Origin: Pseudomonas sp.
GTDB lineage: Bacteria; Pseudomonadota; Gammaproteobacteria; Pseudomonadales; Pseudomonadaceae
Direction: 5' to 3'
Assembly: GCA_033720015.1 (NCBI GenBank)
Contig: JAWWDH010000001.1
Location: forward strand, 38,097-102,096
Length of the DNA stretch: 64,000 bases
This document shows positions 1-64,000 of this stretch, in pieces. The position numbers and the translations under genes were made by a program. How positions within the stretch are numbered: position 1 is the first letter of the stretch; every line of letters begins with the position of its first letter. The notes below the pieces were generated by a model. The model was given only the letters and a program-made list of their open reading frames with translations. It was not told the DNA's origin and did no database searches.

Positions 1-608
1 GCACTGACCTCCACTTTTTGGGTGGCGATGTCCCTTGCTTCCTCCGCTGACGCGTTCTCATCAGCGACATTCTCGGCTGGGCGATAGGGGAGCGCGGTTC
101 GGCACAACAGCAAATCGGTCTTCGCTCGCCATGCCGTCGTTCGGCCCGTGATGACGATATGCGCCTGCTGGAGCACTCGTACCAGCAACCGCCCGAGCTT
201 CCTGATTGCACGCTCGAAATCCTTGGGATCGCGCAGCCGGGCCTCGTCGACCGAGTCGAGAAGCAACCACCCTTCCTCTCCGGACGCAGCCCAGGCGCTG
301 AACTCCTCGAAGCTGCCCTCCTCGAAGGCATCCTCGAAATCCTGACTGACATGCTCGATCCGCACAAAGAAGGCAGGCTTTCCATCTTGCCGAAGCTTGC
401 GGGCGGTATTGCGGATCTCCTCCGTCTTGCCCGAGCCTGCCTCGGATAGCAGGATTACGCGATATTCGCTTAATAGATTGGACCAGCGAAGAGTCTCGCG
501 CTTACCCAGGCGGTGAGTCAGATCGACATCGTCGTTCGCGCCTGGCTCGAGTACGAGTTCATGGAAAGTCCGAGCGAGCGGGATGTATTCGTCAAGAGAG
601 CCAGTCAT
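1..608 (-). CDS. STAND/NACHT-family NTPase, N-terminal ~202 aa (runs off the window edge; absent from ORF track)
   Basis: Manual translation from ATG at 608: MTGSLDEYIPLARTFHEL...RVILLSEAGSGKTEE (Walker A)...WLLLDSVDEAR (Walker B)...IVITGR (sensor-1-like); no stop before base 1. Confidence 0.8.
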   Translation of the reverse strand, partial: MTGSLDEYIPLARTFHELVLEPGANDDVDLTHRLGKRETLRWSNLLSEYRVILLSEAGSGKTEEIRNTARKLRQDGKPAFFVRIEHVSQDFEDAFEEGSFEEFSAWAASGEEGWLLLDSVDEARLRDPKDFERAIRKLGRLLVRVLQQAHIVITGRTTAWRAKTDLLLCRTALPYRPAENVADENASAEEARDIATQKVEVS

Positions 609-864
609 AGCAGTCCGTTAAAAACTGGTTATCGAAAGATCGAGCAGCAAGGCGCTGCAACGTTGTAAGAAATTGGGCCGAGTATCAACGTCCGTATGTG
701 GACTCCTCCTCATTGCTTCTGGCCGTTCGCTGCCGGTCGTCACTAGGGCGTGTGCTGGTCAAGCCGAATGCAAACGGTTGGTCCGCACGAATACAAATGG
801 GTGGTCAGTGGCAATGCAAATGGGTGGTCAAGTGCGATGCAATTACGCACATTGACTGAGAGAG

Positions 865-1398
865 TCAAGTATTGAAGAGGCTGTCCCACCACCGGCGGAT
901 ACGAAGGGGGTGCTTTGCCGGTACTGGCGTGGTGACCGCTTGGTAAGCTGCCATCAGCGCCGGCTCCTTTACGAGCATACGGTAGACGCACAGGTTGGCG
1001 TCTGGAGTTGGTTTATCCAGGGAATACCCATGGTACCGATTGAGGTACATGGCCACGGCCGCGCTGCGTGACCGGCCAGCCTGGCAGTTGATCACGATGT
1101 CCTGACTGGCCGCCGCCAGCTCATCGAGCCGCCGCCTGAGGGCATCCGCTTTGTGCGCCAGGAAGTAGTCGGCATAGTGCCGCTCGAAGTCGCTGCCGTA
1201 GATCTCAAGCACATCCTCATCGAACCCAGCATCAACAAAGTGATGGAAGCTAACGCTGGCCCAGCGGGATTCATCGACCTGGATCTGATCGTCCCTGTCG
1301 TCGGATATAGAGATCAGGTGACAGAAAGCCGGTGGCGTGATGCTTAGTACCTCCCAGCGAGACAGGTAGTCACACACAGGCCCGCTAGCTAGTGGCAT
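865..1398 (-). CDS. Protein-tyrosine/dual-specificity phosphatase-like protein
   Basis: CX5R motif VINCQAGRSRSAAVA. Confidence 0.75.
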   Translation of the reverse strand: MPLASGPVCDYLSRWEVLSITPPAFCHLISISDDRDDQIQVDESRWASVSFHHFVDAGFDEDVLEIYGSDFERHYADYFLAHKADALRRRLDELAAASQDIVINCQAGRSRSAAVAMYLNRYHGYSLDKPTPDANLCVYRMLVKEPALMAAYQAVTTPVPAKHPLRIRRWWDSLFNT

Positions 1399-1401
1399 TG
1401 A

Positions 1402-1989
1402 TCAGCCCTCCCAGAACGCTCGTGCCTCAAGGTCCAGCCACAGCAGATCGCTTCCGATCTCTACCGGCCGAAAGCCCAGTGCCGCATAGCGTATCGCCGC
1501 CTTGTTTGCCGCTGCTGGCGTTTCCATGTCCGACTGCCCTAGCTGCAGGAAAGCCCGGGATACACCGCTGGATAGGCCCATCAGGGCCGTTCGGATTGCC
1601 TCGTGCTCTACTCGGGTACCCTTGAACTCGTCGCGTAGTTCGATGCCATGCAACAACACGGTGTCACGGTGCATGCCGCCTTCCAGGGGGTTATTTTCTG
1701 CCTCGTTTTCAAAGATCCCATAGATGAATGCAGCGATGGCGCTATGTGAATCTGCGACAAATGCAGGTTCCACTCCAAGGTTCAACGCGGCGTCAAAGCG
1801 GAACAGGCTGGCGGTCAAGCTGCCAACCTTGGTCGGGATTGCCCAGTTGTCGTCATCGACTTCCCCAACCAGGGCGAGGATATCCATGCGGTACTGCCGC
1901 TCGATGTCGTCGTAGATCGCTCCCGCGGGGTCGCAGTTCAGCTCGAACTCCGACCGCGCAGACAGCTTGGCAAACCGGGCTTCAGTCAT
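1402..1989 (-). CDS. Hypothetical protein, possible GNAT-fold acetyltransferase
   Basis: IELRDEFKGTRV and RYAALGFRPV resemble GNAT motifs A and B; tightly coupled to neighbouring genes. Confidence 0.45.
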   Translation of the reverse strand: MTEARFAKLSARSEFELNCDPAGAIYDDIERQYRMDILALVGEVDDDNWAIPTKVGSLTASLFRFDAALNLGVEPAFVADSHSAIAAFIYGIFENEAENNPLEGGMHRDTVLLHGIELRDEFKGTRVEHEAIRTALMGLSSGVSRAFLQLGQSDMETPAAANKAAIRYAALGFRPVEIGSDLLWLDLEARAFWEG

Positions 1990-2568
1990 TGCTTCCTTCC
2001 CCTTGATTGAGCATGGCCTGAACCTCGGCCGCAGTAATGATGAACCCCCGCTTGAGTAGGCTCAGGCGCAGGGTGTGGATGAACAGGTCCGGTGAGGGCT
2101 TTAATCCCAGGAGGATGATTTGTTCCTGGTCGTCCAACCCATGGATCAGACAGTAGTAGTCCACCGCCTGGTTAAACGCCTCGTCGAAACCCAGCCGCTT
2201 GATCGAGAAGTCCCGCTGTCCCTTTCCATAGCCCGGCATCTGCACCACGAATACTGGCTTAATTACGCTCGCATGATGAGGCTGCTTGCCCCGTGCTACG
2301 CGGAACATCGCACTCAGCCCGGTGGCCAGCGCTCCAGGGCCAGCATGCGACGGGTTGATGTCAGCTGCGCCGCCCGCCGGTGATCCATGGCGCAGGCCCG
2401 CCACTGGGCATCCAGGTCGTGAGCCAGTCGGCTGCCGGGGGACATGCCGTATTGATCCACAGAAAAATATTTCTGCCTGAATTCTCTGGCGGTACCGAGG
2501 GTGGTGGCCACCCGGAAGCCAACAAACCCCGCCGGGTGTTCGCCCTCGCCGTAGAAAATAACTGCCAT
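1982..2568 (-). pseudogene. Conserved plasmid hypothetical (AP2-like DNA-binding) gene split by a single-base frameshift near 2352
   Basis: ORFs 2314..2568 and 1982..2404 join as ...AAQLTSTPSHAGPG... if one C is added to a C3 run. Confidence 0.55.
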
Positions 2569-2755
2569 GCGTATGCCTTTGCTGGTTTGAGGAGAGGATA
2601 TCCGCCTCGCTCGCCCTTGAGTCGACTAAAGCTGCACGAATTTTGTCGGTTAGTTCTGGCCATGCTCACCATGCCCGCACTTCTGCTCATCCCAACCCCT
2701 TCTCGCTTGGGATTCCCTGTCGCCACCGTAGGCTGAATCTCAAAGCACCAGGCAG

Positions 2756-3898
2756 GTGCTCAAGAGGAAAACAGCCATGCACCAATCACTCGCCCGCGCC
2801 CACCAGTTCGATGACCAGGTGGTTATCCCAGCACTGGGCCAGCAGCTCTCGCTGCTTGGCTTCGAGCCTGAGCCTGCGCTATTGGCTGAGGGCACCTACT
2901 TCGATGCGCCGACCGTGGATTTGGATAGCTACGACAACATCGTCGTGTGTGCCAGCGGCGGGAAGGACTCAATAGCCTGCCTGCTCGCGCTGATCGAGCA
3001 AGGGGCGGACATGAGCCGGGTCGAGCTCTGGCACCATCGGGTCGACGGTAACGAGGGGAGCACCCTGATGGACTGGGCATTCATCGACAGCTACATGGAG
3101 AATTTCGCCGCGGCCTTTGGCGTGCCTCTGTACTTCTCCTGGCTGCAGGGCGGCATCGAGGGCGAAATGCTCAAGCAGGACGCCTACTCCCAGCCTCACA
3201 TGGTTGAAACCCCGGGCGGAATTATCTGCCTGGATCGTGATACCACCCGGACATCGCCGGGCACCCGCCGCCGGTTCCCGCAGCAAAGCGCCAACCTGGC
3301 CACCCGCTGGTGTAGCTCTGCCGCCAAGATCGACGTGGGTCGCCGGGCCATCACCAACCAGGATCGCTTCCTCGGCTCTAAGACCCTGTTCGTCACCGGC
3401 GAGCGCCGCGCAGAGTCGAGCAACCGCAGCAAGTACAACCAGCTGGAGCCCCATGCCGTTGACCGGCGCAAGGGCCGCCTGGGCCGCCACGTCGATGCAT
3501 GGCGCCCTGTGCTGCACTACAGCGAGGAACAGGTATGGGATCTGATGGCACGTCACCGCGTTGAGGCTCCGGTCCCCTACCGCCTGGGGTGGGGCCGAAG
3601 CAGCTGCATGACCTGCATCTACAACTCGCCCAAGGTCTGGGCCACCATCCGCAAGTATTTCCCTGATCGGATCGCGCCGGTAGCCGCCTACGAAGATGAG
3701 TTCGGTTGCACCATCAGCCGGCAGAAAATAAACGTGCTGGATCTGTCGGCCACCGCCGATGCCTTCGAGATCACTGACCTGGCCGCCCTGGCCCAGGCCA
3801 GCCAGAGCGAGTACACCTTGCCGATCTTCACGCCCGAGGGCCAGGCTTGGCAGATGCCGGCCGGCGCGTTCGTGACTGAGGGGTGCGGCTCGGTTTGA
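2756..3898 (+). CDS. Phosphoadenosine phosphosulfate (PAPS) reductase family protein
   Basis: PP-loop SGGKDS; RWCSSAAK; TGERRAES; SSCMTC; start may be ATG 2777. Confidence 0.8.
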   Translation: MLKRKTAMHQSLARAHQFDDQVVIPALGQQLSLLGFEPEPALLAEGTYFDAPTVDLDSYDNIVVCASGGKDSIACLLALIEQGADMSRVELWHHRVDGNEGSTLMDWAFIDSYMENFAAAFGVPLYFSWLQGGIEGEMLKQDAYSQPHMVETPGGIICLDRDTTRTSPGTRRRFPQQSANLATRWCSSAAKIDVGRRAITNQDRFLGSKTLFVTGERRAESSNRSKYNQLEPHAVDRRKGRLGRHVDAWRPVLHYSEEQVWDLMARHRVEAPVPYRLGWGRSSCMTCIYNSPKVWATIRKYFPDRIAPVAAYEDEFGCTISRQKINVLDLSATADAFEITDLAALAQASQSEYTLPIFTPEGQAWQMPAGAFVTEGCGSV

Positions 3899-3922
3899 TC
3901 GGCCTGGTACCCACCAGACAGC

Positions 3923-3946
3923 AAAAACCCCGCATTTGGCGGGGTT
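3923..3946. terminator. Intrinsic terminator between convergent genes
   Basis: AACCCCGC-atttg-GCGGGGTT stem with flanking A-run. Confidence 0.7.
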
Positions 3947-3951
3947 GTAAC

Positions 3952-4692
3952 CTATTCCCGGTGTCCTCCATCGACCTTATCGACGTAGGCTTCAAAGAAC
4001 CAAACCGGGATATCATCAGTCAGATATTTGAGTCCCGTGCCGTCCGTAATCTCGGCCAACTCGACCGAGCTGGCCCCTGAGTTGTCGAAGATAAAGGCGC
4101 GATTGCTACATGCCACTGCCTCCGGCAACAACTCAAGCGACTTCGCATAGCGCGCCCGCACCGTGTCAGGCTCTACCTTGTGGCCACCGCCTTCGACACG
4201 GATTCTCACCCGGTCAACATTGATTTCGGGGTTTTCTGTAGAGACGAAGTAGAGGTAGGTGCGGTACCCAAGTTCTTGGGCCCTGCGCAAAATATCAATT
4301 TTGCTTTGGTGAGACATGACCGTTTCAAAGGTGAAACTTTCACCTCGGTCGAGTAATTGCTGGCGGATGAAATCAGCAATTACAGCTGCAAAGTAGGAGT
4401 CGACTTTCACAGACCTGTAGTCGATCTTAGAGCCCTCAACGCGCAGCAGTGCCGCTTCTTGAGTGCGCTCTTTCTTGATAAGCAACGGGTGCTTTGCGTG
4501 CAGCTCTGCGATCTGATCGGCAGTCGGGTCTATGCCGAATGCAGCCAGGTCGATAAAGCCGGTGGCTTTGGCTTGAGCTTCAAGCTCATCTGCATTCACA
4601 TAGGTTTTAATCTGCAGGATGTCTGCTAGTTCATCCTTGATCGTGCTTTTGCCTGACCCATTGGGGCCAGCGAACATCCGAAGTCTAGGCAC
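3952..4692 (-). CDS. Zeta-toxin-like / COG4185-type P-loop kinase-ATPase
   Basis: AGPNGSGKST Walker A; YVNADE; SFTFETVMSH; RVEGGGH; FIFDNS. Confidence 0.8.
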   Translation of the reverse strand: MPRLRMFAGPNGSGKSTIKDELADILQIKTYVNADELEAQAKATGFIDLAAFGIDPTADQIAELHAKHPLLIKKERTQEAALLRVEGSKIDYRSVKVDSYFAAVIADFIRQQLLDRGESFTFETVMSHQSKIDILRRAQELGYRTYLYFVSTENPEINVDRVRIRVEGGGHKVEPDTVRARYAKSLELLPEAVACSNRAFIFDNSGASSVELAEITDGTGLKYLTDDIPVWFFEAYVDKVDGGHRE

Positions 4693-4972
4693 TGCAGCCT
4701 GCAGCCTGGCTTTCTACCCGGCGAACCGTGACCACCTGTCCTACCGTCACCTTGCGGCGTGGCTTGGCTTTACCCACCACGGAGATAGTCCCGTCACGGG
4801 ATACGCGCACCAGGTCACCATTGTTGATCCGTAAAACGCCCTTCGTGCTGGATTGGAGAGCACGGGTATAAGCGGAGTAAGTGGCGACCATGGCCTTATT
4901 CGCAAGAATGCTCAGACCCGGATCTTTACTGTCATCCGATTTCTTTGCTTTGGACTTGGCTTTCACGTTCAT
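4685..4972 (-). CDS. Small basic protein, putative antitoxin/partner of the zeta-like protein
   Basis: 95 aa, overlaps the downstream gene by 8 nt. Confidence 0.55.
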   Translation of the reverse strand: MNVKAKSKAKKSDDSKDPGLSILANKAMVATYSAYTRALQSSTKGVLRINNGDLVRVSRDGTISVVGKAKPRRKVTVGQVVTVRRVESQAAGCSA

Positions 4973-5065
4973 TGCACTCTCCAGACGAGCAATATGCTTT
5001 TCGCCTCAACTGGCATCATATTCAAAGCTTACCCGGTTGTCACCGCCGGCCCGTGCATCCCTCCG

Positions 5066-5661
5066 TTATGTTTCACGAACGGGGAACCCCGCATCGGCCA
5101 TAGCGGCAAGGGCCTGATTGTCATCCACCGGTACTGCCCAGGCCTTCTCCCCGTTGACCCAGCGTGTCCCTGCAGCCTTCGCCACCTCGCGCTCTGCATA
5201 GGGCACCTTGAAGCAGATCAGCGGGCGGGCGGGGTCAGGTAGCCCAACTCGCGAGCCTTGGCCAGGGCCTTGTCATTGTCCTCGGCCACCCACCAGGAAT
5301 CCAGCAACTCTGACCATTTGGCTCCCAGGCGGCTGGCTTTGCGGTTTTCCTCGAACGGGACATGCAGCACCACTCTCCCAGCCAGGGGATCGAATGGTTG
5401 CTCCCCGCTCCACTCCGGCGGCAGGACCCAGCGCCACGTTTTGAAGGTGCCGGCCGAGCCAATGACGAATCGCTCATCCTTCACCTCGCCTGACTCGAAG
5501 TCGTAGACGGTGGCGACTACGGTCGGATTGCCAAAGTACGGCCCTGGGCCCTTGAGCTCGCCCACCTCGATCACTTTGGCGATGGTGGTGCCCCAGGTTG
5601 TGCGGCGCACCCAGAATCCCGGCCGGCGTCCGTGTTCGTCGTACATCTCGTAGATGTTCAA
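5066..5661 (-). pseudogene. Protein with two DUF5710-like repeats, interrupted by a single-base frameshift near 5222
   Basis: First repeat LHVPFEENRKASRLGAKWS; after the apparent stop at 5218 the shifted frame reads LICFKVPYAEREVAKAAGTRWVNGEKAWAV...ET* ending at 5066. Confidence 0.65.
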
Positions 5662-7073
5662 TTGGCTTGTTCCTCTGTTGTCCTCACCCGAACAACATCA
5701 TCGGCAAAGGTCAGGCTCAGTTCCCCGGCGGCTACGGCCTGGCCGGCGCTGGTGACGATATCGCCCTGTGCGTCACGCACCAGGGCAAAGCCCCGACCGA
5801 GCAACGCAAGCGGGTTGGTCTTTTCGTATAGCATGCTGGCCATCTCCAGTTGGCTGCGGTCACGCACTACCCGGGCCTGGCCGGCAGACTTCGCCCGCCC
5901 GCCGGCCAGCAGGATCTGCTGACGCTGGCCGGCACAGAACTGCCGACCCAGCATCCCCAGGTCAGCTGCACGCCGATCAAGCAGCAGGCGCTGGCCACTG
6001 AGTAGCCGCCCCACCGCGACATCCACCCGACCCCGAGCCTGCAACGCAATCTGCTGCTGCCGATGGGTCAAGCCCCTCACCAGCCGGGAAAACTCACCCC
6101 ACCGCCTCTCAAGCAACGGCCGCTCACCCGCTGCCAAGGACAGAATCTTGGCCTTCCCTGCCTGCAGCCCGGTACGAAGCCCCGTTGCCTCAGCTATCAG
6201 GCTGGTCTTGATGAACCCGATGACCTTGGAGGGGGTGTCGAACTTGCGGTGCGCCACCAGGTCAAGCAGGCACTCGTCGATCTCGTGGCCAATCCCGGTG
6301 TAGACCGGGATCGGTAGCCGGCATACCCAGGCCCCAAGGTTGCCGTCATTCAGGTGCGCCAGATCCGCCTTGGCCCCGCCGCCGCGGATGATGCACACCG
6401 CATCGTAAGGATCGCCCTGGTGACGCTCATGCACCGCCCGCATCGCCGTCCGAATTGACTCCGAGGTGTCTTTCCCCTGGAAGGTGGCCGAGAAGTAGTC
6501 GAAGCGACACACACCCGCGTCATCAAGCAGCTGGGCGTCGCGTTTGAAGTCCGCAAGACCGGCTGCCTCGTGGGGCGAGATCACCGCAATACGCCAGTGC
6601 CCACCAGGAGCAGGCAGCTTGCGCTGCAGCTCGAACCAACCCTTGCTTTTCAGGGAGTGAATTATCTCCTGCAGCTTGGCCTGCATGTCGCCCAGGGTGT
6701 AGCTCGGGTCAAGACCAGTGGCATTGAGCGAGAAGCCGTACTGAGGCGACAGCTCTGCCCTGACCTTGATCAGTACCCTCATGCCGGCCTCTGGGAGGCC
6801 GCCAGTGACGTTTTTCCACTCAGCCATCACCTTGCCCGCCAAATTGGCGAACATCGTCACCTTGGCCTTGGCTACCTCCTTACCGGCCTCAGACTCGAGG
6901 ATGTCCATGTAGACATGGCCGTTTGCCCGCAGCTTGAAGTCGGAAAGCTCGGCTATAACCCAGCAACTATCAGGCATCGCCAGCTTGATCGCCTTCGATA
7001 CCTGCTTGAGGTAGGCACTGAGCGTCAGGTGCTCGCTATTGGCCACCAGCTGCCCTGCGACGGCATTCATCAC
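5658..7073 (-). CDS. xseA: Exodeoxyribonuclease VII large subunit
   Basis: N-terminal OB fold (WVIAELSDF...NGHVY), IAVISP, CIIRGGG..DLAHLND, VYTGIGHEIDECLLDLVA, DTPS, C-terminal P..LL.RGFALV. Confidence 0.9.
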   Translation of the reverse strand: MMNAVAGQLVANSEHLTLSAYLKQVSKAIKLAMPDSCWVIAELSDFKLRANGHVYMDILESEAGKEVAKAKVTMFANLAGKVMAEWKNVTGGLPEAGMRVLIKVRAELSPQYGFSLNATGLDPSYTLGDMQAKLQEIIHSLKSKGWFELQRKLPAPGGHWRIAVISPHEAAGLADFKRDAQLLDDAGVCRFDYFSATFQGKDTSESIRTAMRAVHERHQGDPYDAVCIIRGGGAKADLAHLNDGNLGAWVCRLPIPVYTGIGHEIDECLLDLVAHRKFDTPSKVIGFIKTSLIAEATGLRTGLQAGKAKILSLAAGERPLLERRWGEFSRLVRGLTHRQQQIALQARGRVDVAVGRLLSGQRLLLDRRAADLGMLGRQFCAGQRQQILLAGGRAKSAGQARVVRDRSQLEMASMLYEKTNPLALLGRGFALVRDAQGDIVTSAGQAVAAGELSLTFADDVVRVRTTEEQAN

Positions 7074-7273
7074 TTCGCCCCGCCCTGGTCACCGCCCAGG
7101 GTGGCGCTGAGTACGCTTTCGATGCTGCTCAGTCTCGCCAGGCAATACTCACGGGACTCCGCAAATTTGCGGGCTAGATCCTCCAACTCGTCGATTCCAA
7201 CCTGGTTGGCCTCAAGCCGGGACACGGTGTCGTTGATGAATTCCATGTGCTGCTCGTAAGTCTGTCGCTCCAC
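7070..7273 (-). CDS. xseB: Exodeoxyribonuclease VII small subunit
   Basis: TYEQHMEFINDTVSRLE..VGIDEL; 67 aa helical protein overlapping the xseA start by 4 nt. Confidence 0.85.
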   Translation of the reverse strand: MERQTYEQHMEFINDTVSRLEANQVGIDELEDLARKFAESREYCLARLSSIESVLSATLGGDQGGAK

Positions 7274-7458
7274 GTTAAAACTCCTTCCTGTTCAGGGCAC
7301 AGAGCGCACCCGGGCAATAGCTGGATTGTCTCTTTGTTCCGGGCAAAACCCAAACCTACGCTGGCTGTTTATTGCTCAACCACCCTCAGGCCAGCACAGC
7401 CAACCGGCCCACTGGGTTATCCACAGACTTACTCAGGTTTTCGGTGGACAACGCCAGC

Positions 7459-7484
7459 AAAAAGAAAGCCCGCTTAAAGCGGGC
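7459..7484 (-). terminator. Intrinsic terminator
   Basis: GCCCGC-tttaa-GCGGGC followed by TTTCTTTTTG on the minus strand. Confidence 0.7.
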
Positions 7485-7496
7485 CGGTTTGTTCGA

Positions 7497-8042
7497 TCAG
7501 TCCTGCCGCCCACTGGCTTCACCCGGGATCTTGATCGTCGGCCTCGGCAGCAGTGCTTGATATCGAGCATTGGCCTCAGGCAGCTCACTATCCTTAATCC
7601 AGGCCAGCATTAACGCGGCATCCCACTCAGCCTCCGGGGCCTGATGCATCTGGTACATCAGGTCATTCCAACCATATATATCGAGAGGTTTGTAACCTGC
7701 TAGCTTGGAGGCGATAAATCCAACCCAGGTTTGCTGGGTGAGACGGTGCTTATTCAACGCATGCTCGAACACCTTCGACACTATAAACAGCACCATCAGC
7801 GTCACGAACCAGAATCCGACATCGGGGTTTGGTGCATACAGCTGGTATATGGCGGTCAATCCGGCCCCAAATGCTGACACCCAACCGATATAATAGAGGA
7901 AACTGCACATCCTTTCATAAGCCATATCTCGCGGCCCATGTCCAGAACCGTTGAGATGCATTGCTATTGCATTCTGAACTTCCTCAAGCATGTTGATCTG
8001 CTGGTGTAACTCAACTACTTCACTCACTTTCACCTCCGGCAT
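7497..8042 (-). CDS. Hypothetical membrane protein (two TM segments)
   Basis: 181-aa ORF with two hydrophobic stretches, followed by a terminator. Confidence 0.6.
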   Translation of the reverse strand: MPEVKVSEVVELHQQINMLEEVQNAIAMHLNGSGHGPRDMAYERMCSFLYYIGWVSAFGAGLTAIYQLYAPNPDVGFWFVTLMVLFIVSKVFEHALNKHRLTQQTWVGFIASKLAGYKPLDIYGWNDLMYQMHQAPEAEWDAALMLAWIKDSELPEANARYQALLPRPTIKIPGEASGRQD

Positions 8043-8056
8043 TCTAATTCCTCATT

Positions 8057-8359
8057 TTATTCAATCAGTAACTGCTTCTCATCACGACCCATCGGCATGT
8101 GCAGGCTCACTTTGTTGCCCTGTTCCTCTCCCGCTATAATCGCGGCTATCTCTGCCAGGTTAATCTTGCGCCTTGCCATCTTGAATCCATGCTCTTCCGC
8201 CCGGGACGCTTCATCATCAGAATAATCCAGGTGGAATTCATCCGTCAGTTTTCGCGGCTGCCTCAATGCCGATTAAGCTTCGTATGTATTCAAAGACTGC
8301 GACAGCGCCAAACACTTCTTAATCTTCTCCAATTCCCGCGCTTTATCAATTTCCGCCAT
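8057..8359 (-). pseudogene. DUF2786-family pseudogene with an in-frame TAA at 8273-8275
   Basis: MAEIDKARELEKIKKCLALSQSLNTYEA*SALRQPRKL matches the DUF2786 pattern KIKKCLAL..S.N.HEA..ALRQA.KL. Confidence 0.7.
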
Positions 8360-8403
8360 GTGTATCCCCCAGTTCATAAACGACCGCTGCGCGACACACT
8401 CTC

Positions 8404-8886
8404 TCACCCATGAAACAAAACCCAAAATGGGCGGACATGATCATTGCCGTGCATAAAATACTTCTCGGCCAAACTCACAGGCGAATTAATCTCGCTCGGC
8501 CTCGGCAGCCTTCCCGAAAACCGTGATGACAACATTGACGCCAATATCATCCGCTCCTGCTCAGTGCTTCTGAATAAGCCTCCCATCAATTGCGCTAGCG
8601 AATCCCGCGCAGCTTCAAGAAACGCAACCACCCGCACACTTATCGGGACCTCACGGTATTCCGTCATGATCCCAATCAAGTCCGAAAGCACTCGCAGAGA
8701 TTTCTCCCTTAACGCATGCACCTTCTGAAAACAGATCACCGCAACTATCAAATCTACACAGGCCGGAAAATCCCTCTCGATCTCCAGCAGAACTTCCCTG
8801 AAACCAATCTCATCCGCCGGCAGCGCAAATCCGTTCAGCGGGAATTCTCCGCTCAGCGTCATGATTGTCTTCAGTCTTCGATTCAT
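8404..8886 (-). CDS. Hypothetical protein
   Basis: ORF 8404..8928; ATG 8886 follows the upstream stop. Confidence 0.55.
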   Translation of the reverse strand: MNRRLKTIMTLSGEFPLNGFALPADEIGFREVLLEIERDFPACVDLIVAVICFQKVHALREKSLRVLSDLIGIMTEYREVPISVRVVAFLEAARDSLAQLMGGLFRSTEQERMILASMLSSRFSGRLPRPSEINSPVSLAEKYFMHGNDHVRPFWVLFHG

Positions 8887-8896
8887 ATAGCCGCCA

Positions 8897-9286
8897 TTAT
8901 TCGCTGCGCGACACAGTGTTATCTGCAAGCATCTGCTGCTCGAACGTTATTCGGTTCATCAGGCAATACTCAACCGGGTAGCCGTTTATGTTGAAGTGCA
9001 CTCTCTGGCGCTCATCCTCAAAGCGGCATGTCGCAATCACAAACTTCAGTCCGCCCGATATGTACTTGTGGCTAACCAAACACGCTTGCTCACCCACTAT
9101 CGAAACGCCGTGAAGGTCCTCCCAGTCATAACTCACTCCACCGCAACGCAGTCCCTCGTTGGTAACCGTCAGGATCTCCATCACCTGGTCAGCCCCGGCC
9201 GGCACAGCAAAGAACTTCCCATTCGGTAGAACAGGCGGCCAATACTCACCCGGCCTTATCTCTCTGAATTCCAATCGCCCCTCCAT
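8897..9286 (-). CDS. Hypothetical protein
   Basis: ATG 9286 with GAGGAAG RBS directly after the upstream stop. Confidence 0.6.
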   Translation of the reverse strand: MEGRLEFREIRPGEYWPPVLPNGKFFAVPAGADQVMEILTVTNEGLRCGGVSYDWEDLHGVSIVGEQACLVSHKYISGGLKFVIATCRFEDERQRVHFNINGYPVEYCLMNRITFEQQMLADNTVSRSE

Positions 9287-9288
9287 GT

Positions 9289-9456
9289 CTACTTCCTCAC
9301 CGCCCAGGCCAGCGCCTGCAGCGCGCATCGGTAACCCCGAATCGCCAGAGATACCCCGCAGAAAATCCCTGCTATCAGCATCCCCGTCACTACCGCGCCA
9401 TGCACCGCGTCCGTCCACGGTCCAAGGTGTGGCAGCCAGTAAACCTCAACGCCCAT
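9289..9456 (-). CDS. Small membrane protein, 55 aa (not in ORF track)
   Basis: MGVEVYWLPHLGPWTDAVHGAVVTGMLIAGIFCGVSLAIRG...; GGGGAGG RBS; overlaps the upstream ORF. Confidence 0.5.
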   Translation of the reverse strand: MGVEVYWLPHLGPWTDAVHGAVVTGMLIAGIFCGVSLAIRGYRCALQALAWAVRK

Positions 9457-9616
9457 CGCCACCTCCCCTCAGCCGTGCATGCAGCTCACCGATTCGCTCA
9501 AGGTCTGCCCTGATGTCCGCACGTATCCACCGGCACACCATCAGGGTCAGCCAGAAAACACCCAGGCATGCGCCCAGCGATAAAATTCCTCCCAGCAGCA
9601 GTTCCGCCGTTCCCAC
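9446..9616 (-). CDS. Small membrane protein, 56 aa (not in ORF track)
   Basis: GTG start with GGGGAG RBS; LLLGGILSLGACLGVFWLTLMVC TM helix. Confidence 0.5.
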   Translation of the reverse strand: MGTAELLLGGILSLGACLGVFWLTLMVCRWIRADIRADLERIGELHARLRGGGDGR

Positions 9617-9864
9617 CTAAATTTCTCCCCTCAGATCAGCTTCTGCTATCATCCTGGCACGCCCCGCGGAAGCCCCAAGCGCTTCCCAACCCCAAGACCC
9701 AGTTCCCTCCCCTCCTCTGAATCACTACGCTGCGCGACACGGGGTAAATCCCAGAAAACACACACTCGTAATATATCTATACGGAATGGGGTCTGTTTTC
9801 GCGCCTTCTTTTAGAAGATGGCCAGTCGTGCGTAGTGACTGTTAGAAGGTGCCTCCAGGCCCCG

Positions 9865-10112
9865 TGGTTGCTGGGTTTGAGCTTTCTAAGAAACGCCGGA
9901 TTCAGGAAATCTTCTAAGTTACTTTCTAAGCTACTTTCTAAGTGACCTTCTAAGCTACGCATTGAAGCTTTGAACTTGGCTGCAACCCGCATGGTTGCTG
10001 GCCTACAGCTTTCTAAGGGAGCTGCTGGCTTGGAAATCTTCTAGGCTACTTTCTAAGTGACTTTCTAACCTACCTTCTAAATGAGCGGCCGAGCTGCGTA
10101 GCGGCTTCTAAA
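9865..10112. repeat. Iteron/centromere-like array: TTCTAAG-type cores at 12-bp period within two 127-bp units
   Basis: Cores at 9884, 9912, 9924, 9936, 9948 and 10011, 10039, 10051, 10063, 10075 (+127), extra at 10106; TGGTTGCTGG at 9865 and 9992. Confidence 0.9.
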
Positions 10113-10124
10113 ACACGCCGCAAT

Positions 10125-10709
10125 CTATCTGCAGCCCCCGTCATTACTGACTTCCAGACCTTCTAAAGAAGCGACGAAGGCCTCTGACCGTAGGGCTTCA
10201 CCGGCGGCGAGCACTCCCGAGCACTCCTCGATGACTTTCCGGGATCTTTCGAGGCTGTAGAGCATGGCCCGCTTCTGTAAACGGTTGTCGTTGCCTGCCT
10301 TGCGTATTGATCCAAGCAGGCGCTCGTAGTGGATCGCGATTTGCCTCAGCTCGGTAGGAAGTGACGTGAAGGTGCTGGCCGGATAGGTGTTGCCCGCTCC
10401 TTTGGGGAGTTCCTTGGTGATGCAGTCGCCCGCCTTGGGTGCCCTGCCACCCCGAAGCTTGCTGGCAGCGGCTAGAGCCTTATCTGAGTCCTTGACCTTG
10501 ATCTTCTTGCTCCAGGCAGCGACCCAGCAGCCAGGCGTTTTGACCCGAACCGTGATCAGCATGTGTGCATGGAGCTTCTTGTCTGGGTTATGAGCAATGG
10601 CCCAGTTGGCATGGGCAAGGTAAGCGGCCGCAACATTCATGGCCTGCTTGTAGAGCTCCGCGTAATGCTCATCCAGCACACATCCGATGGTGAGGGTCTT
10701 CTTGGTCAT
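10125..10709 (-). CDS. mobI: MobI-like relaxosome accessory protein
   Basis: Pattern L.EHY..L...A...; VRVK; W; KG.GNTYP..TF; YER.L..IR resembles MobI(A/C); divergent from parM as in SXT/IncC. Confidence 0.65.
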   Translation of the reverse strand: MTKKTLTIGCVLDEHYAELYKQAMNVAAAYLAHANWAIAHNPDKKLHAHMLITVRVKTPGCWVAAWSKKIKVKDSDKALAAASKLRGGRAPKAGDCITKELPKGAGNTYPASTFTSLPTELRQIAIHYERLLGSIRKAGNDNRLQKRAMLYSLERSRKVIEECSGVLAAGEALRSEAFVASLEGLEVSNDGGCR

Positions 10710-11053
10710 GACCAGCTTCCGGCTTCAAATCCGGGGATCATGGCAGGCGTTTGCGCCCTCTACGGGCCTAATCTGACAATTTTCTTGCAGGTTTAGAAGC
10801 CATTTACCTTTTCGAGCCCTGGATAATCGCCCCGAGTGTCGGCATGCGTCCGTTTTGGCAACTCATGGCAGCAGGTTGGCCTTATTGGTCAACTACAGGG
10901 CAGTTAAGGTCTCGCTGATTGCCATCTTCGATCCGTTTTGGCAGCGCCACGGGCTTGGGTTCTCGGATTTGCATGTCTCAATGGGCTGTGAAGGTGCGAA
11001 GAAGCACCGTTCGAACCCCCTCTGGAAGGGGTTATCTTTGATGGAGTGGTGAT
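10710..11053. promoter_or_regulatory. Putative oriT and divergent promoter region
   Basis: Intergenic between divergent mobI and parM, the oriT position in SXT/R391 and IncC; 12-bp direct repeat TCCGTTTTGGCA at 10849 and 10932. Confidence 0.6.
10773..10791 (-). promoter_or_regulatory. Transfer-regulon box (degenerate) upstream of mobI
   Basis: CTGACAA-TTTTC-TTGCAGG; -10-like CATGAT 31-36 nt downstream; 63 nt to ATG. Confidence 0.55.
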
Positions 11054-12034
11054 ATGGCGAACTTTTTGGGGCTGGATATTGGCTACAGCAATGTGATTGG
11101 GGTGTTTGGCGATGGTGTAGATCAGTACGAAACCATTGTGCGGCCTTCACAGGCCGCCCCTCTGGACACGATTCCGGGCGATTCCGGGCTGCGGGCTGGC
11201 GAGGTGCTGGTTGAAGTTGACGGTGTGCAGTGGGTGGCCTTTGCGGCCCCTGGCCGCGTGCAGGAGGGCCGTGAGTTGCATCAGGACTATACCCAGTCGC
11301 CAGCATATAAGGCCCTATTCCGTGGTGCGCTGCTGCATGCTGCTGGTGATAGCGATGTAATTGATGTTCTGGTTACCGGATTGCCTGTTTCTCAGTCGCG
11401 GGACGATAAGTACGTTCAGGGTCTTATCGAGACAATGAAGGGGGCGCATCAAGTTACCCCCAAGCGATGCATCGAAGTGAAATCGGTTGTGGTTGTGGCT
11501 CAGCCAATTGGTACGCTGACCGATATTTATTGCTCATCTGAACATGCTGATGTTGTTGAAGAGTCGGTTTCGCTGATTATTGATCCGGGCTTCTTTAGCG
11601 TTGACTGGGTTCTGTTCGACCATAAAGAGCTAGTCGCACAATCAAGCTCCAGTAGCGTTAAGGCTATGAGCGTTCTGCTTCAGGCCTGCAATGAGGAAAT
11701 TGCTAAAGATCACGGTGGCATCCCTGGCGTTGAGAAGATTGAGCACGCCCTTCAGACTGGCAAGACATTTATTCTTATGTTTGGTCGCAAGGTAGAGCTT
11801 GCTGAATACATGAAGCGCGCGGCTGATCGTGTAGTGCCAGGGGTATTTACCGAAATCAAACAGACGCTACGCTTTCTCAAAGGGCGAGCCGTAGACTGCG
11901 TTATTCTTGGTGGTGGCGGTGCTAATGTTTATGAAGGCTATGCAAAGGTGGAATTTCCCGAGTCACTCGTTATCAAGCCTTCCGATAGCGTGAAGAGTAA
12001 TGCGGTTGGCTTTTACAATATCGCAGCCTCTTAA
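11054..12034 (+). CDS. parM: ParM/StbA actin-like partition ATPase (SrpM-like)
   Basis: LGLDIGYSN phosphate-1; LVTGLP; AQPIG; IIDPGFFSVD; LGGGGA. Confidence 0.9.
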   Translation: MANFLGLDIGYSNVIGVFGDGVDQYETIVRPSQAAPLDTIPGDSGLRAGEVLVEVDGVQWVAFAAPGRVQEGRELHQDYTQSPAYKALFRGALLHAAGDSDVIDVLVTGLPVSQSRDDKYVQGLIETMKGAHQVTPKRCIEVKSVVVVAQPIGTLTDIYCSSEHADVVEESVSLIIDPGFFSVDWVLFDHKELVAQSSSSSVKAMSVLLQACNEEIAKDHGGIPGVEKIEHALQTGKTFILMFGRKVELAEYMKRAADRVVPGVFTEIKQTLRFLKGRAVDCVILGGGGANVYEGYAKVEFPESLVIKPSDSVKSNAVGFYNIAAS

Positions 12035-12077
12035 AGTTTATTCAGGAGCGCCTCAAAATGAGGCGCTAAGGACATAT

Positions 12078-12350
12078 ATGCGTTTCCAAGTGAGAGTTGG
12101 TGAGCAATACCAAGAGCTACTTGAGCATCTTGAAGGCTTTAAGCCTGAGTATAGAGGCAAGCGGCTACTTGCTTTGGCTGCGATGCAGTTGAGTTCGGTA
12201 TCATTTAAAAACACGAATTCTTTAGGAGTTGTGGAAACCCCTGCCTCGGAGTCGGAGGAAGCCAGTCATACGGCAGCAGAAAATACACCCGCAGGACCTC
12301 CTAAAAGACGTTCAGCCCCTAACTGGATTAAGAGTAATACCAATGCTTAA
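12078..12350 (+). CDS. ParR/StbB-like DNA-binding adaptor (SrpR-like)
   Basis: Small protein after parM; AAGGA RBS; beta-strand/helix N-terminus and low-complexity tail. Confidence 0.6.
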   Translation: MRFQVRVGEQYQELLEHLEGFKPEYRGKRLLALAAMQLSSVSFKNTNSLGVVETPASESEEASHTAAENTPAGPPKRRSAPNWIKSNTNA

Positions 12351-12906
12351 CCAGGGACGCATTGTCGCAGTATTGTTGTTGGCTGGGCTGGCGAATACCG
12401 TTGCGGCATTCTCGCTTCAGGGGACAATGTGGGAGCGCGCTTCGAAGGCAAGCTCATGCAATGCGCCAGCCTTGTTGCTTTACTCAATAGCGCTTCAGGA
12501 ATCTCGCTCATCTGCCGGGGAAGGGCTCGTTCGCCCGCACCCATTTGCACTTAGGAATGAGCCCAGCGGTTCGAAATACCCTTCCTCAAAGGGCGAGGCT
12601 GTTGCACTCCTGCCTAAGTATATTGCGGAAGACAAGTTGACTGACATCGGAATGATGCAGATTAACTATCATTGGAACGGTAACAGGGTCAGCAAGCCAG
12701 AGCTGTTGCTTAATCCAGAGACAAATATTAAGGTTGCCGCTGATATTCTCTGCGAAGCAATCGCGGCGAAACGTGGTGATTTGGAGCTAGGCATAGGGGG
12801 TTATCATACCCTTAACCCTAAGCGTGAAATCGATGCCCGCACCTATGCACGAAACGTCCTATATATTTGGCGTGCTCTGCAGAGACTGGAGAGGCAGGGA
12901 GGCTAG
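12343..12906 (+). CDS. Lytic transglycosylase (SLT domain)
   Basis: Signal peptide; IALQES catalytic Glu; GMMQIN; L.PETNI..AA.IL; IGGYH. Confidence 0.9.
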   Translation: MLNQGRIVAVLLLAGLANTVAAFSLQGTMWERASKASSCNAPALLLYSIALQESRSSAGEGLVRPHPFALRNEPSGSKYPSSKGEAVALLPKYIAEDKLTDIGMMQINYHWNGNRVSKPELLLNPETNIKVAADILCEAIAAKRGDLELGIGGYHTLNPKREIDARTYARNVLYIWRALQRLERQGG

Positions 12907-12911
12907 TTCGG

Positions 12912-13940
12912 ATGTATGCACTGAATAGCGCTTTGGTTCAAATGACACTGCGGCGAATTGTCCTTAACGGGGATTCTAAGTTTAGCGCAGTGCTGGCTGA
13001 GCAACGGATCGGTTCCAAGGATCTAATGTGGCTTCAACTCCTCAATCGGAAGAAGCTTGAGGCGATTGACAAGCTCCCTGTATCCCTCTTCCGGATCTTC
13101 TACAGGACGATGGATATCGGCCGCTCCGGGCTCGATGACGATGTGTTCGAGAGCGCCTGCATTCGGCTTTCCATGATCATGGAAACGGTGGCCTTTGCTG
13201 TCACCAACAGGGCTAATTCTCTCATCTCAATCGGGTTTGATATGGAGGGGTTTGACAGGTTCCGAGCAGAGCCTTTCGCTCGCCGTCTCATGTTGATCCA
13301 GAAAGGTGGCTTCAGTCTGGGTACCCGCTGCAACCTTGCCTCTCTTGAGCTACGATCGGACGACCCTAGCAGTCAGTTGCGTGACTGCCTGCGCATCATC
13401 CTGGGAGACTATCGGTTCCTCCTGATCAATCGGCCGAAACATCTCGGCCGCATCCGGGATTGGAATGCTGAAATGATGGGGGCTGAAGCTATCGCTCACA
13501 ACCTCCTTTCAGATGGGGTGACCCCGAAGCTCGTTATCGCGCATGTAGGGTTGCCGCATAAGGTCAACAGCATTCACCGCAAGCTCCGTAGGGAGCAGGC
13601 GGTAATGCCGAAGGGAGGCGGTCGGATCGGCAGTCACACCGGTACTATTCAGCGCAATGCCCACCACTCTCTCCTTTTCATGGCTATCTACCTAATGCTC
13701 GCCAATGAGCCGATTGTGAGCATCAACGGCTTCGGGGTATCAAGGGCGCTGCATGAATACCGTCAGATTTGTGCCTACCTTGGCATTCACGAAGACGACA
13801 TGCTCGACGCCTCCGATTGCTGGCTCCTGGCCTCAGGTTACCGGGCTCAGGAGGTTGGCATAGAGGAATGCAAGTTGTGCAAGAACATCACTATCATCGA
13901 CAGGCGAAAGCCATGCGGATGTCCATGGTGTCAAAAATAG
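12912..13940 (+). CDS. FlhC-family transcriptional activator, apparently fused to an FlhD-like N-terminal half (AcaDC/SetDC-like)
   Basis: C-terminal LDASDCWLL and CKLC...CPWC zinc site; 342 aa; directly after the SLT gene, where acaDC/setDC sit. Confidence 0.7.
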   Translation: MYALNSALVQMTLRRIVLNGDSKFSAVLAEQRIGSKDLMWLQLLNRKKLEAIDKLPVSLFRIFYRTMDIGRSGLDDDVFESACIRLSMIMETVAFAVTNRANSLISIGFDMEGFDRFRAEPFARRLMLIQKGGFSLGTRCNLASLELRSDDPSSQLRDCLRIILGDYRFLLINRPKHLGRIRDWNAEMMGAEAIAHNLLSDGVTPKLVIAHVGLPHKVNSIHRKLRREQAVMPKGGGRIGSHTGTIQRNAHHSLLFMAIYLMLANEPIVSINGFGVSRALHEYRQICAYLGIHEDDMLDASDCWLLASGYRAQEVGIEECKLCKNITIIDRRKPCGCPWCQK

Positions 13941-13945
13941 GTTTG

Positions 13946-13971
13946 AGCCTCGCGATGTCGGGGCTTTTTTT
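13946..13971 (+). terminator. Intrinsic terminator
   Basis: GC-rich hairpin followed by a T7 run after the activator gene. Confidence 0.7.
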
Positions 13972-14069
13972 CCCGTCCAGGAAAGCGGTTTCGTAGCGCC
14001 GCGGGGTCGCTTGGGTTACTGCCGGGTCATGGGATGATGTAGACATGAAACTGATTGATGAGGTGATGT

Positions 14070-14429
14070 ATGGCTAACAACGACAAGGTCCAGTGCAAGT
14101 GCTGTGGGATGATGATGGTTCCGAAGACGATCTTCAGCCCCGGTATTTACGGTGGTTGGGGTTGGCGTATCGGTGGCGGTCGGCCGGTGTCGAACTGCTG
14201 CCCTTTCTGCTTGAGTGAGAGCTGGGATGGTGCGGCAACGGACGTTCGGACATCGACATGGTACCGCGCTGTAGCGCTTATCCTTTCCTTCGTTTGTCTG
14301 TTGGGCGGTTTTGCGATTCTTGGGTTCCTCAACGAGCAATTTTTCTCCGGAGGTTTGCCAGGGATACTGGCGCTTCTTCCCATTGCTGGTTCAATTTATT
14401 TTGCGTGGCGGTTTACGAAGGTGAGCTAA
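14070..14429 (+). CDS. Small inner-membrane protein with CxxC pairs; candidate entry-exclusion protein
   Basis: CKCC...CCPFC, two C-terminal TM helices, convergent with traG. Confidence 0.5.
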   Translation: MANNDKVQCKCCGMMMVPKTIFSPGIYGGWGWRIGGGRPVSNCCPFCLSESWDGAATDVRTSTWYRAVALILSFVCLLGGFAILGFLNEQFFSGGLPGILALLPIAGSIYFAWRFTKVS

Positions 14430-14465
14430 TCTCATAACAATAACCGCCGCGCAGTCAACACCCAC

Positions 14466-14491
14466 AAAAGAACCCGCTTGGCGGGTTTTTT
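14466..14491. terminator. Bidirectional terminator
   Basis: AAAAGAACCCGC-ttg-GCGGGTTTTTT. Confidence 0.8.
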
Positions 14492-14501
14492 GTTAATAAA
14501 A

Positions 14502-17342
14502 TTAATCGTCTATACTAGGAGGCTTTTTGCTGTTACGGCTTAGCTCCTGCAATTTACTGTACCCATCGCTCACAGCATTGATAACCGGAGAGGCTATCTG
14601 CTTTGCTCCTACAATAAGGGTGTTGCTGCTATCAAAGTTCCCTATGCCCTTAAACCCATCAACAACAGGTGACGTGGTATTCATGCTTACATCAGGCTTC
14701 TCCATCGTCATTTGGGGAACAGCGTTTAGGTTTTCTTGGTTATATTCGGCTACAACATTGTCGTTTTCAGTTTGAGCTGCACTAACAATATCTTTTCCGC
14801 TCTCTACCGATTGCTCTCGACCAGACAGGGACATATCGTATTCCGATGTATAGCCGCCTTCATTTGCACTCCACTTTGAGTTGAATCTGTCATTTAAGTG
14901 ATCAGTTGGTATGCGATTGTCTTGCATGCCTTCAAACTCACTTGCATTGCCAGCGCTTACATTGAAGTCAAACGGAGTGAATTTCGAGCCGATAAGTTCA
15001 TCTAGCCTACCTGACTGCATCATGTGTAGCATTGAAGCTGCTACAGCACGCTCATTACTGTCTGCACTCACGCCGCGCACAGTAGAGCTATCTATAAGCG
15101 TTCGAATTGCCTGCTGATCATCATTCGTTTTCCCAGCCATGTCCAATATTTGACGGGCGGCCTCTTCTCTTGGCAAGCCGCTTCTCGCTAAGCTACTTGC
15201 AGCAGCAACACCAATGTCCATATCTTGCCTGGATGACCATGCCTCTTTCTGTGACGCTGCGTATTTATAGGCTTCCTGAGCCGTTTTTGCGGCCGTGGTG
15301 CTTTTCGCTATTTGCTCACCATTGGAAGCCTGTTGCATTGCCTGCTGGCTTGAATTAAACGAATCTGCAGAGTTGTAGATTGTGCTTTCACTCATATTTG
15401 ACTGAACAGCTCGACTGAGTTGCGCAACTGCCTCACGAGCTTGCTGCTGCTGCTCAGAGCTCATCTTCTGGAAGGATTCGCTCTGTTCAAGTTTTGTTCC
15501 AATCGCTCCTAATGGCGCTTGGAAGCCTATAGATGCACCCCAAACGCCCTGCGCAATTTCATTTTGTGTTATTCCATGAGACTGAAGCGTTTTGGACGCT
15601 TCATTGAACTGTGCGTTTTTACTCAGACCAAGGGCTGCTTGTGATTGCTGCCCAAGGCCCGCTAAGGTCTGCCGGCCTTCTGAGCTGCTATTTAATTGCG
15701 ATGAGCCAGCAACAAGTTGCTGCTGCAGTTGACTGGTGGCTGTTTCTGCATTGGTGCGGCTACTTTCAACTGCAGCCTCTGCTGATTGTGAGGCCGAAAT
15801 CTTTGGTGCAACCGCCCTTGCTCCAGTAACAGCAACGCCCTGGGTCATCTGGTCAGACGTAAAGCTGCTGGTCGAATCCATCACCGGCGCTTGGTTCTTC
15901 GCCCGCGGCAACACATCCTCGGACTTGAACTTATCGCCCTGCGTCATCTGGCCCATGATGCCGTTGGCCACCATGGCTGAGCCAGACACGATGAAGAGTG
16001 CTAGGGGCGGTACCGAGGCAGCAAGCAAACCACCTATCCCAAGCGCCTTCGAAATGGCTTGATCTAGGTCCAGCACCTGCAGCATTGCGAAGCCTTCGCT
16101 TGTGCTGTCATAGCCTTCGAACACAGCCTGAATCTCAGCGCCGGCATACCAAAGGGTAAAGGCATTGACGATGCTTAAAAGGGGCATCCACAGGCCAACA
16201 GCCAACGGCAAGATCAGGTATTTGCCGAGCACGGACAGTCCAGGGCTACCCAGCACGAGGGCAAAGGCCATGAACGGAGTCATCGCGTACAGCAGGCCCT
16301 CAAAGAAGGCAATCATGGGGCGCATGTAGTGCTTGAAGATGTCGCCCTTGCCTGCCCACTGGATTTCTTGCTGGTTAAGGGATTCGCGCAAAGCCATGGC
16401 AGCATTCTGCTCCTGCCAATGGTTCAGGGCGTTGACGCGGGCATCCCCAAAGATCGGGACGATCAGGGCCATGGTGGTGTAACCCTGGGCATTCTTGGCG
16501 CTAATCCCCATTGATTGGATGGCGTCATCGGTACGCGCCATTACCTCGCCAGCGGTATTGATCTTTCCAGCAGCCCGCTCGGTAGCAAAGCCTCGGGCGA
16601 GTACATCTTCCATCAAGTCGGTGTAGACATCGGCTAGTGCCGTATTGAGTACAGCTTGGGCCTGGCTGCACGACATCAGCTGGCCGCCAGGTACGGTGCC
16701 GTCCTGGATGTAGACGAACTGAGATGTAAGCGGCGCGTTGAAGACCCCTGCAGCGCCAGAGGCGCGGTAAAGGTCGTCGATGCTCTGATACTCCCGTAGG
16801 GCAATCGGGTTCAGAGTACAGAACGTCAGAAACTCATCAACGCTTCTTGGCAGGTTCCAGCCCGCGTTTTTCCTGTAGTTCACATATGAATCGAGCGCCA
16901 AAGGATTGCGCAGTGCATCGCGCACCCGGCTAATGGTCGTAAGGCTGCTGAAGAGCCCATAGTCGGTCATTGTGGGGGTTGAAAAGGCCTGTTCACCGAC
17001 GCGAGTAATGTCGTATGCAACTGTCGAAATCACCGAGCCGACAAATGTTGGCCCTAAGGGCACATTGTCAACCACCCTCGCCTGCCCCGTGGTTGTGTCC
17101 TCTATAACTGCTGTTGTTGTCGGACCGTAGAAGATGAGATACAAAACCAACAGAAGCCCGGCCTTCTGGAAAGAGATCCCTTGGCCGTTGAATACAGCCT
17201 GAAACCCAAGAAGGAGCAAGCCAATCATAAGGCCAATCCTTGCAAGGTCTTCGGATGTTCCCGACGAGGTAATCATGGCGCTCGCATTGAGCATGATTTC
17301 AAGGAACTCGGCGCTGCCGGTTGTGTAAATGTTCATACTCAT
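14502..17342 (-). CDS. traG: Mating-pair stabilisation protein TraG
   Basis: TraG_N start MNIYTTGSAEFL..MLNA; RVVDNVPLG; multiple TMs; follows traH. Confidence 0.95.
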   Translation of the reverse strand: MSMNIYTTGSAEFLEIMLNASAMITSSGTSEDLARIGLMIGLLLLGFQAVFNGQGISFQKAGLLLVLYLIFYGPTTTAVIEDTTTGQARVVDNVPLGPTFVGSVISTVAYDITRVGEQAFSTPTMTDYGLFSSLTTISRVRDALRNPLALDSYVNYRKNAGWNLPRSVDEFLTFCTLNPIALREYQSIDDLYRASGAAGVFNAPLTSQFVYIQDGTVPGGQLMSCSQAQAVLNTALADVYTDLMEDVLARGFATERAAGKINTAGEVMARTDDAIQSMGISAKNAQGYTTMALIVPIFGDARVNALNHWQEQNAAMALRESLNQQEIQWAGKGDIFKHYMRPMIAFFEGLLYAMTPFMAFALVLGSPGLSVLGKYLILPLAVGLWMPLLSIVNAFTLWYAGAEIQAVFEGYDSTSEGFAMLQVLDLDQAISKALGIGGLLAASVPPLALFIVSGSAMVANGIMGQMTQGDKFKSEDVLPRAKNQAPVMDSTSSFTSDQMTQGVAVTGARAVAPKISASQSAEAAVESSRTNAETATSQLQQQLVAGSSQLNSSSEGRQTLAGLGQQSQAALGLSKNAQFNEASKTLQSHGITQNEIAQGVWGASIGFQAPLGAIGTKLEQSESFQKMSSEQQQQAREAVAQLSRAVQSNMSESTIYNSADSFNSSQQAMQQASNGEQIAKSTTAAKTAQEAYKYAASQKEAWSSRQDMDIGVAAASSLARSGLPREEAARQILDMAGKTNDDQQAIRTLIDSSTVRGVSADSNERAVAASMLHMMQSGRLDELIGSKFTPFDFNVSAGNASEFEGMQDNRIPTDHLNDRFNSKWSANEGGYTSEYDMSLSGREQSVESGKDIVSAAQTENDNVVAEYNQENLNAVPQMTMEKPDVSMNTTSPVVDGFKGIGNFDSSNTLIVGAKQIASPVINAVSDGYSKLQELSRNSKKPPSIDD

Positions 17343-17345
17343 TGC

Positions 17346-18749
17346 TTAGTTCCCCGCCGACTGAATCTGACGGCCTTGCGGCAACTTGCCTTGATCTGAG
17401 ACAGGTGCCATCTTCATGATTTCCGCTGCGCGGCGATCAGCATCGCGAAAGTTGGTGCCACTTGCCATTGCGCTTGTCCACTCCATGGAAATTCGCTGCC
17501 GCGTTTCTCGTATTTCAACTTTAATATCTTCTGCCTCAGGGAAATCAACAGTGGACACGCCTGCATATGTCAAATCAAGAAGATCCATTACAACGCTGTA
17601 AGCTGCATTTAGAGCGATGACCTGGGCGAACTCCTCGAAATAGATATGCCCCGCCTCAGCACCGGATTTCTGTAGAACCTTGAAGAGATTCGCACCAACA
17701 CTGCTGGTTGCTAAATACTTAATACGGTTTCCGTCTGCTGCGGTTGCATTACCAACAGCAAAGCGTTCAAACGCACCACTGTTTTTAACATCTTCAATCA
17801 TCCTTTGCTTGAGACCTTTGAAGGTGCCGAGCGTTCTAGGGGTAGGTACAAGGCATTGATCTTTGTCGTCGGAATCGCATGTCCAAACTTTAAGCTCTGA
17901 ATCCTGCGCGCCGTCTACAAAGAGAGTTAGTGCTTTGTCTTTAATTGTGGCCTGCACTGGGGTTGGTTTGGTGTTCATCCCGCCGCGATCATCGTTCCCA
18001 ATAGTAATGATCTGTGAGCCTGTCATGGACATGATGAACTCTGCGTTCTCATCACTTCCAAACATGATTTGCGAGGCTAGTCCTGTCTTCTTTAAGGCAC
18101 ACCAGATAATATTTCCGGTTTCAACACATGGCTTAATCTTGCCTGCTGACTGGAGGCGTTCTGCCGCCGAACCCTCCTTGGTTGTTTTTGCAGAGAAGAA
18201 ATCGGGAGCAACACTATCGAGGAAGGCCGTACTTGCTGCCTTCAAGTCGTGACGCTCTTGGAAAGCCTTTAATCCTCCACTCACAATCCCGCTAGCCAAC
18301 TGGCAGGAGTTTGAAAACATTTGGTTCAGTTGCTGAATCTTGTTCGCCAGGTTCCTGATGATGTTCGCGGTAGAGGGATCCATGTATTCAAGCGCCGCGT
18401 CAAAGGCAAAGCCGCTGACTATCCCGACCGCATTTGAGGCAATGTTTCGCATCAATGCTACGAACTCTTCGCCATTGATGAAGGAGAAGGAACCGGTATA
18501 CAGGTTAATGCCGCCACAACCACCCTTCGCTGACGGGGCGGTGATGCTGATCAGGTTTGAGGTGGAAATGCGGTTTCGGAGGACAACTCCACCGCCCGTT
18601 ACCACACCGCGAGTAGCTGTTTGATAAGAGCCCGGGCCGGTGATATTGATCAGCTGGCCGAACATCTGGTTGACCTGCTGCTCCATGTTGGCTGAGGCGC
18701 TGAGAGGGGCGGCCAGGGCAATGGCTAGGGCAAGTTTCTTGATCCTCAC
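17346..18749 (-). CDS. traH: Pilus assembly protein TraH
   Basis: TATRGVVTGGG; APSAKGGCGGINLYTGSFSFIN; NSCQLA. Confidence 0.95.
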   Translation of the reverse strand: MRIKKLALAIALAAPLSASANMEQQVNQMFGQLINITGPGSYQTATRGVVTGGGVVLRNRISTSNLISITAPSAKGGCGGINLYTGSFSFINGEEFVALMRNIASNAVGIVSGFAFDAALEYMDPSTANIIRNLANKIQQLNQMFSNSCQLASGIVSGGLKAFQERHDLKAASTAFLDSVAPDFFSAKTTKEGSAAERLQSAGKIKPCVETGNIIWCALKKTGLASQIMFGSDENAEFIMSMTGSQIITIGNDDRGGMNTKPTPVQATIKDKALTLFVDGAQDSELKVWTCDSDDKDQCLVPTPRTLGTFKGLKQRMIEDVKNSGAFERFAVGNATAADGNRIKYLATSSVGANLFKVLQKSGAEAGHIYFEEFAQVIALNAAYSVVMDLLDLTYAGVSTVDFPEAEDIKVEIRETRQRISMEWTSAMASGTNFRDADRRAAEIMKMAPVSDQGKLPQGRQIQSAGN

Positions 18750-19747
18750 TGGCTTTCTCCATGTTTGATATCAAAGGCTCGGGTGGCGGCATTACGCATT
18801 TGGCTCACGAATTCTTCAGGGTCTTGCGTAGGGTCTTGTGGTGCGCCTGCGATGTGCTGCGGATTGATCAGGCCGATCTGGGCTAAACGCGAGGTGGCGT
18901 TGTATTCGTGCTCGGTTATGAGCCCAACGTCCTTAGCTGCATGCAGGATGCGATTGCCTGCTGTTTCCATTGAGATCGTGCTGTAGCTCACGATCCGAAC
19001 GTCATTGGGCGGCACCACCAGGGCGATGGCAGGGGTAGTAACGATCCCCAAGTGGTTAGCAAGGCCGGTGTCGTACTGGGTGTTTGTGTATCGCCCACCT
19101 GGCAGGGGGCTCCCATCCATGGAGACAGGGATGATGGTGAAGCCGTACCTGTGCTCAAGACCGGATACCGCTGCGACCGCCTGAGGACAAAGGATGCATT
19201 CGTTGCCGTTGAAAAAGAGCATGAGCGCAGCGTTGCCGGCGATCTGGCTTAACAGCGCGTCTTTCTTCTTGACCGCGGCGTCGGCCAGGGCAGCGGACGC
19301 TGCATTGGTAGTTGGATACCTCAGGTCTTCATCCAGCATTGGTTCGTTCTTGACCGTTTCAACGGCAGCGCGGGAGAACCGCTCTGCCTTGTCGAGCATG
19401 AGGCGCTGGGCGTAGTAGTAGGCCTTGATGTTCGCCTCTGACGGATCGTCAATGGCGGCTTCCTTGAGCTTGGGTATCATGATCTGCAGCCAGGCGACGC
19501 TTCCGGTTGGTGGAAGCTCGCTTTCGGCTTTAGCAGGGGCGGTCACAACAGCTTCAGGGGCCGGTTCAGGCTTCTCTTCAGGCTCCTGCTCCGGCTCCTC
19601 ATACCAGAACCATCCTCTCTCCTGGTCTGAGTAGAAGGACGAACCAGCTATAGGAGGCTCTGCCTTAGGGGCCTGATTTGGTTCTGCGTAGGCAGTCCCC
19701 GCGATGAGCGAGGCGAGAAGAAATGGCGCAAATGACTTGGGTAGCAT
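18746..19747 (-). CDS. traF: Pilus assembly protein TraF (thioredoxin-like)
   Basis: ERGWFWYEE; AIDDPSEANIKAY; C..C; VSMDG; TPAIALV. Confidence 0.9.
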   Translation of the reverse strand: MLPKSFAPFLLASLIAGTAYAEPNQAPKAEPPIAGSSFYSDQERGWFWYEEPEQEPEEKPEPAPEAVVTAPAKAESELPPTGSVAWLQIMIPKLKEAAIDDPSEANIKAYYYAQRLMLDKAERFSRAAVETVKNEPMLDEDLRYPTTNAASAALADAAVKKKDALLSQIAGNAALMLFFNGNECILCPQAVAAVSGLEHRYGFTIIPVSMDGSPLPGGRYTNTQYDTGLANHLGIVTTPAIALVVPPNDVRIVSYSTISMETAGNRILHAAKDVGLITEHEYNATSRLAQIGLINPQHIAGAPQDPTQDPEEFVSQMRNAATRAFDIKHGESQ

Positions 19748-19815
19748 TGAGGTGGCCAAGTGAGATTTCTGACTTGGCCATTTTGCTCATCGAGCGAGAG
19801 GAAAGGTCTTCTAAA

Positions 19816-19834
19816 CCGACCAGTTTTTGGTAGG
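19816..19834 (-). promoter_or_regulatory. Transfer-regulon box upstream of traF
   Basis: CCGACCA-GTTTT-TGGTAGG; -10-like CAAAAT 31-36 nt downstream. Confidence 0.75.
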
Positions 19835-19848
19835 AAAAGCCCAGAGGC

Positions 19849-20970
19849 CTACCGCGTTGCGCGGTTGGCCTCATGAGCGAGGAAGCCGATAGGGCCATGT
19901 GCAATGAGCACATCGTTCCAGTCGACAGATTTCTTACCTTCCGGGATTTCCATGCCAGGAAGCTTGATCTGAGCACGAATCCCCATATCCCACAGGCGAA
20001 CTTTCAAGGCTTGCGCCGCTTTGAGTCCGCCACCGCTACGATCCTTGTCTGCCCAGATACGGACAGCGGTGGTTCCAACGGGTGGGATAAAGGTTTGCAG
20101 CAGGTAGCTGTTGACCATAGGCCAAACAGGGATACCCATTGCTGTCTCAACCGACAACGCCGTTTCCAACCCTTCAGCCACGTCGATGACCTCTACAGGT
20201 TTTGACGTGATGACGGCCGATCCCGGAAAAATACGGAGGCGGTCGCTAGGGATTGGGAACATCAGTTTGCATTCAGGTAAAGAGGCTTTCTCCCCCTTCG
20301 CCGTCAAGTACAGCCGATTGATCGTCACAGCTTCACCGCTCGAGGCGATTAGGCATGTGACAATTGCCGGATGGTAGGTTGGCTTGCCCTTCTTGCCCGG
20401 GTACGGCAGTTCAGGATGAAAGCGCACAGTGCGCTCTATCCCAGGCCGATCCCAAGCCAATATACCGCGTGAACGCAGGTACAAGCGGGCAGGCTCAGCA
20501 GCTTGATCTGTCAGGGGAATTGTTCCCTTCCAGATTTTGCGCAGCGACTCCCTGATCCAGGCATCGCTAGGGCCAGTTGCCTGGTCAGGCTTCTGAACCG
20601 CTCTTTTCGGAATGGGCTTCACCGCATTGGCCTGTCGGCCATTGGGGTCAACCACTCCAAGACGGGCTCCTACTTCTGCGAGAGCCTGACTGAAACTCCA
20701 GTCATTGACCCACATCAGCAGTGCCATACCGTCAGCCCTAAAGCCACAGGTTTGGCAGCAACCACCGCTAGAGGTGCCGGCTGTTTTCTTGAAAACCCTG
20801 AAGCCGTCTTTACCGCCGTGTTTCGGACAAGTGCCGGATCTTCCGGGCTTGGCCTGAAAGGGAGAGAGAGACGGCGCAAGGTGATCGAAGATGTCTTGCC
20901 AGCGGCCTTTGGCAGCTTCGAGCACATCTTTTTTCTCTGGAGCGTAAAGGCTCTTCGAGCTGTCGGACAT
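19849..20970 (-). CDS. P4-alpha-type zinc-ribbon plus TOPRIM primase-like protein
   Basis: CPKHGGKDGFR...CQTCG zinc ribbon; ARLYLRSRG; VAEGLETALS; WADKD. Confidence 0.85.
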   Translation of the reverse strand: MSDSSKSLYAPEKKDVLEAAKGRWQDIFDHLAPSLSPFQAKPGRSGTCPKHGGKDGFRVFKKTAGTSSGGCCQTCGFRADGMALLMWVNDWSFSQALAEVGARLGVVDPNGRQANAVKPIPKRAVQKPDQATGPSDAWIRESLRKIWKGTIPLTDQAAEPARLYLRSRGILAWDRPGIERTVRFHPELPYPGKKGKPTYHPAIVTCLIASSGEAVTINRLYLTAKGEKASLPECKLMFPIPSDRLRIFPGSAVITSKPVEVIDVAEGLETALSVETAMGIPVWPMVNSYLLQTFIPPVGTTAVRIWADKDRSGGGLKAAQALKVRLWDMGIRAQIKLPGMEIPEGKKSVDWNDVLIAHGPIGFLAHEANRATR

Positions 20971-21030
20971 GGTGATCTCCTATAGCTGTAAGGTGTATCC
21001 ACGCCCATTGCTGGGCGTGGGGTTGCTGGC

Positions 21031-21618
21031 TTAATTGACTACCTTGACCTCCCAGAGGTTTTTGTGGGTTTCCACCCACTCAGCATCATTTTGGCCATTG
21101 TTATTCACCGCCTTGAGCACCGTGACCGGTTTCTTGCCCATGAAGGTGACGCTTATTTTCTGGCCTTTTACAGCACCGCTACGGCGCAGCTCAGGAGCCA
21201 GTTCGATACCCCAGATCAGGTGCTTACCGACTCGAACGAAGAACGACTTGCCGTTCTTCTTGTTAAAGCGGTAATGGGCATGGCCACTGCCGCCATACAG
21301 GCCGGTTGCGGATTTGCCTTTGATGCCACCGAAATTCAGCTCAACGCCTTCTTCGGTTTCTGGGGCGCTGGTTGCATCTGCATCGCGGTTGAAAGGGATG
21401 AACTCCCCTTTGATCTCTTCAGCCGCAGCAGGCTCAGTGGTAGCCGGCACCTTCGACAACCCGTTGTACAGGCGGTTGATGATGACGGGCTCAGACTGAG
21501 CAGTTGATTCCAACACCTCATCATCCTCGGGAAGGAGATGGTTGAGGCGTGGAGAGAGGATGGCGAGGCCTTTGCTTGCACGCAGGTACGCCGGTTGATC
21601 GAAGTCGACGCGGATCAT
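21031..21618 (-). CDS. Hypothetical protein
   Basis: 195-aa ORF translationally coupled to the upstream gene. Confidence 0.65.
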   Translation of the reverse strand: MIRVDFDQPAYLRASKGLAILSPRLNHLLPEDDEVLESTAQSEPVIINRLYNGLSKVPATTEPAAAEEIKGEFIPFNRDADATSAPETEEGVELNFGGIKGKSATGLYGGSGHAHYRFNKKNGKSFFVRVGKHLIWGIELAPELRRSGAVKGQKISVTFMGKKPVTVLKAVNNNGQNDAEWVETHKNLWEVKVVN

Positions 21619-21944
21619 TACTTCACCTCCTGACGGCGCAGGTAGGTGGGGATCAGATAGTTGTCGTAGTCGATATGCGGGACGCTTTCGACCCGCACAG
21701 ATACATCGGTCTGTTTGGAGCTGAAAAGCGGTGTTGCTTGAGCAAAGCCGCGGCTGCGGCCAGCCAGTTGACGCTTTGCATGCGCGATCAGTTCAGGGGT
21801 GAACAGAGCGACACAGGCGATGAACAAACAGATGGCAAAGGGCACCAAGGCCCGGATTACTTCAGGTGCGTACAGCATCCCGAAAAGGGATACCAGCAGC
21901 CCAAATCCGAACAGGACTTTTGCTTTGAGGATTGCTTCGTTCAT
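21618..21944 (-). CDS. Hypothetical membrane protein
   Basis: ATG 21944 with GGAG RBS; two TM segments. Confidence 0.65.
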   Translation of the reverse strand: MNEAILKAKVLFGFGLLVSLFGMLYAPEVIRALVPFAICLFIACVALFTPELIAHAKRQLAGRSRGFAQATPLFSSKQTDVSVRVESVPHIDYDNYLIPTYLRRQEVK

Positions 21945-21980
21945 TTTCGTTTCTCCGTTTCTGAATTTCAGACGGAGAAA

Positions 21981-22010
21981 CCCCCTAACGGGAGTGTCCC
22001 CCGTCAGGGA
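21981..22010 (-). promoter_or_regulatory. GC hairpin-RBS module, copy A
   Basis: CCCTGACGGGGG-acact-CCCGTTAGGG about 35 nt upstream of ATG 21944. Confidence 0.55.
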
Positions 22011-22326
22011 TGGTTTGCGCACATGCGGAATCAACCCAATGGGTTGATTCGCCGTGGCTTATTGGTTGAGTCGGTTGAAGCACGACTAGACTTGATCAAA
22101 ACCACATAGGTGGTTTTGGGCGCCTGGCCACACACAGGTGGTTCAGGCTCTTGCTGAGTGCAACATGCACTTAGCGAAGATTCGGTGCGCTGAGGCGCGG
22201 GGGAGTGAACTGGTGAGGCTGTAGCCTCTTAGATGTGATTAACCACCACAAGTAAAGCGTGGTGCACGGTTCAATTTTCTAGGTGGAAACTGCTGCCAGT
22301 CAAGAAAATCTTGGCAAAGCCTTTTG

Positions 22327-22345
22327 CTGACCAGAATCTGGTCGA
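22327..22345 (+). promoter_or_regulatory. Transfer-regulon box upstream of the acaB-like gene
   Basis: CTGACCA-GAATC-TGGTCGA; 66 nt to ATG 22412. Confidence 0.75.
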
Positions 22346-22411
22346 ATTAGCGCAACCGAAAGCCGTTGCATTTGGTGGAATGAACATGCCACCAATCAAC
22401 GGAGATTCACC

Positions 22412-23071
22412 ATGGCCGTCAAGCCCGTAACCAGCGATGCACCCTACTCGACCGCGATCATGAAGCGGAAGATCACATTTCAGACCGAGGAAGCCAAAAG
22501 CTTCCTGGGCAACAAAATGGACAACATTGCTGTTGCCCTATTCATCCTCGACGTGATCTCTCGCAAGCGGATCGCTCGACTGAACCTCAGTACCAAAGAC
22601 CACAAGGCGGCATCCAAGGCGCTGAACAAGCTCTTTACCGACTTCGAAAAAGAAATCCAGGACGAAACCACTCGCCTGGAAGCTGTGCTGAAAGCACAGA
22701 AAATCCAGGGCCGGGCTGAGCACAACAACCCTGGAAGCTACGAGGTGGAAATTACCACCCCAGAACTGAAGCGCGCCGTTGATCTGCTGCTGGCCTTCGA
22801 CAACCTGATCGTCCTGGTCGATACCGTTTGGCTGATGGGCATCATGGAAACCGATGTCGCAAACCAGTTCCGCGCCACCAAGGCAGGCCAGATCAAGCGC
22901 CTCTTCGGTTCTGTCTACAAGCTCAGCCAGGCCGCCAAGCAGAGCGCCTTCGTTAAGGATGACGCCGATACACAGGCCGTTATTGCCCGTGAAGAGAAAA
23001 AGTTGGAACCGCAGGAAGAGCAGCCGGCGGCGGCTGAACCTCAACCTGCCGACTCCCAAGACGCGGCCTGA
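22412..23071 (+). CDS. acaB: AcaB / DUF1845-family transcriptional regulator
   Basis: KITFQTEEAK; IAVALFILDVI; VEITTP; FDNLI..VDTVWLMG. Confidence 0.7.
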   Translation: MAVKPVTSDAPYSTAIMKRKITFQTEEAKSFLGNKMDNIAVALFILDVISRKRIARLNLSTKDHKAASKALNKLFTDFEKEIQDETTRLEAVLKAQKIQGRAEHNNPGSYEVEITTPELKRAVDLLLAFDNLIVLVDTVWLMGIMETDVANQFRATKAGQIKRLFGSVYKLSQAAKQSAFVKDDADTQAVIAREEKKLEPQEEQPAAAEPQPADSQDAA

Positions 23072-23095
23072 TCAAATTTCGCAGATTAACCAACA

Positions 23096-23122
23096 TCGCC
23101 CTGCTTATGCAGGGCGAGTTGT
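23096..23122 (+). terminator. Intrinsic terminator
   Basis: TCGCCCTGC-ttat-GCAGGGCGA. Confidence 0.65.
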
Positions 23123-23271
23123 ATGGGGAAAGGAAAATGCCAACAAGCAGCGACACGATGGCTGTTCAACCTGGGAGGCCGGTACCGGCGCGTCGCCGCA
23201 ATCCCGGCCAGTCATCTTCAGAACCGGCCGACCCGCACAATAGCAACCGCCCTCTGGCCCACCTTGGAACG

Positions 23272-23463
23272 ATGAACGAAGGCAAGGATGAGGGTATGAG
23301 GGCAGGCTTTGACAGATGGGCGGAAGATTATGAGATCGAGGACGGCCCGAAGCGTGCGATTTTTTGGGATGCACAAGCCATTGTGGCAGCAAGCTTGGCC
23401 TTCGCTTTCGGGACTATCGCAGGCATTCCGCTCGGCCATTACCTCTATTCTGTCTGGTTTTGA
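23272..23463 (+). CDS. Small hypothetical membrane protein
   Basis: C-terminal TM helix; start uncertain. Confidence 0.35.
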   Translation: MNEGKDEGMRAGFDRWAEDYEIEDGPKRAIFWDAQAIVAASLAFAFGTIAGIPLGHYLYSVWF

Positions 23464-23473
23464 GCGCTCATAG

Positions 23474-23496
23474 AAAAGGGCGGGATATCCGCCCTT
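23474..23496. terminator. Terminator between convergent genes
   Basis: AAGGGCGG-gatat-CCGCCCTT. Confidence 0.7.
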
Positions 23497-23509
23497 ACCT
23501 TTATTGTTT

Positions 23510-24157
23510 CTAACTATCGCCCCTAGATCGCAGACGCTCGACATGACGCTGGGCCGCCCAGTACCCGCCTTTAACGCGCCTTCTTTTCAGCGCTGCACAG
23601 ATGTCGTCGACGTGCCGCCTGGTGAACACCGGAGCCTTGTAGCTCTGTATCTTCCGTACCACGCCCCAGATGCCATACACGCGCTCGGGGAGGCCGTAAG
23701 GAAAATCCGCATCGCCAGCCATCACCGCATAACTATGGATCTTCTGAGCATGGACGCCAGTAGCCTGCTGCACAGCCTTAACATGGGCGTAGTTCTGCAT
23801 TAGCGGGCTCTGCACCTTGTACTTGCGCCGGCCAACCAGCTGCACCCAGGTTTCAGGCTCAAGGGGGTCGACAAGCACCTTCCCCTTGAACGACTTCGTT
23901 TCAAGCACAAACAAACCAAACCTAGACACGACAATGTGGTCTACCTGGGTGCTCTCCCCCTTGGTCTTCCCACGGTAGATCGCATTGGGTAACACGCTGT
24001 ACTCGCTACTTAGGCATAGCCGCAGCATAAAGTTGACCTTGTATTCACCCCACCAGCCCCGATAGGTCGGCTTCTCCAGGAGCCTGGCGTGGATGAATCC
24101 CGCCAGGATTGCCATGCCGACTACAGGCGGCGCGTATAGAACAAAGAACTCAGTCAT
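23510..24157 (-). CDS. Membrane-anchored NERD-domain nuclease-related protein
   Basis: N-terminal TM; G..GE..V; QVDHIVVSRFGLFVLETKSFKG; SPLMQN..H. Confidence 0.85.
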   Translation of the reverse strand: MTEFFVLYAPPVVGMAILAGFIHARLLEKPTYRGWWGEYKVNFMLRLCLSSEYSVLPNAIYRGKTKGESTQVDHIVVSRFGLFVLETKSFKGKVLVDPLEPETWVQLVGRRKYKVQSPLMQNYAHVKAVQQATGVHAQKIHSYAVMAGDADFPYGLPERVYGIWGVVRKIQSYKAPVFTRRHVDDICAALKRRRVKGGYWAAQRHVERLRSRGDS

Positions 24158-24188
24158 AGCTCGCCGGCAAACCGGCCCCTCCTTCCGA

Positions 24189-25229
24189 TTAAAGTTTCGA
24201 GCAGCAGTCTGTCCAGCGCCACAGCATGTACATAGTGTCCACCTGGGTACCCGGAACATGGCGATTGGTTTTGCCGTCCCATTGGTAGGGATGCTCTCCA
24301 AGCCACATGCCTTTTTGAGTCATAGGCTTGGGCATGAACTGATTGAGCTTGTATTGGGACTTGGGAATAGTTGGGTAGAACGAGGCCCGGCAGATGTTCT
24401 CATCGCCCATGGTTCGCCGGGCAAGCCCACGACGATGCTGCTGGCTGAGTAGGCGAGCCGAAATCAGCGCTGTGGTACGGCTCATATCCGCTGCTGATGT
24501 ATGACCTGCGAGAGGGTAGATTCCGCCCCACGTTCCAGAACACCACCACAACGTCTCAAGCGGTTCCTTGCCAGCGGCAAGTAGCCCCGATTCGGCCGCG
24601 CAAGCTGCCCGGGCTATCGGATTCGCCACCGCAGCAGATTCGGGATGCTGGAAGAACGCCAGGGTGGCGTTACCCCAGGTCGGGTCAATCTCAGTGAATG
24701 AGATAATGTCCACGTCCAGATAGCCGTCCGGGTTGCACTTGGTTGGCGTATACAGGTCGAGGATCTGCAGCAGCGGAAAGGCATAGTAGTGCGTGTGATA
24801 GAACGAACCCTGATTGATCTCGTTGGAAGGCAAATGGCCCTGCTTCAGTCGACCGTATGTGCGTTTAGAGCCAAGCGGTAGCGTCACACCACCGAGAGTA
24901 GGCGAACACCCAGGCTTGCGCACATTCTCAATGATCCGGGCCGGTTCCCACATCGCAGTAACGATGCCCGGCTTATAGATGTTCGAACTCCCCTCTTGGC
25001 AAATGCAGAAGACCTTCTTCGAGGCTTTTTCGGGGGCTTTGCCAGGGGTGATCTGCACACCAGATATCCTGATCGGGAATAAGCATGCCCAACAAATATC
25101 CGTGAACAACTTCGGGCCGAAGATGCCCGAGTCTTCACACAACGGATCAGCGTATGCCCTTCCTGGAAGGGAAAGCAGCGCAGCCAGCATGATGGCCGTA
25201 GCTGCTATGAGAGCCCTATAGCGCTTCAT
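24189..25229 (-). CDS. traU: Pilus assembly protein TraU
   Basis: TDICWACLFPIRI; MWEPARIIE; FYHTHYYAFPL; EIDPTW; terminal DCC. Confidence 0.95.
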   Translation of the reverse strand: MKRYRALIAATAIMLAALLSLPGRAYADPLCEDSGIFGPKLFTDICWACLFPIRISGVQITPGKAPEKASKKVFCICQEGSSNIYKPGIVTAMWEPARIIENVRKPGCSPTLGGVTLPLGSKRTYGRLKQGHLPSNEINQGSFYHTHYYAFPLLQILDLYTPTKCNPDGYLDVDIISFTEIDPTWGNATLAFFQHPESAAVANPIARAACAAESGLLAAGKEPLETLWWCSGTWGGIYPLAGHTSAADMSRTTALISARLLSQQHRRGLARRTMGDENICRASFYPTIPKSQYKLNQFMPKPMTQKGMWLGEHPYQWDGKTNRHVPGTQVDTMYMLWRWTDCCSKL

Positions 25230-26433
25230 CTTCACCACCCACAATTTCCGATCGCGTGTATTCACGTACTGCAAACTCAAGCCCCTCGGCTGTCACTACG
25301 GACGGTGCTCTCAGAATCTGGAACCGCTGGGCCATATCCGGCGGCAGCAGGTACAGTGGGGCGTCAATGGAATCTTGGGTTGCCTCAAACAACTCCCAGC
25401 CAGAGGCGGGAGGGATTTGCGTGGCCATCACCGTGACGGTTAGCCTGGCCCCGTGGTCGGCGTATTCGCGCCTGGCCAGCTCTACCTGCCATTCTTGGGT
25501 CGGGTCGATGACGACCAGCTTCTGGTTGAAGGGCATCATTTCCAGGGGATTTATCCGCCCTGCTTTCTGCACCACTTTGCCGTGGTAGTCGAGGATATCC
25601 TGCTCGATGATGACGCCGGGGTCGACCATACGCTTGGCTGGGACGGTGACAGGGGGCAGTGGTGTGCCGGTGTGAACTGTCCAGAAGCGGTCGATTGCCC
25701 GCTCCTTCATCGCTTCCATGTCCAGGGCTTCAATTCGTTCCTTAGCGAGCTCAAGCATGTCGGGCTCGATGATGTCGCTGGTCGGGCCATGCAAACCCAA
25801 GTCGGACCCGGGTTTCGCACCTTCGGTTACTGCGTCATCGACCAGGCGGGTCGAGCTTGTGCCAGAGGCCTTGACGATGAGCTTGTCTTCTTCGTCTTCG
25901 AGCACAATGGCCGGTACTGAATCAACGGAGTGCCGGCGGAAGGCCAAGGGATCGAGGAGCACGCTCACCTGACTCTGGGTGTCCTGGGTGAGCATGTGCA
26001 TCTTGGTGATGGCGTCGACCATCTTCATACCGTCCGGAATGCCGCGGAACATGATCCCGGTTGCCGGCCTGCCATCGTAGGCGGCCATGATGTCCTTGAT
26101 GGCGGAAGCGCCCATCGACCAGGACACGAAGATCAGCGTCCGCACCCCCTCTCCGAGGGGATGCTTTTTCTCTGAATCTACTGTTGGACTGGCTTGGCCA
26201 TCATCAGGCTGCTCAATGACCGGAGTACGCGCAGTAAGCTCTTCAAGCCAGCGCATCTCTGCAGGGCCAACCTCCTTTGCCGCTCGCTGGCCCTGTTCGG
26301 ACACAGACTTGGCCTGCTCCAGTACAGAGGGGTCGATTTTTCCGATATCGAAGGGCTTGATGCCCAGGTCGTTAGCTTGAAGTGTACCGGCCAGCGCCAT
26401 GCAGACGGCCAGCGCGAGGGGTCGAATCACCAT
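25216..26433 (-). CDS. traW: TrbC-TraW fusion pilus assembly protein
   Basis: TrbC-like FVSWSM..., LDP.AF; TraW-like G....IIEPDML, GRINPL. Confidence 0.9.
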   Translation of the reverse strand: MVIRPLALAVCMALAGTLQANDLGIKPFDIGKIDPSVLEQAKSVSEQGQRAAKEVGPAEMRWLEELTARTPVIEQPDDGQASPTVDSEKKHPLGEGVRTLIFVSWSMGASAIKDIMAAYDGRPATGIMFRGIPDGMKMVDAITKMHMLTQDTQSQVSVLLDPLAFRRHSVDSVPAIVLEDEEDKLIVKASGTSSTRLVDDAVTEGAKPGSDLGLHGPTSDIIEPDMLELAKERIEALDMEAMKERAIDRFWTVHTGTPLPPVTVPAKRMVDPGVIIEQDILDYHGKVVQKAGRINPLEMMPFNQKLVVIDPTQEWQVELARREYADHGARLTVTVMATQIPPASGWELFEATQDSIDAPLYLLPPDMAQRFQILRAPSVVTAEGLEFAVREYTRSEIVGGEDEAL

Positions 26434-26999
26434 ATTGGATAGGCCTTACCGATGATTTGGGAGCGGTCTACGGAACCCCAGTACCGCGAGTCGAACGAGT
26501 CGGCGGTCTTGCCGAAGAACCAGTAACGATTGGCCTCGATAGTGCCTGCCCGAACGTAGCGATCGGGGCTGATGCCCATATCGGTTGCCACCTGCAGGCC
26601 CGTAGCTACCACCTGATCATTGATGGTCACCTGGCTCTGGGTGACGGCTACTGAATCCCCGGGCATGCCCTCCATCACCTTGACGATGGTTGTCTCATCT
26701 TCGAACACCGGGGCCAGGCCGGTGGATTTGAAGGCGAAAATATCGCCTCGAACCGGAGTGGTGTCGTGCTTATCGATGATCCAGATGCGGTACGGCGGCA
26801 GGCACAGATATTCCTGGGGCGCGATGGCAATGGAAAATCGCTGTGCCAGGCTCACAATGGCCCCAGTAAGCAGGAGCGACATGACGCCTGCCTTAACCAG
26901 GAAAGCCCCCGTAAGGGGGCCTCTGGCGCGTTCTGCCGCCACATCTGCCTGGGCCTTACGAACTGCATGCTCAGGATCGAACTTCAGCAGTCCCATCAT
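26427..26999 (-). CDS. trhF: Conjugative S26 signal peptidase
   Basis: CLPPY; RGDIFAF; VKVMEGMPGD; SFDSRYWG. Confidence 0.9.
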   Translation of the reverse strand: MMGLLKFDPEHAVRKAQADVAAERARGPLTGAFLVKAGVMSLLLTGAIVSLAQRFSIAIAPQEYLCLPPYRIWIIDKHDTTPVRGDIFAFKSTGLAPVFEDETTIVKVMEGMPGDSVAVTQSQVTINDQVVATGLQVATDMGISPDRYVRAGTIEANRYWFFGKTADSFDSRYWGSVDRSQIIGKAYPIW

Positions 27000-29470
27000 G
27001 CGGCCTCAATGCTGGTGGCATCGTAGGCAACACCGCGGTCTTTCAGTACGCGCAGGATCGCTTCGTGCTGCGGTACACCGCTGCTGGTGTAATCCTTGAT
27101 GGCCTGCACGTCCTCCGGCGCGGTCGAGTACAGCAGCTTCGCGTATTCATCCACCGTGAGCCGGGCAATACCGACGCCGCGGGGGGTCAGCATGAAGATT
27201 TCCGAGTAGTGGCCCTTGTAGGTCTTCACGGTCTTCAGGATGCGGTAGCCACCCTCGCCCAGCGGCAGACGTTTGTTTTCCTGGATGGCGTCGATGGCCT
27301 CTGCTTTCTGGCCCAGCAGCAGGGTGAAGGCCGAGTTCTCCGCAATGGCCTGGCCGACCTTGTTTTGGTACAGGTCGTTCACGCCCTGGGTAATCACAAT
27401 GGCGCTGCCGCCGTACTTACGGAAGCGGCGATAACCATGCTCGATGAACTCGCCCACGTTGCCTTGGCTCAGCAGCGACCAGGCCTCGTCGATGATCACA
27501 ATCTTCGGCCGGTCACGGTCACCCAGGTACATATCCTGCTGGATCTGGTAGATCAGCTGCAGCAGCACAACCTGCTGCAGGTGGGTACGCCCCTTCAGCT
27601 CTTCCAGCTCGAGAACCGTGAACGGGTTGCGGAAGTTCAGGTTGTTCTTGCCGTTGAAGAACCGGCCGTACTGACCCTTGGAGGTGAACGCGAAGAGCTG
27701 GTGGCCAATGTCATTGATACGGCGGTCAACGTCCAACAGCAGCGACTGCTCGATGTCGTCGACAACCATGGTTTTACCCTTCTCTTCCCAGGTCTTGGTC
27801 AGATGCTTCTTGAGGCCGGCTGTCTGGAAGTCATCCAGGGGCACGGTCGGGGCAGCCATGGCCGACAACAGACCGACCAGCACGTCTTCTTCTTCGGAGT
27901 AGTCCTCGATCAGCTCGAACGGGTTGAGGCAAATCTGGGAGTCCTGGTCGAAGCGGGCAAAATCGCCTTTATAGGCTTCACAAATCTTCAGGTAGGAAAG
28001 GCCCACGTCGATACACCAGACCTTGGCACCAATCGACAGGTAGGAAGAGATCAGGTAGTTGGTCAGGAACGATTTACCCGACCCGGACTGCGCGGCGATG
28101 GTGCCGTTGTAGTTGGTATCAGAGTCGAATAGGTGGAAGCTCATCGGCTGGCCGTTGCGCGAGATGAACGGAGCGACAGGCGTGCCAGTACCTTTCCAGT
28201 CGCCGTAGATCGGAAGAAGCGGCAGGGCCTGGGTCAGGCTCAGGGTCTTGTAGCGGAACATATCCTGGATAGAGGTCGGGTCAGCGCACATAGGCAGAGC
28301 ATTGATGAACACCGGCAGGACGACGAACTTGTCTTCCATGAAGGTGAAGCTTTGCGTGGAGAAGTGGCTTTTGGCGTTGGAAGATGCCTGGGTCAGCTCC
28401 TCCTTATTGCGGCCGAATACAACCAGGGTCATGGCCGCCTTGATGTTCGGCAAGCCCTTATCAAGGTCGGTGAAAAGCACCTCGTAAGCGTGGCGCTTCT
28501 GTACGAGCTTCGGCACGAAGGTAGCCAGCGGCCCCTGGGTCTGGTTGATCGCCCATTGGCGGTTGCGAGCCAGCTTGTCTTTCGTCTCCAGTTGCGGCGG
28601 GAAGAACATGGTCAGCGTGATCACGCAGTTGCCGCGTATCCCGCCCCGCTGAGACATGATGTCCGCAAGGTACTGCGAAGCATCACCCTGCCACATCAGG
28701 TCCGGAAACTTCTTGATGCTCATGGTCTTGAGCATGCAGTCGTCGCCAATACGGATGTGGTCGGGACGAACATGAACAGATCGCTGGAAATCAAGCACCT
28801 GCTCATTCAGAGGCTTGTCGGTTTCGGCGCGGATATAGGGATCTTCACGCCAGCTGGCCGATTCGCCCTGGTTGAGGATCGAGGTAAAAATTTCCTTGTA
28901 GGAATCGTTGGTCAGCGGGACGGGGGCAAGCCCGCAGCTATCCAGCGAGGTTTGCAGGCCATCGGCCAAGTCTTTGGCAAGGGTCGCTTCGGTATTCGTC
29001 GGCGTACTATTGGCAATGGGCATGGTCACAGAAATAACCAGGTTCTGTTCACGCACACGAACGCCTGAAATCTTGTCCACCGGTACAAGGGTACGCTCGC
29101 TGAAATACTCGGCCCGGGCCTCAGTCACTTTCTGCAGCAGTGCCAAGGTTTCGGGGCTGACATCGAACTTGCCCCGCTCTATATAGGCTTTGCGCAGGCG
29201 CGTGGAGCCGGTCTTCAATCCGTTGATGTTCTCGGTACAGATAAGCGAAAACTGAATGGTTGTGCCCTCCGGCCAATCAACAGTCAGGCCAGCTTTCAAA
29301 CGTGCGCCCTCATCGCCGGATGAGCCGGAAAGAGGCTGGCAGACGAATGCAAAGCCCAACCGATTACCCGTGAGCTGGAACAGGTGCATGTTCGGGTCGT
29401 AGGCCAGCCCATTGATCAGCTTGGAAAGGCGCGGCGTGACGCGGATCAGCGATTGCAGAAAGGACAGCAT
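26996..29470 (-). CDS. traC: VirB4-like ATPase TraC
   Basis: AAQSGSGKSF; CIDVGLSY; IIDEAWSLL; YRRFRKYGG. Confidence 0.97.
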   Translation of the reverse strand: MLSFLQSLIRVTPRLSKLINGLAYDPNMHLFQLTGNRLGFAFVCQPLSGSSGDEGARLKAGLTVDWPEGTTIQFSLICTENINGLKTGSTRLRKAYIERGKFDVSPETLALLQKVTEARAEYFSERTLVPVDKISGVRVREQNLVISVTMPIANSTPTNTEATLAKDLADGLQTSLDSCGLAPVPLTNDSYKEIFTSILNQGESASWREDPYIRAETDKPLNEQVLDFQRSVHVRPDHIRIGDDCMLKTMSIKKFPDLMWQGDASQYLADIMSQRGGIRGNCVITLTMFFPPQLETKDKLARNRQWAINQTQGPLATFVPKLVQKRHAYEVLFTDLDKGLPNIKAAMTLVVFGRNKEELTQASSNAKSHFSTQSFTFMEDKFVVLPVFINALPMCADPTSIQDMFRYKTLSLTQALPLLPIYGDWKGTGTPVAPFISRNGQPMSFHLFDSDTNYNGTIAAQSGSGKSFLTNYLISSYLSIGAKVWCIDVGLSYLKICEAYKGDFARFDQDSQICLNPFELIEDYSEEEDVLVGLLSAMAAPTVPLDDFQTAGLKKHLTKTWEEKGKTMVVDDIEQSLLLDVDRRINDIGHQLFAFTSKGQYGRFFNGKNNLNFRNPFTVLELEELKGRTHLQQVVLLQLIYQIQQDMYLGDRDRPKIVIIDEAWSLLSQGNVGEFIEHGYRRFRKYGGSAIVITQGVNDLYQNKVGQAIAENSAFTLLLGQKAEAIDAIQENKRLPLGEGGYRILKTVKTYKGHYSEIFMLTPRGVGIARLTVDEYAKLLYSTAPEDVQAIKDYTSSGVPQHEAILRVLKDRGVAYDATSIEAA

Positions 29471-29481
29471 GTAGATCTCCC

Positions 29482-30183
29482 TTATTGAGCCCGGTTGTTC
29501 TCGATCCAGGCTCGAAGGCCTTCGGTCGGCTTCCCTTCACGGATCAGACCGTCATCACGAACGAGGAAAGGGACGTTGCGTGCCCCAATGAATTGCGCGG
29601 TAAGGCGGCGCTTTCCGATCACGTCGACTTCGCAGGCACCTTTCGGCTTTTGGGCAAGTGGTGCATCCAGATCACCCTTCACTGCAGCCTGCCAAGCAGC
29701 GGCCTGGTCTTGAGCGCAGTGCAATTCTTTGGTGCGAGAAGCGCTTCGCTCAGAGAGGAGAGGCAACATCAGGACATCAAGGCGGTAACCCTCAGGAAGT
29801 GAGCTTCGCGCTTCGGCCATGATTTCTTTGCAGAACTTGCAGGCGGGGTCGGAGAACATCGTAATGGCCTTATCACCGTTGCCGATGCTCAGAGGGGCCA
29901 GGTCTTTAAAGCCCATCTTGGCCTTGTCGATTGGGATGTAGTTCGCGGCGAATCGTGCCTCTTCCAGGGTCTGGAGTTCCTTTTGGCTCCAGGTGTCATA
30001 GACCTTGCCCTGAATGATGAAACGTCCGTTGTCACTGATGACTGCGAACTTGCCGTTCTTCTCGATGGCCAGCATTCCGGATACCGGGAGCATGACCACG
30101 TTGTCCTGGTTCTTGAGGGGCGACGCACTGGCGGCCGTTGCCAGGGTCAGGGCAGCTGTGGTGGTGATCAACGCGCGGATCAT
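29482..30183 (-). CDS. dsbC: Disulfide isomerase DsbC-like protein
   Basis: Signal peptide; GRFIIQGKVYD; FSDPACKFC. Confidence 0.85.
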   Translation of the reverse strand: MIRALITTTAALTLATAASASPLKNQDNVVMLPVSGMLAIEKNGKFAVISDNGRFIIQGKVYDTWSQKELQTLEEARFAANYIPIDKAKMGFKDLAPLSIGNGDKAITMFSDPACKFCKEIMAEARSSLPEGYRLDVLMLPLLSERSASRTKELHCAQDQAAAWQAAVKGDLDAPLAQKPKGACEVDVIGKRRLTAQFIGARNVPFLVRDDGLIREGKPTEGLRAWIENNRAQ

Positions 30184-30247
30184 GGGCAAGCCTCTGATTG
30201 AAGTTGCCAATAGGATAGGGAGAGGAGAAACAGAAAGGCCTCTTAAT

Positions 30248-30266
30248 CTGACAACAATCTGGTCAG
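30248..30266 (-). promoter_or_regulatory. Transfer-regulon box upstream of dsbC-traC, embedded in the traA terminator hairpin
   Basis: CTGACAA-CAATC-TGGTCAG inside AGGCCTCTTA...AAGAGGCCT; -10-like TATCCT 31-36 nt downstream. Confidence 0.75.
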
Positions 30267-30302
30267 ATAAGAGGCCTTTGGGAGGGGCGTGAAACCCGGG
30301 GA

Positions 30303-30647
30303 TTACATGCCTACAGGCAGGGCATTCAACACTTCGTAGACAGCGGCGGCAGCCGGCACGGTAGCAGTCATGATCGACTCGATAACATCCGGCGCAGCAT
30401 ACAGACCGACACCACCGCCTACGCCGGTCACGAACGGCATCAGCGACTGGCGCAGAACGCCGGCGCCGATGCCGGTCAGGATCATCAGACCAATCAGGAT
30501 GCGGCCCAGGGTGCCTTGCATCCAGTCAGTCAGGGTTATCCAGACGCTATCGAAGGTGTCACCACCGGTACCGGCCAGGGCGGTACCAGCGATCATCATT
30601 GCAACGGCCAGGGCGAGTGTGTTCAGAGTGGTTTTGCTTAATTGCAT
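30303..30647 (-). CDS. traA: Conjugative pilin TraA
   Basis: Signal peptide; GTGGDTFDSVWITLTDWMQGTLGR; two hydrophobic helices. Confidence 0.9.
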   Translation of the reverse strand: MQLSKTTLNTLALAVAMMIAGTALAGTGGDTFDSVWITLTDWMQGTLGRILIGLMILTGIGAGVLRQSLMPFVTGVGGGVGLYAAPDVIESIMTATVPAAAAVYEVLNALPVGM

Positions 30648-30730
30648 GGGGTAAAGCTCCTTTAGATATACGCAGGGCCTGCGCTCGTCATGCATTTTTC
30701 CAAAGGAGGGGTGGCTAATTGGGCGGTTAT

Positions 30731-30749
30731 TCGGCCACTTTGTTGTGAG
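30731..30749 (-). promoter_or_regulatory. Degenerate transfer-regulon box upstream of traA
   Basis: TCGGCCA-CTTTG-TTGTGAG, resembling the traK copy. Confidence 0.4.
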
Positions 30750-30760
30750 GTTTAGAAATA

Positions 30761-32956
30761 GGGTTTGGAGAGCAGTGGAACCAAAAACCAACGTAAGGCG
30801 TAGTTAGAGTTCGCCGTTGCCAAGAACCGGGCGGTTATCCAGACGATGAACTCCGTTGCCCTTCATAAATTGTCCGCCCGATGCCGCTAAGGCATCTGCA
30901 GACGCTGTCTAGTAGGATTGCGCCCACCAGAAGCGGTTCTGTCTCCGGGGTCACGCCAAGCGCGCTGAGTGATTTCTGTATCTCTGTCTTCGAGGGCAGA
31001 TGGGCATCCCCTAAACGCAGGCCATAGGCGATGTGTAACGGCCCCATGATCCTGTAGGCAGCTTCCTTGTCGCAGTAACTTTGAAGGACCCGCTCTAGCA
31101 ACTTTAAACCCCCAAACTTCTCCTTCGGATCAAGGGGGAGGAGTGTTCGGAGCAGGCTAATGTCGATAGAGTCAGCGGTTAGCCTGGCTATATCTTTGGC
31201 AAGTGCGAGGATGCCGTTCTCTTTCAACGCCCGGAATCGGTGGCATTGCCCCAGGATTTGCTCGGCATGGTCATGGGGTTTGAAGAGCGGACCACCGAAT
31301 GATTCATCGAAGAGTGCGTTCAGCTTTTCAATTAGAACCTGGAAATCAACCTCGGGCGCCTTGGTGTGGGCAGGTTCGCACCTCTGTTGGGAGTCAAGCA
31401 GTTCTCGCGATGGTGGACCGTCGGGAGATATGTTGAATCCATGCCAGATTTGCTGCTGCCAGAGAGGCAGACGAGCGACGTCGTAGGCGTAGACGTTGAT
31501 TCGACAGTTTTCATTGATTCCGAAGTGTACGTAGTAGTCTGGTGAGCAGCTGATAGAGCCCGTTTCGGCGGTGTACCAGCTTAGCGAGGCGCCGCGGTAC
31601 GCAAGCAGCGCCTCGATGACTTCTGCTTTGAACCAGAGATACTTACCTACGTCTTCATTGTTGAGCTTGCTGGCCGGCGCCTTCTCACCAGCTGCGCCGA
31701 CCGAATAGTAGAGCTGTTCGGCAGGGGTATCCCTGCGAACACGTTCGCTTGCAGCGGCAGGCTCCACCCACTCATCGCGCCACAGCTCTCCCTCTACTCG
31801 CTCAACCGTGGGGCCGCCACGATCAAACTGGTACGACTCGAAATCAGTGTTCGAGTCGTCTTCTGGCCCAAATTCAGGTACGTCCTCGCCGTGGTCAACA
31901 TCCGTACGCCACGCCTTCATCACAGCAACGCGGCCAGGAATTGAGCCGTCTTCAGTGATTGCGAACGTGCGCAGCCCAAATCTTTCGGTCGCAGTCTTCT
32001 CAGTCGAGTTTTTGCCATACCAGGGAAGGTGGGATGTGTCTGCCATTATCTGGAGTCGCTGCCGGTATTGAACAAGGCGCAGGGCCAGCTTTCGCGCGCA
32101 GAGGTAGTCGCGAAGGTGTTCGGCACGGATTTCGATTGCAACGATACTCCCGCTTGGATCTCGTCGTTGCCGGATGACCTCGATATAGCCTTCATCGACA
32201 CGAAACCAGGAATCCCCTTCGCGCAAGAGGCCGAGCGCGATGACCAGGTCCTGATTAACGTGCCACTCGGTCTCGTGGGCTCCGTTCAGCCGATTCAAGA
32301 GCACAAGCTCAATGCCAACCGGGTCTTCTTTGTCGTAGTGCCAGTACTGGTCTGCGGGCTTGTAGCGGCCATCTTCGAAGGCATAGGGGCCGGGAACGTG
32401 GATCAGACCAATATCGTTCCAGCTCAGCGTGTCTCCGATCTCTCGTCGGTCCTGGCGAACGGCCAGTGATCCTACACACAGGGACTCCTCGAAATACCCA
32501 GGCTTCCCTTTGGTGCCACCGGTTGCTAGCTGCTCAGATTGCCGAAGTGGTATCCAGATGCCTGAGGAAAGACGCCGCCGACGGATCTCGGGCATCTGGA
32601 ACCAATCGGCTTGAAATATCTCTGACATAGGTGCGCCCCGGTGCTGTCCTTGTGGCTTTCGAGCCTACATTACCGGGGCATAAAATACCCCGCCTAGTCG
32701 GAGTTGGAACGGAACAGAAAGTGCATTTAAGCCCAGCGCCTGCCCGCAAACCCTTGTGGAGTCTGGTGAGTTCGGGGAAACCATCGTTTTGCCGAACCGA
32801 AACAGTCACAGCGTTCGGGGGCAGCGCGAGGCGCTGATAGCGGCCCAGAAAACTCGTTCGACAAAACAAAGTTCTGAAAACCGCCCATGCTCACGGCAGA
32901 GCTGAACTCTAATCTCGCCTTACGTTGGTTTTTGGTTCCACTGCTCCCCAAACCCC
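30761..32956. mobile_element. Non-autonomous Tn3-family element (mobile insertion cassette), 2196 bp, 5-bp target duplication AAATA
   Basis: IR-R 32919-32956 GGGGTTTGGGGAGCAGTGGAACCAAAAACCAACGTAAG (38 bp); IR-L 30761-30797 is the same minus one terminal G with one substitution; AAATA at 30756-30760 and 32957-32961; no transposase or resolvase inside. Confidence 0.9.
30835..32628 (-). CDS. Passenger protein, 597 aa, with a C-terminal helical HEPN-like RxxxxH motif
   Basis: IMGPLHIAYGLRLGDAH in an alpha-helical C-terminus; sole gene of the Tn3 cassette. Confidence 0.6.
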   Translation of the reverse strand: MSEIFQADWFQMPEIRRRRLSSGIWIPLRQSEQLATGGTKGKPGYFEESLCVGSLAVRQDRREIGDTLSWNDIGLIHVPGPYAFEDGRYKPADQYWHYDKEDPVGIELVLLNRLNGAHETEWHVNQDLVIALGLLREGDSWFRVDEGYIEVIRQRRDPSGSIVAIEIRAEHLRDYLCARKLALRLVQYRQRLQIMADTSHLPWYGKNSTEKTATERFGLRTFAITEDGSIPGRVAVMKAWRTDVDHGEDVPEFGPEDDSNTDFESYQFDRGGPTVERVEGELWRDEWVEPAAASERVRRDTPAEQLYYSVGAAGEKAPASKLNNEDVGKYLWFKAEVIEALLAYRGASLSWYTAETGSISCSPDYYVHFGINENCRINVYAYDVARLPLWQQQIWHGFNISPDGPPSRELLDSQQRCEPAHTKAPEVDFQVLIEKLNALFDESFGGPLFKPHDHAEQILGQCHRFRALKENGILALAKDIARLTADSIDISLLRTLLPLDPKEKFGGLKLLERVLQSYCDKEAAYRIMGPLHIAYGLRLGDAHLPSKTEIQKSLSALGVTPETEPLLVGAILLDSVCRCLSGIGRTIYEGQRSSSSG

Positions 32957-32985
32957 AAATAAGAGAGGGGGCCGAAGCCCCCTCT
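32957..32985 (-). terminator. Intrinsic terminator of the large surface-protein gene
   Basis: AGAGGGGGC-TTCG-GCCCCCTCT then CTTATTT. Confidence 0.8.
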
Positions 32986-32999
32986 GGATGTCGCTGCTC

Positions 33000-35900
33000 T
33001 TAATAGTTGGAGACTGGCTGGGACTCAGCCCCAGAGTCATCGACCCCTACCAGGGTAATGACCGGCTCCCCGTTCGGGTAACGCCACATGGGAACCGAAA
33101 TCGAGCTGGAGGTGATGGCCTGCTGCACACCGTCGACGAACCAGAGGTAGCTAGCCAAACGGCCGTCTTCGTCTGTACAGCCCGAGCGGGCCAGCCAGCT
33201 GGTACGCCCTTCGATGACCTCGACGGTACAGGTCGGCGGCATGTTTTCCTCAACCTGGATGCTGACCTCACCATTGGCCGTATGGCCCATCTGCGAGGCG
33301 ATATCGAGGCGAACGGTATGGGTGCCCTTATCCAGGGTGGCCCTGCCGTAGTCGCCTGAGCTTTCCAGCGGCTCGCCGTTGAGGGTGTACTGACGCGACT
33401 CAATACGATCCTTCGGATGGCCACCGGTGATGCTCGGGCGAATCAGTACACCAAGGGGCGCACGGTTGGCCGGGTTGTCACCACTCCACGAAAGGGTCAC
33501 CTCGTAGGGAATCGGCTCCATGAAGGTCAACTCAGTCTGGGCATAGGAATAATTCCCCCGGGCGTCGCTGACGTGAACGCCGAAGGTATAAGTTCCTGCC
33601 TCGATGATCCTGAGCACGCGGCTGGTCTGGCTCGTATCCTTGACAACCTCCACACCGGGGTACGGTGGGATATCCCAGTCCATCTCCAGCCCCTCGAACT
33701 CACGGAACAGGCCCAAAGAGCGCACCTGCATAGTCAGGTCGGCCGGCGAATACGCAGCAGAGGTTTTCGCCTGGATTGACCACTCAGGCCAGTCATACGA
33801 CCAGAACAGCAGGCGGTGCTGGGTCAGGCCCTTACCGCCGTTGTCCTCATAGCCGTTAATCCACGCCTCGAAGCCGATATAGCTCTTCTCCTCGGTGCTG
33901 TCCTCCATGGTTGGGGTGTAGGCCACCTCCCGCTCATGCACGATCTCGCCGTTGGGCAGGATGAAATAGCCGTCCATGGTCAAATCCATTTTCGGGTACG
34001 GCATCATCAAGTTGGCCTTCCAGATCGCTTCTTGGCCCACCTCTGGCCGGCGCGGGCCGATCAGCTGGACACGCGGCGGCCGGACCTTGCGGAAGGCCAC
34101 GCCAGCACGGAGATTGCGATAGACGCGCTTGTCATCTGGCGAATCGGCAAACTTCACCCGAGCCATCAGGTACACGCGCTCAGCCGAATCACGGGTCAGT
34201 TCGTAGCTTCCGGTGCCTTCTACCCAGGTCTGGCCGCGGTCTTCCGACCACTCGACTACCATGCCGGCCGTATCGAGGCCTTCGCCCTGGATGTCAGTCA
34301 GTTGGAAGCGGCCAATGTCGCTGATGAAGACGTTCGCCGGCCCCTTCAGGCGAGCTACCGGCACCTCGTAGGCAATCACCTCAATCTGCGGGGTGAAAGA
34401 CTTCTCCCCAGAATGACGGTTCGTGATCTCGGCCCGCAGGTGGTAGGTGCCCTTGGCAAATACCATGGTCAGGCGCTGCTGCAGCTGGCCAGTGTTTTCG
34501 ACCGTCTCCCAGGTAGCACCACCGTCTTTGCTCCGCTCCCACCGCACGTCGCCAATATCACTCGATTCCATACGGTTGACGGTCATGGCGTAGAAAGTGC
34601 TGCGCAGAGGCGCAGGACCGATCACGCGCAGGGCCTGGATCATCCCGTCGAGTGGATCGCCATTGAGGATGGTCAGGGTCATCGGGTAAGCGGTCTTGCG
34701 CACCGACTCATACCCAGGCACCGGGGAGCGAACACGGGCCTCTGCTACGACTCGAACGATCTTGTTCGTCAGCAAGGCCAGATCCATTTCGAACTCTGCT
34801 ACTCCATCGTCATTGATCGGCTCCCAGTCCGAAAGCGGCTGATAGTTCATGCCCGATGTGCTCATCAGCAAGCGGATATCCCAATCGCCCATGCTCGAGA
34901 GCCTGTGACCATCCTCGGGGAAGTTGGTATCCAGAATCTGCACATTGATCGGCAGGGACTGGGTATCCAGCACGCGGCGCTCATCGTTGAGGATGACTGG
35001 TAGGATCTTGTCGTGTGGCACCGCCAGCAGTTGAGCTTCCTTGTGAGTTTCCAGAGCAGGCAACTGCGTGTAGCGGGCCGAGAAACGATAAGGCGTCAGG
35101 CTCCACAGTGGCTGCTCGTCTCCCTCGATGTAACGGGTAATCCGCTGGTTGCGACCATAACTCGGGATGGTGGAATACTCCCCTTCCTCGAGCCCATGGC
35201 TGTCTTTCACGTCGATGTTTGCTGGCAGGGCGTTGACCGTCACGCTACCGACATAACCGCCGAGTTGCGATACCGCGTAGATGTCGTCACCCACCAGATT
35301 GGAGGTGGGTAGCTCGATCTCAATGGCCGGCGGCTCGATAACCTCGATGTCATGGCTGCCATGGGTCACGTCGATCTCTTCGCCGCTCGGAGTGAAGACG
35401 GACACCTTCCAGGTGATTGATTGTTCACCCAGAACCAAGGCCGACCCCACAGCTTGCGGGACATGCCAAGTGGTGGATTGGGCCAAACCCTCTGGCAGGT
35501 TCGTCCAACGAATGAAGCACATCGGCTTGCTCTGCCACTGCTTGGCGACATTGCGGGCTATCGTCTCGGTCGTTGTTGCATCGCAGGACGCTCCGCTTTG
35601 CTGGCGAAGTACCAGGGCCAGATTCTGCACCGACTGGTAGGTCTGGGCCGGAGCAGGCTGCAACGCAAAGCTCACCGCATCAATCACCGGCAGAACAGTG
35701 AGCTCCTGGTCGAAGTCCGCTATCCAGTGCTTCCCACCTTGAGGGTCGAACACATAGGCCTTGGCCCGTACCGGGTGCTTGCCAGTGGTGCGCCCATAGG
35801 CCTCCATGGCGAGCGAGGTGCTGTTGCTGGTGTTGCGCCACTCCTCGGGCTTCAGATCCCACTCAATCAAGCAAGCAGGGTCTTGGAGCACGTTTTTCGG

Positions 35901-38900
35901 CTTCACCATGCCCTCGCTGGTCAGAACCGCACAGGCATTGCCAGCAGATTCGAAACGAATTTCCGCGGGCTCGATGGCCTGACGAACCTCCCAGCGAGAA
36001 GAGGAGAGTTGGCCTTTCGGAGCCCAGGCATGCACCGGCACCGGGTAAACCGGACCGCTCATGTCGGCACGGGACAGGTAGACCTGGGCCATGCCGTCGA
36101 CACCAACATTCAGACCAGCTAGGCGTGCTTCAAGGTAGCCGGCGGTACGTTTGGTTGGGGTCAAGCGCATGCCGATCTCGGGGGCTAGATCTCGGCTTTC
36201 CAGTTTCACTCCCACAGGGGAGTCTGGGGTAACCACTGCGATGATGTCATCACCTAGCGCCTCTACCACGGCTGCGTCGGTGAGCTGTAGTGCGTAGCTG
36301 CCATCGCGGCGCGTCATAAAGGTCGTCACCGCGGGAACAGACGCTTCTGCACCGCTTGGCTGAACCGCCCTACCCTCGAACATGCCCCAGGCAGACTCGA
36401 ATTTCAGGAGGATATTTTTCTCCAAGGTGAGGCCATCTTGATCCGTCGCCTTGATGCGAACCGAAGTGTCGGCGTCATCGTCGGTTCTGATCGTCAGGGT
36501 ATTGCCGTCGATAGTCGCGCTGCCATGGGCCGGCTGGCCGATAACGCTGAGCTGGTGGCTACCCCAAGTATTCGGGTCAACAACCTGCAGCTCGGCGGTA
36601 CCACCGATGCCCGCATACAGGGTCACCACGCCAGGCACTATGTCGATCGGGGCATAGTTGAACTTGGCCACCTCCACGCGCACTTCACCTTCGACACTCG
36701 CGCCGGCCTTGTCAGTGGCGCGGATGATGAAGGCGTCATTACCGAAGAACTGCGGATATGGGGTGTACTCCAGCATGCCGTGGACAAGCTGGGCCGACCC
36801 TTTAGCAGGCTGCGAGACGATCTCGAAGGTGTGCTCATCACCATAAGGAAGGTCTGCATCGACTACCCAGGGCTCAACATGGTCGCTGGCCATCCCCTCC
36901 TTGGTTGGGATCGTAGCCCCGGTTGCGTCCGGCGTATCATTGACATAGGTGACCTCGAGGGTGATCGGCTCAACCTCCGACCAAGCGCCCTCAGAGTCCA
37001 TCGCTCGGTAGGTAAGCGTGAGCTGTCCATTCCAGTCCTCGGTAGGGGTAATAGTCAGTTTGTCACCTTGAAGGGTGTACTTCCCTTCTTCCTCCTCAAG
37101 CGTGCCTATGATCTCAAACTCGAACGGAGCTGCACTGTCCACGTCTGCGGCAGTGAGCGTTACGACCAATTCTGTGTCCTCCGGCATCGTCAGGGTGAGC
37201 GGTGACACCACGGGCGCATCGTTGACCGGATTCACTGTGATTGTGATGGTCGCGGTATTGGAGTTGGCATTCTTCGAGTCGGTGGCCCGATAGGTCAGCG
37301 TGGTCGTGCCATTCCAGTCCTTCACTGGGGTGAAGGTCAGCTTGTTGCCGGCGATGCTCGCCGTGCCATGGGCGGCGTTCGGCGCAGTGACGATGGCCCA
37401 GGTATGGCTGTCACCCTCGAACTGCAGATCCACGTCAGTGACCTGCAGTTCGAGGGTGCCCACGGTGTCTTCATCGATCACCAGGGTTGCATTGCTTACC
37501 GAGGGCACATCGTTGACCGGGGTAACGGTCAACGTCACGGTCGCGGTGTTCGAGTTGGCCGTGCCGTCATTGGCCCGGTAGGTGAAGCTGGTGGTGCCGT
37601 TCCAGTTCGGCTTGGGCGTGAAGGTGGCCTTGTTGCCACTGATCGTCACGGTGCCGTGGGCGCTATTCGGGGCGGTCACAACACCATAAGTCAGGCTGTC
37701 GCTGTCCACGTCGCTGGCAACCAGGGTCACCGTGGCGGCGGTATCTTCTGCAACCGTCAGGCTGCCATTGCTGGCAACTGGTGCATCGTTGACCGGATTC
37801 ACTGTGATGGTGATGGTCGCGGTGTTGGAGTTCACATTCTTCGAGTCGGAGGCCCGATAGGTCAGCGTGGTCGTGCCATTCCAGTCCTTCACTGGGGTGA
37901 AGGTCAGCTTGTTGCCGGCGATGCTCACCGTGCCGTGGGCGGCGTTAGGCGCGGTGATGATGCTCCAGGTATGGCTGTCGCCCTCGAACTGTAGATCCAC
38001 GTCCGTAACCTGCAGGGTCAGGGTGCCAACCGTGTCTTCGTTGACCGTCAACGTCGCGTTGCTCACCGAGGGCGCATCGTTCACCGGGGTGACGGTTACG
38101 CTGATCGTCGCGGTGTTGGAATTGGCCGTTCCATCATTGGCTCTGTAGGTGAAGCTGGTCGTGCCGTTCCAGTTGGGCTTGGGCGTGAAGGTGGCTTTGT
38201 TACCGCTGATCGTCACGGTGCCGTGGGCGCTATTCGGCGCAGTCACAACGCCATAGGTCAGGCTGTCGCCATCCACGTCGCTGGCAACCAGGGTCACCGT
38301 TCCGGCGGTGTCTTCAATAACCGTCAAGGTGCCATTGCTTGCAACTGGGACGGTATTATTTGGAACGCTTTCGCAAAGGGGGCCATAGGATACGCTGCCT
38401 GCTGTCCATGCCGCACCACTACCCATAGAGTATAATTTGCCATTCCTATAGATTGTAAAATTCAAGTAAGAGCCATGAACGTCCTCTTTGTACACTCCAC
38501 CTACATAGGTCTTTGTTGAAAATTTCACTCCGTCAAAATGACCAAAAACACCCCCGTGTTTTCCTGGCTCAGATTTACAATTTAAAATCCAATCGGATCT
38601 GTCAATAGATGATTCAACACAAAGCTCGTATTCATTAATGGTCAGTCCATACATGGTGGCTGATTTTACAAACTTCCCCCGTGAGAATTTTGCCACTGGT
38701 GTAGACATCGACTTCAATACCATGCTGGAGCCTTGATCATATACTTTGGAACTGACATAGTTGTCAGTATCCATGATTTGTTGCCCTGCATAAACTATAT
38801 GATTGCCAGGAACCATAACGCCAGAACTCCAAACCAACATATTTGCACCGTTATACGAGCAAACAAATGCTGCCATTGAGCTTCCGGAAAAACCAAATAA

Positions 38901-38936
38901 CAAGAAGAACACAAGAAATATCTTAGGCGCCTTCAT
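33000..38936 (-). CDS. Large secreted Ig-like (Big_9/cadherin-like) repeat protein, 1978 aa
   Basis: Signal peptide; five ~95-aa repeats (VTPVNDAP..S..TL.V.ED...DVD.D.LTY...P...WNGTTTFTYRA.D); PKD-like C-terminal modules. Confidence 0.9.
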   Translation of the reverse strand: MKAPKIFLVFFLLFGFSGSSMAAFVCSYNGANMLVWSSGVMVPGNHIVYAGQQIMDTDNYVSSKVYDQGSSMVLKSMSTPVAKFSRGKFVKSATMYGLTINEYELCVESSIDRSDWILNCKSEPGKHGGVFGHFDGVKFSTKTYVGGVYKEDVHGSYLNFTIYRNGKLYSMGSGAAWTAGSVSYGPLCESVPNNTVPVASNGTLTVIEDTAGTVTLVASDVDGDSLTYGVVTAPNSAHGTVTISGNKATFTPKPNWNGTTSFTYRANDGTANSNTATISVTVTPVNDAPSVSNATLTVNEDTVGTLTLQVTDVDLQFEGDSHTWSIITAPNAAHGTVSIAGNKLTFTPVKDWNGTTTLTYRASDSKNVNSNTATITITVNPVNDAPVASNGSLTVAEDTAATVTLVASDVDSDSLTYGVVTAPNSAHGTVTISGNKATFTPKPNWNGTTSFTYRANDGTANSNTATVTLTVTPVNDVPSVSNATLVIDEDTVGTLELQVTDVDLQFEGDSHTWAIVTAPNAAHGTASIAGNKLTFTPVKDWNGTTTLTYRATDSKNANSNTATITITVNPVNDAPVVSPLTLTMPEDTELVVTLTAADVDSAAPFEFEIIGTLEEEEGKYTLQGDKLTITPTEDWNGQLTLTYRAMDSEGAWSEVEPITLEVTYVNDTPDATGATIPTKEGMASDHVEPWVVDADLPYGDEHTFEIVSQPAKGSAQLVHGMLEYTPYPQFFGNDAFIIRATDKAGASVEGEVRVEVAKFNYAPIDIVPGVVTLYAGIGGTAELQVVDPNTWGSHQLSVIGQPAHGSATIDGNTLTIRTDDDADTSVRIKATDQDGLTLEKNILLKFESAWGMFEGRAVQPSGAEASVPAVTTFMTRRDGSYALQLTDAAVVEALGDDIIAVVTPDSPVGVKLESRDLAPEIGMRLTPTKRTAGYLEARLAGLNVGVDGMAQVYLSRADMSGPVYPVPVHAWAPKGQLSSSRWEVRQAIEPAEIRFESAGNACAVLTSEGMVKPKNVLQDPACLIEWDLKPEEWRNTSNSTSLAMEAYGRTTGKHPVRAKAYVFDPQGGKHWIADFDQELTVLPVIDAVSFALQPAPAQTYQSVQNLALVLRQQSGASCDATTTETIARNVAKQWQSKPMCFIRWTNLPEGLAQSTTWHVPQAVGSALVLGEQSITWKVSVFTPSGEEIDVTHGSHDIEVIEPPAIEIELPTSNLVGDDIYAVSQLGGYVGSVTVNALPANIDVKDSHGLEEGEYSTIPSYGRNQRITRYIEGDEQPLWSLTPYRFSARYTQLPALETHKEAQLLAVPHDKILPVILNDERRVLDTQSLPINVQILDTNFPEDGHRLSSMGDWDIRLLMSTSGMNYQPLSDWEPINDDGVAEFEMDLALLTNKIVRVVAEARVRSPVPGYESVRKTAYPMTLTILNGDPLDGMIQALRVIGPAPLRSTFYAMTVNRMESSDIGDVRWERSKDGGATWETVENTGQLQQRLTMVFAKGTYHLRAEITNRHSGEKSFTPQIEVIAYEVPVARLKGPANVFISDIGRFQLTDIQGEGLDTAGMVVEWSEDRGQTWVEGTGSYELTRDSAERVYLMARVKFADSPDDKRVYRNLRAGVAFRKVRPPRVQLIGPRRPEVGQEAIWKANLMMPYPKMDLTMDGYFILPNGEIVHEREVAYTPTMEDSTEEKSYIGFEAWINGYEDNGGKGLTQHRLLFWSYDWPEWSIQAKTSAAYSPADLTMQVRSLGLFREFEGLEMDWDIPPYPGVEVVKDTSQTSRVLRIIEAGTYTFGVHVSDARGNYSYAQTELTFMEPIPYEVTLSWSGDNPANRAPLGVLIRPSITGGHPKDRIESRQYTLNGEPLESSGDYGRATLDKGTHTVRLDIASQMGHTANGEVSIQVEENMPPTCTVEVIEGRTSWLARSGCTDEDGRLASYLWFVDGVQQAITSSSISVPMWRYPNGEPVITLVGVDDSGAESQPVSNY
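37216..38349. repeat. Tandem 567-bp near-identical duplication (two Ig domains per unit)
   Basis: Matching sequence at 37321/37888, 37216/37783 and 37763/38330. Confidence 0.9.
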
Positions 38937-39101
38937 TATTCTTCCCCTTAAAGTGTTCGCGCATACAATTCAGCATTTCCCAATGGTGCAATCTTGTAGT
39001 TTGTGAAGGCCGGCAAGCTTTCAGTGGTCATGATTCACAATGGGAATTCTCAATGAGCGCCCCGTGAACTGCTTTGGCTACTGATGTGTACCGCTGGCCC
39101 G

Positions 39102-39599
39102 CTAATTATTCCCTTGACGGTCTACAACCTTTGTCGACAACGGCCGCAACGTCGGTGCTGCATCAGACTGACGCGAGCCAATTTCCCAGCGACGCGCTTC
39201 CACTTCGGTATATATAAAACCAGGAACGTACAGGTCACCGTTCTCGTCTTCCCACGGATCTATTGCAATCCGCATAACTACAGCCTGGGTGCGAATAGGG
39301 AGCGGGTTGCGAGCGCGCATTGGAATAGGCGCGTTATCAGCCCCCTCTGCGTAGAGAACTCGGGTTTGAGGTTCGCCCTGAACGGCAGGCTTACCTCCCT
39401 GGGCGGCCTGCTGCTCGGCCTTGAGGGTAGTCTTGTAGTTCTCAGTTTCGGTGGCGTTATAAACCTCTTTTGCCGACATGCAGGACACACCTTCAGGCAT
39501 ACCCTTACAGGAATATTCAGAAGCGCCGATATTGAGCATGCTCGTGCAGCCGGTCATAAGGAATGTTGCAACGGAAATTGCAATAATATTCTTGATCAT
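39102..39599 (-). CDS. traV: Lipoprotein TraV
   Basis: Lipobox MTGC; YSCKG..GVSCMSA; MRIAIDPWEDENGDL.VPG.IY. Confidence 0.92.
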   Translation of the reverse strand: MIKNIIAISVATFLMTGCTSMLNIGASEYSCKGMPEGVSCMSAKEVYNATETENYKTTLKAEQQAAQGGKPAVQGEPQTRVLYAEGADNAPIPMRARNPLPIRTQAVVMRIAIDPWEDENGDLYVPGFIYTEVEARRWEIGSRQSDAAPTLRPLSTKVVDRQGNN

Positions 39600-39609
39600 G
39601 GTCAGTTCC

Positions 39610-40917
39610 TTAGTTCACGTCTGCAACTTTTAGGGTGGTCGAGTTGAATTTAACGGTCATGCCTTTATTGACGATAAAGTCGATATCGCGCATGGCGTCG
39701 ATTTCAATTACGGGGAAAATGTTCTCGGCCATTTCCAGATAGAAGTCGGCAATGCGCTCCAGGGCGCTACCTACACCACCTACACCAGCGGCCTGGATAG
39801 CGTTTGAATCGAATGCCTGCTCATAAACGGGTGATTGCGTAGAGCCGTTGTCGCCCGAACGTGTGATGTTGATCGAGGGAACCTGCTTTACATCGAAAGC
39901 CCCGGCTACGCCTTGGAGGAAACCAGCCATCAGGCTGCGAGCAATGATCTGCCCTTGCTTACTGACCAGTCGACCGCGAATGCCCGTCTTACCATCCTCA
40001 CCGGTGGCGTAGGCTTCGATGGGAGCTTCGAGAACGGTGCCGTCATTGCGCACACAGGAGAGGCGCTCAGCACGCATGTAGGCCCGTTCAGAGCTGAGGT
40101 CGCCCCAGCCGCCAGCGATCAGCATGCACTCGCGAAAGTCGGCGCGGAAACGGTTTGGCAGGATGGCCTCGGCCTTGATGCGCAGCAGCGAGGGGAAGGG
40201 ATCGCGCTGCGCCTGACGTCCGGTAGGAGCGTCCATTCCGGTCACCAGTACACCGGAGAGGATTGAGCCGGCCGGGATAGTGATCGACATCTCTTTGGTC
40301 GACTCGTCCTCCGTCTTGGCCTTCTCATTGCGGATGGTGCGGATCTTGGGCGCTTCTTGCTTCTCGCTGGATCGCGCCCGCGGGTCAACGGGCGGAGCTG
40401 GCGGCAGGTTGGAGTAAACGTCACCCAGGGCGTCAGCAGAGTCGGTTGCCTTTTGCACAAACTGAGGCGTGCGCTCAGAAATCACAGTCGCCTGCTGCTG
40501 GGCTGGATCTTCATCCTCCCTAGCATCGACACTGCGCTTGCCGCCTTCACGCTCGACTCGGGCAAGCTCCTGCTGCAGGATATTCACCTGCTCTTCTAGG
40601 CTAGTGACTTGCTCCTGGGTCTTGACTAACTTTTGATCCTTCTCACGCATACCAAGGGTGCGTTCGAGACGTTGCTGCTGGGTCTGGAGCTGGCGAAGCT
40701 GGGTCGCCATAGAATCGAGGCCAAGGCCACGCGGGTCTTCGTCAGTGATGACTGCTTCAACCTGTGGCTTTGCTGATGAACGATCGCGTTTCTCCGGGGT
40801 TGCTGCGTTCATTGCTACGCCGACGAAGGAACCAACTACGAGCACGGTACCGCCAATAGCGGCGATCATTTTGCCCTTGGGGGTCATGTTGCTCAGGGCG
40901 TTGCGTATAGCTTCCAT
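39610..40917 (-). CDS. traB: TraB (VirB10-like)
   Basis: IPAGSILSGVLVTGMDAP; FRECMLIAGGWGDLSSERA; GKTGIRGRLVSKQG. Confidence 0.95.
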   Translation of the reverse strand: MEAIRNALSNMTPKGKMIAAIGGTVLVVGSFVGVAMNAATPEKRDRSSAKPQVEAVITDEDPRGLGLDSMATQLRQLQTQQQRLERTLGMREKDQKLVKTQEQVTSLEEQVNILQQELARVEREGGKRSVDAREDEDPAQQQATVISERTPQFVQKATDSADALGDVYSNLPPAPPVDPRARSSEKQEAPKIRTIRNEKAKTEDESTKEMSITIPAGSILSGVLVTGMDAPTGRQAQRDPFPSLLRIKAEAILPNRFRADFRECMLIAGGWGDLSSERAYMRAERLSCVRNDGTVLEAPIEAYATGEDGKTGIRGRLVSKQGQIIARSLMAGFLQGVAGAFDVKQVPSINITRSGDNGSTQSPVYEQAFDSNAIQAAGVGGVGSALERIADFYLEMAENIFPVIEIDAMRDIDFIVNKGMTVKFNSTTLKVADVN

Positions 40918-40930
40918 GGGTGCCTTCTCC

Positions 40931-41974
40931 TTAATCCAAGAGGCTTGGACGAACCGATGTCTCGGCAACTACCTTCGGAACGCGGGTGATCACGAACACT
41001 TCGGTCTTCTGGCCCGGCTCCAGCATTTCGTGTGGCCAGCTGCTTACCGCTGCACGATGAGGATGGGTACATGCTCCATGGTCGAACTCGACGGTTTTGG
41101 CAGAGATGTTCTCGGCTACGGCCACATACACGCGGAAGTCATGGCCCTGGATCAACTGGGATTTGGAGAAGTCGTAGGTGATCGCAGGCTGAGCGCATGC
41201 AGGAATCGAGTCCCCGTGCTGCAGAACGCCAAAGCTGTAGCCTCGCGGCAAGCTGCCCATGGCAAGTTCGCGCATCAGAGATCGCAAGGTGTCCATGTAT
41301 GGCTGAGATCGTTCCCACTTACGCGCAGTGCCGCTATAGGCTTGGCCGCCGAGAGCGGGTATACCGCCCGCTACACCTGGAACGCTCTGGGCGAAGATGA
41401 GATTGGCCTGGATGGGCGGAATGCTCTGCGGCAGCAGGGTCAGCGAGATAGCGACCGACTCATCATCTTCCGGCGTGACGAACATGGTCACGGGTTGATC
41501 GTTCTCGGTGGTCACATAGATGACATTGCCGCTGGTGGAGATTTCAGCACTCGAAACCGTCTGGATATTTGGGTTCTCAAAGGGGGTTACCAGGCGGTTG
41601 ATCTGGGACTTGCTGATGGGGATCAGAGTGTTGGTACCAGACGCCACTACAACGTCCTGGCGGGTTTCGACAGGCTTGCCGGGTCTGGGCGCAGGCCTCG
41701 GGACAACGCCGGCCGGCACAGCTGGAATTTCACTACCGCTGTTCTCTACCAGGACAAGGCGCTTAGATGGCTCGGTAGGAGCTGCGCTCTGACCACCTTG
41801 GCCAACGTGCTGCACCTTAGTACGCGCAGGATCGTCCTGCTGAACGCTGGCAGCCACCGGCATGCTCAGGCCGGGAATACTGATGGGCTCTTGCGCGAAT
41901 GCATGGGTCGTCGCTGTGATGGCCAGGAACAGCGCGGCCAGCTTGATAGGTGCGGTAATGCGTGGGGGGATCAT
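40931..41974 (-). CDS. traK: TraK (secretin-like)
   Basis: ISKSQINRLVTPF; GNVIYV; LTLLPQSIPP; position between traE and traB. Confidence 0.9.
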   Translation of the reverse strand: MIPPRITAPIKLAALFLAITATTHAFAQEPISIPGLSMPVAASVQQDDPARTKVQHVGQGGQSAAPTEPSKRLVLVENSGSEIPAVPAGVVPRPAPRPGKPVETRQDVVVASGTNTLIPISKSQINRLVTPFENPNIQTVSSAEISTSGNVIYVTTENDQPVTMFVTPEDDESVAISLTLLPQSIPPIQANLIFAQSVPGVAGGIPALGGQAYSGTARKWERSQPYMDTLRSLMRELAMGSLPRGYSFGVLQHGDSIPACAQPAITYDFSKSQLIQGHDFRVYVAVAENISAKTVEFDHGACTHPHRAAVSSWPHEMLEPGQKTEVFVITRVPKVVAETSVRPSLLD

Positions 41975-42038
41975 CGGGAAGCCTCAGTTCTCTGATAGCT
42001 GCATTTTCCCGAGTCAGCGAACATGATTGGCGTTTAAT

Positions 42039-42057
42039 CTGACCACTTTTTTGTCGA
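42039..42057 (-). promoter_or_regulatory. Transfer-regulon box upstream of traK
   Basis: CTGACCA-CTTTT-TTGTCGA; -10-like GAAAAT 31-36 nt downstream; 64 nt to ATG. Confidence 0.75.
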
Positions 42058-42059
42058 AT

Positions 42060-42089
42060 AAAAAAAAGCCCCGGGATCTGCCGGGGCTT
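42060..42089 (-). terminator. Intrinsic terminator after traE
   Basis: AGCCCCGG-cagatc-CCGGGGCT followed by a T8 run. Confidence 0.85.
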
Positions 42090-42102
42090 ATCTGGTGGGC
42101 TA

Positions 42103-42738
42103 TCAGCTTTTGTTGCGAGCTGCTCGCTCTGCCATTTTTGCATCCTTCTTGGCTTCCCGGTCGATCACGTCCTGGGTGCGTGCGTCGCCGGCATTGGTGC
42201 TGATCCAGCTCAGGACGGGCTTGTAGTCCTGAATTCGCAGCTCAATCTCGTAAGTCCGATTGGTGCGCCGCTTTTCACCCGCAGGGCCTTGACTAATCGA
42301 GCGGCCAGTGATGAAGAAGCGATTCGGGTTGACGTTATCGCGCAGAACCTTCTGCGGCTCGAAGCTCAGCGATACCCGATCCTGCCGAATCTGGAAGATT
42401 TGGTTGTCGAGCACATCCATGGTGGATTGGTAGATTTCCGGATCGAGGATCGGCCCGAGGGCATCCTTCACAATCGTGGCATTGGCCGGCGTCACGTTGC
42501 CCAGCAGCATGCCGATGTAGAGCGCCCAGGCTTCGGTGTACTCACTGGAACTCTGGGTTTTACTGACCCAGGCTTGTTCGGTGAGGGTTGGAGGCACCAC
42601 GGTGATGATCTGGTCTTTTTTCAGCGCCGAGCATGAAGACACCATGACCCCAACACCCAGGACAGCGAGCATGAGCCGGAGGAATTTATTCTCCCCCCGC
42701 ATTCCGTCGAACGAGTTTTGCAGATTGGAAAGAAGCAT
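42103..42738 (-). CDS. traE: TraE
   Basis: ENKFLR; TVVPPTL; LLGNVTP; position after traL. Confidence 0.92.
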   Translation of the reverse strand: MLLSNLQNSFDGMRGENKFLRLMLAVLGVGVMVSSCSALKKDQIITVVPPTLTEQAWVSKTQSSSEYTEAWALYIGMLLGNVTPANATIVKDALGPILDPEIYQSTMDVLDNQIFQIRQDRVSLSFEPQKVLRDNVNPNRFFITGRSISQGPAGEKRRTNRTYEIELRIQDYKPVLSWISTNAGDARTQDVIDREAKKDAKMAERAARNKS

Positions 42739-43028
42739 CAGATGAAATCTCTCTCGTAGGAATTGGGCATGATCCGGGTTTGTTTGGAGCTAATTGCGCC
42801 CATGTACCAATAGATCGCATGAAGCAAATAGCCGTCCGGCCGGTTGTCACAAAAGCGCCGGTAGAAGCGGGCCAGGACAAGACCCGCCACGGTACAGAGA
42901 GTCAGCTGGGCCAGGAGCACGCCGGCAACCAGGCCAATACCGATGGGCAGCACCTCGTCGAGTCGCCAGAACATGACATAGGGAGGCTCGTCGATATGAG
43001 CAGGGATTTCGACCGGTTCATGGCTCAT
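42738..43028 (-). CDS. traL: TraL
   Basis: EIPAHIDEPP...W..DE; PDGYLLHAIYW.G. Confidence 0.92.
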   Translation of the reverse strand: MSHEPVEIPAHIDEPPYVMFWRLDEVLPIGIGLVAGVLLAQLTLCTVAGLVLARFYRRFCDNRPDGYLLHAIYWYMGAISSKQTRIMPNSYERDFI

Positions 43029-43792
43029 TGTTGCGCTCCTGTGCGGCTGACTTGTTCCATGGCACTCAAGATTCCTTCCTGATTCGCGTTCGCCCCTTGC
43101 AAGACGATGGAGTTGCCGGTCTCGTTGTCGATAACCATGGTGGATGGGGTTTGTTTGATGTCGAGCTTGATGGCTTGCTCCATGTCGGCCATGACACGCT
43201 CAATGACTGCAGTGGAGTCCATGCACAGGCTGAAACGCTTGGGGTCAAGCCTCAGTTTGCTAGCCAGCCCCGAAAGCGAACTGGAAACGCCTTTCCCATG
43301 GCCGCCGGTGTTTTCGAATACCTGCTGGGTGTATTTCCACGCGGTTTCTGAGCCGCCCTGCTCGCCTGCACACTCGATGGCCAGCGCCTGCTGGCGGGAT
43401 GCCTCGGACAGTGCCGGCACATGCACAAGGGCCGCATTGATCTGGCCGCCGGAGGTATCAATCATCGACTTGAGGATCGGGAAGTGATCCCTGCAGTAAG
43501 GGCATTCGGTGTCGGTCATTTCCACCAAGGTGAAGCGCGCTTGGGTGTTACCGTAGATCCAGTTGTCGGGAACACCGCCCTCCTGGATGGGGGTTTCTTC
43601 CAGGGTCAGTCCGGAAATGATTTCCTGCAGCTCGGCAATGTCGTCAGAGTTGAGCGGCTTCGAGGGCAATGCCTCAAGCTCGGTAATGCGCTGATTCAGG
43701 TGGCTGACGGTGGTGACGTGCATGTAAGCGCCTACAGCCAGCGCGGTAGCAAGGCCAGTGATAGCGATCACTGACGGGATGGATGTCGCCAT
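43025..43792 (-). CDS. Membrane-anchored DsbA/thioredoxin-fold protein
   Basis: YGNTQARFTLVEMTDTECPYC; QTPST cis-Pro loop. Confidence 0.85.
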   Translation of the reverse strand: MATSIPSVIAITGLATALAVGAYMHVTTVSHLNQRITELEALPSKPLNSDDIAELQEIISGLTLEETPIQEGGVPDNWIYGNTQARFTLVEMTDTECPYCRDHFPILKSMIDTSGGQINAALVHVPALSEASRQQALAIECAGEQGGSETAWKYTQQVFENTGGHGKGVSSSLSGLASKLRLDPKRFSLCMDSTAVIERVMADMEQAIKLDIKQTPSTMVIDNETGNSIVLQGANANQEGILSAMEQVSRTGAQQ

Positions 43793-43858
43793 GGTTTCTG
43801 TCCCAGTACGTTGTTGCTGGGCAGTGTGCATCCAGCAACAACCGATTTGGGCCTGAAT

Positions 43859-43877
43859 CCGACCAGATTTTGGTCGG
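43859..43877 (-). promoter_or_regulatory. Transfer-regulon box (perfect arms) upstream of the dsbA-like/traL/traE unit
   Basis: CCGACCA-GATTT-TGGTCGG; -10-like CACACT 31-36 nt downstream. Confidence 0.8.
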
Positions 43878-43878
43878 T

Positions 43879-44529
43879 TTAGATTTGCTTGGGCAGGTTA
43901 CGAATCAGCACAGAAAGCAAGATAGGCAGCACGATGATGATGAAGGTACAGACCACAAGCGGCGGTAGAGGCAGAGGCGCGAGAAGGCTGAGCACAAGCA
44001 GGATGCCGCCCCAACTGATCATCGCCGCGGCGTTGTTGTTGAGGAAGGGCGACGAGTAGTCGAATCCATGGCGCTTTGCCTGCCAGCGCATATAGCCGGC
44101 GAAGACCGCCGGCACGACGACAACCGCAAAGAACGGCACCCAGAAGAGCGTAAGGACGCCTCGATAAACCACTTGGTAGATGATCTTTTGCAGCGCCTCG
44201 CCCCGGGTTTGCAGGTAGTCAAACCACCAGCCCACATTCTTCTCGAAGGCGTCCACCGTGTCCTTGCCGCGAGGCATGAAGACATCACTCACGACCTGCT
44301 TGGCTCCGGAGTCGATGACCAAGCTGGTATAGATCCGGTTTGTGTTATCGACAACCCGCTTGTAGTCGCCCGCGGCAAGCAGATCATTGCTCCACTTGTG
44401 CTCCACCTGGATCACCTTGTCGATCAGCAGATTCGGTGCCAGCGTGGCCAGCATCAAGATCAGGATGAACAGGAAGGCGATGGAGGCGACCATGCTCTTG
44501 GGCCATTTCTCCTCAATGGTGTCAGCCAT
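43879..44529 (-). CDS. traJ: DUF4400-family membrane protein (TraJ-like of SXT/IncC)
   Basis: TM helices; RWQAKRHGFDYSSP; located downstream of traD. Confidence 0.7.
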   Translation of the reverse strand: MADTIEEKWPKSMVASIAFLFILILMLATLAPNLLIDKVIQVEHKWSNDLLAAGDYKRVVDNTNRIYTSLVIDSGAKQVVSDVFMPRGKDTVDAFEKNVGWWFDYLQTRGEALQKIIYQVVYRGVLTLFWVPFFAVVVVPAVFAGYMRWQAKRHGFDYSSPFLNNNAAAMISWGGILLVLSLLAPLPLPPLVVCTFIIIVLPILLSVLIRNLPKQI

Positions 44530-44878
44530 TTAGCAGGTACTCCTTAATGGGGGTTGGAATCGTCGCTACATCGCAAAGGCCAGCCACAACATCATCAGGA
44601 ACTGCCGAACCGCGCTCCTTTAGCTGGATGAACAGCTGCGACAGAACGTAATACAGGCGCTCGTAATCGCTCACGCCTTGCTGGCATAGGATTTTGTAGT
44701 TAAACAGCGCATCGCTTAGTGACTCGGCCACATCCTTGTTGGCAAAGCCGGCCTTCACCAGGCCGAGTAGGAAACGTGTACCGCAATTCCAGTCGATGTC
44801 GAAATTGCGCAGGATGGCCATCGTTTGCTCATCCAGGGCGAGGTAACGCTGTATCTCAAGGGTACGGGTAACAGACAT
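44522..44878 (-). CDS. Hypothetical protein in the traD-traJ operon
   Basis: 118-aa ORF coupled to the next gene. Confidence 0.6.
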   Translation of the reverse strand: MSVTRTLEIQRYLALDEQTMAILRNFDIDWNCGTRFLLGLVKAGFANKDVAESLSDALFNYKILCQQGVSDYERLYYVLSQLFIQLKERGSAVPDDVVAGLCDVATIPTPIKEYLLNG

Positions 44879-44895
44879 GGGGCATTCCTGTGCGC

Positions 44896-46728
44896 TTAAG
44901 CGTTGAATTGAAGGATGGGTAGTCGACCTTTCCGGACATCGCCGCCGGCAAAAATGGCCAGGTACTCAAGGTCTGGCAACTCGCCAAGCAAAGCAGATGG
45001 GAAAAGCTCGCCCTCTTCTTCCATCAGGCGCTCGCCTTGGTTGCCACCCGTGATAACTCCGCCCTCTCCTGCGTTGTTCCCCTGGGTTCGCATCACATAC
45101 TTGAGCCGGGTCATCGGCATCTTCTTGGTGATGAACTCCTGGGTGTCACTGTCGAGAATGCGCAGAGAGATGATGTTGTTGGCGTTCGCCAGTACCTGCA
45201 TGGCCTTGGCTTCATCGCCCATCCGGGCCTTGAAGTCCGCAATGGTCTGGGTCGCGATGTACAGGTTGATGCCAGCCCCGCGGCCCTTGTTGAGCAGCTG
45301 GATCAGCTGGTCATTGATAACCTCTGCAGCCTCGTCGACAAAGATGTTCACCGGACACGGGAGGCGGTGGTTGTAGATTTCACCGGCTGTAGAGGCCAGG
45401 TCAGCCAGGGCCAGGGAACCCAGAGCAGAGCCCACCATCGGGTCTGACAGCGAGTCCAGCCCCATGTAAAGCACCTGGTTGCCATTGATGATGCTGTTCA
45501 TGTCCGAGTAGGGGTCGCCAGCGACCGTGCCGTCTTCGTTCATCTGCGGTGAAAGCAGATCACTCATCCGGCCGGCGGTCAGCATGACTAGGATCGGCAG
45601 CAGACCCGCGATCATCTTGCTGAAGTGCGTGCGCTCATGCTCGAGCATGGTCAGCAGGCCTTCCAGATCCGAGTTGGGTGCGTCGTGGATCAAGTCCGCA
45701 TAGTAGATTTTACGCAAGACCTTAGCTTTGGCCTCAGGGTCTTTGGCCTTGGCCTGGGCAAATGCCTGCTCCATCGTAGCGTCGAAATCCTTCTCGCCGC
45801 GCACCCGGCGGCCGTACTGAGACAGCACACGGATAGTAAGCCCCGGCACGTCCCCTTCCAGGGTGCGGCGCAGGCTCAGTAGGGTTGGCAGCTCCCCAAT
45901 AATCAGCATTGCCTGGATGACGTTGTTCAAGGCCATCATGGCGAACGCCTGGAACGTATCGCCCGATTCCGAGTTCATCAGAACAGCTACGCGGGAAGCC
46001 AGCTCGGTGGCCCGGCCATAGTTGCGGGTGAGCGACAGGCGGATGGACTCTTCAGGGAACCCGGGATGGAAGTATAGGAAGCGCTTGCCTTTCCCCATTG
46101 CTTCACAGGTACGCCGGCAGGTTTCGGCCAAGCCCTTATCGCCCTTCGGGTCAATCACGATTACGGTTTCGCCACGCAGGATGCACTGAGCGATGGCCAG
46201 GTCGAATAGGCGGGTTTTCCCCGCGCCGGTGGTGCCTGTGATCAGCGTATGGATCGAGCGCAAGTCAGCGGGACGCAGGCAAGGGGTTTCCTCGCGCATG
46301 CCCAGGCCGTGCAGCCACTTTGTCCCTTTGACCGTGGGGTCGCGACGACCTTTTTTCCCCAAGATCGAGTCCATATCCCTGGACTGCAACTCGAAAGCGT
46401 ACTGGGCATGTTGCTGACGCCACTGGAACGCTTCCCCGTAGTAGAAGCTCTCTGGGTTCTCCTCCACGATCTTGGCCATGGATTCGACGCTGGTGAAGGT
46501 CAGCGGCATCCCGTAAAGGGACTTTTTCGCACGTTGCACACGAAGCGCACGGGGTAACGCGGCCAGTGCGAAGCCTGCTTGGACGCCTACGGTGATCAGA
46601 TAAGGGGTCATCGGCATGCCGGCCAAGGCCTGCACAGCAGTGCTGGCCACCATTGATGCTCCCCATGCCCCTACCTCTCGCGCTTCGTAGTTTGTGCGCC
46701 ATAGGCTGGTGTAATTCCATTCGCTCAT
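44896..46728 (-). CDS. traD: Type IV coupling protein TraD
   Basis: N-terminal WRTNYE; GTTGAGKTR; IVIDPKGD; FVDEAAE; KGRGAG. Confidence 0.97.
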   Translation of the reverse strand: MSEWNYTSLWRTNYEAREVGAWGASMVASTAVQALAGMPMTPYLITVGVQAGFALAALPRALRVQRAKKSLYGMPLTFTSVESMAKIVEENPESFYYGEAFQWRQQHAQYAFELQSRDMDSILGKKGRRDPTVKGTKWLHGLGMREETPCLRPADLRSIHTLITGTTGAGKTRLFDLAIAQCILRGETVIVIDPKGDKGLAETCRRTCEAMGKGKRFLYFHPGFPEESIRLSLTRNYGRATELASRVAVLMNSESGDTFQAFAMMALNNVIQAMLIIGELPTLLSLRRTLEGDVPGLTIRVLSQYGRRVRGEKDFDATMEQAFAQAKAKDPEAKAKVLRKIYYADLIHDAPNSDLEGLLTMLEHERTHFSKMIAGLLPILVMLTAGRMSDLLSPQMNEDGTVAGDPYSDMNSIINGNQVLYMGLDSLSDPMVGSALGSLALADLASTAGEIYNHRLPCPVNIFVDEAAEVINDQLIQLLNKGRGAGINLYIATQTIADFKARMGDEAKAMQVLANANNIISLRILDSDTQEFITKKMPMTRLKYVMRTQGNNAGEGGVITGGNQGERLMEEEGELFPSALLGELPDLEYLAIFAGGDVRKGRLPILQFNA

Positions 46729-46731
46729 CGC

Positions 46732-49158
46732 TTACTCCTGACCTTCAACGCGGAAGTAGTACTTTTTGTCACGACCGACTTTTATGCCTTCGAGGCAATA
46801 GAAAATGGCGGTTTCAACTGCTTCAAAGTCGACACCCATGACTTCCATGGTTTTGTGGAGCTTTCCAAAGCTGATCGAGTAGATGCCCTCGCCTTTGGCC
46901 GGCTCTGCGATAGCGACACCGCGGAGGGCTTCGGCGATAGGTGCGGAAGTGGCTCTAAGCTCAGGAGACAGGGTTTCGCTACAGGCCGGCTGCCACTGCG
47001 CCTTGGTCAGCCGGCAATAAATCAGGGACAACTTCTTGCTCGCCAGGAAACCCGTGACATGCCGGAGCGTGCGAGTGCGCTCATCTTCAGCATTTGAAAA
47101 ATCGCGCCAGAGCCAGCCGGAAGCCTCTAATTCCGGAAGGTCAACCTCGGAAATGCCGCCGACCAAGGGGATAAACGCCTTGTTGCGCACCGCGCGAATC
47201 TGACTGTTGGTGGCGAATTCGTTGAGCAAGCGACTAGCCAGGTCAGTGTTCACGCTCAGGAATTCAATCTCCTCTTGCTTGAGCTTGCCCTTGAACTTCT
47301 CGGGAATATCGAGAGCCGATGCCTGAACAGCCTTAGCTGTAGCGGCCGGCTTAGGTTGCTCTTTTTTCTGCTTGACTGGCTTTTTCAGCGTGATGTCGTC
47401 GACCTGCAGCTTGAACCCCTTCTGCGCGAACTCGGCAAGGGTGTCGTCCTCGGTTTCATCGACTGCTGTCGCTGGCTCGCTCTCTGCAACCGTAGCGGGC
47501 TCGGTAGCTTCAGCTTTGACCTCAGGGGTTCCACCGTTCAGATCCATCAGCATGTTAGTCAGGGTGTCATCGTCCATGTTGGCCAGGTCGATATTCTGAT
47601 CATCCGCCTCTTCCGTCTCAGCAGGCTCACTCGGTAGTGCCGGTCCGTTAGCGACCAACTTGATACCGGCGGCGCGGGCGGCTAAGTCTGGCGCCAGCGA
47701 AACCCCTCTGCGCTCAACTGCAGGGGCAGGCCCCTGGCGATTATCTTTCTTCGGCTTCTCTGGGCCGCCTGCTTGGTTCTGAGCAAGTGCAAACAGATCG
47801 TTCTGCCCGGACTTTTGGCCTTCCTTCGCCACCACGGCGCGGATCTTCTCGTCTTCCTCGGTCAGGTAATCCTTGGCCTGCTCATCCCGGCCAATGGTTA
47901 CCGAAACCGCGGAAACGGAACCGAGCACCGAGGGGAAAACGCCGTCTGGGTTTTTCAGTTTGACGCAGCGGATAGCTGGCCCTTTCCCGTTCTTTTGCAG
48001 GGCATGGGGCGCGACAAACCAGACGGAGGTGCCATCGGGGGCTTTCTCAATCAACTCGCGCTCGGTCATGGCGGCGAGCAGGCTGATCTCACCCCGCGGG
48101 AAGCCGCCTACCTTGTCTTTGACCACCTGCTGGATGATGTCGTCTGAACCGGTATTCCAGACCAGGAACAGGCCCTGCGTGCTCTTCCAGAGTCGAGAGC
48201 CAGGGGTATTGAACGTCCACTTACCCTCATCGAGCAGGGCGCGCATGGCATCGACGCACAGGCGCTGAATTGGAACGCCGGTGGTGGCCTCCCCTTCGCT
48301 GCTACCGGAACGCTCGCGGTCAGCCTTAACAGAGCGGCTATCCGCAATCTTCACAGCTTTGGTCAGAGGGCCAGGCTCGTCATTGGTGGCATCGAGAAGG
48401 GCCTGCCAAATATCCTCACCGCCATCAAAAAGCCACTCACGGATCTTGGTAGTTACAAATGTGCCAATGAGAACAGATGTGTGGGCAAGGTGCTTGTCTT
48501 CCCTGTTCTTAACCCAGGTAAGGAAATATCTGGTGATGTTGTTGGCAACTGCCCACTCGTGGATGGTCTTGGTGCCCATGTTCCACTTCTGGCTCCCATC
48601 GAAGGACATGACCCGAACATCGGTCAGGGGCTTACCGGAGTCGTGGAACAGTGCCGCGATGATCCCCGCGACATACCAGCGCCGCAGTCGCTTACTGGCC
48701 TGGCCAGGGGTCAACTCGTGGTCGAACTTGGTCATCACCATCCAGTCGAGCATGAAGCACGCTGTTTCCAGGCCATGCCGCAACAGGCCGCCTGGTGTGT
48801 TGTGGTGATGGTGCTCGGACGCCGGCAGCAGATGCACAAGCTCTGCATAGGCGATGATGATGGGCTCAAGGTAGTGCTCAAACTCATGCGGAGAGAGGCC
48901 GGACTGAATTTCGAGCTTATCCATCAGCTTGCCCTGGAACTTACGCATGCAGAACTCGCCCGAGATCAGGCCGTAGTAGCCATCGTGGTAGGGAGGGTTG
49001 CGCAGGTAGGTCGGGTCACCGAGGGCACGCAACAACTCCTCGGGAATGTTCTTGTACGCAGGGTGCTCGAACCTTGGATCAACCAGCGGCGCAAGTAGCT
49101 TGCTGCGCGTAGGCTTGCGCGACGGGAACAGAGCCTTCAGGGCTGCGAAAAATGGCAT
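46732..49158 (-). CDS. traI: MOBH (HD-domain) relaxase TraI
   Basis: LLPASEHHHH..PGGLLRHGLE; ALFHDSGK..TD; ADSRSV. Confidence 0.95.
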   Translation of the reverse strand: MPFFAALKALFPSRKPTRSKLLAPLVDPRFEHPAYKNIPEELLRALGDPTYLRNPPYHDGYYGLISGEFCMRKFQGKLMDKLEIQSGLSPHEFEHYLEPIIIAYAELVHLLPASEHHHHNTPGGLLRHGLETACFMLDWMVMTKFDHELTPGQASKRLRRWYVAGIIAALFHDSGKPLTDVRVMSFDGSQKWNMGTKTIHEWAVANNITRYFLTWVKNREDKHLAHTSVLIGTFVTTKIREWLFDGGEDIWQALLDATNDEPGPLTKAVKIADSRSVKADRERSGSSEGEATTGVPIQRLCVDAMRALLDEGKWTFNTPGSRLWKSTQGLFLVWNTGSDDIIQQVVKDKVGGFPRGEISLLAAMTERELIEKAPDGTSVWFVAPHALQKNGKGPAIRCVKLKNPDGVFPSVLGSVSAVSVTIGRDEQAKDYLTEEDEKIRAVVAKEGQKSGQNDLFALAQNQAGGPEKPKKDNRQGPAPAVERRGVSLAPDLAARAAGIKLVANGPALPSEPAETEEADDQNIDLANMDDDTLTNMLMDLNGGTPEVKAEATEPATVAESEPATAVDETEDDTLAEFAQKGFKLQVDDITLKKPVKQKKEQPKPAATAKAVQASALDIPEKFKGKLKQEEIEFLSVNTDLASRLLNEFATNSQIRAVRNKAFIPLVGGISEVDLPELEASGWLWRDFSNAEDERTRTLRHVTGFLASKKLSLIYCRLTKAQWQPACSETLSPELRATSAPIAEALRGVAIAEPAKGEGIYSISFGKLHKTMEVMGVDFEAVETAIFYCLEGIKVGRDKKYYFRVEGQE

Positions 49159-49222
49159 GTGATGTATCCACCAGTTAAGTGGGCACATGATCCCGAAAGC
49201 AGCTCGCCTTAGGTTCTCTAAA

Positions 49223-49241
49223 CCGACCAGATTTTGGTAAT
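49223..49241 (-). promoter_or_regulatory. Transfer-regulon box upstream of traI
   Basis: CCGACCA-GATTT-TGGTAAT; -10-like GATCAT 31-36 nt downstream; 64 nt to ATG. Confidence 0.8.
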
Positions 49242-49267
49242 AAAAAAACCCGGCCAGAGGCCGGGTT
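49242..49267 (-). terminator. Intrinsic terminator after exo
   Basis: AACCCGGCC-tct-GGCCGGGTT followed by a T-run. Confidence 0.85.
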
Positions 49268-49271
49268 GGGG

Positions 49272-50306
49272 TCAGAAGGTGAAAACGCCTGCTACAAGCA
49301 GTGTGTGCGAGTCCACCTGGCCATCAGCTTGCCGAGGGGTCGGCATTACTTCTGGCTGGTAATTGCTGAAATCGAACTCCGTGTTCACGGAAACCCGTGT
49401 AGCGGTGTGCGAGTCAGCACGGTGTTGCTCGATCACGTCAGCTGGAATCTGTGGGTCGAGGCTTTCAGCCACGCCCTTCCAGTTCACCCGACCTTCAACA
49501 TCGTACCGACTGATGCGAATCCCAAACGCATCAGCGCGTTTGAAATCACCCATCAACTCAAGTAGGCGATCGTCCATTTCTTTGGCGTCCGCCTGTATCT
49601 TGACCAGCAGTTTCTTAGCCTCCGCAATTTTTTGCTCTGTGTCGCGACGCGCTGCAGCAATGATTCGCCAACGATCCAGATCCAACATGCTGTGTGGGAT
49701 GAAATCGCGCTCAGGATCGGCTTCCGGCGGCGTAGCCGTGGTTACCAGATTCCAGAACGCAGCTTCAGCTTTGATGATCCTCTTAACCAGCAGGTCATCA
49801 CGCTCTACCACTAGGCAGATCGGTTCATGCTTGGGTGACCAGCACCAGAGGTATCCCCGTTGCGCGCCACTGACAATCAGCTGATGCGTCAGCTGCCAGC
49901 GGTACAGCAGGTATGCCTTGGACTTGTCACGATTGGTTAGCACATCCAGGTGGTTGTCATCGGAGAGGTTTTTAATCTCCACCGGCGAGCCATCTGCAAT
50001 CACGCCATCGAACGAAGCCCGAATGAACGGATGTTCGGTGGACTCTGCGCAGAATGGCAGGCCAACCTGACCGTACTTATCCTCGAACGCCTGCAGGGCC
50101 AGAGGCTCGAACTTAACCCCACGCCGAACCTGGGGAATGCACCCCAAGTCAGGTGGCGTGTCGATGCCAACCAACTCCCGCCACAGCTCCAGAGGCGTCT
50201 TGTCCGGGTTTTCACCCATGATGATCGCGCAACTGGTTGCGCTCACACCTTCACGACGCCACTGATGCCACTCAGGTGAACGCTGGGCGATATCAACGAC
50301 TTTCAT
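49272..50306 (-). CDS. exo: YqaJ/lambda-Exo family 5'-3' exonuclease
   Basis: QRSPEWHQWRREGVSAT; RASFDG; VEIKN; QLTHQL. Confidence 0.92.
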   Translation of the reverse strand: MKVVDIAQRSPEWHQWRREGVSATSCAIIMGENPDKTPLELWRELVGIDTPPDLGCIPQVRRGVKFEPLALQAFEDKYGQVGLPFCAESTEHPFIRASFDGVIADGSPVEIKNLSDDNHLDVLTNRDKSKAYLLYRWQLTHQLIVSGAQRGYLWCWSPKHEPICLVVERDDLLVKRIIKAEAAFWNLVTTATPPEADPERDFIPHSMLDLDRWRIIAAARRDTEQKIAEAKKLLVKIQADAKEMDDRLLELMGDFKRADAFGIRISRYDVEGRVNWKGVAESLDPQIPADVIEQHRADSHTATRVSVNTEFDFSNYQPEVMPTPRQADGQVDSHTLLVAGVFTF

Positions 50307-50901
50307 CGCCGACCTCCTCAGCGAACCCCAACCGCACAATGTCACCATATTTCTGCGCCGGCCCTTTCAACTCACGGATCTGCGCGCAGAGCTTCAAATC
50401 GGCAAACATTTGAGTCCGCTTCAGACCAGAGGCCTTGTAAAAGCCCTTGCCGAAGTTGCTTCCTTCTTCGCGCACACAGACGTAGCCGATACCATCGAGC
50501 TCAACCTTGCGGCGCTGGTCAGCCTTAGCCAGTAAGCCTTGAACACGCTCATCGAACGCGCCAACAGCTTCCCGGTAGGCCTTCCCTGTTTCGTAACCCA
50601 GAGAGTGAAGCCCATTGCAAAGAGCTTCGAAGCGCGCCTTGAGCAGGGTTTCAGTCTTTGCATGGAATACCTTGAGCTGCTCAGCGTACTGATCACCCCA
50701 GGCAACAAGCTCAGCCTTTTCAGCATCGCCAATCCCTTCCAGGAGTGGGCTTTCTGGCCAGTAGGTCAGATCACTGTAGGCGCTGAACTTTTCCAGGTGC
50801 TTCTTGCTGCGAATATCAACGGCCATTTCAGCCCCCTGGTGTTCGCAGATTGCTTCACATGCAGCGTGGTAAGCCACGCAGGCGTCAGCGAAAGTTTTCA
50901 T
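50293..50901 (-). CDS. Hypothetical protein
   Basis: AGGAG RBS; overlaps the exo start. Confidence 0.7.
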   Translation of the reverse strand: MKTFADACVAYHAACEAICEHQGAEMAVDIRSKKHLEKFSAYSDLTYWPESPLLEGIGDAEKAELVAWGDQYAEQLKVFHAKTETLLKARFEALCNGLHSLGYETGKAYREAVGAFDERVQGLLAKADQRRKVELDGIGYVCVREEGSNFGKGFYKASGLKRTQMFADLKLCAQIRELKGPAQKYGDIVRLGFAEEVGDESR

Positions 50902-50970
50902 CTCTATTCTCCTTTCTGGTTAGTTCACCACCCAGGCCAAAACACCCAAGGCGGAACCCAGAAAGGGCAA

Positions 50971-51002
50971 ATCCCCAGAGGGGGTATTGCCCCCCTGGGG
51001 AT
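50971..51002 (-). promoter_or_regulatory. GC hairpin-RBS module, copy B
   Basis: ATCCCCAG(A)GGGGG-tattg-CCCCCCTGGGGAT on the plus strand. Confidence 0.55.
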
Positions 51003-51021
51003 TGGTTTTCCAGTTACTTTC

Positions 51022-51285
51022 TCAACTGGATATACCCTTGCGCACAAGGCTCAGGGCTTCGATTTTGTCTGCTCCAAGCATCTCGTCTCTCTTATCGATG
51101 CCTGGAGCTATTTTTGCCACCTTGAACAGGCGGCAGGTTTCAGCAGTGACTGCCCAATGCTCATCGCCGTGCCTGCTGAGTAGCTGGCTGAACAGCCTGG
51201 CCCCGCAAATTTGCGGGGTCTGACCGAACACAGCGATACAGCGATTGAGCGATCGCCCGTACTTCAAGATCGCCATGTAGCTCAC
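51022..51285 (-). CDS. Hypothetical protein
   Basis: 87 aa; 4-nt overlap with the upstream gene. Confidence 0.55.
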   Translation of the reverse strand: MSYMAILKYGRSLNRCIAVFGQTPQICGARLFSQLLSRHGDEHWAVTAETCRLFKVAKIAPGIDKRDEMLGADKIEALSLVRKGISS

Positions 51286-51815
51286 GCGACCTCCTGGTAC
51301 TGCTGCTTGATTTCATCAGCGCGGCGGTTAGCCTCCTCCCAGCTCATCTGCCCAGCATTGCAAGCCTGGATGATTGCTGTGATTTGGCTGCCACGCTGCC
51401 AGTCACGAGTGACGCACAGACGGTCGAGCGCCCCCTGATCGAGGACGGTGTATCCATCGTCAAGCATGTCCCCCAAGCAAAGCTCAGGGGTGTCATGCGT
51501 GCAGTGCCCGGTGAACCCGTCCCGCTGGAATTGTGTCCAACGGTATCGGCCCGGCCCTGATGCATCCTCTGTGAGAACGCCCCAGGCATCACGGTCTTGG
51601 TGTTTAAGCGTCAGGCCAAGCCCGTGCGCAGCGAACAGACCGAACAGCAATTCCAGGGAGGAAATTTTCCCCTGAATCCAGCTGATCAGCTCATCCGCCA
51701 AACAGGCAAAGCCTTCTCCCGTTTCTTTCGCAGCCAGCCAATCGGCAAGCGACTCACGCAGCGACTCAAGCGTTGAAGGAACCATGTCGCCCTCCTTCAC
51801 TCTTGTCGGCTGCAA
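51282..51815 (-). CDS. Conserved plasmid hypothetical protein
   Basis: 177-aa ORF; start may be ATG 51785. Confidence 0.65.
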   Translation of the reverse strand: MQPTRVKEGDMVPSTLESLRESLADWLAAKETGEGFACLADELISWIQGKISSLELLFGLFAAHGLGLTLKHQDRDAWGVLTEDASGPGRYRWTQFQRDGFTGHCTHDTPELCLGDMLDDGYTVLDQGALDRLCVTRDWQRGSQITAIIQACNAGQMSWEEANRRADEIKQQYQEVA

Positions 51816-51948
51816 GACCCGGGAACCCGTTCAACTCCTTCTGTGCCATCTGGACAGCTTGATTGAAGCTGTAAGCCTGACACTGGTACCGGGTGTATTC
51901 CTTGGTCTGTTTGTTAAACATCGCCAGGATGTAAGTACGCATTTTCAT
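51766..51948 (-). CDS. Small hypothetical protein
   Basis: AGGAG RBS downstream of hairpin C. Confidence 0.55.
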   Translation of the reverse strand: MKMRTYILAMFNKQTKEYTRYQCQAYSFNQAVQMAQKELNGFPGLAADKSEGGRHGSFNA

Positions 51949-51978
51949 TTCTCCTTCTCATCCCTGAAACGGAGCTAT

Positions 51979-52004
51979 CCCCTGTGGGGAAATGCCCCAC
52001 AGGG
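51979..52004 (-). promoter_or_regulatory. GC hairpin-RBS module, copy C
   Basis: CCCTGTGGGG-aaatg-CCCCACAGGG perfect stem. Confidence 0.6.
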
Positions 52005-52025
52005 TTGTTTGTTTGAGCTGAAGCC

Positions 52026-52070
52026 TTACGGCAGCAGCAGAGTCAGGATCAGGACGATGATGTCGGCCAT
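52026..52070 (-). CDS. Putative 14-aa hydrophobic peptide MADIIVLILTLLLP
   Basis: GAGG RBS; located between hairpins D and C. Confidence 0.35.
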   Translation of the reverse strand: MADIIVLILTLLLP

Positions 52071-52080
52071 TTCGCTATCC

Positions 52081-52323
52081 TCATTGATTGCCAACAGCTG
52101 CCCTATGCAGGGGTAGCCCCGGCATAGGGTTGGTTGGATGCTCGGGGTTGTCCCATACAGCAAGACATTCCGAGCAGATTTTATTTCTGTAGATGCGGTT
52201 CTCAAGCAACTTGACGTTGGGGTGAGAGACATCTTCACCCCTGTCAAACACCCTGGATCGCGATTGGCCGCAGAACGTCGCGCCGGCCATGAAACCATTG
52301 ATCGACAGGTGCGCCATGATCAC
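52081..52323 (-). CDS. Small hypothetical protein
   Basis: 4-nt overlap with the bet stop; CSEC motif. Confidence 0.45.
   Translation of the reverse strand: MIMAHLSINGFMAGATFCGQSRSRVFDRGEDVSHPNVKLLENRIYRNKICSECLAVWDNPEHPTNPMPGLPLHRAAVGNQ
52101..52129 (-). promoter_or_regulatory. GC hairpin-RBS module, copy D
   Basis: CCCTATGC(A)GGGG-tag-CCCC(G)GCATAGGG. Confidence 0.5.
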
Positions 52324-53462
52324 TCCCCATTCGCTGCAGCTTCGTACTGAGCGGCACGCAACAAACGCAGAGCGTAGTCACGAGCTTCTACAGGCCAAGC
52401 AGAGACGTATTCGATGGCGGCTTGCCAGCCACCGGATGCACGCGCACGCTTGAGCACCTCCTGGGCTTTGGCGATCACCTTGGGCGGAAGATCCGCTTCA
52501 GTGGTCGCTTGAGCGTGGGTAGGTGCAGGTTGTTCAGCAGCTTCCGCTTGTGCCTGGACAGGCTCAGCGTTTTCCACCAACTCGCCATTGATCGGCTCCG
52601 GTTCAGCTTCAGTTGCAGGGTCTGCCGCAGCTTGTGTCCCGGCCTGGTTAGAGGTCGGCAGCGGCTGGGATTCGTCCACAACTTCAGCAGCACCCATGTA
52701 GCGCTCAACCACGGAAGCAGGCACATCGTGAGAGGCAAAGCCTTCGCCTGCAGCTGTGTTGAGGTACTGGATAACCGTGTCGAGCTTTTCACCGACCTGG
52801 GGCCAGTATTTTTTGGCGATCTTGATGCCGGACTTCTTGCGCATGGAATCTTCGAAGTCGAGCCAAGGGCCTTTCTTCTTCCGTTTCCACAGCTCGCTGG
52901 CATCACGCGCCTTGTAGATTTCGGCAGCCGTAACCGCCTCCACATGAACGCGACCATCCGGCAGCGTGACTTCGACGTAGACACCGCGGAATTCACCGCG
53001 CTGCTCCTTCAGATCGAAGGGGTCGAACTCATGAACAGGGCTGTGACGCTTGCCTTTGTACTGGAACGTGTCCAGCGAGTAGACCAGCTCCACGATGCAA
53101 TCCCTGATCGCGCCATCGTTCACGGCAGTCTTGATCATGCCCTTGTAGGACACATCCAAGATCACCTGCCCCTCGCGAGGCACCAGGTAACACAGACCCC
53201 GGGCGGGGTTCAGTGTCAGGCCGCAAGCGGCAACCTGGGAGAACGCATTTCGAAGGCTCAGCGGGTTGTTGATTGCAGTGGTACACAGGTAATCGTTATT
53301 CATCATCGCTTGAGATGCATAAAGCATCTCTTGCTTGAATACGACATCCGTGTTGGCCGCTTTAACCAACTCCATGAACTTCATTTCCTGCTTAGCAATA
53401 ATTGCCACGGCGTTTTGGAATTTTTCACTCATCTTAATTATCCCTTCAAAGAAAAAGCGCAC
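52320..53462 (-). CDS. bet: RecT/Bet single-strand annealing protein
   Basis: FKQEMLYASQ; QVAACGLTLNPARGLCYLVPR; DVSYKGMI; M..KS.IK.A.KYWP; true start probably ATG near 53432. Confidence 0.9.
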   Translation of the reverse strand: MRFFFEGIIKMSEKFQNAVAIIAKQEMKFMELVKAANTDVVFKQEMLYASQAMMNNDYLCTTAINNPLSLRNAFSQVAACGLTLNPARGLCYLVPREGQVILDVSYKGMIKTAVNDGAIRDCIVELVYSLDTFQYKGKRHSPVHEFDPFDLKEQRGEFRGVYVEVTLPDGRVHVEAVTAAEIYKARDASELWKRKKKGPWLDFEDSMRKKSGIKIAKKYWPQVGEKLDTVIQYLNTAAGEGFASHDVPASVVERYMGAAEVVDESQPLPTSNQAGTQAAADPATEAEPEPINGELVENAEPVQAQAEAAEQPAPTHAQATTEADLPPKVIAKAQEVLKRARASGGWQAAIEYVSAWPVEARDYALRLLRAAQYEAAANGE

Positions 53463-53539
53463 CCTGGGGCGCGCTTTTATTTGCTACCTAGTTGCAGTTA
53501 GTTCAGAAAACAATGCCTGTTAGGAATTGTTATTCCTCG

Positions 53540-54022
53540 CTAAAAGGGGATGTCGTCATCGAAGCTATCGTAATTCTGCGCGGGGGCCGGAGCCGAAGCC
53601 TGTTGACGATTATTTTGCTGCTGGGGACGCTGCTGGTTTTGTCCTTGCGGACGATTGTTACCAGAACCGCCATCCTGCTGCTTACCGCCGAGCAACTGCA
53701 TCGTGCCGTTGATATCAACCACGATTTCCGTGGTGTAGCGCTTGATACCATCCTTTTCCCACTCACGAGTTTGAAGTTTGCCTTCGATATAAACTTGCGA
53801 GCCCTTTTTGAGGTACTCACCAGCAATCTCAGCAACTTTCCCGAAGAGGGATACACGGTGCCACTCGGTTTTTTCTTTTTTCTCACCAGATTGTTTGTCA
53901 GTCCAAGCTTCACTGGTTGCGAGAGACAGGTTGGTTACCGCATTGCCGTTGGGCATATAACGGACTTCCGGATCTTGTCCGCAAGTACCAACCAGGATCA
54001 CTTTGTTTACGCCACGAGCCAT
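53540..54022 (-). CDS. ssb: Single-stranded DNA-binding protein
   Basis: [12 protein letters not shown]...DPEVRY; C-terminal FDDDIPF. Confidence 0.97.
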
Positions 54023-54058
54023 ATCAATTCTCCATTCGAAGATAATACGGGGCGACGT

Positions 54059-54097
54059 AAACCCCGGTCGGGGAATAGCGTAGCCCCGAGTGGGTTT
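54059..54097 (-). promoter_or_regulatory. GC hairpin-RBS module, copy E, upstream of ssb
   Basis: AAACCCACTCGGGG-ctacgctatt-CCCCGACCGGGGTTT. Confidence 0.55.
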
Positions 54098-54350
54098 CAT
54101 TTTCTGATGATTGAGTTGCTTTTATCAGACGGCCAACTTACCGACCATACGCCGAAGCGTATGACTAAATCGAACTGCGCATGCAGATCGACTTAATAGG
54201 AGGAATTCTTGAGTGGGGCTTGCCCAGGGCCGCGCAGTGAGGGTCACGCGCTGGCAGAAGATTGACGCCATTGAGACGTGGCTAAATCTTAGCCTTGCTT
54301 CAATCGCCATTGCAAGCCTTGGCCTGCGTCAAAGTCGACGGAAGGTTTAT

Positions 54351-54369
54351 CTGACCAATTTCTTGCACA
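54351..54369 (+). promoter_or_regulatory. Transfer-regulon box (degenerate) upstream of the lipoprotein-DsbA operon
   Basis: CTGACCA-ATTTC-TTGCACA, nearly identical to the mobI copy; -10-like CAGAAT 31-36 nt downstream; 66 nt to ATG. Confidence 0.6.
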
Positions 54370-54435
54370 TTTGGCCGGCACAGCAGCTGCCCAGATAGAC
54401 AGAATACGCTCGACCAACCGTCTGAGGATTACCCC

Positions 54436-55020
54436 ATGCCATTCGTTCGCTCGCTCCTGCCAGTAGCGCTCGCTGCCGGCGTTGCTGTGCTAACCGGCTG
54501 CTCCAGTATGGACAAAGCCCCCGCCCAGCCGGAGTTGACCGGCACGCCCTTCGAAGTGAGCGCCTTCGCGCCTGACATGCGCGATCATCACACCAGCTGG
54601 GGCCACTCGGGCCGCGGCGGTGCTGCCCTGCGCAAACCGGCCTACCAGCCTGTCCTGGGTAGCCCAGATGCTCTGGAAACGCGATACGGCAAGCTCCACC
54701 CTGAGCTTCAGTACAAGGCTCAGGATGTCACCGCCTCCATCAGCGTGCCACCGTCCCTGGTAGCCAGCACTTGCCCGCAGGCCGCGGACGAGGCCAAGAC
54801 GCCAGTAACCGTCATGACCCCGGCTGAAACTGCCGAAAGCCACAGTATCTACACCCTCGCCAACAGCAAAGGCACCGTCAACGACTACATCCAGGTGCGC
54901 AACAAGCTCTGCAAGGGGGCCGAACGGCTCACCTACGAGGAATGGGAGATCCTCGTCATGGGCACTCCGAAGGATGTTCCGTTGCGCCTGCAACCCACCC
55001 TCTTGAACCAGGTCAGGTGA
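54436..55020 (+). CDS. Lipoprotein of unknown function
   Basis: Lipobox LTGC; GAGG RBS. Confidence 0.75.
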   Translation: MPFVRSLLPVALAAGVAVLTGCSSMDKAPAQPELTGTPFEVSAFAPDMRDHHTSWGHSGRGGAALRKPAYQPVLGSPDALETRYGKLHPELQYKAQDVTASISVPPSLVASTCPQAADEAKTPVTVMTPAETAESHSIYTLANSKGTVNDYIQVRNKLCKGAERLTYEEWEILVMGTPKDVPLRLQPTLLNQVR

Positions 55021-55025
55021 TCACC

Positions 55026-55826
55026 ATGCACGCGAATATATCCACTTGGGCCATTGCCACTGCTGCATCACTGACAGGTGCAGCCATTGCGATCGGCGTT
55101 TCCTACCACCTGACCCAGCAGGCCATTACCGCTCAGTTGCCCGCCGCGATTGCCAGCCATCTGGCGAACGAGGAAGAGGCCCGTATCGCCGCACGCAAGG
55201 AACAGATTCTGGCTCCGTGGGCTAATGCCGCCGCGCTCAACAAGCCTGGCAAGCACATCTACGGCGACCTCAATGCCGACTTCACTCTGGTCGAATTCAG
55301 TGACCTTGAATGCGGTTTCTGTAAACGCTTCCACGACACCCCCAAGCAACTGGTCGAACAGGCCGGCGGTAAGATCAACTGGGAGTGGCAGCACTACCCG
55401 CTGGCATTCCACAACCCTGCGGCCGACAAAGCAGCCCACGCTGCTGAGTGCATCGCGGAGGAAGCTGGCAACAAGGCCTTCTGGGCATTCACAGGCGAGT
55501 GGTTTGGCCGCAGCGCTATGAACGGCCAGGGCTACGATGACATCGAGCTGCTGGCTCGAGAAGTAGGGGTCAAGCCGGAAGCCTACCGGTCATGCATGGA
55601 TAGCGGTCGTTACAAGCAGCTGGTGAAAGAGCAAATGGACAAGGGCACCGCGCTGGGCGTGACTGGGACCCCTGCCACTGTGGTAGTCGACAACACCACC
55701 GGCCGGCAGATCCTGGTCAAAGGCGCTCAGCAGCCCCAGGCCTTGCTCCAGGCAATTGGCCAACTCATCGAGCAGCGCACCCAGCCAGCCATGAGCCCCA
55801 TCCAGGAGAAGCCGGTCGATGGCTAA
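55026..55826 (+). CDS. DsbA/thioredoxin-fold protein
   Basis: YGDLNADFTLVEFSDLECGFCKRFH; HYPL.FH; GVTGTPA. Confidence 0.88.
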   Translation: MHANISTWAIATAASLTGAAIAIGVSYHLTQQAITAQLPAAIASHLANEEEARIAARKEQILAPWANAAALNKPGKHIYGDLNADFTLVEFSDLECGFCKRFHDTPKQLVEQAGGKINWEWQHYPLAFHNPAADKAAHAAECIAEEAGNKAFWAFTGEWFGRSAMNGQGYDDIELLAREVGVKPEAYRSCMDSGRYKQLVKEQMDKGTALGVTGTPATVVVDNTTGRQILVKGAQQPQALLQAIGQLIEQRTQPAMSPIQEKPVDG

Positions 55827-56169
55827 GCACTCCCAATTCATGGGGTCGCTTTCATCTCTCTTAGCGTTTGCTGAGGATTCCCAGGGTCAGCTTGATGAAC
55901 ACCAGCCCTCGGACGCCTCTGCCTGCATGGGGGGCGCTCGCAATGTGGAGGCGATGGTCGAATCACGAGCGATATTTTTCGCCAAGCTTCGCAATGCCAA
56001 GAGCTGGACAGAGCTGCACAACCTTCTGGCAGGTCGGGGGTTTGACTTGATCGAGTCCAAGGGAGTTTTTTTCGCTGTGAACCGGGGAAGCGGTGCAATG
56101 TTCGAGCTGTCGGATTGCGGCCACAACGCCACGGTTTTCCTGGAGCGGCTTGGTGCTTACCATCACTAG
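55819..56169 (+). CDS. Hypothetical protein
   Basis: 116 aa; overlaps the upstream stop. Confidence 0.55.
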   Translation: MAKHSQFMGSLSSLLAFAEDSQGQLDEHQPSDASACMGGARNVEAMVESRAIFFAKLRNAKSWTELHNLLAGRGFDLIESKGVFFAVNRGSGAMFELSDCGHNATVFLERLGAYHH

Positions 56170-56191
56170 GCACATAACTGACAGAGCCTTT

Positions 56192-56217
56192 GCCCATCCA
56201 TATGATGGGCTTTTTTT
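56192..56217 (+). terminator. Intrinsic terminator
   Basis: GCCCATC-catat-GATGGGC followed by T7. Confidence 0.85.
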
Positions 56218-56385
56218 AGCCTTGGGTTTGTCTGCCCCAGAGGTGCAATAGACCTACCGTGAGGAGTTCTTCCAGCACATACAGAACGATATTTTCTCCT
56301 GACAACACATCTCCAGTCACTCGGCCTCGCTTGGGATTCGCGCCGAAGCCGGTAACCTATGCCAAACGAAACAAGGAGTTTCACC

Positions 56386-57222
56386 ATGAAGAACCATAGT
56401 GCGGCGATCCGCGCCGGCCTCCTGACAGCAGCTGTTGCCCTCTTGGTCGGGTGCTCTTCCGCGCCAATGGCTACCACCGTGCAACTGCCTGATCCGAAGG
56501 ATGTACCGAAGGAAAAATGGTCTGATGCCATGCATGTCCTTACCGCCATGAACATCAGTGGTCAGCGTGATGTTCCGCGCGAGCTGGTTGCATCCGGCCC
56601 GATCACCGCAAGCCCGAGTGCAGGCGGCTCGGCTGTGGCCGATGTCGCTGTTGCAGCAGGCGGCTATACGTCGCCTCCATCTGGCGTCAGCAGCAATGCA
56701 GCTCTTGGCCTAGGGGTTGGTCTCTTCCTCCTCGGTGGATCGAGCGACCCAGCTCACACCTACCAGACGGCGGCTTGGGTACCCACCACTCTGGCAAACT
56801 CGCCCGAGGAAGCTTCTGCCTTGGTGCTGAAGCTCGTTGAGGAGGCGCGGGTCAAAGCTTTTCCTCAAACCCGCTCCAAGCTCAAACCCCTGGTGGGTAA
56901 GTACCCATCCGGTCATGGGAAGGCCTACGATAGTCCCGCTGCTTTCGTGAAGGAAACTCCCGTGCAGTTTGCCGACAGCGCCACGATGCCCCCGAGTTTT
57001 ATAAGTGCCACCGAGGCATACGGGCCGATCTTCATTCTCAACGCGCAATACACGGTTGACGGAATGAAAAACGACATAACGACCCTAGAAGCGATGACTC
57101 AAATGTCCAAAATCCTGCCTGAATGGTTCTATATGTATCACCCAGGTCAGAAGCTCCGTAAGAACTCGGTCCCCGCTACCATCATCAATAAGGGTCAAGC
57201 TCTTTACTTCATCGGGAAGTAG
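56386..57222 (+). CDS. Lipoprotein of unknown function
   Basis: AAGGAG RBS; lipobox LVGC. Confidence 0.75.
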   Translation: MKNHSAAIRAGLLTAAVALLVGCSSAPMATTVQLPDPKDVPKEKWSDAMHVLTAMNISGQRDVPRELVASGPITASPSAGGSAVADVAVAAGGYTSPPSGVSSNAALGLGVGLFLLGGSSDPAHTYQTAAWVPTTLANSPEEASALVLKLVEEARVKAFPQTRSKLKPLVGKYPSGHGKAYDSPAAFVKETPVQFADSATMPPSFISATEAYGPIFILNAQYTVDGMKNDITTLEAMTQMSKILPEWFYMYHPGQKLRKNSVPATIINKGQALYFIGK

Positions 57223-57515
57223 AGACTCAAGGCGTAGGTTTTCAACAAACATTGAAATTTTTTCACTAAATGTTGAAACGGCGCACCGTCTCGGTGCGCC
57301 GCCGCTGCCTGGGGAGACAGCGGCGCCAGCCAACCAAGGCTGGCTCACGGTAAAGGGCAAGACCATTGGCCCCCACGGGAAATGAGGACATCAGAGAGTA
57401 AACAACGGGACCGGCGAGCAATGCTCGCTGCCCTTTTCACTAGCAGGGCAGTTCCGCTTTGGGGAAAGCTGCCGTAACCCTCCCCTTGGAGCTAACCACC
57501 TAAGTTTGATTCCGT

Positions 57516-58739
57516 TTGGCCATTGCTAGCCAAGAACATCGATGTACCAGGGGGTACGCCGAGTTGGACGAACAAGGAAAGCTCAAACCCGTGAATGGGC
57601 GCTACAACACCAACGACGAAACGAAACGAATCGTCTGGACTCAGGCTGCCGGCCACTGCGAGCTATGCGGCACCGATCTCACGTTCGACTATCGCGCAGG
57701 CAAGCCGATGAGGTGGGGTGAGGTTGCCCACATCCTACCGGCCAGCCCTCAAGGCCCGCGAGGGCGTAAGGCTCATGACGAAGCAAAGGCGCAGGGTCTC
57801 ACGAACGACTGCGCCAACCTCATGCTCTTGTGTCCGGGCTGCCACGACAAGATTGATCGTGACGCGGATGGCTACCCGGAAAATGACTTGAGTGGCCTGC
57901 ACCAGGCCTACCTCGAACGCATCCGCCTCGCGGCTACAACGCCCGATGGCGGCCGGGCAATTCCCGTAATCGTTCAGAGCCAGCACTTCGCGACGAGCAA
58001 TGACATTTCCGTTCGCGATCTGCTGACTGCAATGTCTTCCGAGGGGCTAACGGCCTTCGACCATCCCATCAAGATCACCTTCCCGCCTCCCGGACCTCGT
58101 GGCAGGGATGCGTTCTATTGGCAGAAAATCAAGGACGACATCCAGCACGACCTGGAGCAGCAACTGAAACGCCGTGGGGGTACTTATGGCGACGCGCCTG
58201 CGCTGGCTGTCGTGGGTGTGGCTGATATTCCAGCGCTAATGCTATTGGGACAGGCTATAGGCGACCGCTCTAAACGCCTGCTCTTTTCCTTCAATCGCGA
58301 GCATCAACTACGTTGGCCTAATCAGTCAGCTGAGCCGCCGGAGTTTTTGTTCACCCCCCGGGCGGTTGGGGATGGCCCGCTTGCACTGGTACTGTCTATC
58401 TCCGCTCAGGTCCCGCTTCGCGACGTCGAGGAGGCACTACCTGGCGCACGTATCGCAGAGCTAAGCATCCCAGAACCCAGTTACGCGATGGTTCAGAACC
58501 GTCGCGTGATTCACGCTTTTCGCGACGCCCTACAAATGCACTTGAGCCGACTTGAGGCCGCGACGGCGGACACAATTCATGTGTTCGCGGCGATTCCAGC
58601 TGCTTTGGCGATTGAGTTCGGTGCCTTGCTTACCACGCAACACCAGCATCCTTACCTGATTTTCGATCGAGATAAAGACAACCAAAACAGGTTCACGCCA
58701 ACACTACAGTTGGGCCTTCAGGCCCAGGAGGTCCGTTGA
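57516..58739 (+). CDS. cap5: CBASS effector, HNH endonuclease-SAVED (Cap5-type)
   Basis: AAGHCELCG; GEVAHI; NLMLLCPGCHDKID; SAVED-like HVFAAIPAALAIEFG; start may be further downstream. Confidence 0.9.
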   Translation: MAIASQEHRCTRGYAELDEQGKLKPVNGRYNTNDETKRIVWTQAAGHCELCGTDLTFDYRAGKPMRWGEVAHILPASPQGPRGRKAHDEAKAQGLTNDCANLMLLCPGCHDKIDRDADGYPENDLSGLHQAYLERIRLAATTPDGGRAIPVIVQSQHFATSNDISVRDLLTAMSSEGLTAFDHPIKITFPPPGPRGRDAFYWQKIKDDIQHDLEQQLKRRGGTYGDAPALAVVGVADIPALMLLGQAIGDRSKRLLFSFNREHQLRWPNQSAEPPEFLFTPRAVGDGPLALVLSISAQVPLRDVEEALPGARIAELSIPEPSYAMVQNRRVIHAFRDALQMHLSRLEAATADTIHVFAAIPAALAIEFGALLTTQHQHPYLIFDRDKDNQNRFTPTLQLGLQAQEVR

Positions 58740-59992
58740 TGTCCATGAGCAATGAACAGACCAAGCGAGGGAGTTGGGAACACTTTCTGCTCCGCGCAGC
58801 AAGGGAGATCTCACTGTCGGAAGCGCAGTACGAGAAGATCAACGATCGATACTCCCAGTTGGAGAAGATCCTTTCTGCATCCGACAATCCGCTACTGGCG
58901 GAGGCGCATATTTTTGTTCAGGGCTCCATGCGCCTGAAAACGACGATCAAACCCGTTTCTGGCGCTCCCGAAGATTTGGACACCATCGATGCGGACGCCA
59001 TCATTTGGCTTCCACATGCCCAGGGGGCGGGAGCTCAAGAAGTCCTGGATGCTATCGAGGAGCGATTCAGGGCTGGTAGCCGTGTACAGGAGGAAATCAA
59101 GCCGCTGCGTCGCGGCATTCGGATCGTCTATGCCGACGAAAACCCCGGATTCCATATCGATGTCACGCCAGCGCGTGCCATCAATGGGAACTCTCAAGGC
59201 AATGGCGAAGGTAAGCTGGAAGTTCCAGACCGGGAGACAGGATGGAAGGCGAGCAGCCCCATCCCCTACTCCAATTGGCTGCAGGTCGCTTCAACCCAGA
59301 CGATTTCCTTGGAGGAGCATCTAGCTGTCGCGAAAAGTCAGCGCACCGTTGATGCCGCCACTCAGGATCCGTTGCCTCAGTATGAGGAGTACCTCGATCA
59401 AGACCCACTTCGGGCAACGATCAAGCTGCTGAAGCGGCATCGTGATGAGTGGGCCATCAGAACGAAGAATGAGGACTGCCGACCTATTTCGGCAGTCATC
59501 ACAACACTCGCCACTCACGCCTACCTTGACGTGGCGAAAGAGTCTCAGTCGAAACCGCTAAGGCCGCTGGATGCGATCCTCGAGATCGTCCGGAGGATGC
59601 CGGATCACGTCAAACACCGGGGGAACGAATGCTTGGTCTGCAACCCAGCAGACAGCGGTGAAAACTTCGCTGAGAAATGGAATAGACCGAGTGAGGGGCA
59701 TCGCTACCGCCGGGCTTTCCAAGACTGGCACTCGAATGCCAGTGCATCTGTGTCATTGGGGCTTGAGAGCTTCGATTCCGCGGAGGCTTTTGCCAAGGCA
59801 GTTAAGGAAAACTTTGGCATGAGCCCAGCGTTCATCTCGGCAGTGAACAGCGAAATTCCGTCCAACTGGACGATGCCTGGCCGCTCGGACGGAACCACCC
59901 GAAACTCTACGTCAATGGGCGCACTGTTTGGAGGTGTCAGTGGGACAGCGAGTTCTCAGGAGGACGTGAAGCCGGTTGAGCGTCTTGGTTGA
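58736..59992 (+). CDS. CBASS CD-NTase (SMODS nucleotidyltransferase)
   Basis: QGSMRLKTTIKP; DTIDAD; FHIDVTPA; IKLLKRHRD; ENFAEKW. Confidence 0.93.
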   Translation: MMSMSNEQTKRGSWEHFLLRAAREISLSEAQYEKINDRYSQLEKILSASDNPLLAEAHIFVQGSMRLKTTIKPVSGAPEDLDTIDADAIIWLPHAQGAGAQEVLDAIEERFRAGSRVQEEIKPLRRGIRIVYADENPGFHIDVTPARAINGNSQGNGEGKLEVPDRETGWKASSPIPYSNWLQVASTQTISLEEHLAVAKSQRTVDAATQDPLPQYEEYLDQDPLRATIKLLKRHRDEWAIRTKNEDCRPISAVITTLATHAYLDVAKESQSKPLRPLDAILEIVRRMPDHVKHRGNECLVCNPADSGENFAEKWNRPSEGHRYRRAFQDWHSNASASVSLGLESFDSAEAFAKAVKENFGMSPAFISAVNSEIPSNWTMPGRSDGTTRNSTSMGALFGGVSGTASSQEDVKPVERLG

Positions 59993-61760
59993 TCAGGCAA
60001 ACACGCTTCTGCAGCGGGGCATAGCCGCGCTGCGAGGCGCTCTCGGTGAAGACGCTGCACTTGCACTTCTTCAGCCTGCCCCCACGCGGGCTGACGAAGC
60101 TTCGAGCTACTATTTTCCTCTGCCAGTTGACTACACGGGGACAGAGCGGCGGCTGCGCATCAGCTTTCCGACGAATTTTCCCCGCGCAGGCTTAAGGCTC
60201 ATTGTCGAGCCCTCGCCGTGGCTTATATGGCCCCACGCCATGGAAGTTGGGCTGTGCCTGCATGGCTTTCAGGAACGCCCGGTGATGGGCTCTCCTGAGT
60301 CTGTCGTGGCAGATAGCTTGTCTCGATTAGGCAAGATCGTGAACTTGTCCAAGATGGGATCATGCGCGGCTGTTCGGGATGCCGAATTTCAACGCGAAAT
60401 CACGTCCTACTGGTCCAGGCAGCACGGCCTATCGCTACAGAACCTCATCCTTCTGGATCGCCCTCAGGCGGCCTCAAGGCTATTTGCCTTAAGTGATCCT
60501 CGCCAAGCTTTGCCGTCTGGCCAAGAAACAGTCTGGTTAGCGACAGATGTGTCATCACTAAAAAGGCACTGCACACGAACGATTGGCCGATCCCCGATCA
60601 TGCGTGCGCCGGAGGCACCTGGCTTCTATGCAAAGCTTCAAAGCTATCCAGATCTACGCATTCCAGCCCCTGAACTATTGCTCGCATGGCTCGCTCCTCA
60701 TCTTGATCCCGATGATTGCGCGCAGCTGTTGGCTTGGTTCAATGAGCGAGGTTCGCTAACTAACCGCTGGATCGCCTTGAAGCTTCCTGGAGACGCCAGT
60801 ACCCCGATCTACTGTCTCAACGTGCGCACCCACGGCCCTCAGCTGGATCGCGGGTCAAAGTTTTATTTGCGATCAGCGCGACGCCGGCCAGCAGTTGCGG
60901 TCACTTATCCCCCTGTTCTCATCCGCGCAACGACACTGGACGTGCTGGATCGGACCGAGATTTTATCCCGCGACCTCAGCGGTGTGGCCCAGAGCCTGGA
61001 AAGTGCTCGCGTAGTTTGTGTCGGGGTGGGCTCGCTGGGTAGTACGGTTGCCCTGCAGTTGGCACGCTCGGGGGTTGGGCATCTGACACTCATTGATCAC
61101 GACCAACTGGTGTCGGCGAATCTTGGCAGGCATGTTCTCGGGGCAGATGACTTAGGGCGGGCAAAGGCCGAAGCGCTCCACGAGCGAATCCGCAAAGACT
61201 TACCCACCACAGAGGTCGCTGCATTCTCAACCTTCGCTGAAGTGGTGATGTACAAGAATCCCAAGGTATTTGAACAAGCGGATTTGGTGGTGGTCACCAC
61301 TGCTGATTGGCCATCGGAGGTGGCTCTCTGGAGATCCAAGTCGAATGGCACCTCATGGTGCCTACTCCAGGCCTGGAGTGAGCCACATACGCAGGTGGGA
61401 CACGTGCTGCTTGCCCCATCTGGTGCATTCGATGCCCGAGACATGTTCATGGAGAACGGTGATTTTAGGCATAAGTTCACCGAATGGCCGGGAGGCGGCG
61501 TCATCGCCCTTCCCGCCTGCGGAGAGAGTTTCATCCCAGGAGGTTCTCTGGGGATGGTGAATATTGCTTCTATGGTTTCTCAAGCTGCGTTACGGGCATT
61601 GAGTGGTGACATCGAAAGTCCGGTCTGGGTCAGCAGCATCAACAGACCCCACGATGTGGCGACTCTGGGAGGGAAGTACCTTGGGCCTGAGTTACCTGCT
61701 GGAATGCAGCAGGCCCAGTTGGAGCGAAGTTGGCCGGCGCAAATGGAGAAAGCTCAATGA
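59976..61760 (+). CDS. cap2: CBASS Cap2 (E2-E1/ThiF fusion)
   Basis: N-terminal E2-like PHA...LCL; ThiF VGVGSLGS..ALQLARSGVG.LTLIDHD..NLGRH. Confidence 0.92.
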   Translation: MSVLVDQANTLLQRGIAALRGALGEDAALALLQPAPTRADEASSYYFPLPVDYTGTERRLRISFPTNFPRAGLRLIVEPSPWLIWPHAMEVGLCLHGFQERPVMGSPESVVADSLSRLGKIVNLSKMGSCAAVRDAEFQREITSYWSRQHGLSLQNLILLDRPQAASRLFALSDPRQALPSGQETVWLATDVSSLKRHCTRTIGRSPIMRAPEAPGFYAKLQSYPDLRIPAPELLLAWLAPHLDPDDCAQLLAWFNERGSLTNRWIALKLPGDASTPIYCLNVRTHGPQLDRGSKFYLRSARRRPAVAVTYPPVLIRATTLDVLDRTEILSRDLSGVAQSLESARVVCVGVGSLGSTVALQLARSGVGHLTLIDHDQLVSANLGRHVLGADDLGRAKAEALHERIRKDLPTTEVAAFSTFAEVVMYKNPKVFEQADLVVVTTADWPSEVALWRSKSNGTSWCLLQAWSEPHTQVGHVLLAPSGAFDARDMFMENGDFRHKFTEWPGGGVIALPACGESFIPGGSLGMVNIASMVSQAALRALSGDIESPVWVSSINRPHDVATLGGKYLGPELPAGMQQAQLERSWPAQMEKAQ

Positions 61761-62248
61761 CGGCAATTGCCTGGCGATGGGGCTGGCCTGGGGTGGACAC
61801 TCATCTGTTGGTATCGCAGGACGTCGCGAGCCTGCTAGAGCGCTATCGCCAACGGAAGTTTGATGTGGAGCGTGGGGGACAGCTATTTGTAGACCCTTCT
61901 AGCTCAACCGGATTGGTGCTTGCCTTGGCCACGCCCCCTCATGGAGACGATCGGGCTGGAAGGACTTGGCTGGAATTGAATGCCCGCCGCTGCCGGGATG
62001 AGATAGAGCGTGCCAACGCTGAAGGGCTCCGCCTGGTGGGTTACTGGCATACACATCCGCAAAGCATTCCCATGATCTCCCCGACCGATATCGGGAGTTT
62101 TTCCAGGTTTGCTGCGCGCTACACACGGGATCTGCCACATCCAATGGCAATCATCGTGGGCAACGCCAACAGCCCTGAAGGCATAAAGGCTTGGTCTTTC
62201 AGGGAGGGGCGCTATGTTGAAGCTGTCAGGGATAACAGGCCAGATTAG
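61757..62248 (+). CDS. cap3: CBASS Cap3 (JAB/MPN+ isopeptidase)
   Basis: ERGGQL; GYWHTHPQ..P..SPTD; ATGA overlap with cap2. Confidence 0.92.
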   Translation: MTAIAWRWGWPGVDTHLLVSQDVASLLERYRQRKFDVERGGQLFVDPSSSTGLVLALATPPHGDDRAGRTWLELNARRCRDEIERANAEGLRLVGYWHTHPQSIPMISPTDIGSFSRFAARYTRDLPHPMAIIVGNANSPEGIKAWSFREGRYVEAVRDNRPD

Positions 62249-62793
62249 CGATTGCGCCCTTCTGCCAGCATTAGCGCGAATAGCTCTGCCTGAAATCGTG
62301 CGTCGTCTAATGCGTTATGGTTCGGTGAGCTTTGGGGCTTGAGCCGAGCTGTCATTAGGGAGGATTTAGTTTCCTTCCAGCGGCAGCCCGTAGCCCCCAT
62401 GTAATACGCCTTTATGTCGACTGCAGTGAACCCAAAGGGGTTTGCCCCAACATACTTGTGGAAGTAGTAGTTGATGAATGACCAGTCGAATGGAGCATTA
62501 AGGCCTACGAAAATGGCTTTCTGCCCTGCTGGGCATGCCTGGGTTAGCCATTGCTCAAGTTTGAGCATCGCTACCTGCGGACTAAGCCCCTCGCTTTCCA
62601 GCCTTTTCAGATCAAAGCCTGTCACGGCCACTGCCTCTGGATCATGCTTTGAACCATCAGGCTGAAGCTCGAGATAAATAGAATTGGCAGGTTCTGCAAC
62701 AAGACAGGCCCCGATTGAAAGCAAGCTATAAATACCCGGCACCGGCCCGGAAGTTTCGACGTCGACGGAGACATAAAGCTCATCACTGGTCAT
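62245..62793 (-). CDS. DEDDh 3'-5' exonuclease (DnaQ-like)
   Basis: SVDVETSG (ExoI); NAPFDWSF (ExoII); HNALDDA (ExoIII). Confidence 0.9.
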   Translation of the reverse strand: MTSDELYVSVDVETSGPVPGIYSLLSIGACLVAEPANSIYLELQPDGSKHDPEAVAVTGFDLKRLESEGLSPQVAMLKLEQWLTQACPAGQKAIFVGLNAPFDWSFINYYFHKYVGANPFGFTAVDIKAYYMGATGCRWKETKSSLMTARLKPQSSPNHNALDDARFQAELFALMLAEGRNR

Positions 62794-63438
62794 GCCATTT
62801 CCTTATAGTCAAAGCTCGTTGGCGCACGGTGCTAGCTGTCCGCGCTAGAGCGCCCCGCCCCTCGAGCAGAACGGGCCAGTACTTACGGATACATTAACAA
62901 AATACATGCTCCACCGCCTCAGCAAGGGCAACGATGCTCGCGCTTAGTTGTGTCTCGGACAGCAACTCGATGCAATGCGGCGATGTGTTCGCCGATAAAC
63001 TCAACCTTAGCTGCGGCACTGATCAGCCGGTTTGTCAGATGAACCAGGCTTTCTCGGCACCTTTTGCTTTGCCTGCCGCTTTGCCTGCCGCTCAGCTCGC
63101 CTTTCTGCTTTATCCACCAAGAACTGTTCCTCCTTTCGTTCCGCAGCAGCAACTGATGCAATGGAAACATCGAGAACGACAACTGTGGTCAGGTGCCGAA
63201 GCTGGTCGGGAAGCCGGCCCACCAGTTGCTCCTGGAGTTCACCAGGAGTTTTCGGCGTAGGAATACCAACGGGGGCCGTCTGTTGCCGCCGATGCGCTTT
63301 TGACCCACGTACCGGAGTTTCATTGACCCTGTTTCGAACGCCGAACTCGTTGCTGCATTTCGCTTTTCAGACTGCTGGGGTGGGTCAACTTAGCGTCGGC
63401 ACCCGGGTTAATAAGGCGTCGGCAGCGACCGCCCCTCC

Positions 63439-64000
63439 CTAACAGGGATGACATGCTCCCTCGGAAGCTAAAGCCTGTGTCAGCAGCATCTCACCCATGG
63501 CCTGCGCCGCGCTGGACAGCTGATAGCCGGCCAGGTGCAGCAGTCCGACGCGGCGCTCCACCTGAGGCTCGCTCAGGGGTAGGCAGCGCGCGCCCAGTTC
63601 CTCCATCTGCCGTAGGCATAGACTGGGCACCGCGCTTACCCCCAAACCCTCGGCGACCATGCGCCCCACAGTTGCCAGTTGATGACTCTCGAATGCCACC
63701 GGCAGTTTGCCGTAGCGTGCGGCGATGCTCTCCTCCAGCAATAGGCGCACAGCCGAAGGACGTTGCAAGGCGATAAAAGGTTCGGTCAGCAGATCCGCCC
63801 AGCTCAGCGCGTCCTTGCCGGCCAGCGCGCCAATGGCGGGCACCACGGCGACGAAGCGATCGTTGTACAGCGGGGTGAACTGAAGGCCGTCAAGCGCCGC
63901 CGGCTCGAAGGCCACGCCCAGTTCGACGCGGCGGTCGCGCACCATCTCCACCACCTGCTCATTGATCACGTCATGCACCGCCACGTTGACCCGTGGGTAG
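63439..64000 (-). CDS. LysR-family regulator, C-terminal substrate-binding domain (partial)
   Basis: YPRVNVAVHD; RRVELGV; VAEGLGVSAVP; starts outside the window. Confidence 0.9.
   Translation of the reverse strand, partial: YPRVNVAVHDVINEQVVEMVRDRRVELGVAFEPAALDGLQFTPLYNDRFVAVVPAIGALAGKDALSWADLLTEPFIALQRPSAVRLLLEESIAARYGKLPVAFESHQLATVGRMVAEGLGVSAVPSLCLRQMEELGARCLPLSEPQVERRVGLLHLAGYQLSSAAQAMGEMLLTQALASEGACHPC

Follow-up and report, generated by a model that had tools for sequence, protein, structure and literature searches.

What kind of mobile element separates the pilin gene traA from the neighbouring adhesin gene in the transfer region of this Pseudomonas replicon, by what route did it arrive, and does it retain the capacity to move? 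Within the 64-kb stretch of DNA analysed here (the window), the intergenic region is occupied by a cassette of 2196 bp, positions 30761-32956, with one real gene inside. Its sequence features indicate that it is very probably a non-autonomous transposon of the Tn3 family, of the TIME-COMP type and partly decayed. TIMEs are miniature elements of Pseudomonas that derive from Tn3 and end in inverted repeats, 262 bp in length (Szuplewska 2014, PMC4133298). Both TIMEs and TIME-COMPs are rarely annotated, and they have been documented from trap-plasmid captures in Pseudomonas and, lately, in Enterobacteriaceae, where they surround resistance genes. Elements of this kind are already known; the cargo is not previously known. 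The locus would represent a clean natural case of a TIME-type vehicle adding a gene to the transfer region of a conjugative plasmid while leaving that region unbroken.

Boundaries and terminal repeats

Transposons of the Tn3 family end in inverted repeats, roughly 38 bp each, that have GGGG on the outer side and TAAG on the inner side, and their target-site duplications are A/T-rich and 5 bp, rarely 6 bp, in length. The initial annotation of this locus described Tn3-type repeats and a perfect AAATA duplication bracketing a single passenger gene, a description confirmed by direct reading and by alignment of the arms. AAATA abuts both cassette tips, in line with the A/T-rich duplications of the family, and the inverted arms (30761-30843 and 32873-32955) extend over 83 nt with 78% complementarity, their outer 38 nt being near-identical. 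Two details of that description required adjustment. The extent originally given, 30756-32961, designates the same locus but takes in both duplications, which lie outside the cassette proper. Of the two repeats described as 38 bp long with GGGG tips, the right one (GGGGTTTGGGGAGCAGTGGAACCAAAAACCAACGTAAG as reverse complement) agrees in both respects, whereas the left one (GGGTTTGGAGAGCAGTGGAACCAAAAACCAACGTAAG) has 37 nt and a GGG tip. The left differs from the right by one absent terminal G and one G>A substitution; with its GGG tip it scores 36/38, and the right repeat is canonical.

The repeat core, GGAACNNAAAN7TAAG, occurs three times in the window, always within the cassette, against an expectation of 0.01. 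The annotation had also held that the repeats should match a true Tn3-family end, and they do: the cassette repeat agrees at 37/38 positions with the 39-bp repeats of a Tn5563-like transposon (6253 bp) that codes for TnpA (PF01526) and TnpR, and the right repeat is identical at 39/39 positions to the pWW0 TIME and to the outer repeats of TIME-COMP1 in pZM1P1. An inverted repeat arising by chance is ruled out on statistical grounds and by homology. GC content shows no contrast between the cassette and its flanks.

Table 1. Features of the cassette and its immediate surroundings, in window coordinates
Feature	Position	Strand	Evidence
traA pilin gene (context)	30303..30647	-	NF041281 TraA 7.8e-32; PF04956
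Conserved block upstream of traA, 108 bp, intact	30648-30755		homology to pPae-WC20-001-01 reaches 30755
Target-site duplication, left copy, AAATA	30756..30760	.	read directly; one A/T-rich patch at this place in relatives
Left terminal inverted repeat, 37 nt, IRR type, GGG tip, G>A about 10 nt inward	30761..30797	+	core scan, arm alignment
TIME fragment, 86 bp (IRR end and subterminal sequence), in the opposite orientation to the right-hand TIME, supplies the cargo stop codon	30761..30846	+	alignment to TIMEs
Cargo gene, 597 aa (P0001), uncharacterised widespread family, codirectional with the adhesin gene and traA	30835..32628	-	only long ORF
Non-TIME spacer, 79 bp, preceding the cargo gene; at 32687-32704 (-) a weak hairpin with T-run	32629..32707	.	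not conserved in upstream regions of homologues
Nearly complete TIME: inner IRL remnant, core, outer IRR	32708..32956	+	alignment to full TIMEs
12-4-12 palindrome GTTCGGGGAAAC-catc-GTTTTGCCGAAC within the core of the TIME; suggested crossover site for a resolvase (res site I-like)	32770..32797	.	similarity to Tn5563 region
Further half-site GTTCGACAAAAC	32856-32867		one half-site besides the palindrome
Right terminal inverted repeat, 38 nt, IRR type, GGGG tip	32919..32956	-	39/39 to pWW0 TIME and TIME-COMP1, 37/38 to Tn5563
Target-site duplication, right copy, AAATA, in the T-tail of the adhesin terminator	32957..32961	.	read directly
Adhesin intrinsic terminator hairpin, 9-bp stem, 7 GC pairs, outside the cassette	32964..32985	-	equivalent hairpin in all related plasmids

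Derivation from TIMEs and kinship with known composite elements

The label "TIME-like" originally attached to the element proved too cautious, as both ends are homologous to published TIMEs. The right-hand 250 bp or so are 79-81% identical to the TIMEs of pWW0 (25441-25688), pZM1P1 and Azotobacter plasmids and 87% identical to that of locus L079, giving a range of 79-87% against full TIMEs of the 262-bp TIME1-4/pWW0 class. At the tip of the inner IRL, about 14-16 nt have been swapped for unrelated sequence, and this copy is not an intact TIME. The left-hand fragment shows 88% identity to the pWW0 and pZM1P1 TIMEs across 84 bp, with 75 matches in 88 alignment columns against the pWW0 IRR end. 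The cassette is thus bounded by one nearly whole TIME and an 86-bp fragment of a second, and these alignments suggest a descendant of a TIME-COMP, not a textbook example of one.

The closest counterpart is TIME-COMP1 of Pseudomonas sp. ZM1 plasmid pZM1P1 (KJ940992; PMC4133298), which, like the cassette, has TIME sequence in inverted orientation at either end with IRR outward, has a 5-bp direct repeat, is of comparable length (2469 bp against 2196 bp), lacks a transposase and resides in a Pseudomonas plasmid. The cargo of TIME-COMP1 comprises a resolvase gene and a DUF1652 gene rather than a single 597-aa gene. Both TIMEs of TIME-COMP1 are complete (262 bp) and each mobile alone, whereas only 86 bp are left of the left TIME of the cassette and the right TIME is missing the tip of its inner repeat. 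For TIME-COMP1, with AAGGA on either side, mobility is experimental, transposition having been recorded in a trap assay (PMC4133298); that of the cassette is inferred. TIME-RES (PMC4133298) resembles the cassette as a hybrid, non-autonomous element that kept TIME repeats and about 60 bp by IRR, largely lost the core and gained foreign DNA. However, TIME-RES arose from one TIME and contains the tnpR and res of Tn5563, whereas the cassette has IRR-type sequence at both ends, and therefore derives from two TIMEs, and contains no recombinase. Composite, transposase-less Tn3-type elements of 1-11 kb have also been described as TIME-COMPs bounded by TIME244, IS101 or MITESen1 (Gomi and Yano 2026, PMC13367494); these have 5-bp A/T-rich repeats and mostly inverted ends, and TIME244 has a putative res site (PMC13367494). 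They differ from the cassette in their Enterobacteriaceae hosts, Tn21 and Tn3 lineages and resistance cargo, the cassette belonging to the Tn5563/Tn5044 lineage of Pseudomonas and having one decayed arm.

Insertion into the transfer region, and its probable mobilisation and decay

Between the insertion point and the base of the stem of the adhesin terminator there are 2 nt, and traA starts 113 nt downstream of the insertion point. As had been proposed, the terminator hairpin remains intact and the cargo rides inside the tra region, between the adhesin gene and traA. The initial annotation's reading also called for relatives with an empty site, of which four were found: the traA-adhesin spacer is uninterrupted in pPae-WC20-001-01 and in genomes G080, G337 and G069, where it measures about 85-146 bp plus the terminator, and the window minus the cassette and one AAATA aligns to these four spacers. 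These relatives are 70-76% identical; an exact 26-mer scan of JGI metagenome contigs found no isogenic empty site, and an exact 31-mer scan of the same contigs found no cargo/TIME junction. Elsewhere among the relatives the spacer is occupied by a TnpB element or by a group II intron, and related plasmids of the same backbone also bear TIME sequences (the same accessions were recovered in both searches). No terminator was found between the cargo gene and traA, and a scan found no sigma-70-like promoter for either gene; because the cargo is codirectional with the adhesin gene and traA, with no terminator before traA, cargo transcripts may read into traA.

The claim that the cassette contains no transposase holds, its single real ORF having no DDE domain, in keeping with the transposase-less interior that characterises TIME-COMPs. 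Tn5563a-type transposases have been named as likely mobilisers of TIMEs (PMC4133298). From the identity of its repeats to those of TIME-COMP1 and Tn5563 we infer that the cassette would be mobilised in trans by a Tn3-family transposase, with Tn5563 the likely donor. Tn5563 itself (6253 bp; mer genes, a PIN-domain gene, tnpA and tnpR) is autonomous and has in common with the cassette the 37/38 repeats and a 12-4-12 palindrome, and nothing beyond these.

Res site I of the Tn3 family pairs two inverted 12-bp motifs across a 4-bp spacer and, together with accessory sites, is bound by the cognate TnpR. The palindrome of the TIME core is found a single time in L103, a Tn5563-like transposon, where it spans 5144-5171 and lies 113 bp upstream of tnpR; it is also conserved among the TIMEs of pWW0 and pZM1P1. 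The Smith-Waterman alignment scores 136 where shuffles score 75 +/- 11, a score that against the whole transposon interior is not above the shuffles (maximum 135). By its similarity and geometry the palindrome is probably a resolution site, and it offers a specific candidate sequence where the 2014 study could do no more than speculate about a res site (PMC4133298).

These observations suggest the following course of events. Two TIMEs in inverted orientation, IRR ends outward, would have come to surround a captured 1.86-kb segment with one gene, and their inner parts would have been trimmed afterwards, leaving the left TIME at 86 bp and the right TIME without the tip of its inner repeat; the probable order is two TIME insertions followed by trimming. 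Because the inner repeats are trimmed, only the two outer repeats would act together, and the whole 2196 bp would form the mobile unit. A Tn5563-type transposase acting in trans, from a transposon of a former host or from a co-resident replicon, may then have bound the outer repeats, with replicative transposition into an A/T-rich patch next to the base of the adhesin terminator duplicating AAATA. The recipient would be an IncP-7/pCAR1-like MOBH conjugative plasmid, and the cointegrate may have been resolved by a Tn5563-type resolvase acting on the retained 12-4-12 palindrome, or by RecA. What is left would exemplify the decay of a composite down to its outer repeats and one putative res site.

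Two other histories could in principle yield a similar arrangement. Repeats 37/38 identical to those of Tn5563 might be the remains of a Tn5563-like autonomous transposon that lost tnpA and tnpR and retained the cargo as an old passenger, and such a cassette does exist (L070, with Tn5563 tnpR-end sequence at both ends). Here, however, the sequence inward of the 38-bp repeats is of TIME type rather than Tn5563 type, the right end is a TIME including a remnant of its own inner repeat, and BLAST of the cassette yields no Tn5563 interior; we consider this origin very improbable and reject it on the subterminal alignments, which largely refute it. TIMEs insert often and the spacer attracts mobile elements, which speaks for two independent TIME insertions flanking a gene that the plasmid already had, with no transposition as a unit. 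Yet no related plasmid holds the cargo gene at this position, the 5-bp repeat brackets the whole unit with neither TIME piece having a duplication of its own, and the captured segment is trimmed to the gene, whose native stop codon is lost, all of which make independent insertions a highly unlikely explanation.

Unit transposition of the TIME-COMP-derived cassette is accordingly the reading we retain. It is quite possible, if somewhat short of probable, that the cassette inserted as a unit and is now immobile through its damaged left tip and the absence of a cognate transposase. Among 73 natural ends with the same core, 66 begin with GGGG and none has a 3-G tip, and the left-tip form (GGG plus the internal mismatch) is absent from all 73, such that the cassette may no longer be mobilisable. 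Pointing the same way, the whole assembly contains no match to the Tn3 transposase (PF01526), no second cassette copy was found anywhere, and two more solo TIME repeat remnants, flanking a pyocin module on the same contig, are clearly dead. Conversely, the perfect duplication and a right repeat identical at 39/39 positions to that of an active element give the insertion a recent appearance, the natural ends do show single mismatches at positions 5-12, the assembly is a 697-contig MAG of a kind from which repeated transposons often drop out, and a conjugative plasmid could meet Tn5563 in another host.

The cargo gene

Besides the cargo gene, the cassette contains only short, overlapping ORFs of at most 146 aa. 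The TAA stop codon of the cargo falls in the TIME-derived sequence GTCTGGATAACC. TIME repeats were not found beside the three nearest homologues (five loci), which implies that the gene was captured and is not ancestral to TIMEs, and no cargo homologues were found in 80 loci with the repeat core. The protein's own cluster has one member, on one contig.

The fold of the protein is predicted with confidence, and the protein itself has no match in Pfam, PADLOC, NCBIfam or PHROGs. Credible Pfam matches are likewise absent from 81 family members (0/81 with PADLOC 2.0) and from longer fusion variants, and no sequence relative was found in the PDB with either the single sequence or a profile. Foldseek searches of the PDB and BFVD returned nothing below E = 0.001; the best match, Avs3 (8dgc; E = 7.7e-3, TM 0.19), is left uninterpreted. 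HEPN ribonuclease domains present an Rx4-6H motif in a four-helix up-and-down bundle. The 81 sequences of the cargo family all have R538 and H543 (RLGDAH), placed where helix 521-542 ends, although Pfam gives no HEPN match in the 81 members and no HEPN protein is among the top 50 Foldseek PDB matches; a HEPN domain at the C-terminus is a motif-level lead only. Our best guess, a tentative one, is that the cargo is a stand-alone effector of the defence or abortive-infection type. Less likely still, though worth stating, is the broader proposal that it founds a new single-gene system of defence, abortive infection or other conflict, that TIMEs load it into conjugative plasmids, and that the TIME core serves as a portable res site. 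Were the core such a portable site for Tn5563-type resolvases, this would account for one whole TIME being kept while the other arm decays. The cargo family comprises more than 1500 clusters at 50% identity and is present in 2% of the genus genomes sampled, and its occurrence here flags a large, annotation-free protein family as mobile cargo.

Composite nature of the cassette

The cassette between the adhesin gene and traA is a partly decayed TIME-COMP, i.e. a composite bounded by two TIMEs (miniature elements bearing inverted repeats and derived from Tn3), of the Tn5563/TIME lineage; it carries new cargo but is a kind of element already known. The initial annotation had described Tn3-type inverted repeats, a perfect AAATA duplication and a single passenger gene, all of which were confirmed by direct reading, comparison of the arms and an ORF scan. 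The outer 38 nt of the two arms are near-identical; of the 38-bp repeats with GGGG tips described earlier, the right one (reverse complement, GGGGTTTGGGGAGCAGTGGAACCAAAAACCAACGTAAG) stands, while the left one (GGGTTTGGAGAGCAGTGGAACCAAAAACCAACGTAAG) is one G short at its tip. A loose Tn3-type core pattern matched three times in the 64-kb window against 0.01 expected, each time inside the cassette.

Features of the cassette and its surroundings (window coordinates)
Feature	Position	Strand	Size	Remark
Cassette proper	30761-32956		2196 bp	direct reading
Inverted arms	30761-30843 and 32873-32955		83 nt	78% complementary
AAATA duplication	30756-60 and 32957-61			abuts both repeat tips
Cargo ORF	30835-32628	minus	597 aa	sole long ORF of cassette
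12-4-12 palindrome	32770-32797			TIME core; GTTCGGGGAAAC-catc-GTTTTGCCGAAC
Further half-site	32856-67			GTTCGACAAAAC
Adhesin terminator stem	32964-32985			

The earlier reading of a TIME-like, transposase-less cassette is supported and, by homology of its ends, sharpened to that of a decayed composite. In BLAST searches against plasmids, the right 250 bp (32708-32956) are 79-81% identical to a 248-262-bp non-coding element present in pWW0 (25441-25688), pGRT1, pADP-1, Azotobacter plasmids, and pZM1P1 and pLM8, the last two from Polish mine Pseudomonas. It was in pZM1P1 and pLM8 that Szuplewska et al. defined TIMEs as 262-bp, Tn3-derived elements with 38-bp repeats, caught on trap plasmids and probably mobilized by Tn5563a-type transposases (PMC4133298). 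Of the two TIME end types, IRL and IRR, alignment shows the right piece to be a whole TIME except for the outer 14-16 nt of its inner IRL, which are swapped for unrelated sequence. The left 86 bp (30761-30846) are the inverted IRR end of a second TIME, 88% identical to the pWW0 TIME and matching the cassette's own right end in 71 of 89 alignment columns; their assignment to an IRL end was ruled out by alignment. The cargo stop codon sits in TIME-derived GTCTGGATAACC, and the variable C-terminal tail of the homologues is missing. With the stop codon supplied by a TIME and the TIME-derived ends mapped, the captured non-TIME segment therefore spans ~1.86 kb, comprising the gene minus its last few codons and 79 bp upstream.

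The closest architectural parallel is in pZM1P1: the interval L005 1781-4249 has the length published for TIME-COMP1, exactly 2469 bp, with outward-facing IRR-type and inward-facing IRL-type repeats, and is flanked on each side by AAGGA. TIME-COMP1 moved into a trap plasmid at 6e-5 (PMC4133298), and its outer repeats are identical to the right cassette repeat at 39 of 39 positions. Unlike TIME-COMP1, the cassette has an inner IRL without a tip and a left copy without an IRL, and therefore only the two outer repeats can pair. The cassette has the TIME-COMP1 architecture with inner parts trimmed, and it probably arose by trimming of a two-TIME composite.

Two further modules bear similar repeats. 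On the same contig, outside the window, the interval G000:C1:10599-12345 (= L004 6600-8345) holds a gene for a 431-aa S-type pyocin DNase (PF21431, PF06958) and the matching immunity gene (PF01320), flanked by solo TIME repeat remnants, IRL-type at L004 6612-6649 and IRR-type at 8306-8345, whose tips both point right; this module looks like a second IRR-outward TIME composite, decayed further and now immobile. In Pseudomonas sp. ANT_H4 (L070, NZ_VOBG01000012.1, ~3891-6211), a 2.3-kb transposase-less cassette with Tn5563-type repeats has ~80 bp of Tn5563 tnpR-end sequence at both ends, and no clean 5-bp duplication was seen there. Its cargo, an Hcp-like gene (PF05638), a DUF4225 gene and a small membrane ORF, could represent a type VI effector-immunity set.

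Probable transposase source and candidate resolution site

A scan for the 21-nt repeat core in one genome per species returned >118 loci, mostly in Pseudomonas and Stutzerimonas, several of them complete 6.2-kb elements. One, the 6253-bp contig L103, has identical 39-bp repeats at both ends (GGGGTTTGGGGAGCAATGGAACCAAAAACCAACGTAAGC); besides mer genes and a PIN-domain protein it encodes a 997-aa TnpA (PF01526, E = 7e-152) and a serine resolvase of 309 aa, and it matches the published description of Tn5563a (6253 bp, 39-bp repeats, 309-aa TnpR; PMC4133298). The cassette repeat is identical to the L103 repeat at 37 of 38 positions, bearing out the initial reading of the ends as Tn3-type. No Tn3-family transposase was found in the window's own assembly, a 95%-complete MAG of 697 contigs that may have missed one. 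Among natural ends, 66 of 73 start with GGGG and none has the GGG form of the left cassette tip. The cassette may no longer be mobile; its transposition was probably replicative and driven in trans by a Tn5563-type TnpA, the cointegrate then being resolved at the palindrome or through RecA. The same scan yielded seven ends in which the exact Tn5563-type inner core is joined to another outer part (AAGGCTTAGGGCGCAAT or AAGGCTTCGGGCGCAAT) and the GGGG tip is missing; these may be a distinct end subclass or internal pseudo-ends.

Res site I of Tn3 and gamma-delta has the same 12-4-12 geometry as the palindrome. The Tn5563-like transposon has this arrangement exactly once, 113 bp upstream of tnpR, and the pWW0 and pZM1P1 TIMEs have it at the corresponding position; the rest of the 64-kb window has only one loose single match to the motif. 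In local alignment, the TIME core scored 136 against the region upstream of tnpR (shuffles, 75 +/- 11), and its score against the whole transposon interior was not above the shuffle maximum. TIMEs thus probably carry at least the putative crossover site of a Tn5563-type res. A res site in TIMEs was speculated upon by the 2014 authors (PMC4133298), and a similar case was made for TIME244 and Tn21 (PMC13367494). Such a role, if true, would account for retention of one whole TIME.

Insertion site in the tra region

The conjugative plasmid that forms the backbone is F-type and MOBH and belongs to the IncP-7/pCAR1 kind; neighboring genes code for TraA (NF041281), TraC (TIGR02746), a DsbC-like protein and an adhesin of 1978 aa with cadherin/Ig repeats. 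In the nearest plasmid, P. aeruginosa pPae-WC20-001-01 (75.7% identity), the order is traV, adhesin, 146-bp spacer, traA, dsbC, traC, and homology with the window extends to 30755, the last base before the duplication. Empty-site relatives, which the initial annotation had proposed seeking, were found in this plasmid and in genomes G080, G337 and G069, whose spacers are uninterrupted at 80-100 bp; the window site restored by removal of the cassette and one AAATA (GGTTTAGAAATAAGAGAGGGGGCC) aligns with those of pPae-WC20-001-01 (GTTTTAGGCACGAAAATAGGGGCC) and G337 (CTGAATAAAGAGGGCCG). The cassette entered an A/T-rich patch lying 2 nt from the foot of the adhesin terminator stem, with the traA start codon 113 nt downstream. 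Insertion spared both flanks, as originally described: the terminator tail keeps its first seven bases, and the conserved block upstream of traA is uninterrupted. The cargo gene is codirectional with traA, and a search of the stretch separating the two gave no terminator, so that cargo transcripts are predicted to read through into traA. A conserved GC-rich hairpin (ACGCAGGGCCTGCGCTC, 30669-30685) precedes the traA start by ~20 nt; all related plasmids retain it despite ~70% overall identity, and it may serve the pilin gene in RNA processing or regulation.

Other elements have entered the same spacer. Genomes G343 and G005 carry a TnpB/IS605 element inside the adhesin terminator hairpin, and Stutzerimonas degradans plasmid CP040459.1 (L161 6353-7645) carries a group II intron with an annotated ltrA reverse transcriptase/maturase; the spacer is therefore a place in the tra region where insertions are tolerated. 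With three unrelated mobile elements across the plasmid family, it is a recurrent landing site of this conjugative plasmid. The TnpB-only element (L013/L014; G343:C37, G005:C17; ~1990-3185) is 1.25 kb and encodes a 358-aa protein with PF07282 (Cas12f1-like TNB) and PF01385 (OrfB_IS605) domains.

The cargo family

The importance of the cassette rests mainly on its cargo and on the candidate res site. The cargo protein, P0001, has >800 full-length homologues of ~590 aa, from Pseudomonas, Methylotenera, Sulfuritalea, Sphingopyxis and Serratia, and matches 1501 clusters at 50% identity in a representative library. The closest homologue is 73% identical, and no second copy of the allele was present among the family homologues searched. 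The family has a sparse, scattered distribution, with members in 8 of the 400 species genomes searched within the genus, and its gene always stands alone, without a conserved neighbor. Its settings include sites near integrases and a KilA-N gene, adjoining a GAPS4-type PDDEXK gene, near hipBA and a Lar gene within the cargo region of an F-type element, and, in Sphingopyxis, between housekeeping genes. No TIME repeats were found near the three nearest homologues (five loci).

The AlphaFold model of P0001 is confident (pLDDT 92.7, pTM 0.81), with a beta-rich part of ~400 residues and, C-terminal to it, a helical domain of ~190. Searches of Pfam, NCBIfam, PHROGs and PADLOC gave no match, nor did Foldseek against PDB or BFVD below E = 0.001. 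R538 and H543, which form a proposed HEPN-like RxxxxH motif, are invariant in 81 family sequences, and no structural or profile support for a HEPN domain was found. Our best guess, a tentative one, is a stand-alone conflict or defence effector. Among L169-L172 (genomes G316, G291, G369 and G399) and P0252, some members are longer, at 790-826 aa with an N-terminal extension, and one 1232-aa protein shares only the C-terminal 285 residues of the family; none of the extensions tested has a Pfam match.

Follow-up and report, generated by a model that had tools for sequence, protein, structure and literature searches.

A mobile two-domain protein on a transposase-less Tn3-family cassette of a Pseudomonas conjugative element is a candidate single-gene immunity protein

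The DNA analyzed here, a stretch of 64,000 nucleotides referred to as the window, carries a conjugative element of the MOBH/F type, with TraI_2, MobI, AcaB, bet/exo and a traLEKBVA-dsbC-traC... gene order. A single open reading frame, P0001, is found between the pilin gene traA and a gene for a very long Ig-repeat protein, as seen in Table 1. A sequence-only reading of this DNA had described the reading frame, and it was recovered on the minus strand at exactly the same coordinates and length. The probable ATG of traA is at 30647 and is preceded by an AGGAG ribosome-binding site, 113 nt downstream of the cassette that contains P0001. The earlier reading also placed a CBASS system and a STAND NTPase on the element. 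The former is present as a type II CBASS. The scan of window ORFs brought up no STAND NTPase, and every ORF longer than 400 aa could be attributed to conjugation or CBASS functions.

Table 1. Positions of the P0001 cassette, its parts and neighboring features in the window
Feature	Position	Strand	Description
traA pilin gene	30303-30647	minus	TraA_gammapb 2e-31, TrbC/VirB2
Target-site duplication, copy 1	30756-30760		AAATA; sequence
Cassette left end	30761-30843	plus	38-nt terminal inverted repeat (30761-30798) and ~45 nt TIME-like
P0001 ORF	30835-32628	minus	Sole passenger gene; ATG-to-stop, 597 aa
P0001 C-domain	30838-31431	minus	~residues 400-597, helical; AlphaFold2 model
R538-L-G-D-A-H543 codons	31000-31017	minus	Invariant R/H pair; translation
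P0001 N-domain	31429-32628	minus	~residues 1-400, beta-rich; AlphaFold2 model
Cassette right end	32708-32956	minus	Near-complete TIME-like element upstream of ORF; terminal inverted repeat 32918-32956
Target-site duplication, copy 2	32957-32961		AAATA; within U-tract of Ig-like gene terminator
Intrinsic terminator hairpin	32964-32985	minus	Upstream Ig-like gene; 9-bp stem, 7 GC pairs, then CTTATTT
Ig-repeat (Big_9/cadherin-like) protein	33000-38936	minus	1978 aa; upstream tra-operon neighbor
Type II CBASS	57516-62248		HNH-SAVED, CD-NTase, E1/E2, JAB

A 2.2-kb Tn3-family (TIME-type) cassette carries P0001 as its one passenger. No other long ORF lies between the cassette ends, and a transposase gene is absent. 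The terminal inverted repeats are 38/39 nt long, of the type GGGG...ACGTAAG, and occupy 30760/1-30798 and 32918-32956. The right repeat is identical to TIME1 of pZM1P1 at 39/39 positions. The left repeat fits the Tn3-family pattern with two mismatches, and the left end aligns to the same TIME1. Both in the window and over the whole genome, this pattern is matched twice, compared to zero expected. Together the ends form an inverted repeat (I1) of 83 nt that is 78% complementary, and the right end is about 81% similar to TIMEs and to Tn3-family termini of numerous Pseudomonas plasmids (megablast H1-H20, query 3309-3559). The left end overlaps the last three codons and the stop codon of P0001. 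The view that P0001 is the only cargo of a mobile cassette was borne out: it lies alone between inverted Tn3-family repeats that are flanked by AAATA. A 5-bp duplication is a signature of the Tn3 family and of TIMEs (PMC4133298).

The insertion point is the T-tract of the Ig-like gene terminator. An empty version of the site was found in Pseudomonas aeruginosa pF061_1, where the Ig-like gene, a 131-bp gap and traA follow one another with no cassette, and the joined window flanks align to pF061_1 at both ends. This locus shows that P0001 was captured between Tn3-family TIME-type ends and that the 2.2-kb cassette then transposed, presumably with a transposase supplied in trans. It landed in an IncC/SXT-like (MOBH, F-type) conjugative element, in the terminator/promoter gap that separates the Ig-like gene from traA. 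No second copy of the cassette was found in the 3.97-Mb assembly, and no identical cassette junction was found in metagenomes. One 75% relative was located and it was not accompanied by TIME sequence. The surroundings of about 90 homologue loci contained neither TIME sequence nor a Tn3 inverted repeat.

P0001 belongs to a large family. At least 839 homologues were identified through a word-index search in which 8000 candidates were scored, and the family comprises 734 clusters at 50% identity. The 266 species-level matches have about 40% identity to P0001 and come from more than 10 phyla and one archaeon. Homologues are rare on plasmids (14 of 72,556 records) and none were found among 50,697 phage records. 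The two domains keep one fixed arrangement of about 590 aa, and the C-domain was never found paired with another N-domain. Shuffling of the C-domain was rejected on account of this single architecture, and an internal duplication of N-domain modules was tested and was not significant. The longer variants P0262, P0139 and P0165 contained no Pfam domains.

None of the databases searched recognized the protein, in line with the earlier description of an unfamiliar domain of about 400 aa. P0001 had no Pfam match at E<=1, including no DDE_Tnp_Tn3, and no NCBIfam match. The search for a defence HMM that had been proposed with the sequence-only reading was run against PADLOC-DB 2.0 and returned 0 families at E<=1. 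When 84 diverse family members were compared with Pfam at E<=10, no family recurred and none of those listed matched more than two members. The sequence profile of P0001 against the PDB gave only noise, with no HEPN, and a literature search with homologue accession numbers found no paper.

Structure prediction agreed with the helical C-terminus described before. The full-length AlphaFold2 model (pLDDT 93.9, pTM 0.83) has a beta-rich part of about 400 residues followed by about 190 helical residues, and the C-domain modeled alone had a pLDDT of 93.3. Foldseek found no match at E<=1e-3 for the full model in the PDB or the viral structures of BFVD, and 0 matches at this threshold for the C-domain in the PDB. 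The family is unnamed, widespread and without a recognizable fold.

The residues that are conserved strictly are all in the C-domain. In an alignment of 197 homologues, R538 and H543 were present in 197/197 and D541 in 191/197, and E409, E426 and R464 were likewise invariant. The C-terminal string that had drawn attention to the protein, IMGPLHIAYGLRLGDAH, corresponds to residues 527-543, in which RLGDAH is residues 538-543. As a signature, the bare Rx4H motif is at chance level, since P0001 contains four copies and at least one occurs in 70% of shuffles of its sequence; what stands is the invariance of this particular pair. The residues considered below for a non-HEPN site are E409, E426, R464, K478, R538, D541 and H543.

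The genomic surroundings of the homologues were then compared. The gene is always solitary, as the commonest co-occurring neighbor family was present at only 7 of 80 loci and no conserved partner gene was found in this set. Among 125 immediate neighbors were 4-5 type IIG RM/MmeI genes, 3-4 type I methyltransferases, 3 Fic/SoFic, 2 RT-TIR and 2 PDC-S04, and these RM, Fic, RT-TIR and PDC genes make up roughly 10% by a plain, uncontrolled count. The second shell of neighbors consists mostly of unrelated genes. One homologue is Tn7-like cargo adjoining Bub and ABC-3C systems, and another belongs to an island on a plasmid that also includes restriction endonuclease, FRG and DUF2971 genes. A third has MmeI, a DEAD helicase, T5orf172, a QueC-like gene, anti-restriction ardC and a mer operon as island neighbors. 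Further homologues are located in integrase islands, and several stand alone amid housekeeping genes. P0001 is encoded by an accessory gene that travels alone and spreads by horizontal transfer. This agrees with the mobile setting suggested earlier, and known defence genes often adjoin it. It is reasonable to regard P0001 as a candidate new single-gene immunity protein.

A different explanation is that P0001 has no role in immunity and is an accessory enzyme or a selfish gene that hitch-hikes where new genes land. It could stabilize islands in an addiction or toxin-like manner, assist mobile elements through anti-defence or establishment, or have a niche metabolic or repair activity. Many homologue loci have no recognizable defence genes, one homologue adjoins ardC and the mer operon as described above, P0001 itself is inside a transfer operon and reads toward traA, and it has no defence HMM match. 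However, the family lacks a conserved partner or pathway context, and known defence genes recur beside homologues in unrelated taxa. Since the family is absent from phages and rare on plasmids, a general anti-defence or transfer function is disfavored, and since the conjugation operon of pF061_1 does without P0001, the protein is not a transfer component. We consider these non-immunity roles, taken together, rather unlikely.

Of the explanations considered, the likeliest is that P0001 is an immunity enzyme of the abortive-infection type that works as a single protein. The beta-rich N-domain may act as a sensor or regulator, and the C-domain would hold the active site, comprising E409, E426, R464, R538 and H543 together with K478 and D541. 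Judging from residue identities only, such a set would be typical of metal-independent phosphodiester cleavage with RNase-like Glu/Arg/His chemistry.

The sequence-only reading had suggested that the C-domain is a HEPN-like RNase. In this explanation, it would be a true but highly divergent HEPN domain in which R538-x4-H543 forms a composite site on dimerization and RNA cleavage aborts infection. The R-x4-H pair is invariant in the 197 sequences and lies about two-thirds along a helical domain, as in HepT, and the family context is defence-like. Loss of the R and H in homologues would have spoken against the reading, and both were kept throughout. The Foldseek comparison proposed at that time was run and did include the toxin structures 7ae8_B and 7ae6_A among the C-domain matches. 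However, these rank 20-23 with E 1.1-1.5, TM 0.41-0.47 and an rmsd of about 12 A. Unrelated helical bundles score just as well, and vinculin-tail bundles rank above these toxins. Cas13, Csm6, RnlA and KEN were absent from the best 50 C-domain matches, and no HEPN family was among the Pfam matches listed for the 84 diverse members at E<=10. A profile-profile comparison by hhalign with HepT/DUF86, the sole HEPN family compared in this way, used an alignment of 100+ real plasmid and metagenome sequences and gave a probability of 0.04-0.11% without aligning the motifs.

The setting of the motif also differs from that of HEPN proteins. A polar residue (N/D/H) is reportedly typical directly after the HEPN Arg, but residue 539 is Leu in 72% of the family (L 141, Q 15, H 10, I 10 and G 7; n=197). 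The canonical HEPN motif occurs early in the fourth helix, but DSSP assignments of the predicted models show the P0001 motif spanning the C-terminal end of a 22-residue helix and the loop after it. Also, the invariant E409, E426 and R464 are outside the HEPN signature. The claim of a HEPN RNase found no support from Pfam, from hhalign against HepT (0.1%) or from Foldseek (E>1). P0001 is not demonstrably a HEPN RNase and is at best "like" a HEPN effector; we regard true HEPN membership as improbable.

It has also been considered that the effector is in the N-domain, as a degenerate PD-(D/E)xK (Cap4-like) core at residues ~120-195 with candidate residues D127, D139, E150/E166, K/R168 and D174, and that the helical C-domain is regulatory or ligand-binding. 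The only high-probability PDB match in Foldseek was Avs3 (8dgc_A/B), with E 8e-3 to 2e-2 and a probability of 0.98-0.99 over 224 columns. This match belongs to the N-domain, since it disappeared when the C-domain was searched alone, and the non-helical parts of Avs3 include its Cap4 nuclease effector. Residues 126-195 of the predicted model follow the order alpha-beta-beta-beta-beta-alpha-beta, and K/R at 168 (98%), D174 (99.5%) and D127 (98%) are well conserved. However, the match has a TM of 0.18 and 12% identity, and the aligned Avs3 region was not given by Foldseek. No CBASS Cap4 or other PD-(D/E)xK structure was among the best 50 matches. D139 (84%), E150 (59%) and E166 (82%) are conserved less than the C-domain residues, a canonical (D/E)xK is absent from P0001, and the Pfam nuclease families match neither P0001 nor the 84 members. 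A PD-(D/E)xK effector in the N-domain appears very doubtful, and no fold match of P0001 in the PDB supports a nuclease class in general.

Our overall reading is that P0001 is a mobile two-domain protein on a TIME cassette and that it acts as a single-protein immunity enzyme whose C-domain holds the active site. We put this forward tentatively, as a statement that falls only a little short of an even chance. The more detailed proposal is an unrecognized single-protein system against phages or mobile elements, with new sensor and effector folds, a non-HEPN, metal-independent nuclease-like site and a Tn3-mobilizable cassette. Such a system would have spread by horizontal transfer over more than 10 bacterial phyla and into archaea. 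All of these together are possible but less than probable.

The family offers a confident predicted structure that has no solved or viral counterpart, and a few clearly defined invariant residues that are amenable to mutation. If P0001 is an immunity enzyme, it would add a defence family that was missed by Pfam, NCBIfam 2026 and PADLOC. If it is not protective, a tempting mis-annotation is still corrected, as a conserved Rx4H by itself does not make a HEPN protein. TIME-type miniature Tn3 derivatives have hitherto been discussed mainly for carrying resolvases and resistance genes. Here, the cargo of a TIME-type cassette is one candidate defence gene, and the cassette has brought it into the leader of the pilin gene on a conjugative element, which suggests that such cassettes are a route for loading single-gene systems onto plasmids and ICEs.

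Compared to the HEPN RNases (HepT/DUF86, AbiD/F, Cas13 and Csm6), P0001 shares a conserved R-x4-H in an all-helical domain. It too is a solitary gene among defence genes, and metal-independent RNA cleavage would be a plausible chemistry for it. In contrast, it has no sequence-profile or significant fold similarity to them, a hydrophobic residue follows the Arg, and the motif ends a long helix. P0001 adds the invariant E409, E426 and R464 as well as K478, and its C-domain has about 190 residues in nine helices, whereas HEPN is a compact bundle of four to five helices. Avs3 (8DGC), an antiviral STAND protein with a Cap4 effector, is the best, though weak, structural match of the N-domain, and both proteins come from defence contexts. 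However, P0001 has no NTPase domain, and other Cap4 structures were not matched.

SXT/R391 ICEs and IncC plasmids carry defence cargo in variable regions. The host element here is of the MOBH/F type and has a CBASS operon aboard, but P0001 arrived upstream of traA through Tn3-type transposition and not through hotspot exchange, and pF061_1, a close relative of the operon, has the site empty. The cassette also resembles the non-autonomous Tn3-family elements TIME, TIME-RES and TIME-COMP of Pseudomonas (Szuplewska et al. 2014, PMC4133298), with which it shares an AT-rich target, a 5-bp duplication, the absence of a transposase and a TIME core of about 250 bp at one end. The cassette differs in having only one near-complete TIME, without the outer second inverted-repeat tip, and the other end retains just ~83 nt. 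Its passenger is a gene for a 597-aa protein instead of resolvase or resistance genes, and the stop codon of that gene comes from the TIME arm.

The 597-aa open reading frame P0001 was found exactly where the sequence-only reading had placed it, and the R-X4-H string reported from its C-terminus was present at residues 527-543 (IMGPLHIAYGLRLGDAH). Because P0001 contains four Rx4H matches and at least one such match occurs in 70% of sequence shuffles, the mere presence of the motif is uninformative; its conservation is the informative fact. This was scored on a 197-sequence alignment of the P0001 family, reaching down to 28% identity. The only strictly invariant columns were E409, E426, R464, R538 and H543, every one in the C-terminal domain, and the proposed R/H pair is thus among them. 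D174, R191, D127, K478, Q414, S294 and D541 were at least 97% conserved, and none of the remaining three Rx4H pairs was conserved. Coordinates are collected in the table.

Features of the window around P0001 and on its host element
Feature	Position (nt)	Strand	Remark
Zeta-toxin-like gene	3952-4692	minus	
Exonuclease VII large-subunit-like gene	5658-7073	minus	
ParM-type actin-like partition gene	11054-12034	plus	
NERD (nuclease-related domain) gene	23510-24301	minus	in plasmid pF061_1, L101:2045-2770
Cassette	30761-32956		about 2.2 kb
Left inverted repeat	30761-30843		brackets P0001 ORF
Last three codons and stop of P0001	30835-30843	minus	
P0001 ORF	30835-32628	minus	ATG start
RLGDAH codons	31000-31017	minus	by translation
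Right ~250 bp of cassette	32708-32956		
Right inverted repeat	32873-32955		brackets P0001 ORF
Ig-repeat gene	33000-38936	minus	in plasmid pF061_1, L101:9431-14815
CBASS operon	57516-62248	plus	HNH-SAVED effector (Cap5-like), SMODS/CD-NTase, ThiF E1/E2 (Cap2), JAB (Cap3)

P0001 matched no model in Pfam, NCBIfam (June 2026) or PADLOC, the last of which had been suggested as a check, and its family profile matched no PDB sequence. All named family members are annotated as 'hypothetical protein', and a literature search with a set of homologue accession numbers turned up no paper mentioning them. A word-index search with P0001 gave 839 matches among the 8000 candidates scored, while exhaustive HMMER searching gave 734 clusters at 50% identity (247 at E<=1e-30). 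When one genome was scanned for each species, 266 carriers were identified. The best 80 of these belong to the Alpha-, Beta-, Gamma-, Delta- and Epsilonproteobacteria, Nitrospira, Acidobacteriota, Actinomycetota, Chloroflexota, Gemmatimonadota, Firmicutes, Bacteroidota, Ignavibacteria and Verrucomicrobiota, plus one Methanoperedens archaeon, and their homologues are about 40% identical to P0001. A range this wide at such identity is the mark of horizontal transfer. The full-length homologue on a contig of a Candidatus Methanoperedens MAG (41% identity) points to transfer between domains or else to a binning error. The family architecture is fixed: when only the C-domain served as query, nothing but the same ~590-aa proteins, or fragments of them, came back. 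The HMMER search also yielded a 1232-aa relative matched only over family residues ~300-580 (the last beta module and the helical domain), with an unrelated 940-aa N-terminus lacking a Pfam domain. This sole protein of its kind may be a genuine fusion, or it may stem from faulty gene calling.

Across 80 loci no neighbouring gene was conserved; the family found alongside it most often was present in 7. The gene acts alone. The 125 immediate neighbours included 4-5 MmeI-type IIG restriction-modification enzymes, 3-4 type I methylases, three Fic/SoFic, two RT-TIR and two PDC-S04 proteins, as well as IS110 and Tn3 transposases. ResIII/DEAD helicases, resolvases, T5orf172 and a Schlafen-like helicase appeared in the second shell, amid many unrelated genes. 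On metagenome contig k141_50195, a Tn7-like transposon (TnsB-like, TniQ, TnsD) next to glmS carries a homologue as cargo, beside Bub (ubiquitin-like) and ABC-3C (CTD10/DUF2326) systems. One island held MmeI, a DEAD helicase, T5orf172, a QueC-like gene, ArdC, mer genes and three integrases, and one on a Pseudomonas plasmid held restriction endonuclease, FRG, DUF2513 and DUF2971 genes. Other homologues lay in integrase-bounded islands, and some were solitary insertions amid core genes. Only 14 of 72,556 plasmids carried the family, and none of 50,697 phage genomes did. This pattern of neighbourhood and distribution is of the kind expected of a defence gene, but as evidence it is circumstantial. 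We consider a function in immunity close to evenly balanced, with at most a slight lean in its favor.

An AlphaFold2 model of full-length P0001, built with a 114-sequence alignment, was confident (pLDDT 93.9, pTM 0.83), as was a model of the C-domain only (pLDDT 93.3). Residues ~1-400 are predicted to be beta-rich and ~405-597 to form nine helices, with RLGDAH spanning the C-terminal end of helix 521-542 and the loop after it. Foldseek searches of the models against PDB and BFVD returned nothing at E<=1e-3. In our searches P0001 resembled neither a described family nor a solved fold. The best full-length match was Avs3 (8dgc; E 8e-3, probability 0.99, 224 columns, TM 0.18). It was lost when the C-domain alone was searched and therefore concerns the N-domain; no other Cap4 or PD-(D/E)xK structure was among the results. 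Foldseek does not give the aligned part of Avs3, and the similarity of the modelled N-domain is a lead only.

The sequence-only reading had taken the motif as a HEPN signature. R-x4-H conservation agrees with this; the residue after the R, expected to be polar, is Leu in 72% of the 197 sequences. Among the Pfam matches listed for 84 family members at E<=10, there was no HEPN family. Four cuts of the family alignment were compared by hhalign with the HEPN toxin family HepT/DUF86, aligned from real sequences (plasmid genes located by tblastn, together with homologues of these); probabilities were 0.04-0.11%, with the motifs unaligned. In the C-domain Foldseek search, the HEPN toxins 7ae8_B and 7ae6_A ranked 20 and 23 (E 1.1-1.5, TM 0.41-0.47, rmsd ~12 A) and did not outscore vinculin-tail or cytokine bundles. 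On these results HEPN membership is not supported, and P0001 and its relatives cannot be classed as HEPN proteins; that the C-domain is a very divergent HEPN seems unlikely. A broader idea, a helical C-terminal effector in which Arg/His with Glu/Glu/Arg/Lys would perform acid-base chemistry on a phosphodiester, fits the data, and the C-domain may hold a nuclease-like active site. P0001 is best regarded as a sound candidate for experiments, not as a discovery. Comparable candidates are numerous; the confident novel fold, clean mutational targets and unusual packaging raise interest in this one.

P0001 is, as had been proposed, the only cargo of a mobile cassette, a single passenger between Tn3-family ends. 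The cassette sits within the terminator T-tract that follows a 1978-aa Ig-repeat gene, with traA 113 nt downstream, in an operon ordered TraK, TraB, TraV, Ig-like gene, cassette, TraA, DsbC, TraC, S26 peptidase, TrbC, TraU, NERD. TraI_2 (MOBH), TraD, DUF4400, MobI, AcaB, TraF/H/G and bet/exo are encoded elsewhere in the window, and the host element is IncC/SXT-like. The P. aeruginosa plasmid pF061_1 (locus L101) has the same gene order, with 131 bp between the Ig-like gene and traA and no cassette, and the joined window flanks align to it at both ends; the cassette is therefore an insertion. Since a ~1800-2000-aa Ig-repeat (Big_9/cadherin-like) protein is found between traV and traA in both, it belongs to the conserved make-up of this conjugation-operon lineage and is not local cargo. 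F-type systems usually carry traN at the position held here by the NERD gene, which comes immediately after traU in the window as well as in pF061_1; this arrangement, too, is conserved rather than an accident of this element. The CBASS ascribed to the element is a complete type II operon, and the STAND NTPase also ascribed to it was not found in the window. Zeta-toxin-like, exonuclease VII large-subunit-like and ParM-type partition genes are present as well.

The outer 38-39 nt of the cassette repeats are Tn3-family terminal repeats (GGGGTTTGGGGAGCAGTGGAACCAAAAACCAACGTAAGG), present in two copies and no more in the window and the whole 3.97-Mb assembly (0 expected by chance), and the pentamer AAATA flanks them at both sides. 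No transposase gene was found within the cassette. Because Tn3-family/TIME ends are present and a transposase is absent, the cassette is a non-autonomous, TIME-derived, single-passenger element. The end of the P0001 ORF falls within the left TIME-like arm, and the native C-terminal tail, the family's most variable part, may have been replaced at gene capture. The right ~250 bp are ~81% identical to unannotated stretches of many Pseudomonas plasmids, pZM1P1 and the LM8 plasmid among them. Compared with TIME, a non-autonomous miniature Tn3-family element, the left arm retains only ~83 nt, whereas the right arm can be aligned to almost all of the element, except for the outer tip of the second inverted repeat. 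The right inverted repeat is identical to that of TIME1, the copy on pZM1P1, at 39 of 39 nt.

What the first reader, a model, noticed from the sequence alone, without database searches (positions are those of the whole stretch)
33000..38936. Giant Ig-repeat surface protein with an AT-rich, probably swapped N-terminal tip
The first ~190 codons are ~42% GC in a sampled line versus ~65% in the repeats, with an abrupt switch near 38350. A variable tip on an Ig stalk, in a system lacking traN, could set recipient specificity. Ig-domain proteins are known to contribute to conjugation of IncHI and IncA/C plasmids.
Basis: partly seen in the sequence, partly recalled or inferred. Interest (0 to 1): 0.65.

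Follow-up and report, generated by a model that had tools for sequence, protein, structure and literature searches.

The report
Swappable AT-rich head on conjugation adhesin
A giant secreted Ig-repeat protein of a Pseudomonas-type conjugative plasmid, related to the RSP proteins that help IncHI and IncC plasmids mate, carries an AT-rich N-terminal head that near-identical plasmids have exchanged for unrelated heads, so it looks like a swappable binding module whose target is unknown.

Summary
ORF 33000-38936(-) encodes 1978 aa. Its first 196 codons have GC 0.42 and GC3 0.41, against GC3 0.73-0.76 in the rest of the gene. This is the lowest-GC 600-bp stretch on the 103-kb contig, and the switch falls at 38348/38349.

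The protein belongs to the RSP / IncA/C "Big" family of conjugation-accessory proteins. Its C-terminal ~1100 aa match the IncC Big protein (32% identity, E 1e-177) and IncHI RSP (23-24%, E 1e-54 to 1e-57). It sits in the same place, between traV and pilin/dsbC/traC.

"Swapped tip" is supported. DNA homology to the closest relatives stops inside the traV 3' end (~39170) and resumes exactly at 38348. Backbones 95-97% identical carry unrelated heads. The window's clade of five has five head types. The window's head has no detectable homologue in 1.84 billion representative proteins. Only profiles show that it shares a Cys-closed scaffold with other heads. Variable heads are AT-rich across the family.

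"Lacking traN" is not supported. A complete traN lies on the neighbouring contig of the same plasmid.

A role in recipient specificity is untested. The family is known; the exchangeable head polymorphism appears undescribed.

The parts
38868..38936 (-). Sec-type signal peptide (residues 1-23; n-region MKAPK, hydrophobic core, SMA/A cleavage motif)
   Evidence: Read from the translation. Equivalent signal peptides are present in the relatives' heads. Assigned by inspection, not by a predictor.
38941..38949 (-). Ribosome-binding site (AAGGGGAAG) about 5-7 nt upstream of the ATG at 38936
   Evidence: Sequence. It supports the start at 38936 rather than the Met41 start that a public gene call used (P0004, 1938 aa).
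38613..38867 (-). Head module A (residues 24-108): Cys26...Cys106-closed domain with C-x-Y ... F-x-R-G ... Y-E-L-C landmarks
   Evidence: Scores 19.9 bits against an HMM built from 17 other heads. None of 5000 shuffles reaches this score (maximum 16.6; 15.1 with the Cys positions fixed). Single-sequence searches detect nothing.
38349..38612 (-). Head module D (residues 109-196): second Cys-bounded part (Cys120, Cys188) with Y-V-G-G ... R-N-G-x-L-Y landmarks
   Evidence: Aligns with the second half of the heads of L001/P0002, L006, L028, L030 and L031. The whole head scores 14.4 bits against an HMM of those five, and none of 2000 shuffles reaches that.
38349..39170 (-). AT-rich, non-homologous cassette block: traV tail (last ~22 codons), 165-bp spacer, and the head
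   Evidence: GC is 0.44 against 0.57 and 0.60 in the 2-kb flanks. blastn homology to L001, L005 and L006 ends at 39169-39178 and resumes at 38348 (38226 for L006).
36408..38348 (-). Stalk: seven tandem-95 / Big_9 Ig-like repeats (residues 197-843). Units 1/3 and 2/4 are near-duplicates.
   Evidence: Pfam Big_9 3e-84 and Cadherin_4/5. NCBIfam tand_rpt_95 3e-87. Repeat HMM. TRF period ~288. The first repeat is modelled by AF2 at pLDDT 80-94.
33000..36407 (-). Conserved C-terminal body (residues 844-1978 plus stop), the part shared with IncC Big and IncHI RSP
   Evidence: tblastn: IncC 32% identity over 95% of the query, E ~1e-177; RSP 23-24%, E 1e-54 to 1e-57; closest plasmid 70.8%. 88 homologues found.
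32964..32985 (-). Intrinsic terminator hairpin 15 nt after the stop codon
   Evidence: 9-bp stem with 7 G-C pairs, followed by a T-rich tail.
39102..39599 (-). traV (165 aa). The conserved core ends at RRWEIG. The tail after it varies and lies inside the cassette block.
   Evidence: Pfam TraV 1e-24. Alignment of ten TraV C-termini.

Best explanation
The gene encodes a member of the RSP / IncA/C 'Big' family. These are large secreted Ig-domain proteins of MOBH/MPF_F conjugative plasmids that assist mating. The protein has three parts.

(1) A conserved C-terminal body of ~1135 aa. It co-evolves with the transfer backbone and is inferred to carry the family's shared functions: T4SS-dependent export and association with the pilus and flagella, as shown for RSP.

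(2) A stalk of seven tandem-95 Ig repeats. Repeat number varies from 3 to 10 among relatives.

(3) A mature N-terminal head of ~170 aa behind a Sec signal peptide. The head is one allele of a hypervariable, modular cassette. Related plasmids exchange it by homologous recombination, using the conserved core of traV on one side and the first Ig repeat on the other. It also diverges much faster than the body.

Shown here: family membership by sequence and synteny; the compositional break; the breakpoints; the mismatch between head type and body phylogeny; the modular make-up of the heads.

Inferred: the head is a ligand-binding module held away from the conserved body by the stalk. Its diversity would reflect diversifying or frequency-dependent selection from a variable external surface, such as the recipient envelope, flagellin or glycans, or from phage or predator pressure. 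It would act alongside the separately encoded TraN, not in its place.
For: Family and context. The C-terminal body matches IncC Big and IncHI RSP. The gene order traL-E-K-B-V / Big / pilin / dsbC / traC / trhF / traW / traU is the same as in IncC. RSP and the IncA/C homologue are secreted, bind flagella and pili, and are needed for conjugation at 25 C (PMC6764697, PMC8730810).

Composition. GC3 is 0.41 in the head against 0.73-0.76 in the rest, and this is the lowest-GC patch on the contig.

Breakpoints. Homology to the three closest relatives stops at 39169-39178 and resumes at 38348. Their own blocks are also low-GC (0.42-0.47 against 0.51-0.61) and are mutually unalignable.

A recent swap. 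Two S. stutzeri elements are 95.5% identical up to 36 nt before the traV stop and 96.9% identical from codon ~246 onward, pilin gene included. Between those points lie 794 bp in one and 1232 bp in the other, with no similarity. Their bodies are 98.8% identical and their heads 17%.

Tree. The window's well-supported clade of five (SH-aLRT 99) has five head clusters. Head type H2 needs 6 changes on the body tree, H3 needs 3, and H6 needs 2.

Pair statistics. Pairs with bodies 85-95% identical have a median head identity of 17.6%. In the sister clade with a conserved head the figure is 92.6%.

Uniqueness. No homologue of this head in PLSDB, in 5.8 billion clustered proteins, or by phmmer over 1.84 billion representatives.

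Shared scaffold. Profile scores of 19.9 and 14.4 bits exceed all shuffles.

AT-rich heads recur in every sampled member with a variable head, and in the long DUF4165 heads of the IncP-7-like and IncC proteins. They do not occur in the conserved-head clade.
Against: No experiment or structure bears on what the head binds. AF2 could not model it (pLDDT 25-45), so 'binding module' rests on architecture and variability alone.

In R27 RSP, the last 280 C-terminal residues are surface-exposed, and nanobodies against them inhibit conjugation (PMC11268884). The conserved end is therefore not simply a buried anchor, and which end is distal is unknown.

Recombination alone does not explain the persistent low GC3 of the heads. 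Heads that are co-inherited with their bodies also diverge faster than the bodies, so part of the diversity arises in place rather than by swapping.

Confidence: 0.75

Rival explanations
1. One-off foreign insertion. The AT-rich tip is a single recent acquisition from a low-GC donor in this plasmid only, with no wider significance.
For: GC3 of 0.41 against 0.75 is a classic foreign-DNA signature. The head has no detectable homologue anywhere.
Against: Every sampled relative with a variable head has an equally placed low-GC head with the same boundaries. The window's head shares a Cys-closed scaffold and a two-module layout with other heads of the family. This makes it one allele of a family-wide polymorphism.
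Confidence: 0.05
2. Assembly chimera. The head block was joined to the Ig stalk and to traV by mis-assembly in a fragmented (697-contig) genome.
For: The assembly is fragmented. The stalk is repetitive. Reads could not be checked.
Against: The reading frame is continuous across both junctions, with RBS, signal peptide and head in frame with the stalk. The same architecture is seen in independent assemblies, including a complete circular plasmid. Both junctions lie in unique sequence, and the block is 820 bp long.
Confidence: 0.03
3. Diversification in place without exchange. A targeted mutator (diversity-generating retroelement) or a stock of silent cassettes (shufflon or gene conversion) generates head diversity within each plasmid.
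For: The heads are hypervariable while the rest of the gene is conserved. Co-inherited heads still diverge faster than bodies.
Against: The genome holds no second copy or template of the head DNA or protein. The ORF scans found no reverse transcriptase or invertase next to the gene. Heads differ in module content and length (94-274 aa, and >1000 aa for the DUF4165 heads), which point mutagenesis cannot produce. Clean replacement breakpoints occur in 95-97% identical backbones.
Confidence: 0.04
4. The AT-rich 5' block is mainly a regulatory feature. It would be a nucleation site for H-NS/MvaT-type silencers that gives temperature- or host-dependent expression, and the head's protein-level variability would be secondary.
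For: The AT-rich block also covers the spacer and promoter region upstream of the start. RSP transcription depends on temperature and growth medium, and both RSP and the IncA/C homologue matter at 25 C (PMC6764697, PMC8730810). Low GC3 at the 5' end is also seen in the non-variable IncC gene (0.38-0.46 against 0.57-0.66), which argues for a reason beyond swapping.
Against: The conserved-head sister clade shows no 5' GC drop. The idea does not explain the modular replacement of heads. No silencer gene was identified, but the PF00816 search was uninformative for pseudomonads. The idea is compatible with the main explanation rather than exclusive of it.
Confidence: 0.2
5. The head targets the donor's own appendages, not recipients. 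It would bind flagellin or other donor structures, as RSP binds flagella, and would vary because those host structures vary.
For: RSP and RSP2 bind flagella and the conjugative pilus and reduce motility (PMC6764697, PMC8730810). Flagellin surface domains are highly variable (general knowledge).
Against: Two elements in the same host species (S. stutzeri) with 97% identical pilin-containing backbones carry unrelated heads. Neither host species nor pilin type therefore predicts the head. The IncA/C homologue did not affect motility (PMC8730810). Strain-level variation in flagellin or glycans is not excluded.
Confidence: 0.2

Closest known systems
IncA/C (IncC) plasmid Big protein (pKAZ3 ALG87338.1; 1843-aa 'Ig-like domain-containing protein' WP_000606833.1)
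   Same: Homologous over the C-terminal ~1100 aa (32% identity, E ~1e-177). Same locus between traV/traA and dsbC/traC of a MOBH/MPF_F transfer region. Large size, Ig-type domains, and a lower GC3 in the N-terminal third. The IncA/C protein is secreted and needed for conjugation at 25 C (PMC8730810).
   Different: The IncC N-terminal region is a long DUF4165/Big_3 array and is nearly invariant among IncC plasmids (hundreds of records at the same identity; PMC8730810). Here there is a short Cys-closed head of ~170 aa plus a tandem-95 stalk, and the head is hypervariable among close relatives.
RSP of IncHI plasmids (R27 ORF R0009)
   Same: Homologous C-terminal region (23-24% identity over ~870-915 aa, E 1e-54 to 1e-57). 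Encoded in the transfer region of a MOBH plasmid and contains a bacterial Ig-like domain. RSP is exported in a T4SS-dependent way, binds flagella and pili, and is required for conjugation (PMC6764697, PMC8730810).
   Different: RSP is smaller (155 kDa). No exchangeable N-terminal head polymorphism is described for it. Function here is inferred only. No NCBIfam RSP model matched.
Tandem-95 repeat / DUF4165 proteins of Pseudomonas and Stutzerimonas MOBH plasmids (e.g. S. degradans PheN2 plasmid CP040459.1; pDK1-type plasmids NC_014124.1)
   Same: Direct orthologues. Bodies are 57-80% identical, synteny is identical, and the same head-stalk-body plan applies.
   Different: Each carries a different head. 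In CP040459.1 the head is cut off from the stalk by a frameshift. The pDK1-type proteins have a >1000-aa DUF4165/Big_3 head instead.
TraN tip domains (F-like plasmids) and PilV shufflon adhesins (IncI): known recipient-specificity determinants of conjugation
   Same: They work alike in one respect only: a variable, surface-exposed tip on an otherwise conserved transfer protein, with allelic variants among related plasmids (established knowledge; a resemblance, not a test).
   Different: There is no homology. This protein has no PF06986 domain, and TraN is encoded separately. There is no shufflon-type stock of inverted cassettes. Variation arises by inter-plasmid recombination. No receptor is known.
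Fibrillar adhesins (head-stalk surface proteins; CshA-type repeats)
   Same: Signal peptide, a terminal non-repeat domain, and a stalk of Ig-like repeats whose number varies. Weak CshA_repeat matches.
   Different: No recognised anchor (no LPXTG, autotransporter barrel or T1SS signal). The large conserved C-terminal body is specific to conjugative plasmids. Export is presumed to depend on the T4SS, as for RSP.

Membership tests
RSP / plasmid 'Big' conjugation-accessory proteins (IncHI RSP, IncA/C ALG87338.1) | Sequence homology to the characterised members | tested here: met
   tblastn of residues 813-1978: IncC proteins 32% identity over 95% of the query, E ~1e-177; RSP 23-24% identity over 75-78%, E 1e-54 to 1e-57.
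RSP / plasmid 'Big' conjugation-accessory proteins (IncHI RSP, IncA/C ALG87338.1) | Encoded inside the transfer region of a MOBH/MPF_F element, next to pilus-assembly genes | tested here: met
   The window has TraI_2 (MOBH), TraD, TraE, K, B, V upstream and pilin, DsbC, TraC, TrhF, TraW, TraU downstream. IncC has the same order.
RSP / plasmid 'Big' conjugation-accessory proteins (IncHI RSP, IncA/C ALG87338.1) | High molecular mass with one or more bacterial Ig-like domains | tested here: met
   1978 aa. Big_9 3e-84 in 6 stretches; tand_rpt_95 3e-87.
RSP / plasmid 'Big' conjugation-accessory proteins (IncHI RSP, IncA/C ALG87338.1) | Exported to the surface or medium in a T4SS-dependent manner; binds flagella and/or the conjugative pilus | not testable with these tools
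   Only a Sec-type signal peptide can be read from the sequence. The export route and partners are known only for R27 and pKAZ3 (PMC6764697, PMC8730810).
RSP / plasmid 'Big' conjugation-accessory proteins (IncHI RSP, IncA/C ALG87338.1) | Required for efficient conjugation (liquid, ~25 C) | not testable with these tools
   Needs deletion and complementation matings.
TraN mating-pair stabilisation proteins | F_T4SS_TraN domain (PF06986), Cys-rich outer-membrane protein | tested here: not met
   No PF06986 match in P0001. The plasmid's TraN is a separate 884-aa ORF on contig C2 (125 bits).
Diversity-generating retroelement targets | A template repeat nearly identical to the variable region, plus a nearby reverse transcriptase | tested here: not met
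   The genome holds no second copy of the head block at DNA or protein level. No reverse transcriptase among the neighbouring ORFs.
Shufflon-type variable pilus adhesins (PilV/Rci) | Clustered invertible cassettes flanked by sfx repeats, with a site-specific recombinase | tested here: not met
   Single head copy with no alternative cassettes in the assembly. Variation occurs between plasmids, with breakpoints in conserved coding sequence.
Fibrillar adhesins | Signal peptide, terminal adhesive domain, repetitive stalk, cell-surface anchor | tested here: inconclusive
   Signal peptide and stalk are present. The adhesive nature of the head is unproven because the AF2 model is unusable. No known anchor motif was found.

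The most novel reading that the evidence does not exclude
The head would be a third kind of partner-specificity determinant for F-type/MOBH conjugation, after TraN tips and PilV shufflons. In this reading it is a recombination-exchanged, AT-rich adhesin head on the RSP-family protein that decides which cell surfaces a pseudomonad plasmid can aggregate with and transfer into. It would be kept as a large allelic pool by frequency-dependent selection. Its AT-richness may also serve as a handle for xenogeneic silencers.
Probability: 0.3. Interest if true: 0.8.

Novelty: new variant of a known kind. Interest (0 to 1): 0.6.

Why it matters
RSP-family proteins are a recently recognised and poorly understood accessory layer of conjugation in IncHI and IncA/C resistance plasmids. 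They are being explored as antibody and nanobody targets (PMC11268884).

This locus shows that in the large Pseudomonas/Stutzerimonas branch of the family one end of the protein is a hypervariable, exchangeable cassette, while the other end is conserved with the transfer machinery. That yields a concrete, testable hypothesis about which part contacts a variable outside partner. It also gives natural allele series with defined breakpoints for swap experiments.

It carries a warning for targeting strategies: head epitopes will not be conserved, whereas the C-terminal body is.

It also shows that database entries often truncate or split the head through mis-called starts and a frameshift. This hides the polymorphism.

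Tried and rejected
1. Single-sequence searches for the head all returned nothing: tblastn against PLSDB, two word-indexed searches of 5.8 billion proteins and exhaustive phmmer over 1.84 billion representatives. BLASTP against the S. degradans head also found nothing. Only small family profiles detect a relationship.

2. AF2 on head plus first Ig repeat with a 5-row alignment: the Ig repeat is confident (pLDDT 80-94) but the head is not (25-45). No fold search was run on it, because the matches would be meaningless.

3. PDB sequence search with the whole protein found no hit. NCBIfam has no RSP model that matches.

5. The 597-aa ORF downstream was considered as a divergent TraN and rejected. 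It has no signal peptide, looks cytoplasmic, and has no Pfam match. Earlier notes place it in a Tn3-type cassette.

6. A DGR or shufflon origin was rejected because there is no second head copy.

7. The search for an H-NS-type silencer with PF00816 was uninformative. The genome gave no hit, and among the 14 control genomes only E. coli matched.

8. One hhalign run gave an odd query depth and only 32% probability. I do not rely on it.

9. Amino-acid composition as the cause of the low GC was rejected, because the drop is largest at third codon positions.


Full report
OBSERVATION. The minus-strand ORF 33000-38936 is real and encodes 1978 aa. Upstream of the ATG at 38936 there is a good RBS (GGGG at 38944-38947). 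The protein starts with a canonical Sec-type signal peptide (MKAPK, a hydrophobic core, then SMA/A). A strong hairpin terminator follows the stop codon. Codons 1-196 have GC 0.418, against 0.598 for the rest of the gene. The contrast is greatest at silent sites: GC3 is 0.41 in the head, 0.76 in the repeats and 0.73 in the C-terminal body, and GC3 climbs from about 0.4 to about 0.8 between codons ~180 and ~210. Amino-acid composition therefore does not explain it. This is the lowest-GC 600-bp window of the whole 103-kb contig (contig mean 0.574, sd 0.037), and only 0.15% of windows are as low. The repeats are about 60% GC rather than 65%. The AT-rich block also continues upstream of the start codon, through the spacer and into the last ~22 codons of traV, to about 39170.

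WHAT THE GENE IS. Residues 197-843 are seven tandem-95 / Big_9 Ig-like repeats. Residues 844-1978 have no Pfam domain but are strongly conserved. By tblastn they match a 'tandem-95 repeat protein' of a Stutzerimonas degradans plasmid (70.8% identity), the IncC/IncA/C 'Ig-like domain-containing protein' (32% identity over 95% of the query, E ~1e-177, in hundreds of records) and the IncHI 'conjugal transfer protein RSP' (23-24% identity, E 1e-54 to 1e-57). The neighbourhood is a MOBH/MPF_F transfer region in this order: traI, traD, DUF4400, dsbA-like, traE, traK, traB, traV, this gene, an inserted cassette carrying a 597-aa ORF, pilin, dsbC, traC, trhF, traW, traU, and further on traF, traH, traG. 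IncC plasmids have their Big gene in the same place, between traV-traA and dsbC-traC. The literature shows that RSP and the IncA/C homologue are secreted in a way that depends on the conjugation machinery. RSP binds flagella and the conjugative pilus. Both proteins are needed for efficient conjugation at 25 C (PMC6764697, PMC8730810).

THE HEAD IS EXCHANGED.

- The head (residues 1-196) has no detectable homologue in PLSDB, in 5.8 billion clustered proteins, or by exhaustive phmmer over 1.84 billion representatives.
- The protein alignment to the closest plasmid relative starts exactly at residue 194.
- At the DNA level, homology (70-75%) to the three closest relatives runs from traD through traV and stops at window 39169-39178. 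It resumes at 38348 in two of them and at 38226 in the third. The non-homologous block therefore coincides with the AT-rich block.
- The relatives' corresponding blocks are also low-GC (0.42-0.47 against 0.51-0.61 in the flanks), and none aligns with any other.
- The clearest case is a pair of S. stutzeri elements. They are 95.5% identical up to 36 nt before the traV stop and 96.9% identical from codon ~246 of the big gene onward, through pilin, dsbC and traC. The intervening 794 bp in one and 1232 bp in the other share nothing. Their C-terminal bodies are 98.8% identical and their heads 17%.
- On a maximum-likelihood tree of the C-terminal 1135 residues of 73 homologues, the window's clade of five (SH-aLRT 99) has five different head clusters. 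Head type H2 needs six changes, H3 three and H6 two.
- Among pairs with bodies 85-95% identical, the median head identity is 17.6% and only 5 of 16 pairs share a head cluster. In a sister clade with a conserved head the corresponding figure is 92.6%.
- The left breakpoint sits where the conserved TraV core (ending ...RRWEIG) gives way to a variable tail. The right breakpoint sits at or just inside the first Ig repeat.

The simplest mechanism is homologous recombination between these conserved flanks during co-residence of related plasmids. This is an inference from the breakpoints. One S. stutzeri genome does carry two such elements with different heads.

THE HEADS ARE MODULAR, AND SOME SHARE A SCAFFOLD. 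Reading 45 heads shows recurrent modules:

- Module A: about 55-90 aa, closed by two cysteines, with landmarks C-x-[YFH] ... G-x-x-[YF]-x-x-G ... [EQ]-[IVL]-C.
- Module B: a ~45-aa CP-x-THPSG...WSDGS-x-RNYS-x-W repeat.
- Module C: a C-x-FNG...SC repeat.
- Module D: Y-[IV]-G-G...[KR]-[ND]-G-x-[LIV]-[YF].
- Long DUF4165/Big_3 arrays in the pDK1-type and IncC proteins.

The window's head is A+D. Its A part scores 19.9 bits against an HMM built from 17 other heads, and none of 5000 shuffles reaches that score, even with the cysteines held in place. The whole head scores 14.4 bits against five other A+D heads, and none of 2000 shuffles reaches that. 'Swapped' should therefore be read as exchange among alleles of a very fast-evolving modular head, not as capture of an unrelated gene. 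Heads that are co-inherited with their bodies also diverge faster than the bodies, for example 43% against 66% and 33% against 73%. Both rapid divergence and recombination contribute.

COMPOSITION ACROSS THE FAMILY. Low GC3 in the head is general wherever heads vary: 0.38 against 0.57, 0.42 against 0.69, 0.43 against 0.62, 0.48 against 0.64, and 0.39-0.43 against 0.61-0.64 for the >1000-aa DUF4165 heads. The IncC protein shows 0.38-0.46 in its first 600 codons against 0.57-0.66 afterwards. The clade with a conserved short head shows no drop. I cannot explain this fully. The candidates are exchange through a compositionally distinct allele pool, or selection for AT-rich DNA at the 5' end as a target of H-NS/MvaT-type silencers. 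The second would fit the temperature-dependent behaviour of the family but is untested. The only other patch on the contig below 45% GC lies in the 3' part of traG (window 14355-15054).

traN. The window and its contig C1 have no TraN. Contig C2 encodes a complete 884-aa TraN (PF06986, 125 bits). The genome has only one set of tra genes, all on C1. The closest complete relative plasmid has traN about 15 kb upstream of traL, not after traU. The last 8 kb of C2 are collinear with that plasmid up to and including traN at 67-75% identity, which is the same level as the backbone. The end of C1 matches the gene that follows traN there. C1 and C2 are therefore parts of one plasmid of at least 156 kb, and traN lies just beyond the window. 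The premise that the system lacks traN is an artefact of the window boundary.

HOW IT MOST LIKELY WORKS.

- Shown: family membership, architecture, and the exchangeable head.
- Inferred from the characterised relatives: the protein crosses the inner membrane by Sec and is released or displayed in a T4SS/pilus-dependent way, and its conserved C-terminal body carries the family's shared interactions.
- Inferred from architecture and variability: the head is a ligand-binding module on an Ig stalk of adjustable length, under diversifying selection from something variable outside the plasmid.

In the S. stutzeri pair the pilin gene stays 97% identical while the head is replaced, so the pilin is unlikely to be the head's partner. 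Both elements come from the same host species, so species-level host adaptation does not explain the difference either. Whether the partner is the recipient envelope, strain-specific flagellin or glycans, or whether the variability reflects escape from phages or predators, cannot be decided here. One caveat is that in R27 the C-terminal 280 residues of RSP are themselves surface-exposed, and nanobodies against them inhibit conjugation (PMC11268884). The conserved end is therefore not a buried anchor, and calling the head the 'tip' is an assumption.

RIVALS. A one-off foreign insertion is contradicted by the family-wide pattern. An assembly chimera is unlikely given the intact frame and the same plan in independent assemblies, but reads could not be checked. 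A DGR or shufflon origin is contradicted by the absence of any second head copy and by the module-level differences. A mainly regulatory meaning for the AT-rich block, and a donor-appendage target, both remain open and are compatible with the main reading.

NOVELTY. The protein family and its role in conjugation are known (2019-2024 papers). Those papers describe the IncA/C proteins, and separately the IncP2 proteins, as highly similar within each group. Full-text searches for DUF4165 and for Ig-like conjugative adhesins in Pseudomonas found no description of a hypervariable, recombination-exchanged N-terminal head. I rate it a new variant of a known kind.

Noticed in passing
Genome contig C2:49796-52450 (locus L009:13797-16451), outside the window: Complete 884-aa traN. 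C2 is collinear with the S. degradans relative plasmid up to traN, and the end of C1 matches the gene after traN. C1 and C2 therefore belong to one plasmid of at least 156 kb. In this plasmid lineage traN is not next to traU; a NERD-domain gene follows traU instead.
   Followed up: yes
window 14355-15054: The only other patch on the contig with 600-bp GC below 0.45. It lies in the 3' part of traG (946-aa ORF at 14502-17342). If so, the two AT-richest spots of the plasmid would both be swappable specificity regions.
   Followed up: partly
L001:4984-5637 and L001:5553-11498 (S. degradans plasmid CP040459.1): The orthologous gene is annotated as a 217-aa hypothetical protein plus an 1888-aa tandem-95 protein. 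The two frames overlap by ~85 nt, and the big frame is open 93 codons upstream of its annotated start, across a full Ig repeat. The head is therefore cut off by a frameshift, which may be real or a sequencing error.
   Followed up: partly
P0004, P0006/L006:7680, P0008/L028:5884: Public gene calls start the protein at internal Met codons (Met41 here; mid-head in two relatives). This removes the signal peptide and part of the head, so the head polymorphism is partly hidden in protein databases.
   Followed up: yes
window 30756-32961; L001:11987-13279: The short interval between the big gene's terminator and the pilin gene holds a mobile insertion in two relatives. Here it is the cassette with the 597-aa ORF (earlier notes call it a transposase-less Tn3-type cassette). 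In the S. degradans plasmid it is a group II intron. In L006, L027, L028 and L029 the pilin gene follows directly.
   Followed up: partly
L002:4850-10381 (IncC plasmid pP10159-5): The IncC Big gene also has low GC3 in its first ~600 codons (0.38-0.46) compared with 0.57-0.66 afterwards, although its N-terminal region is conserved among IncC plasmids.
   Followed up: partly
L012 and L016 (Stutzerimonas stutzeri strain 95A6, two contigs): One genome carries two paralogous elements of this family with different head classes: a short unique head and a >1100-aa DUF4165 head. Such co-residence gives the opportunity for head exchange.
   Followed up: no
window 57516-62248: A CBASS-like operon (HNH-SAVED, CD-NTase/SMODS, ThiF/E1-like, and further genes) lies between the DsbA-like gene region and the expected position of traN. 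It is absent at that position in the S. degradans relative.
   Followed up: no
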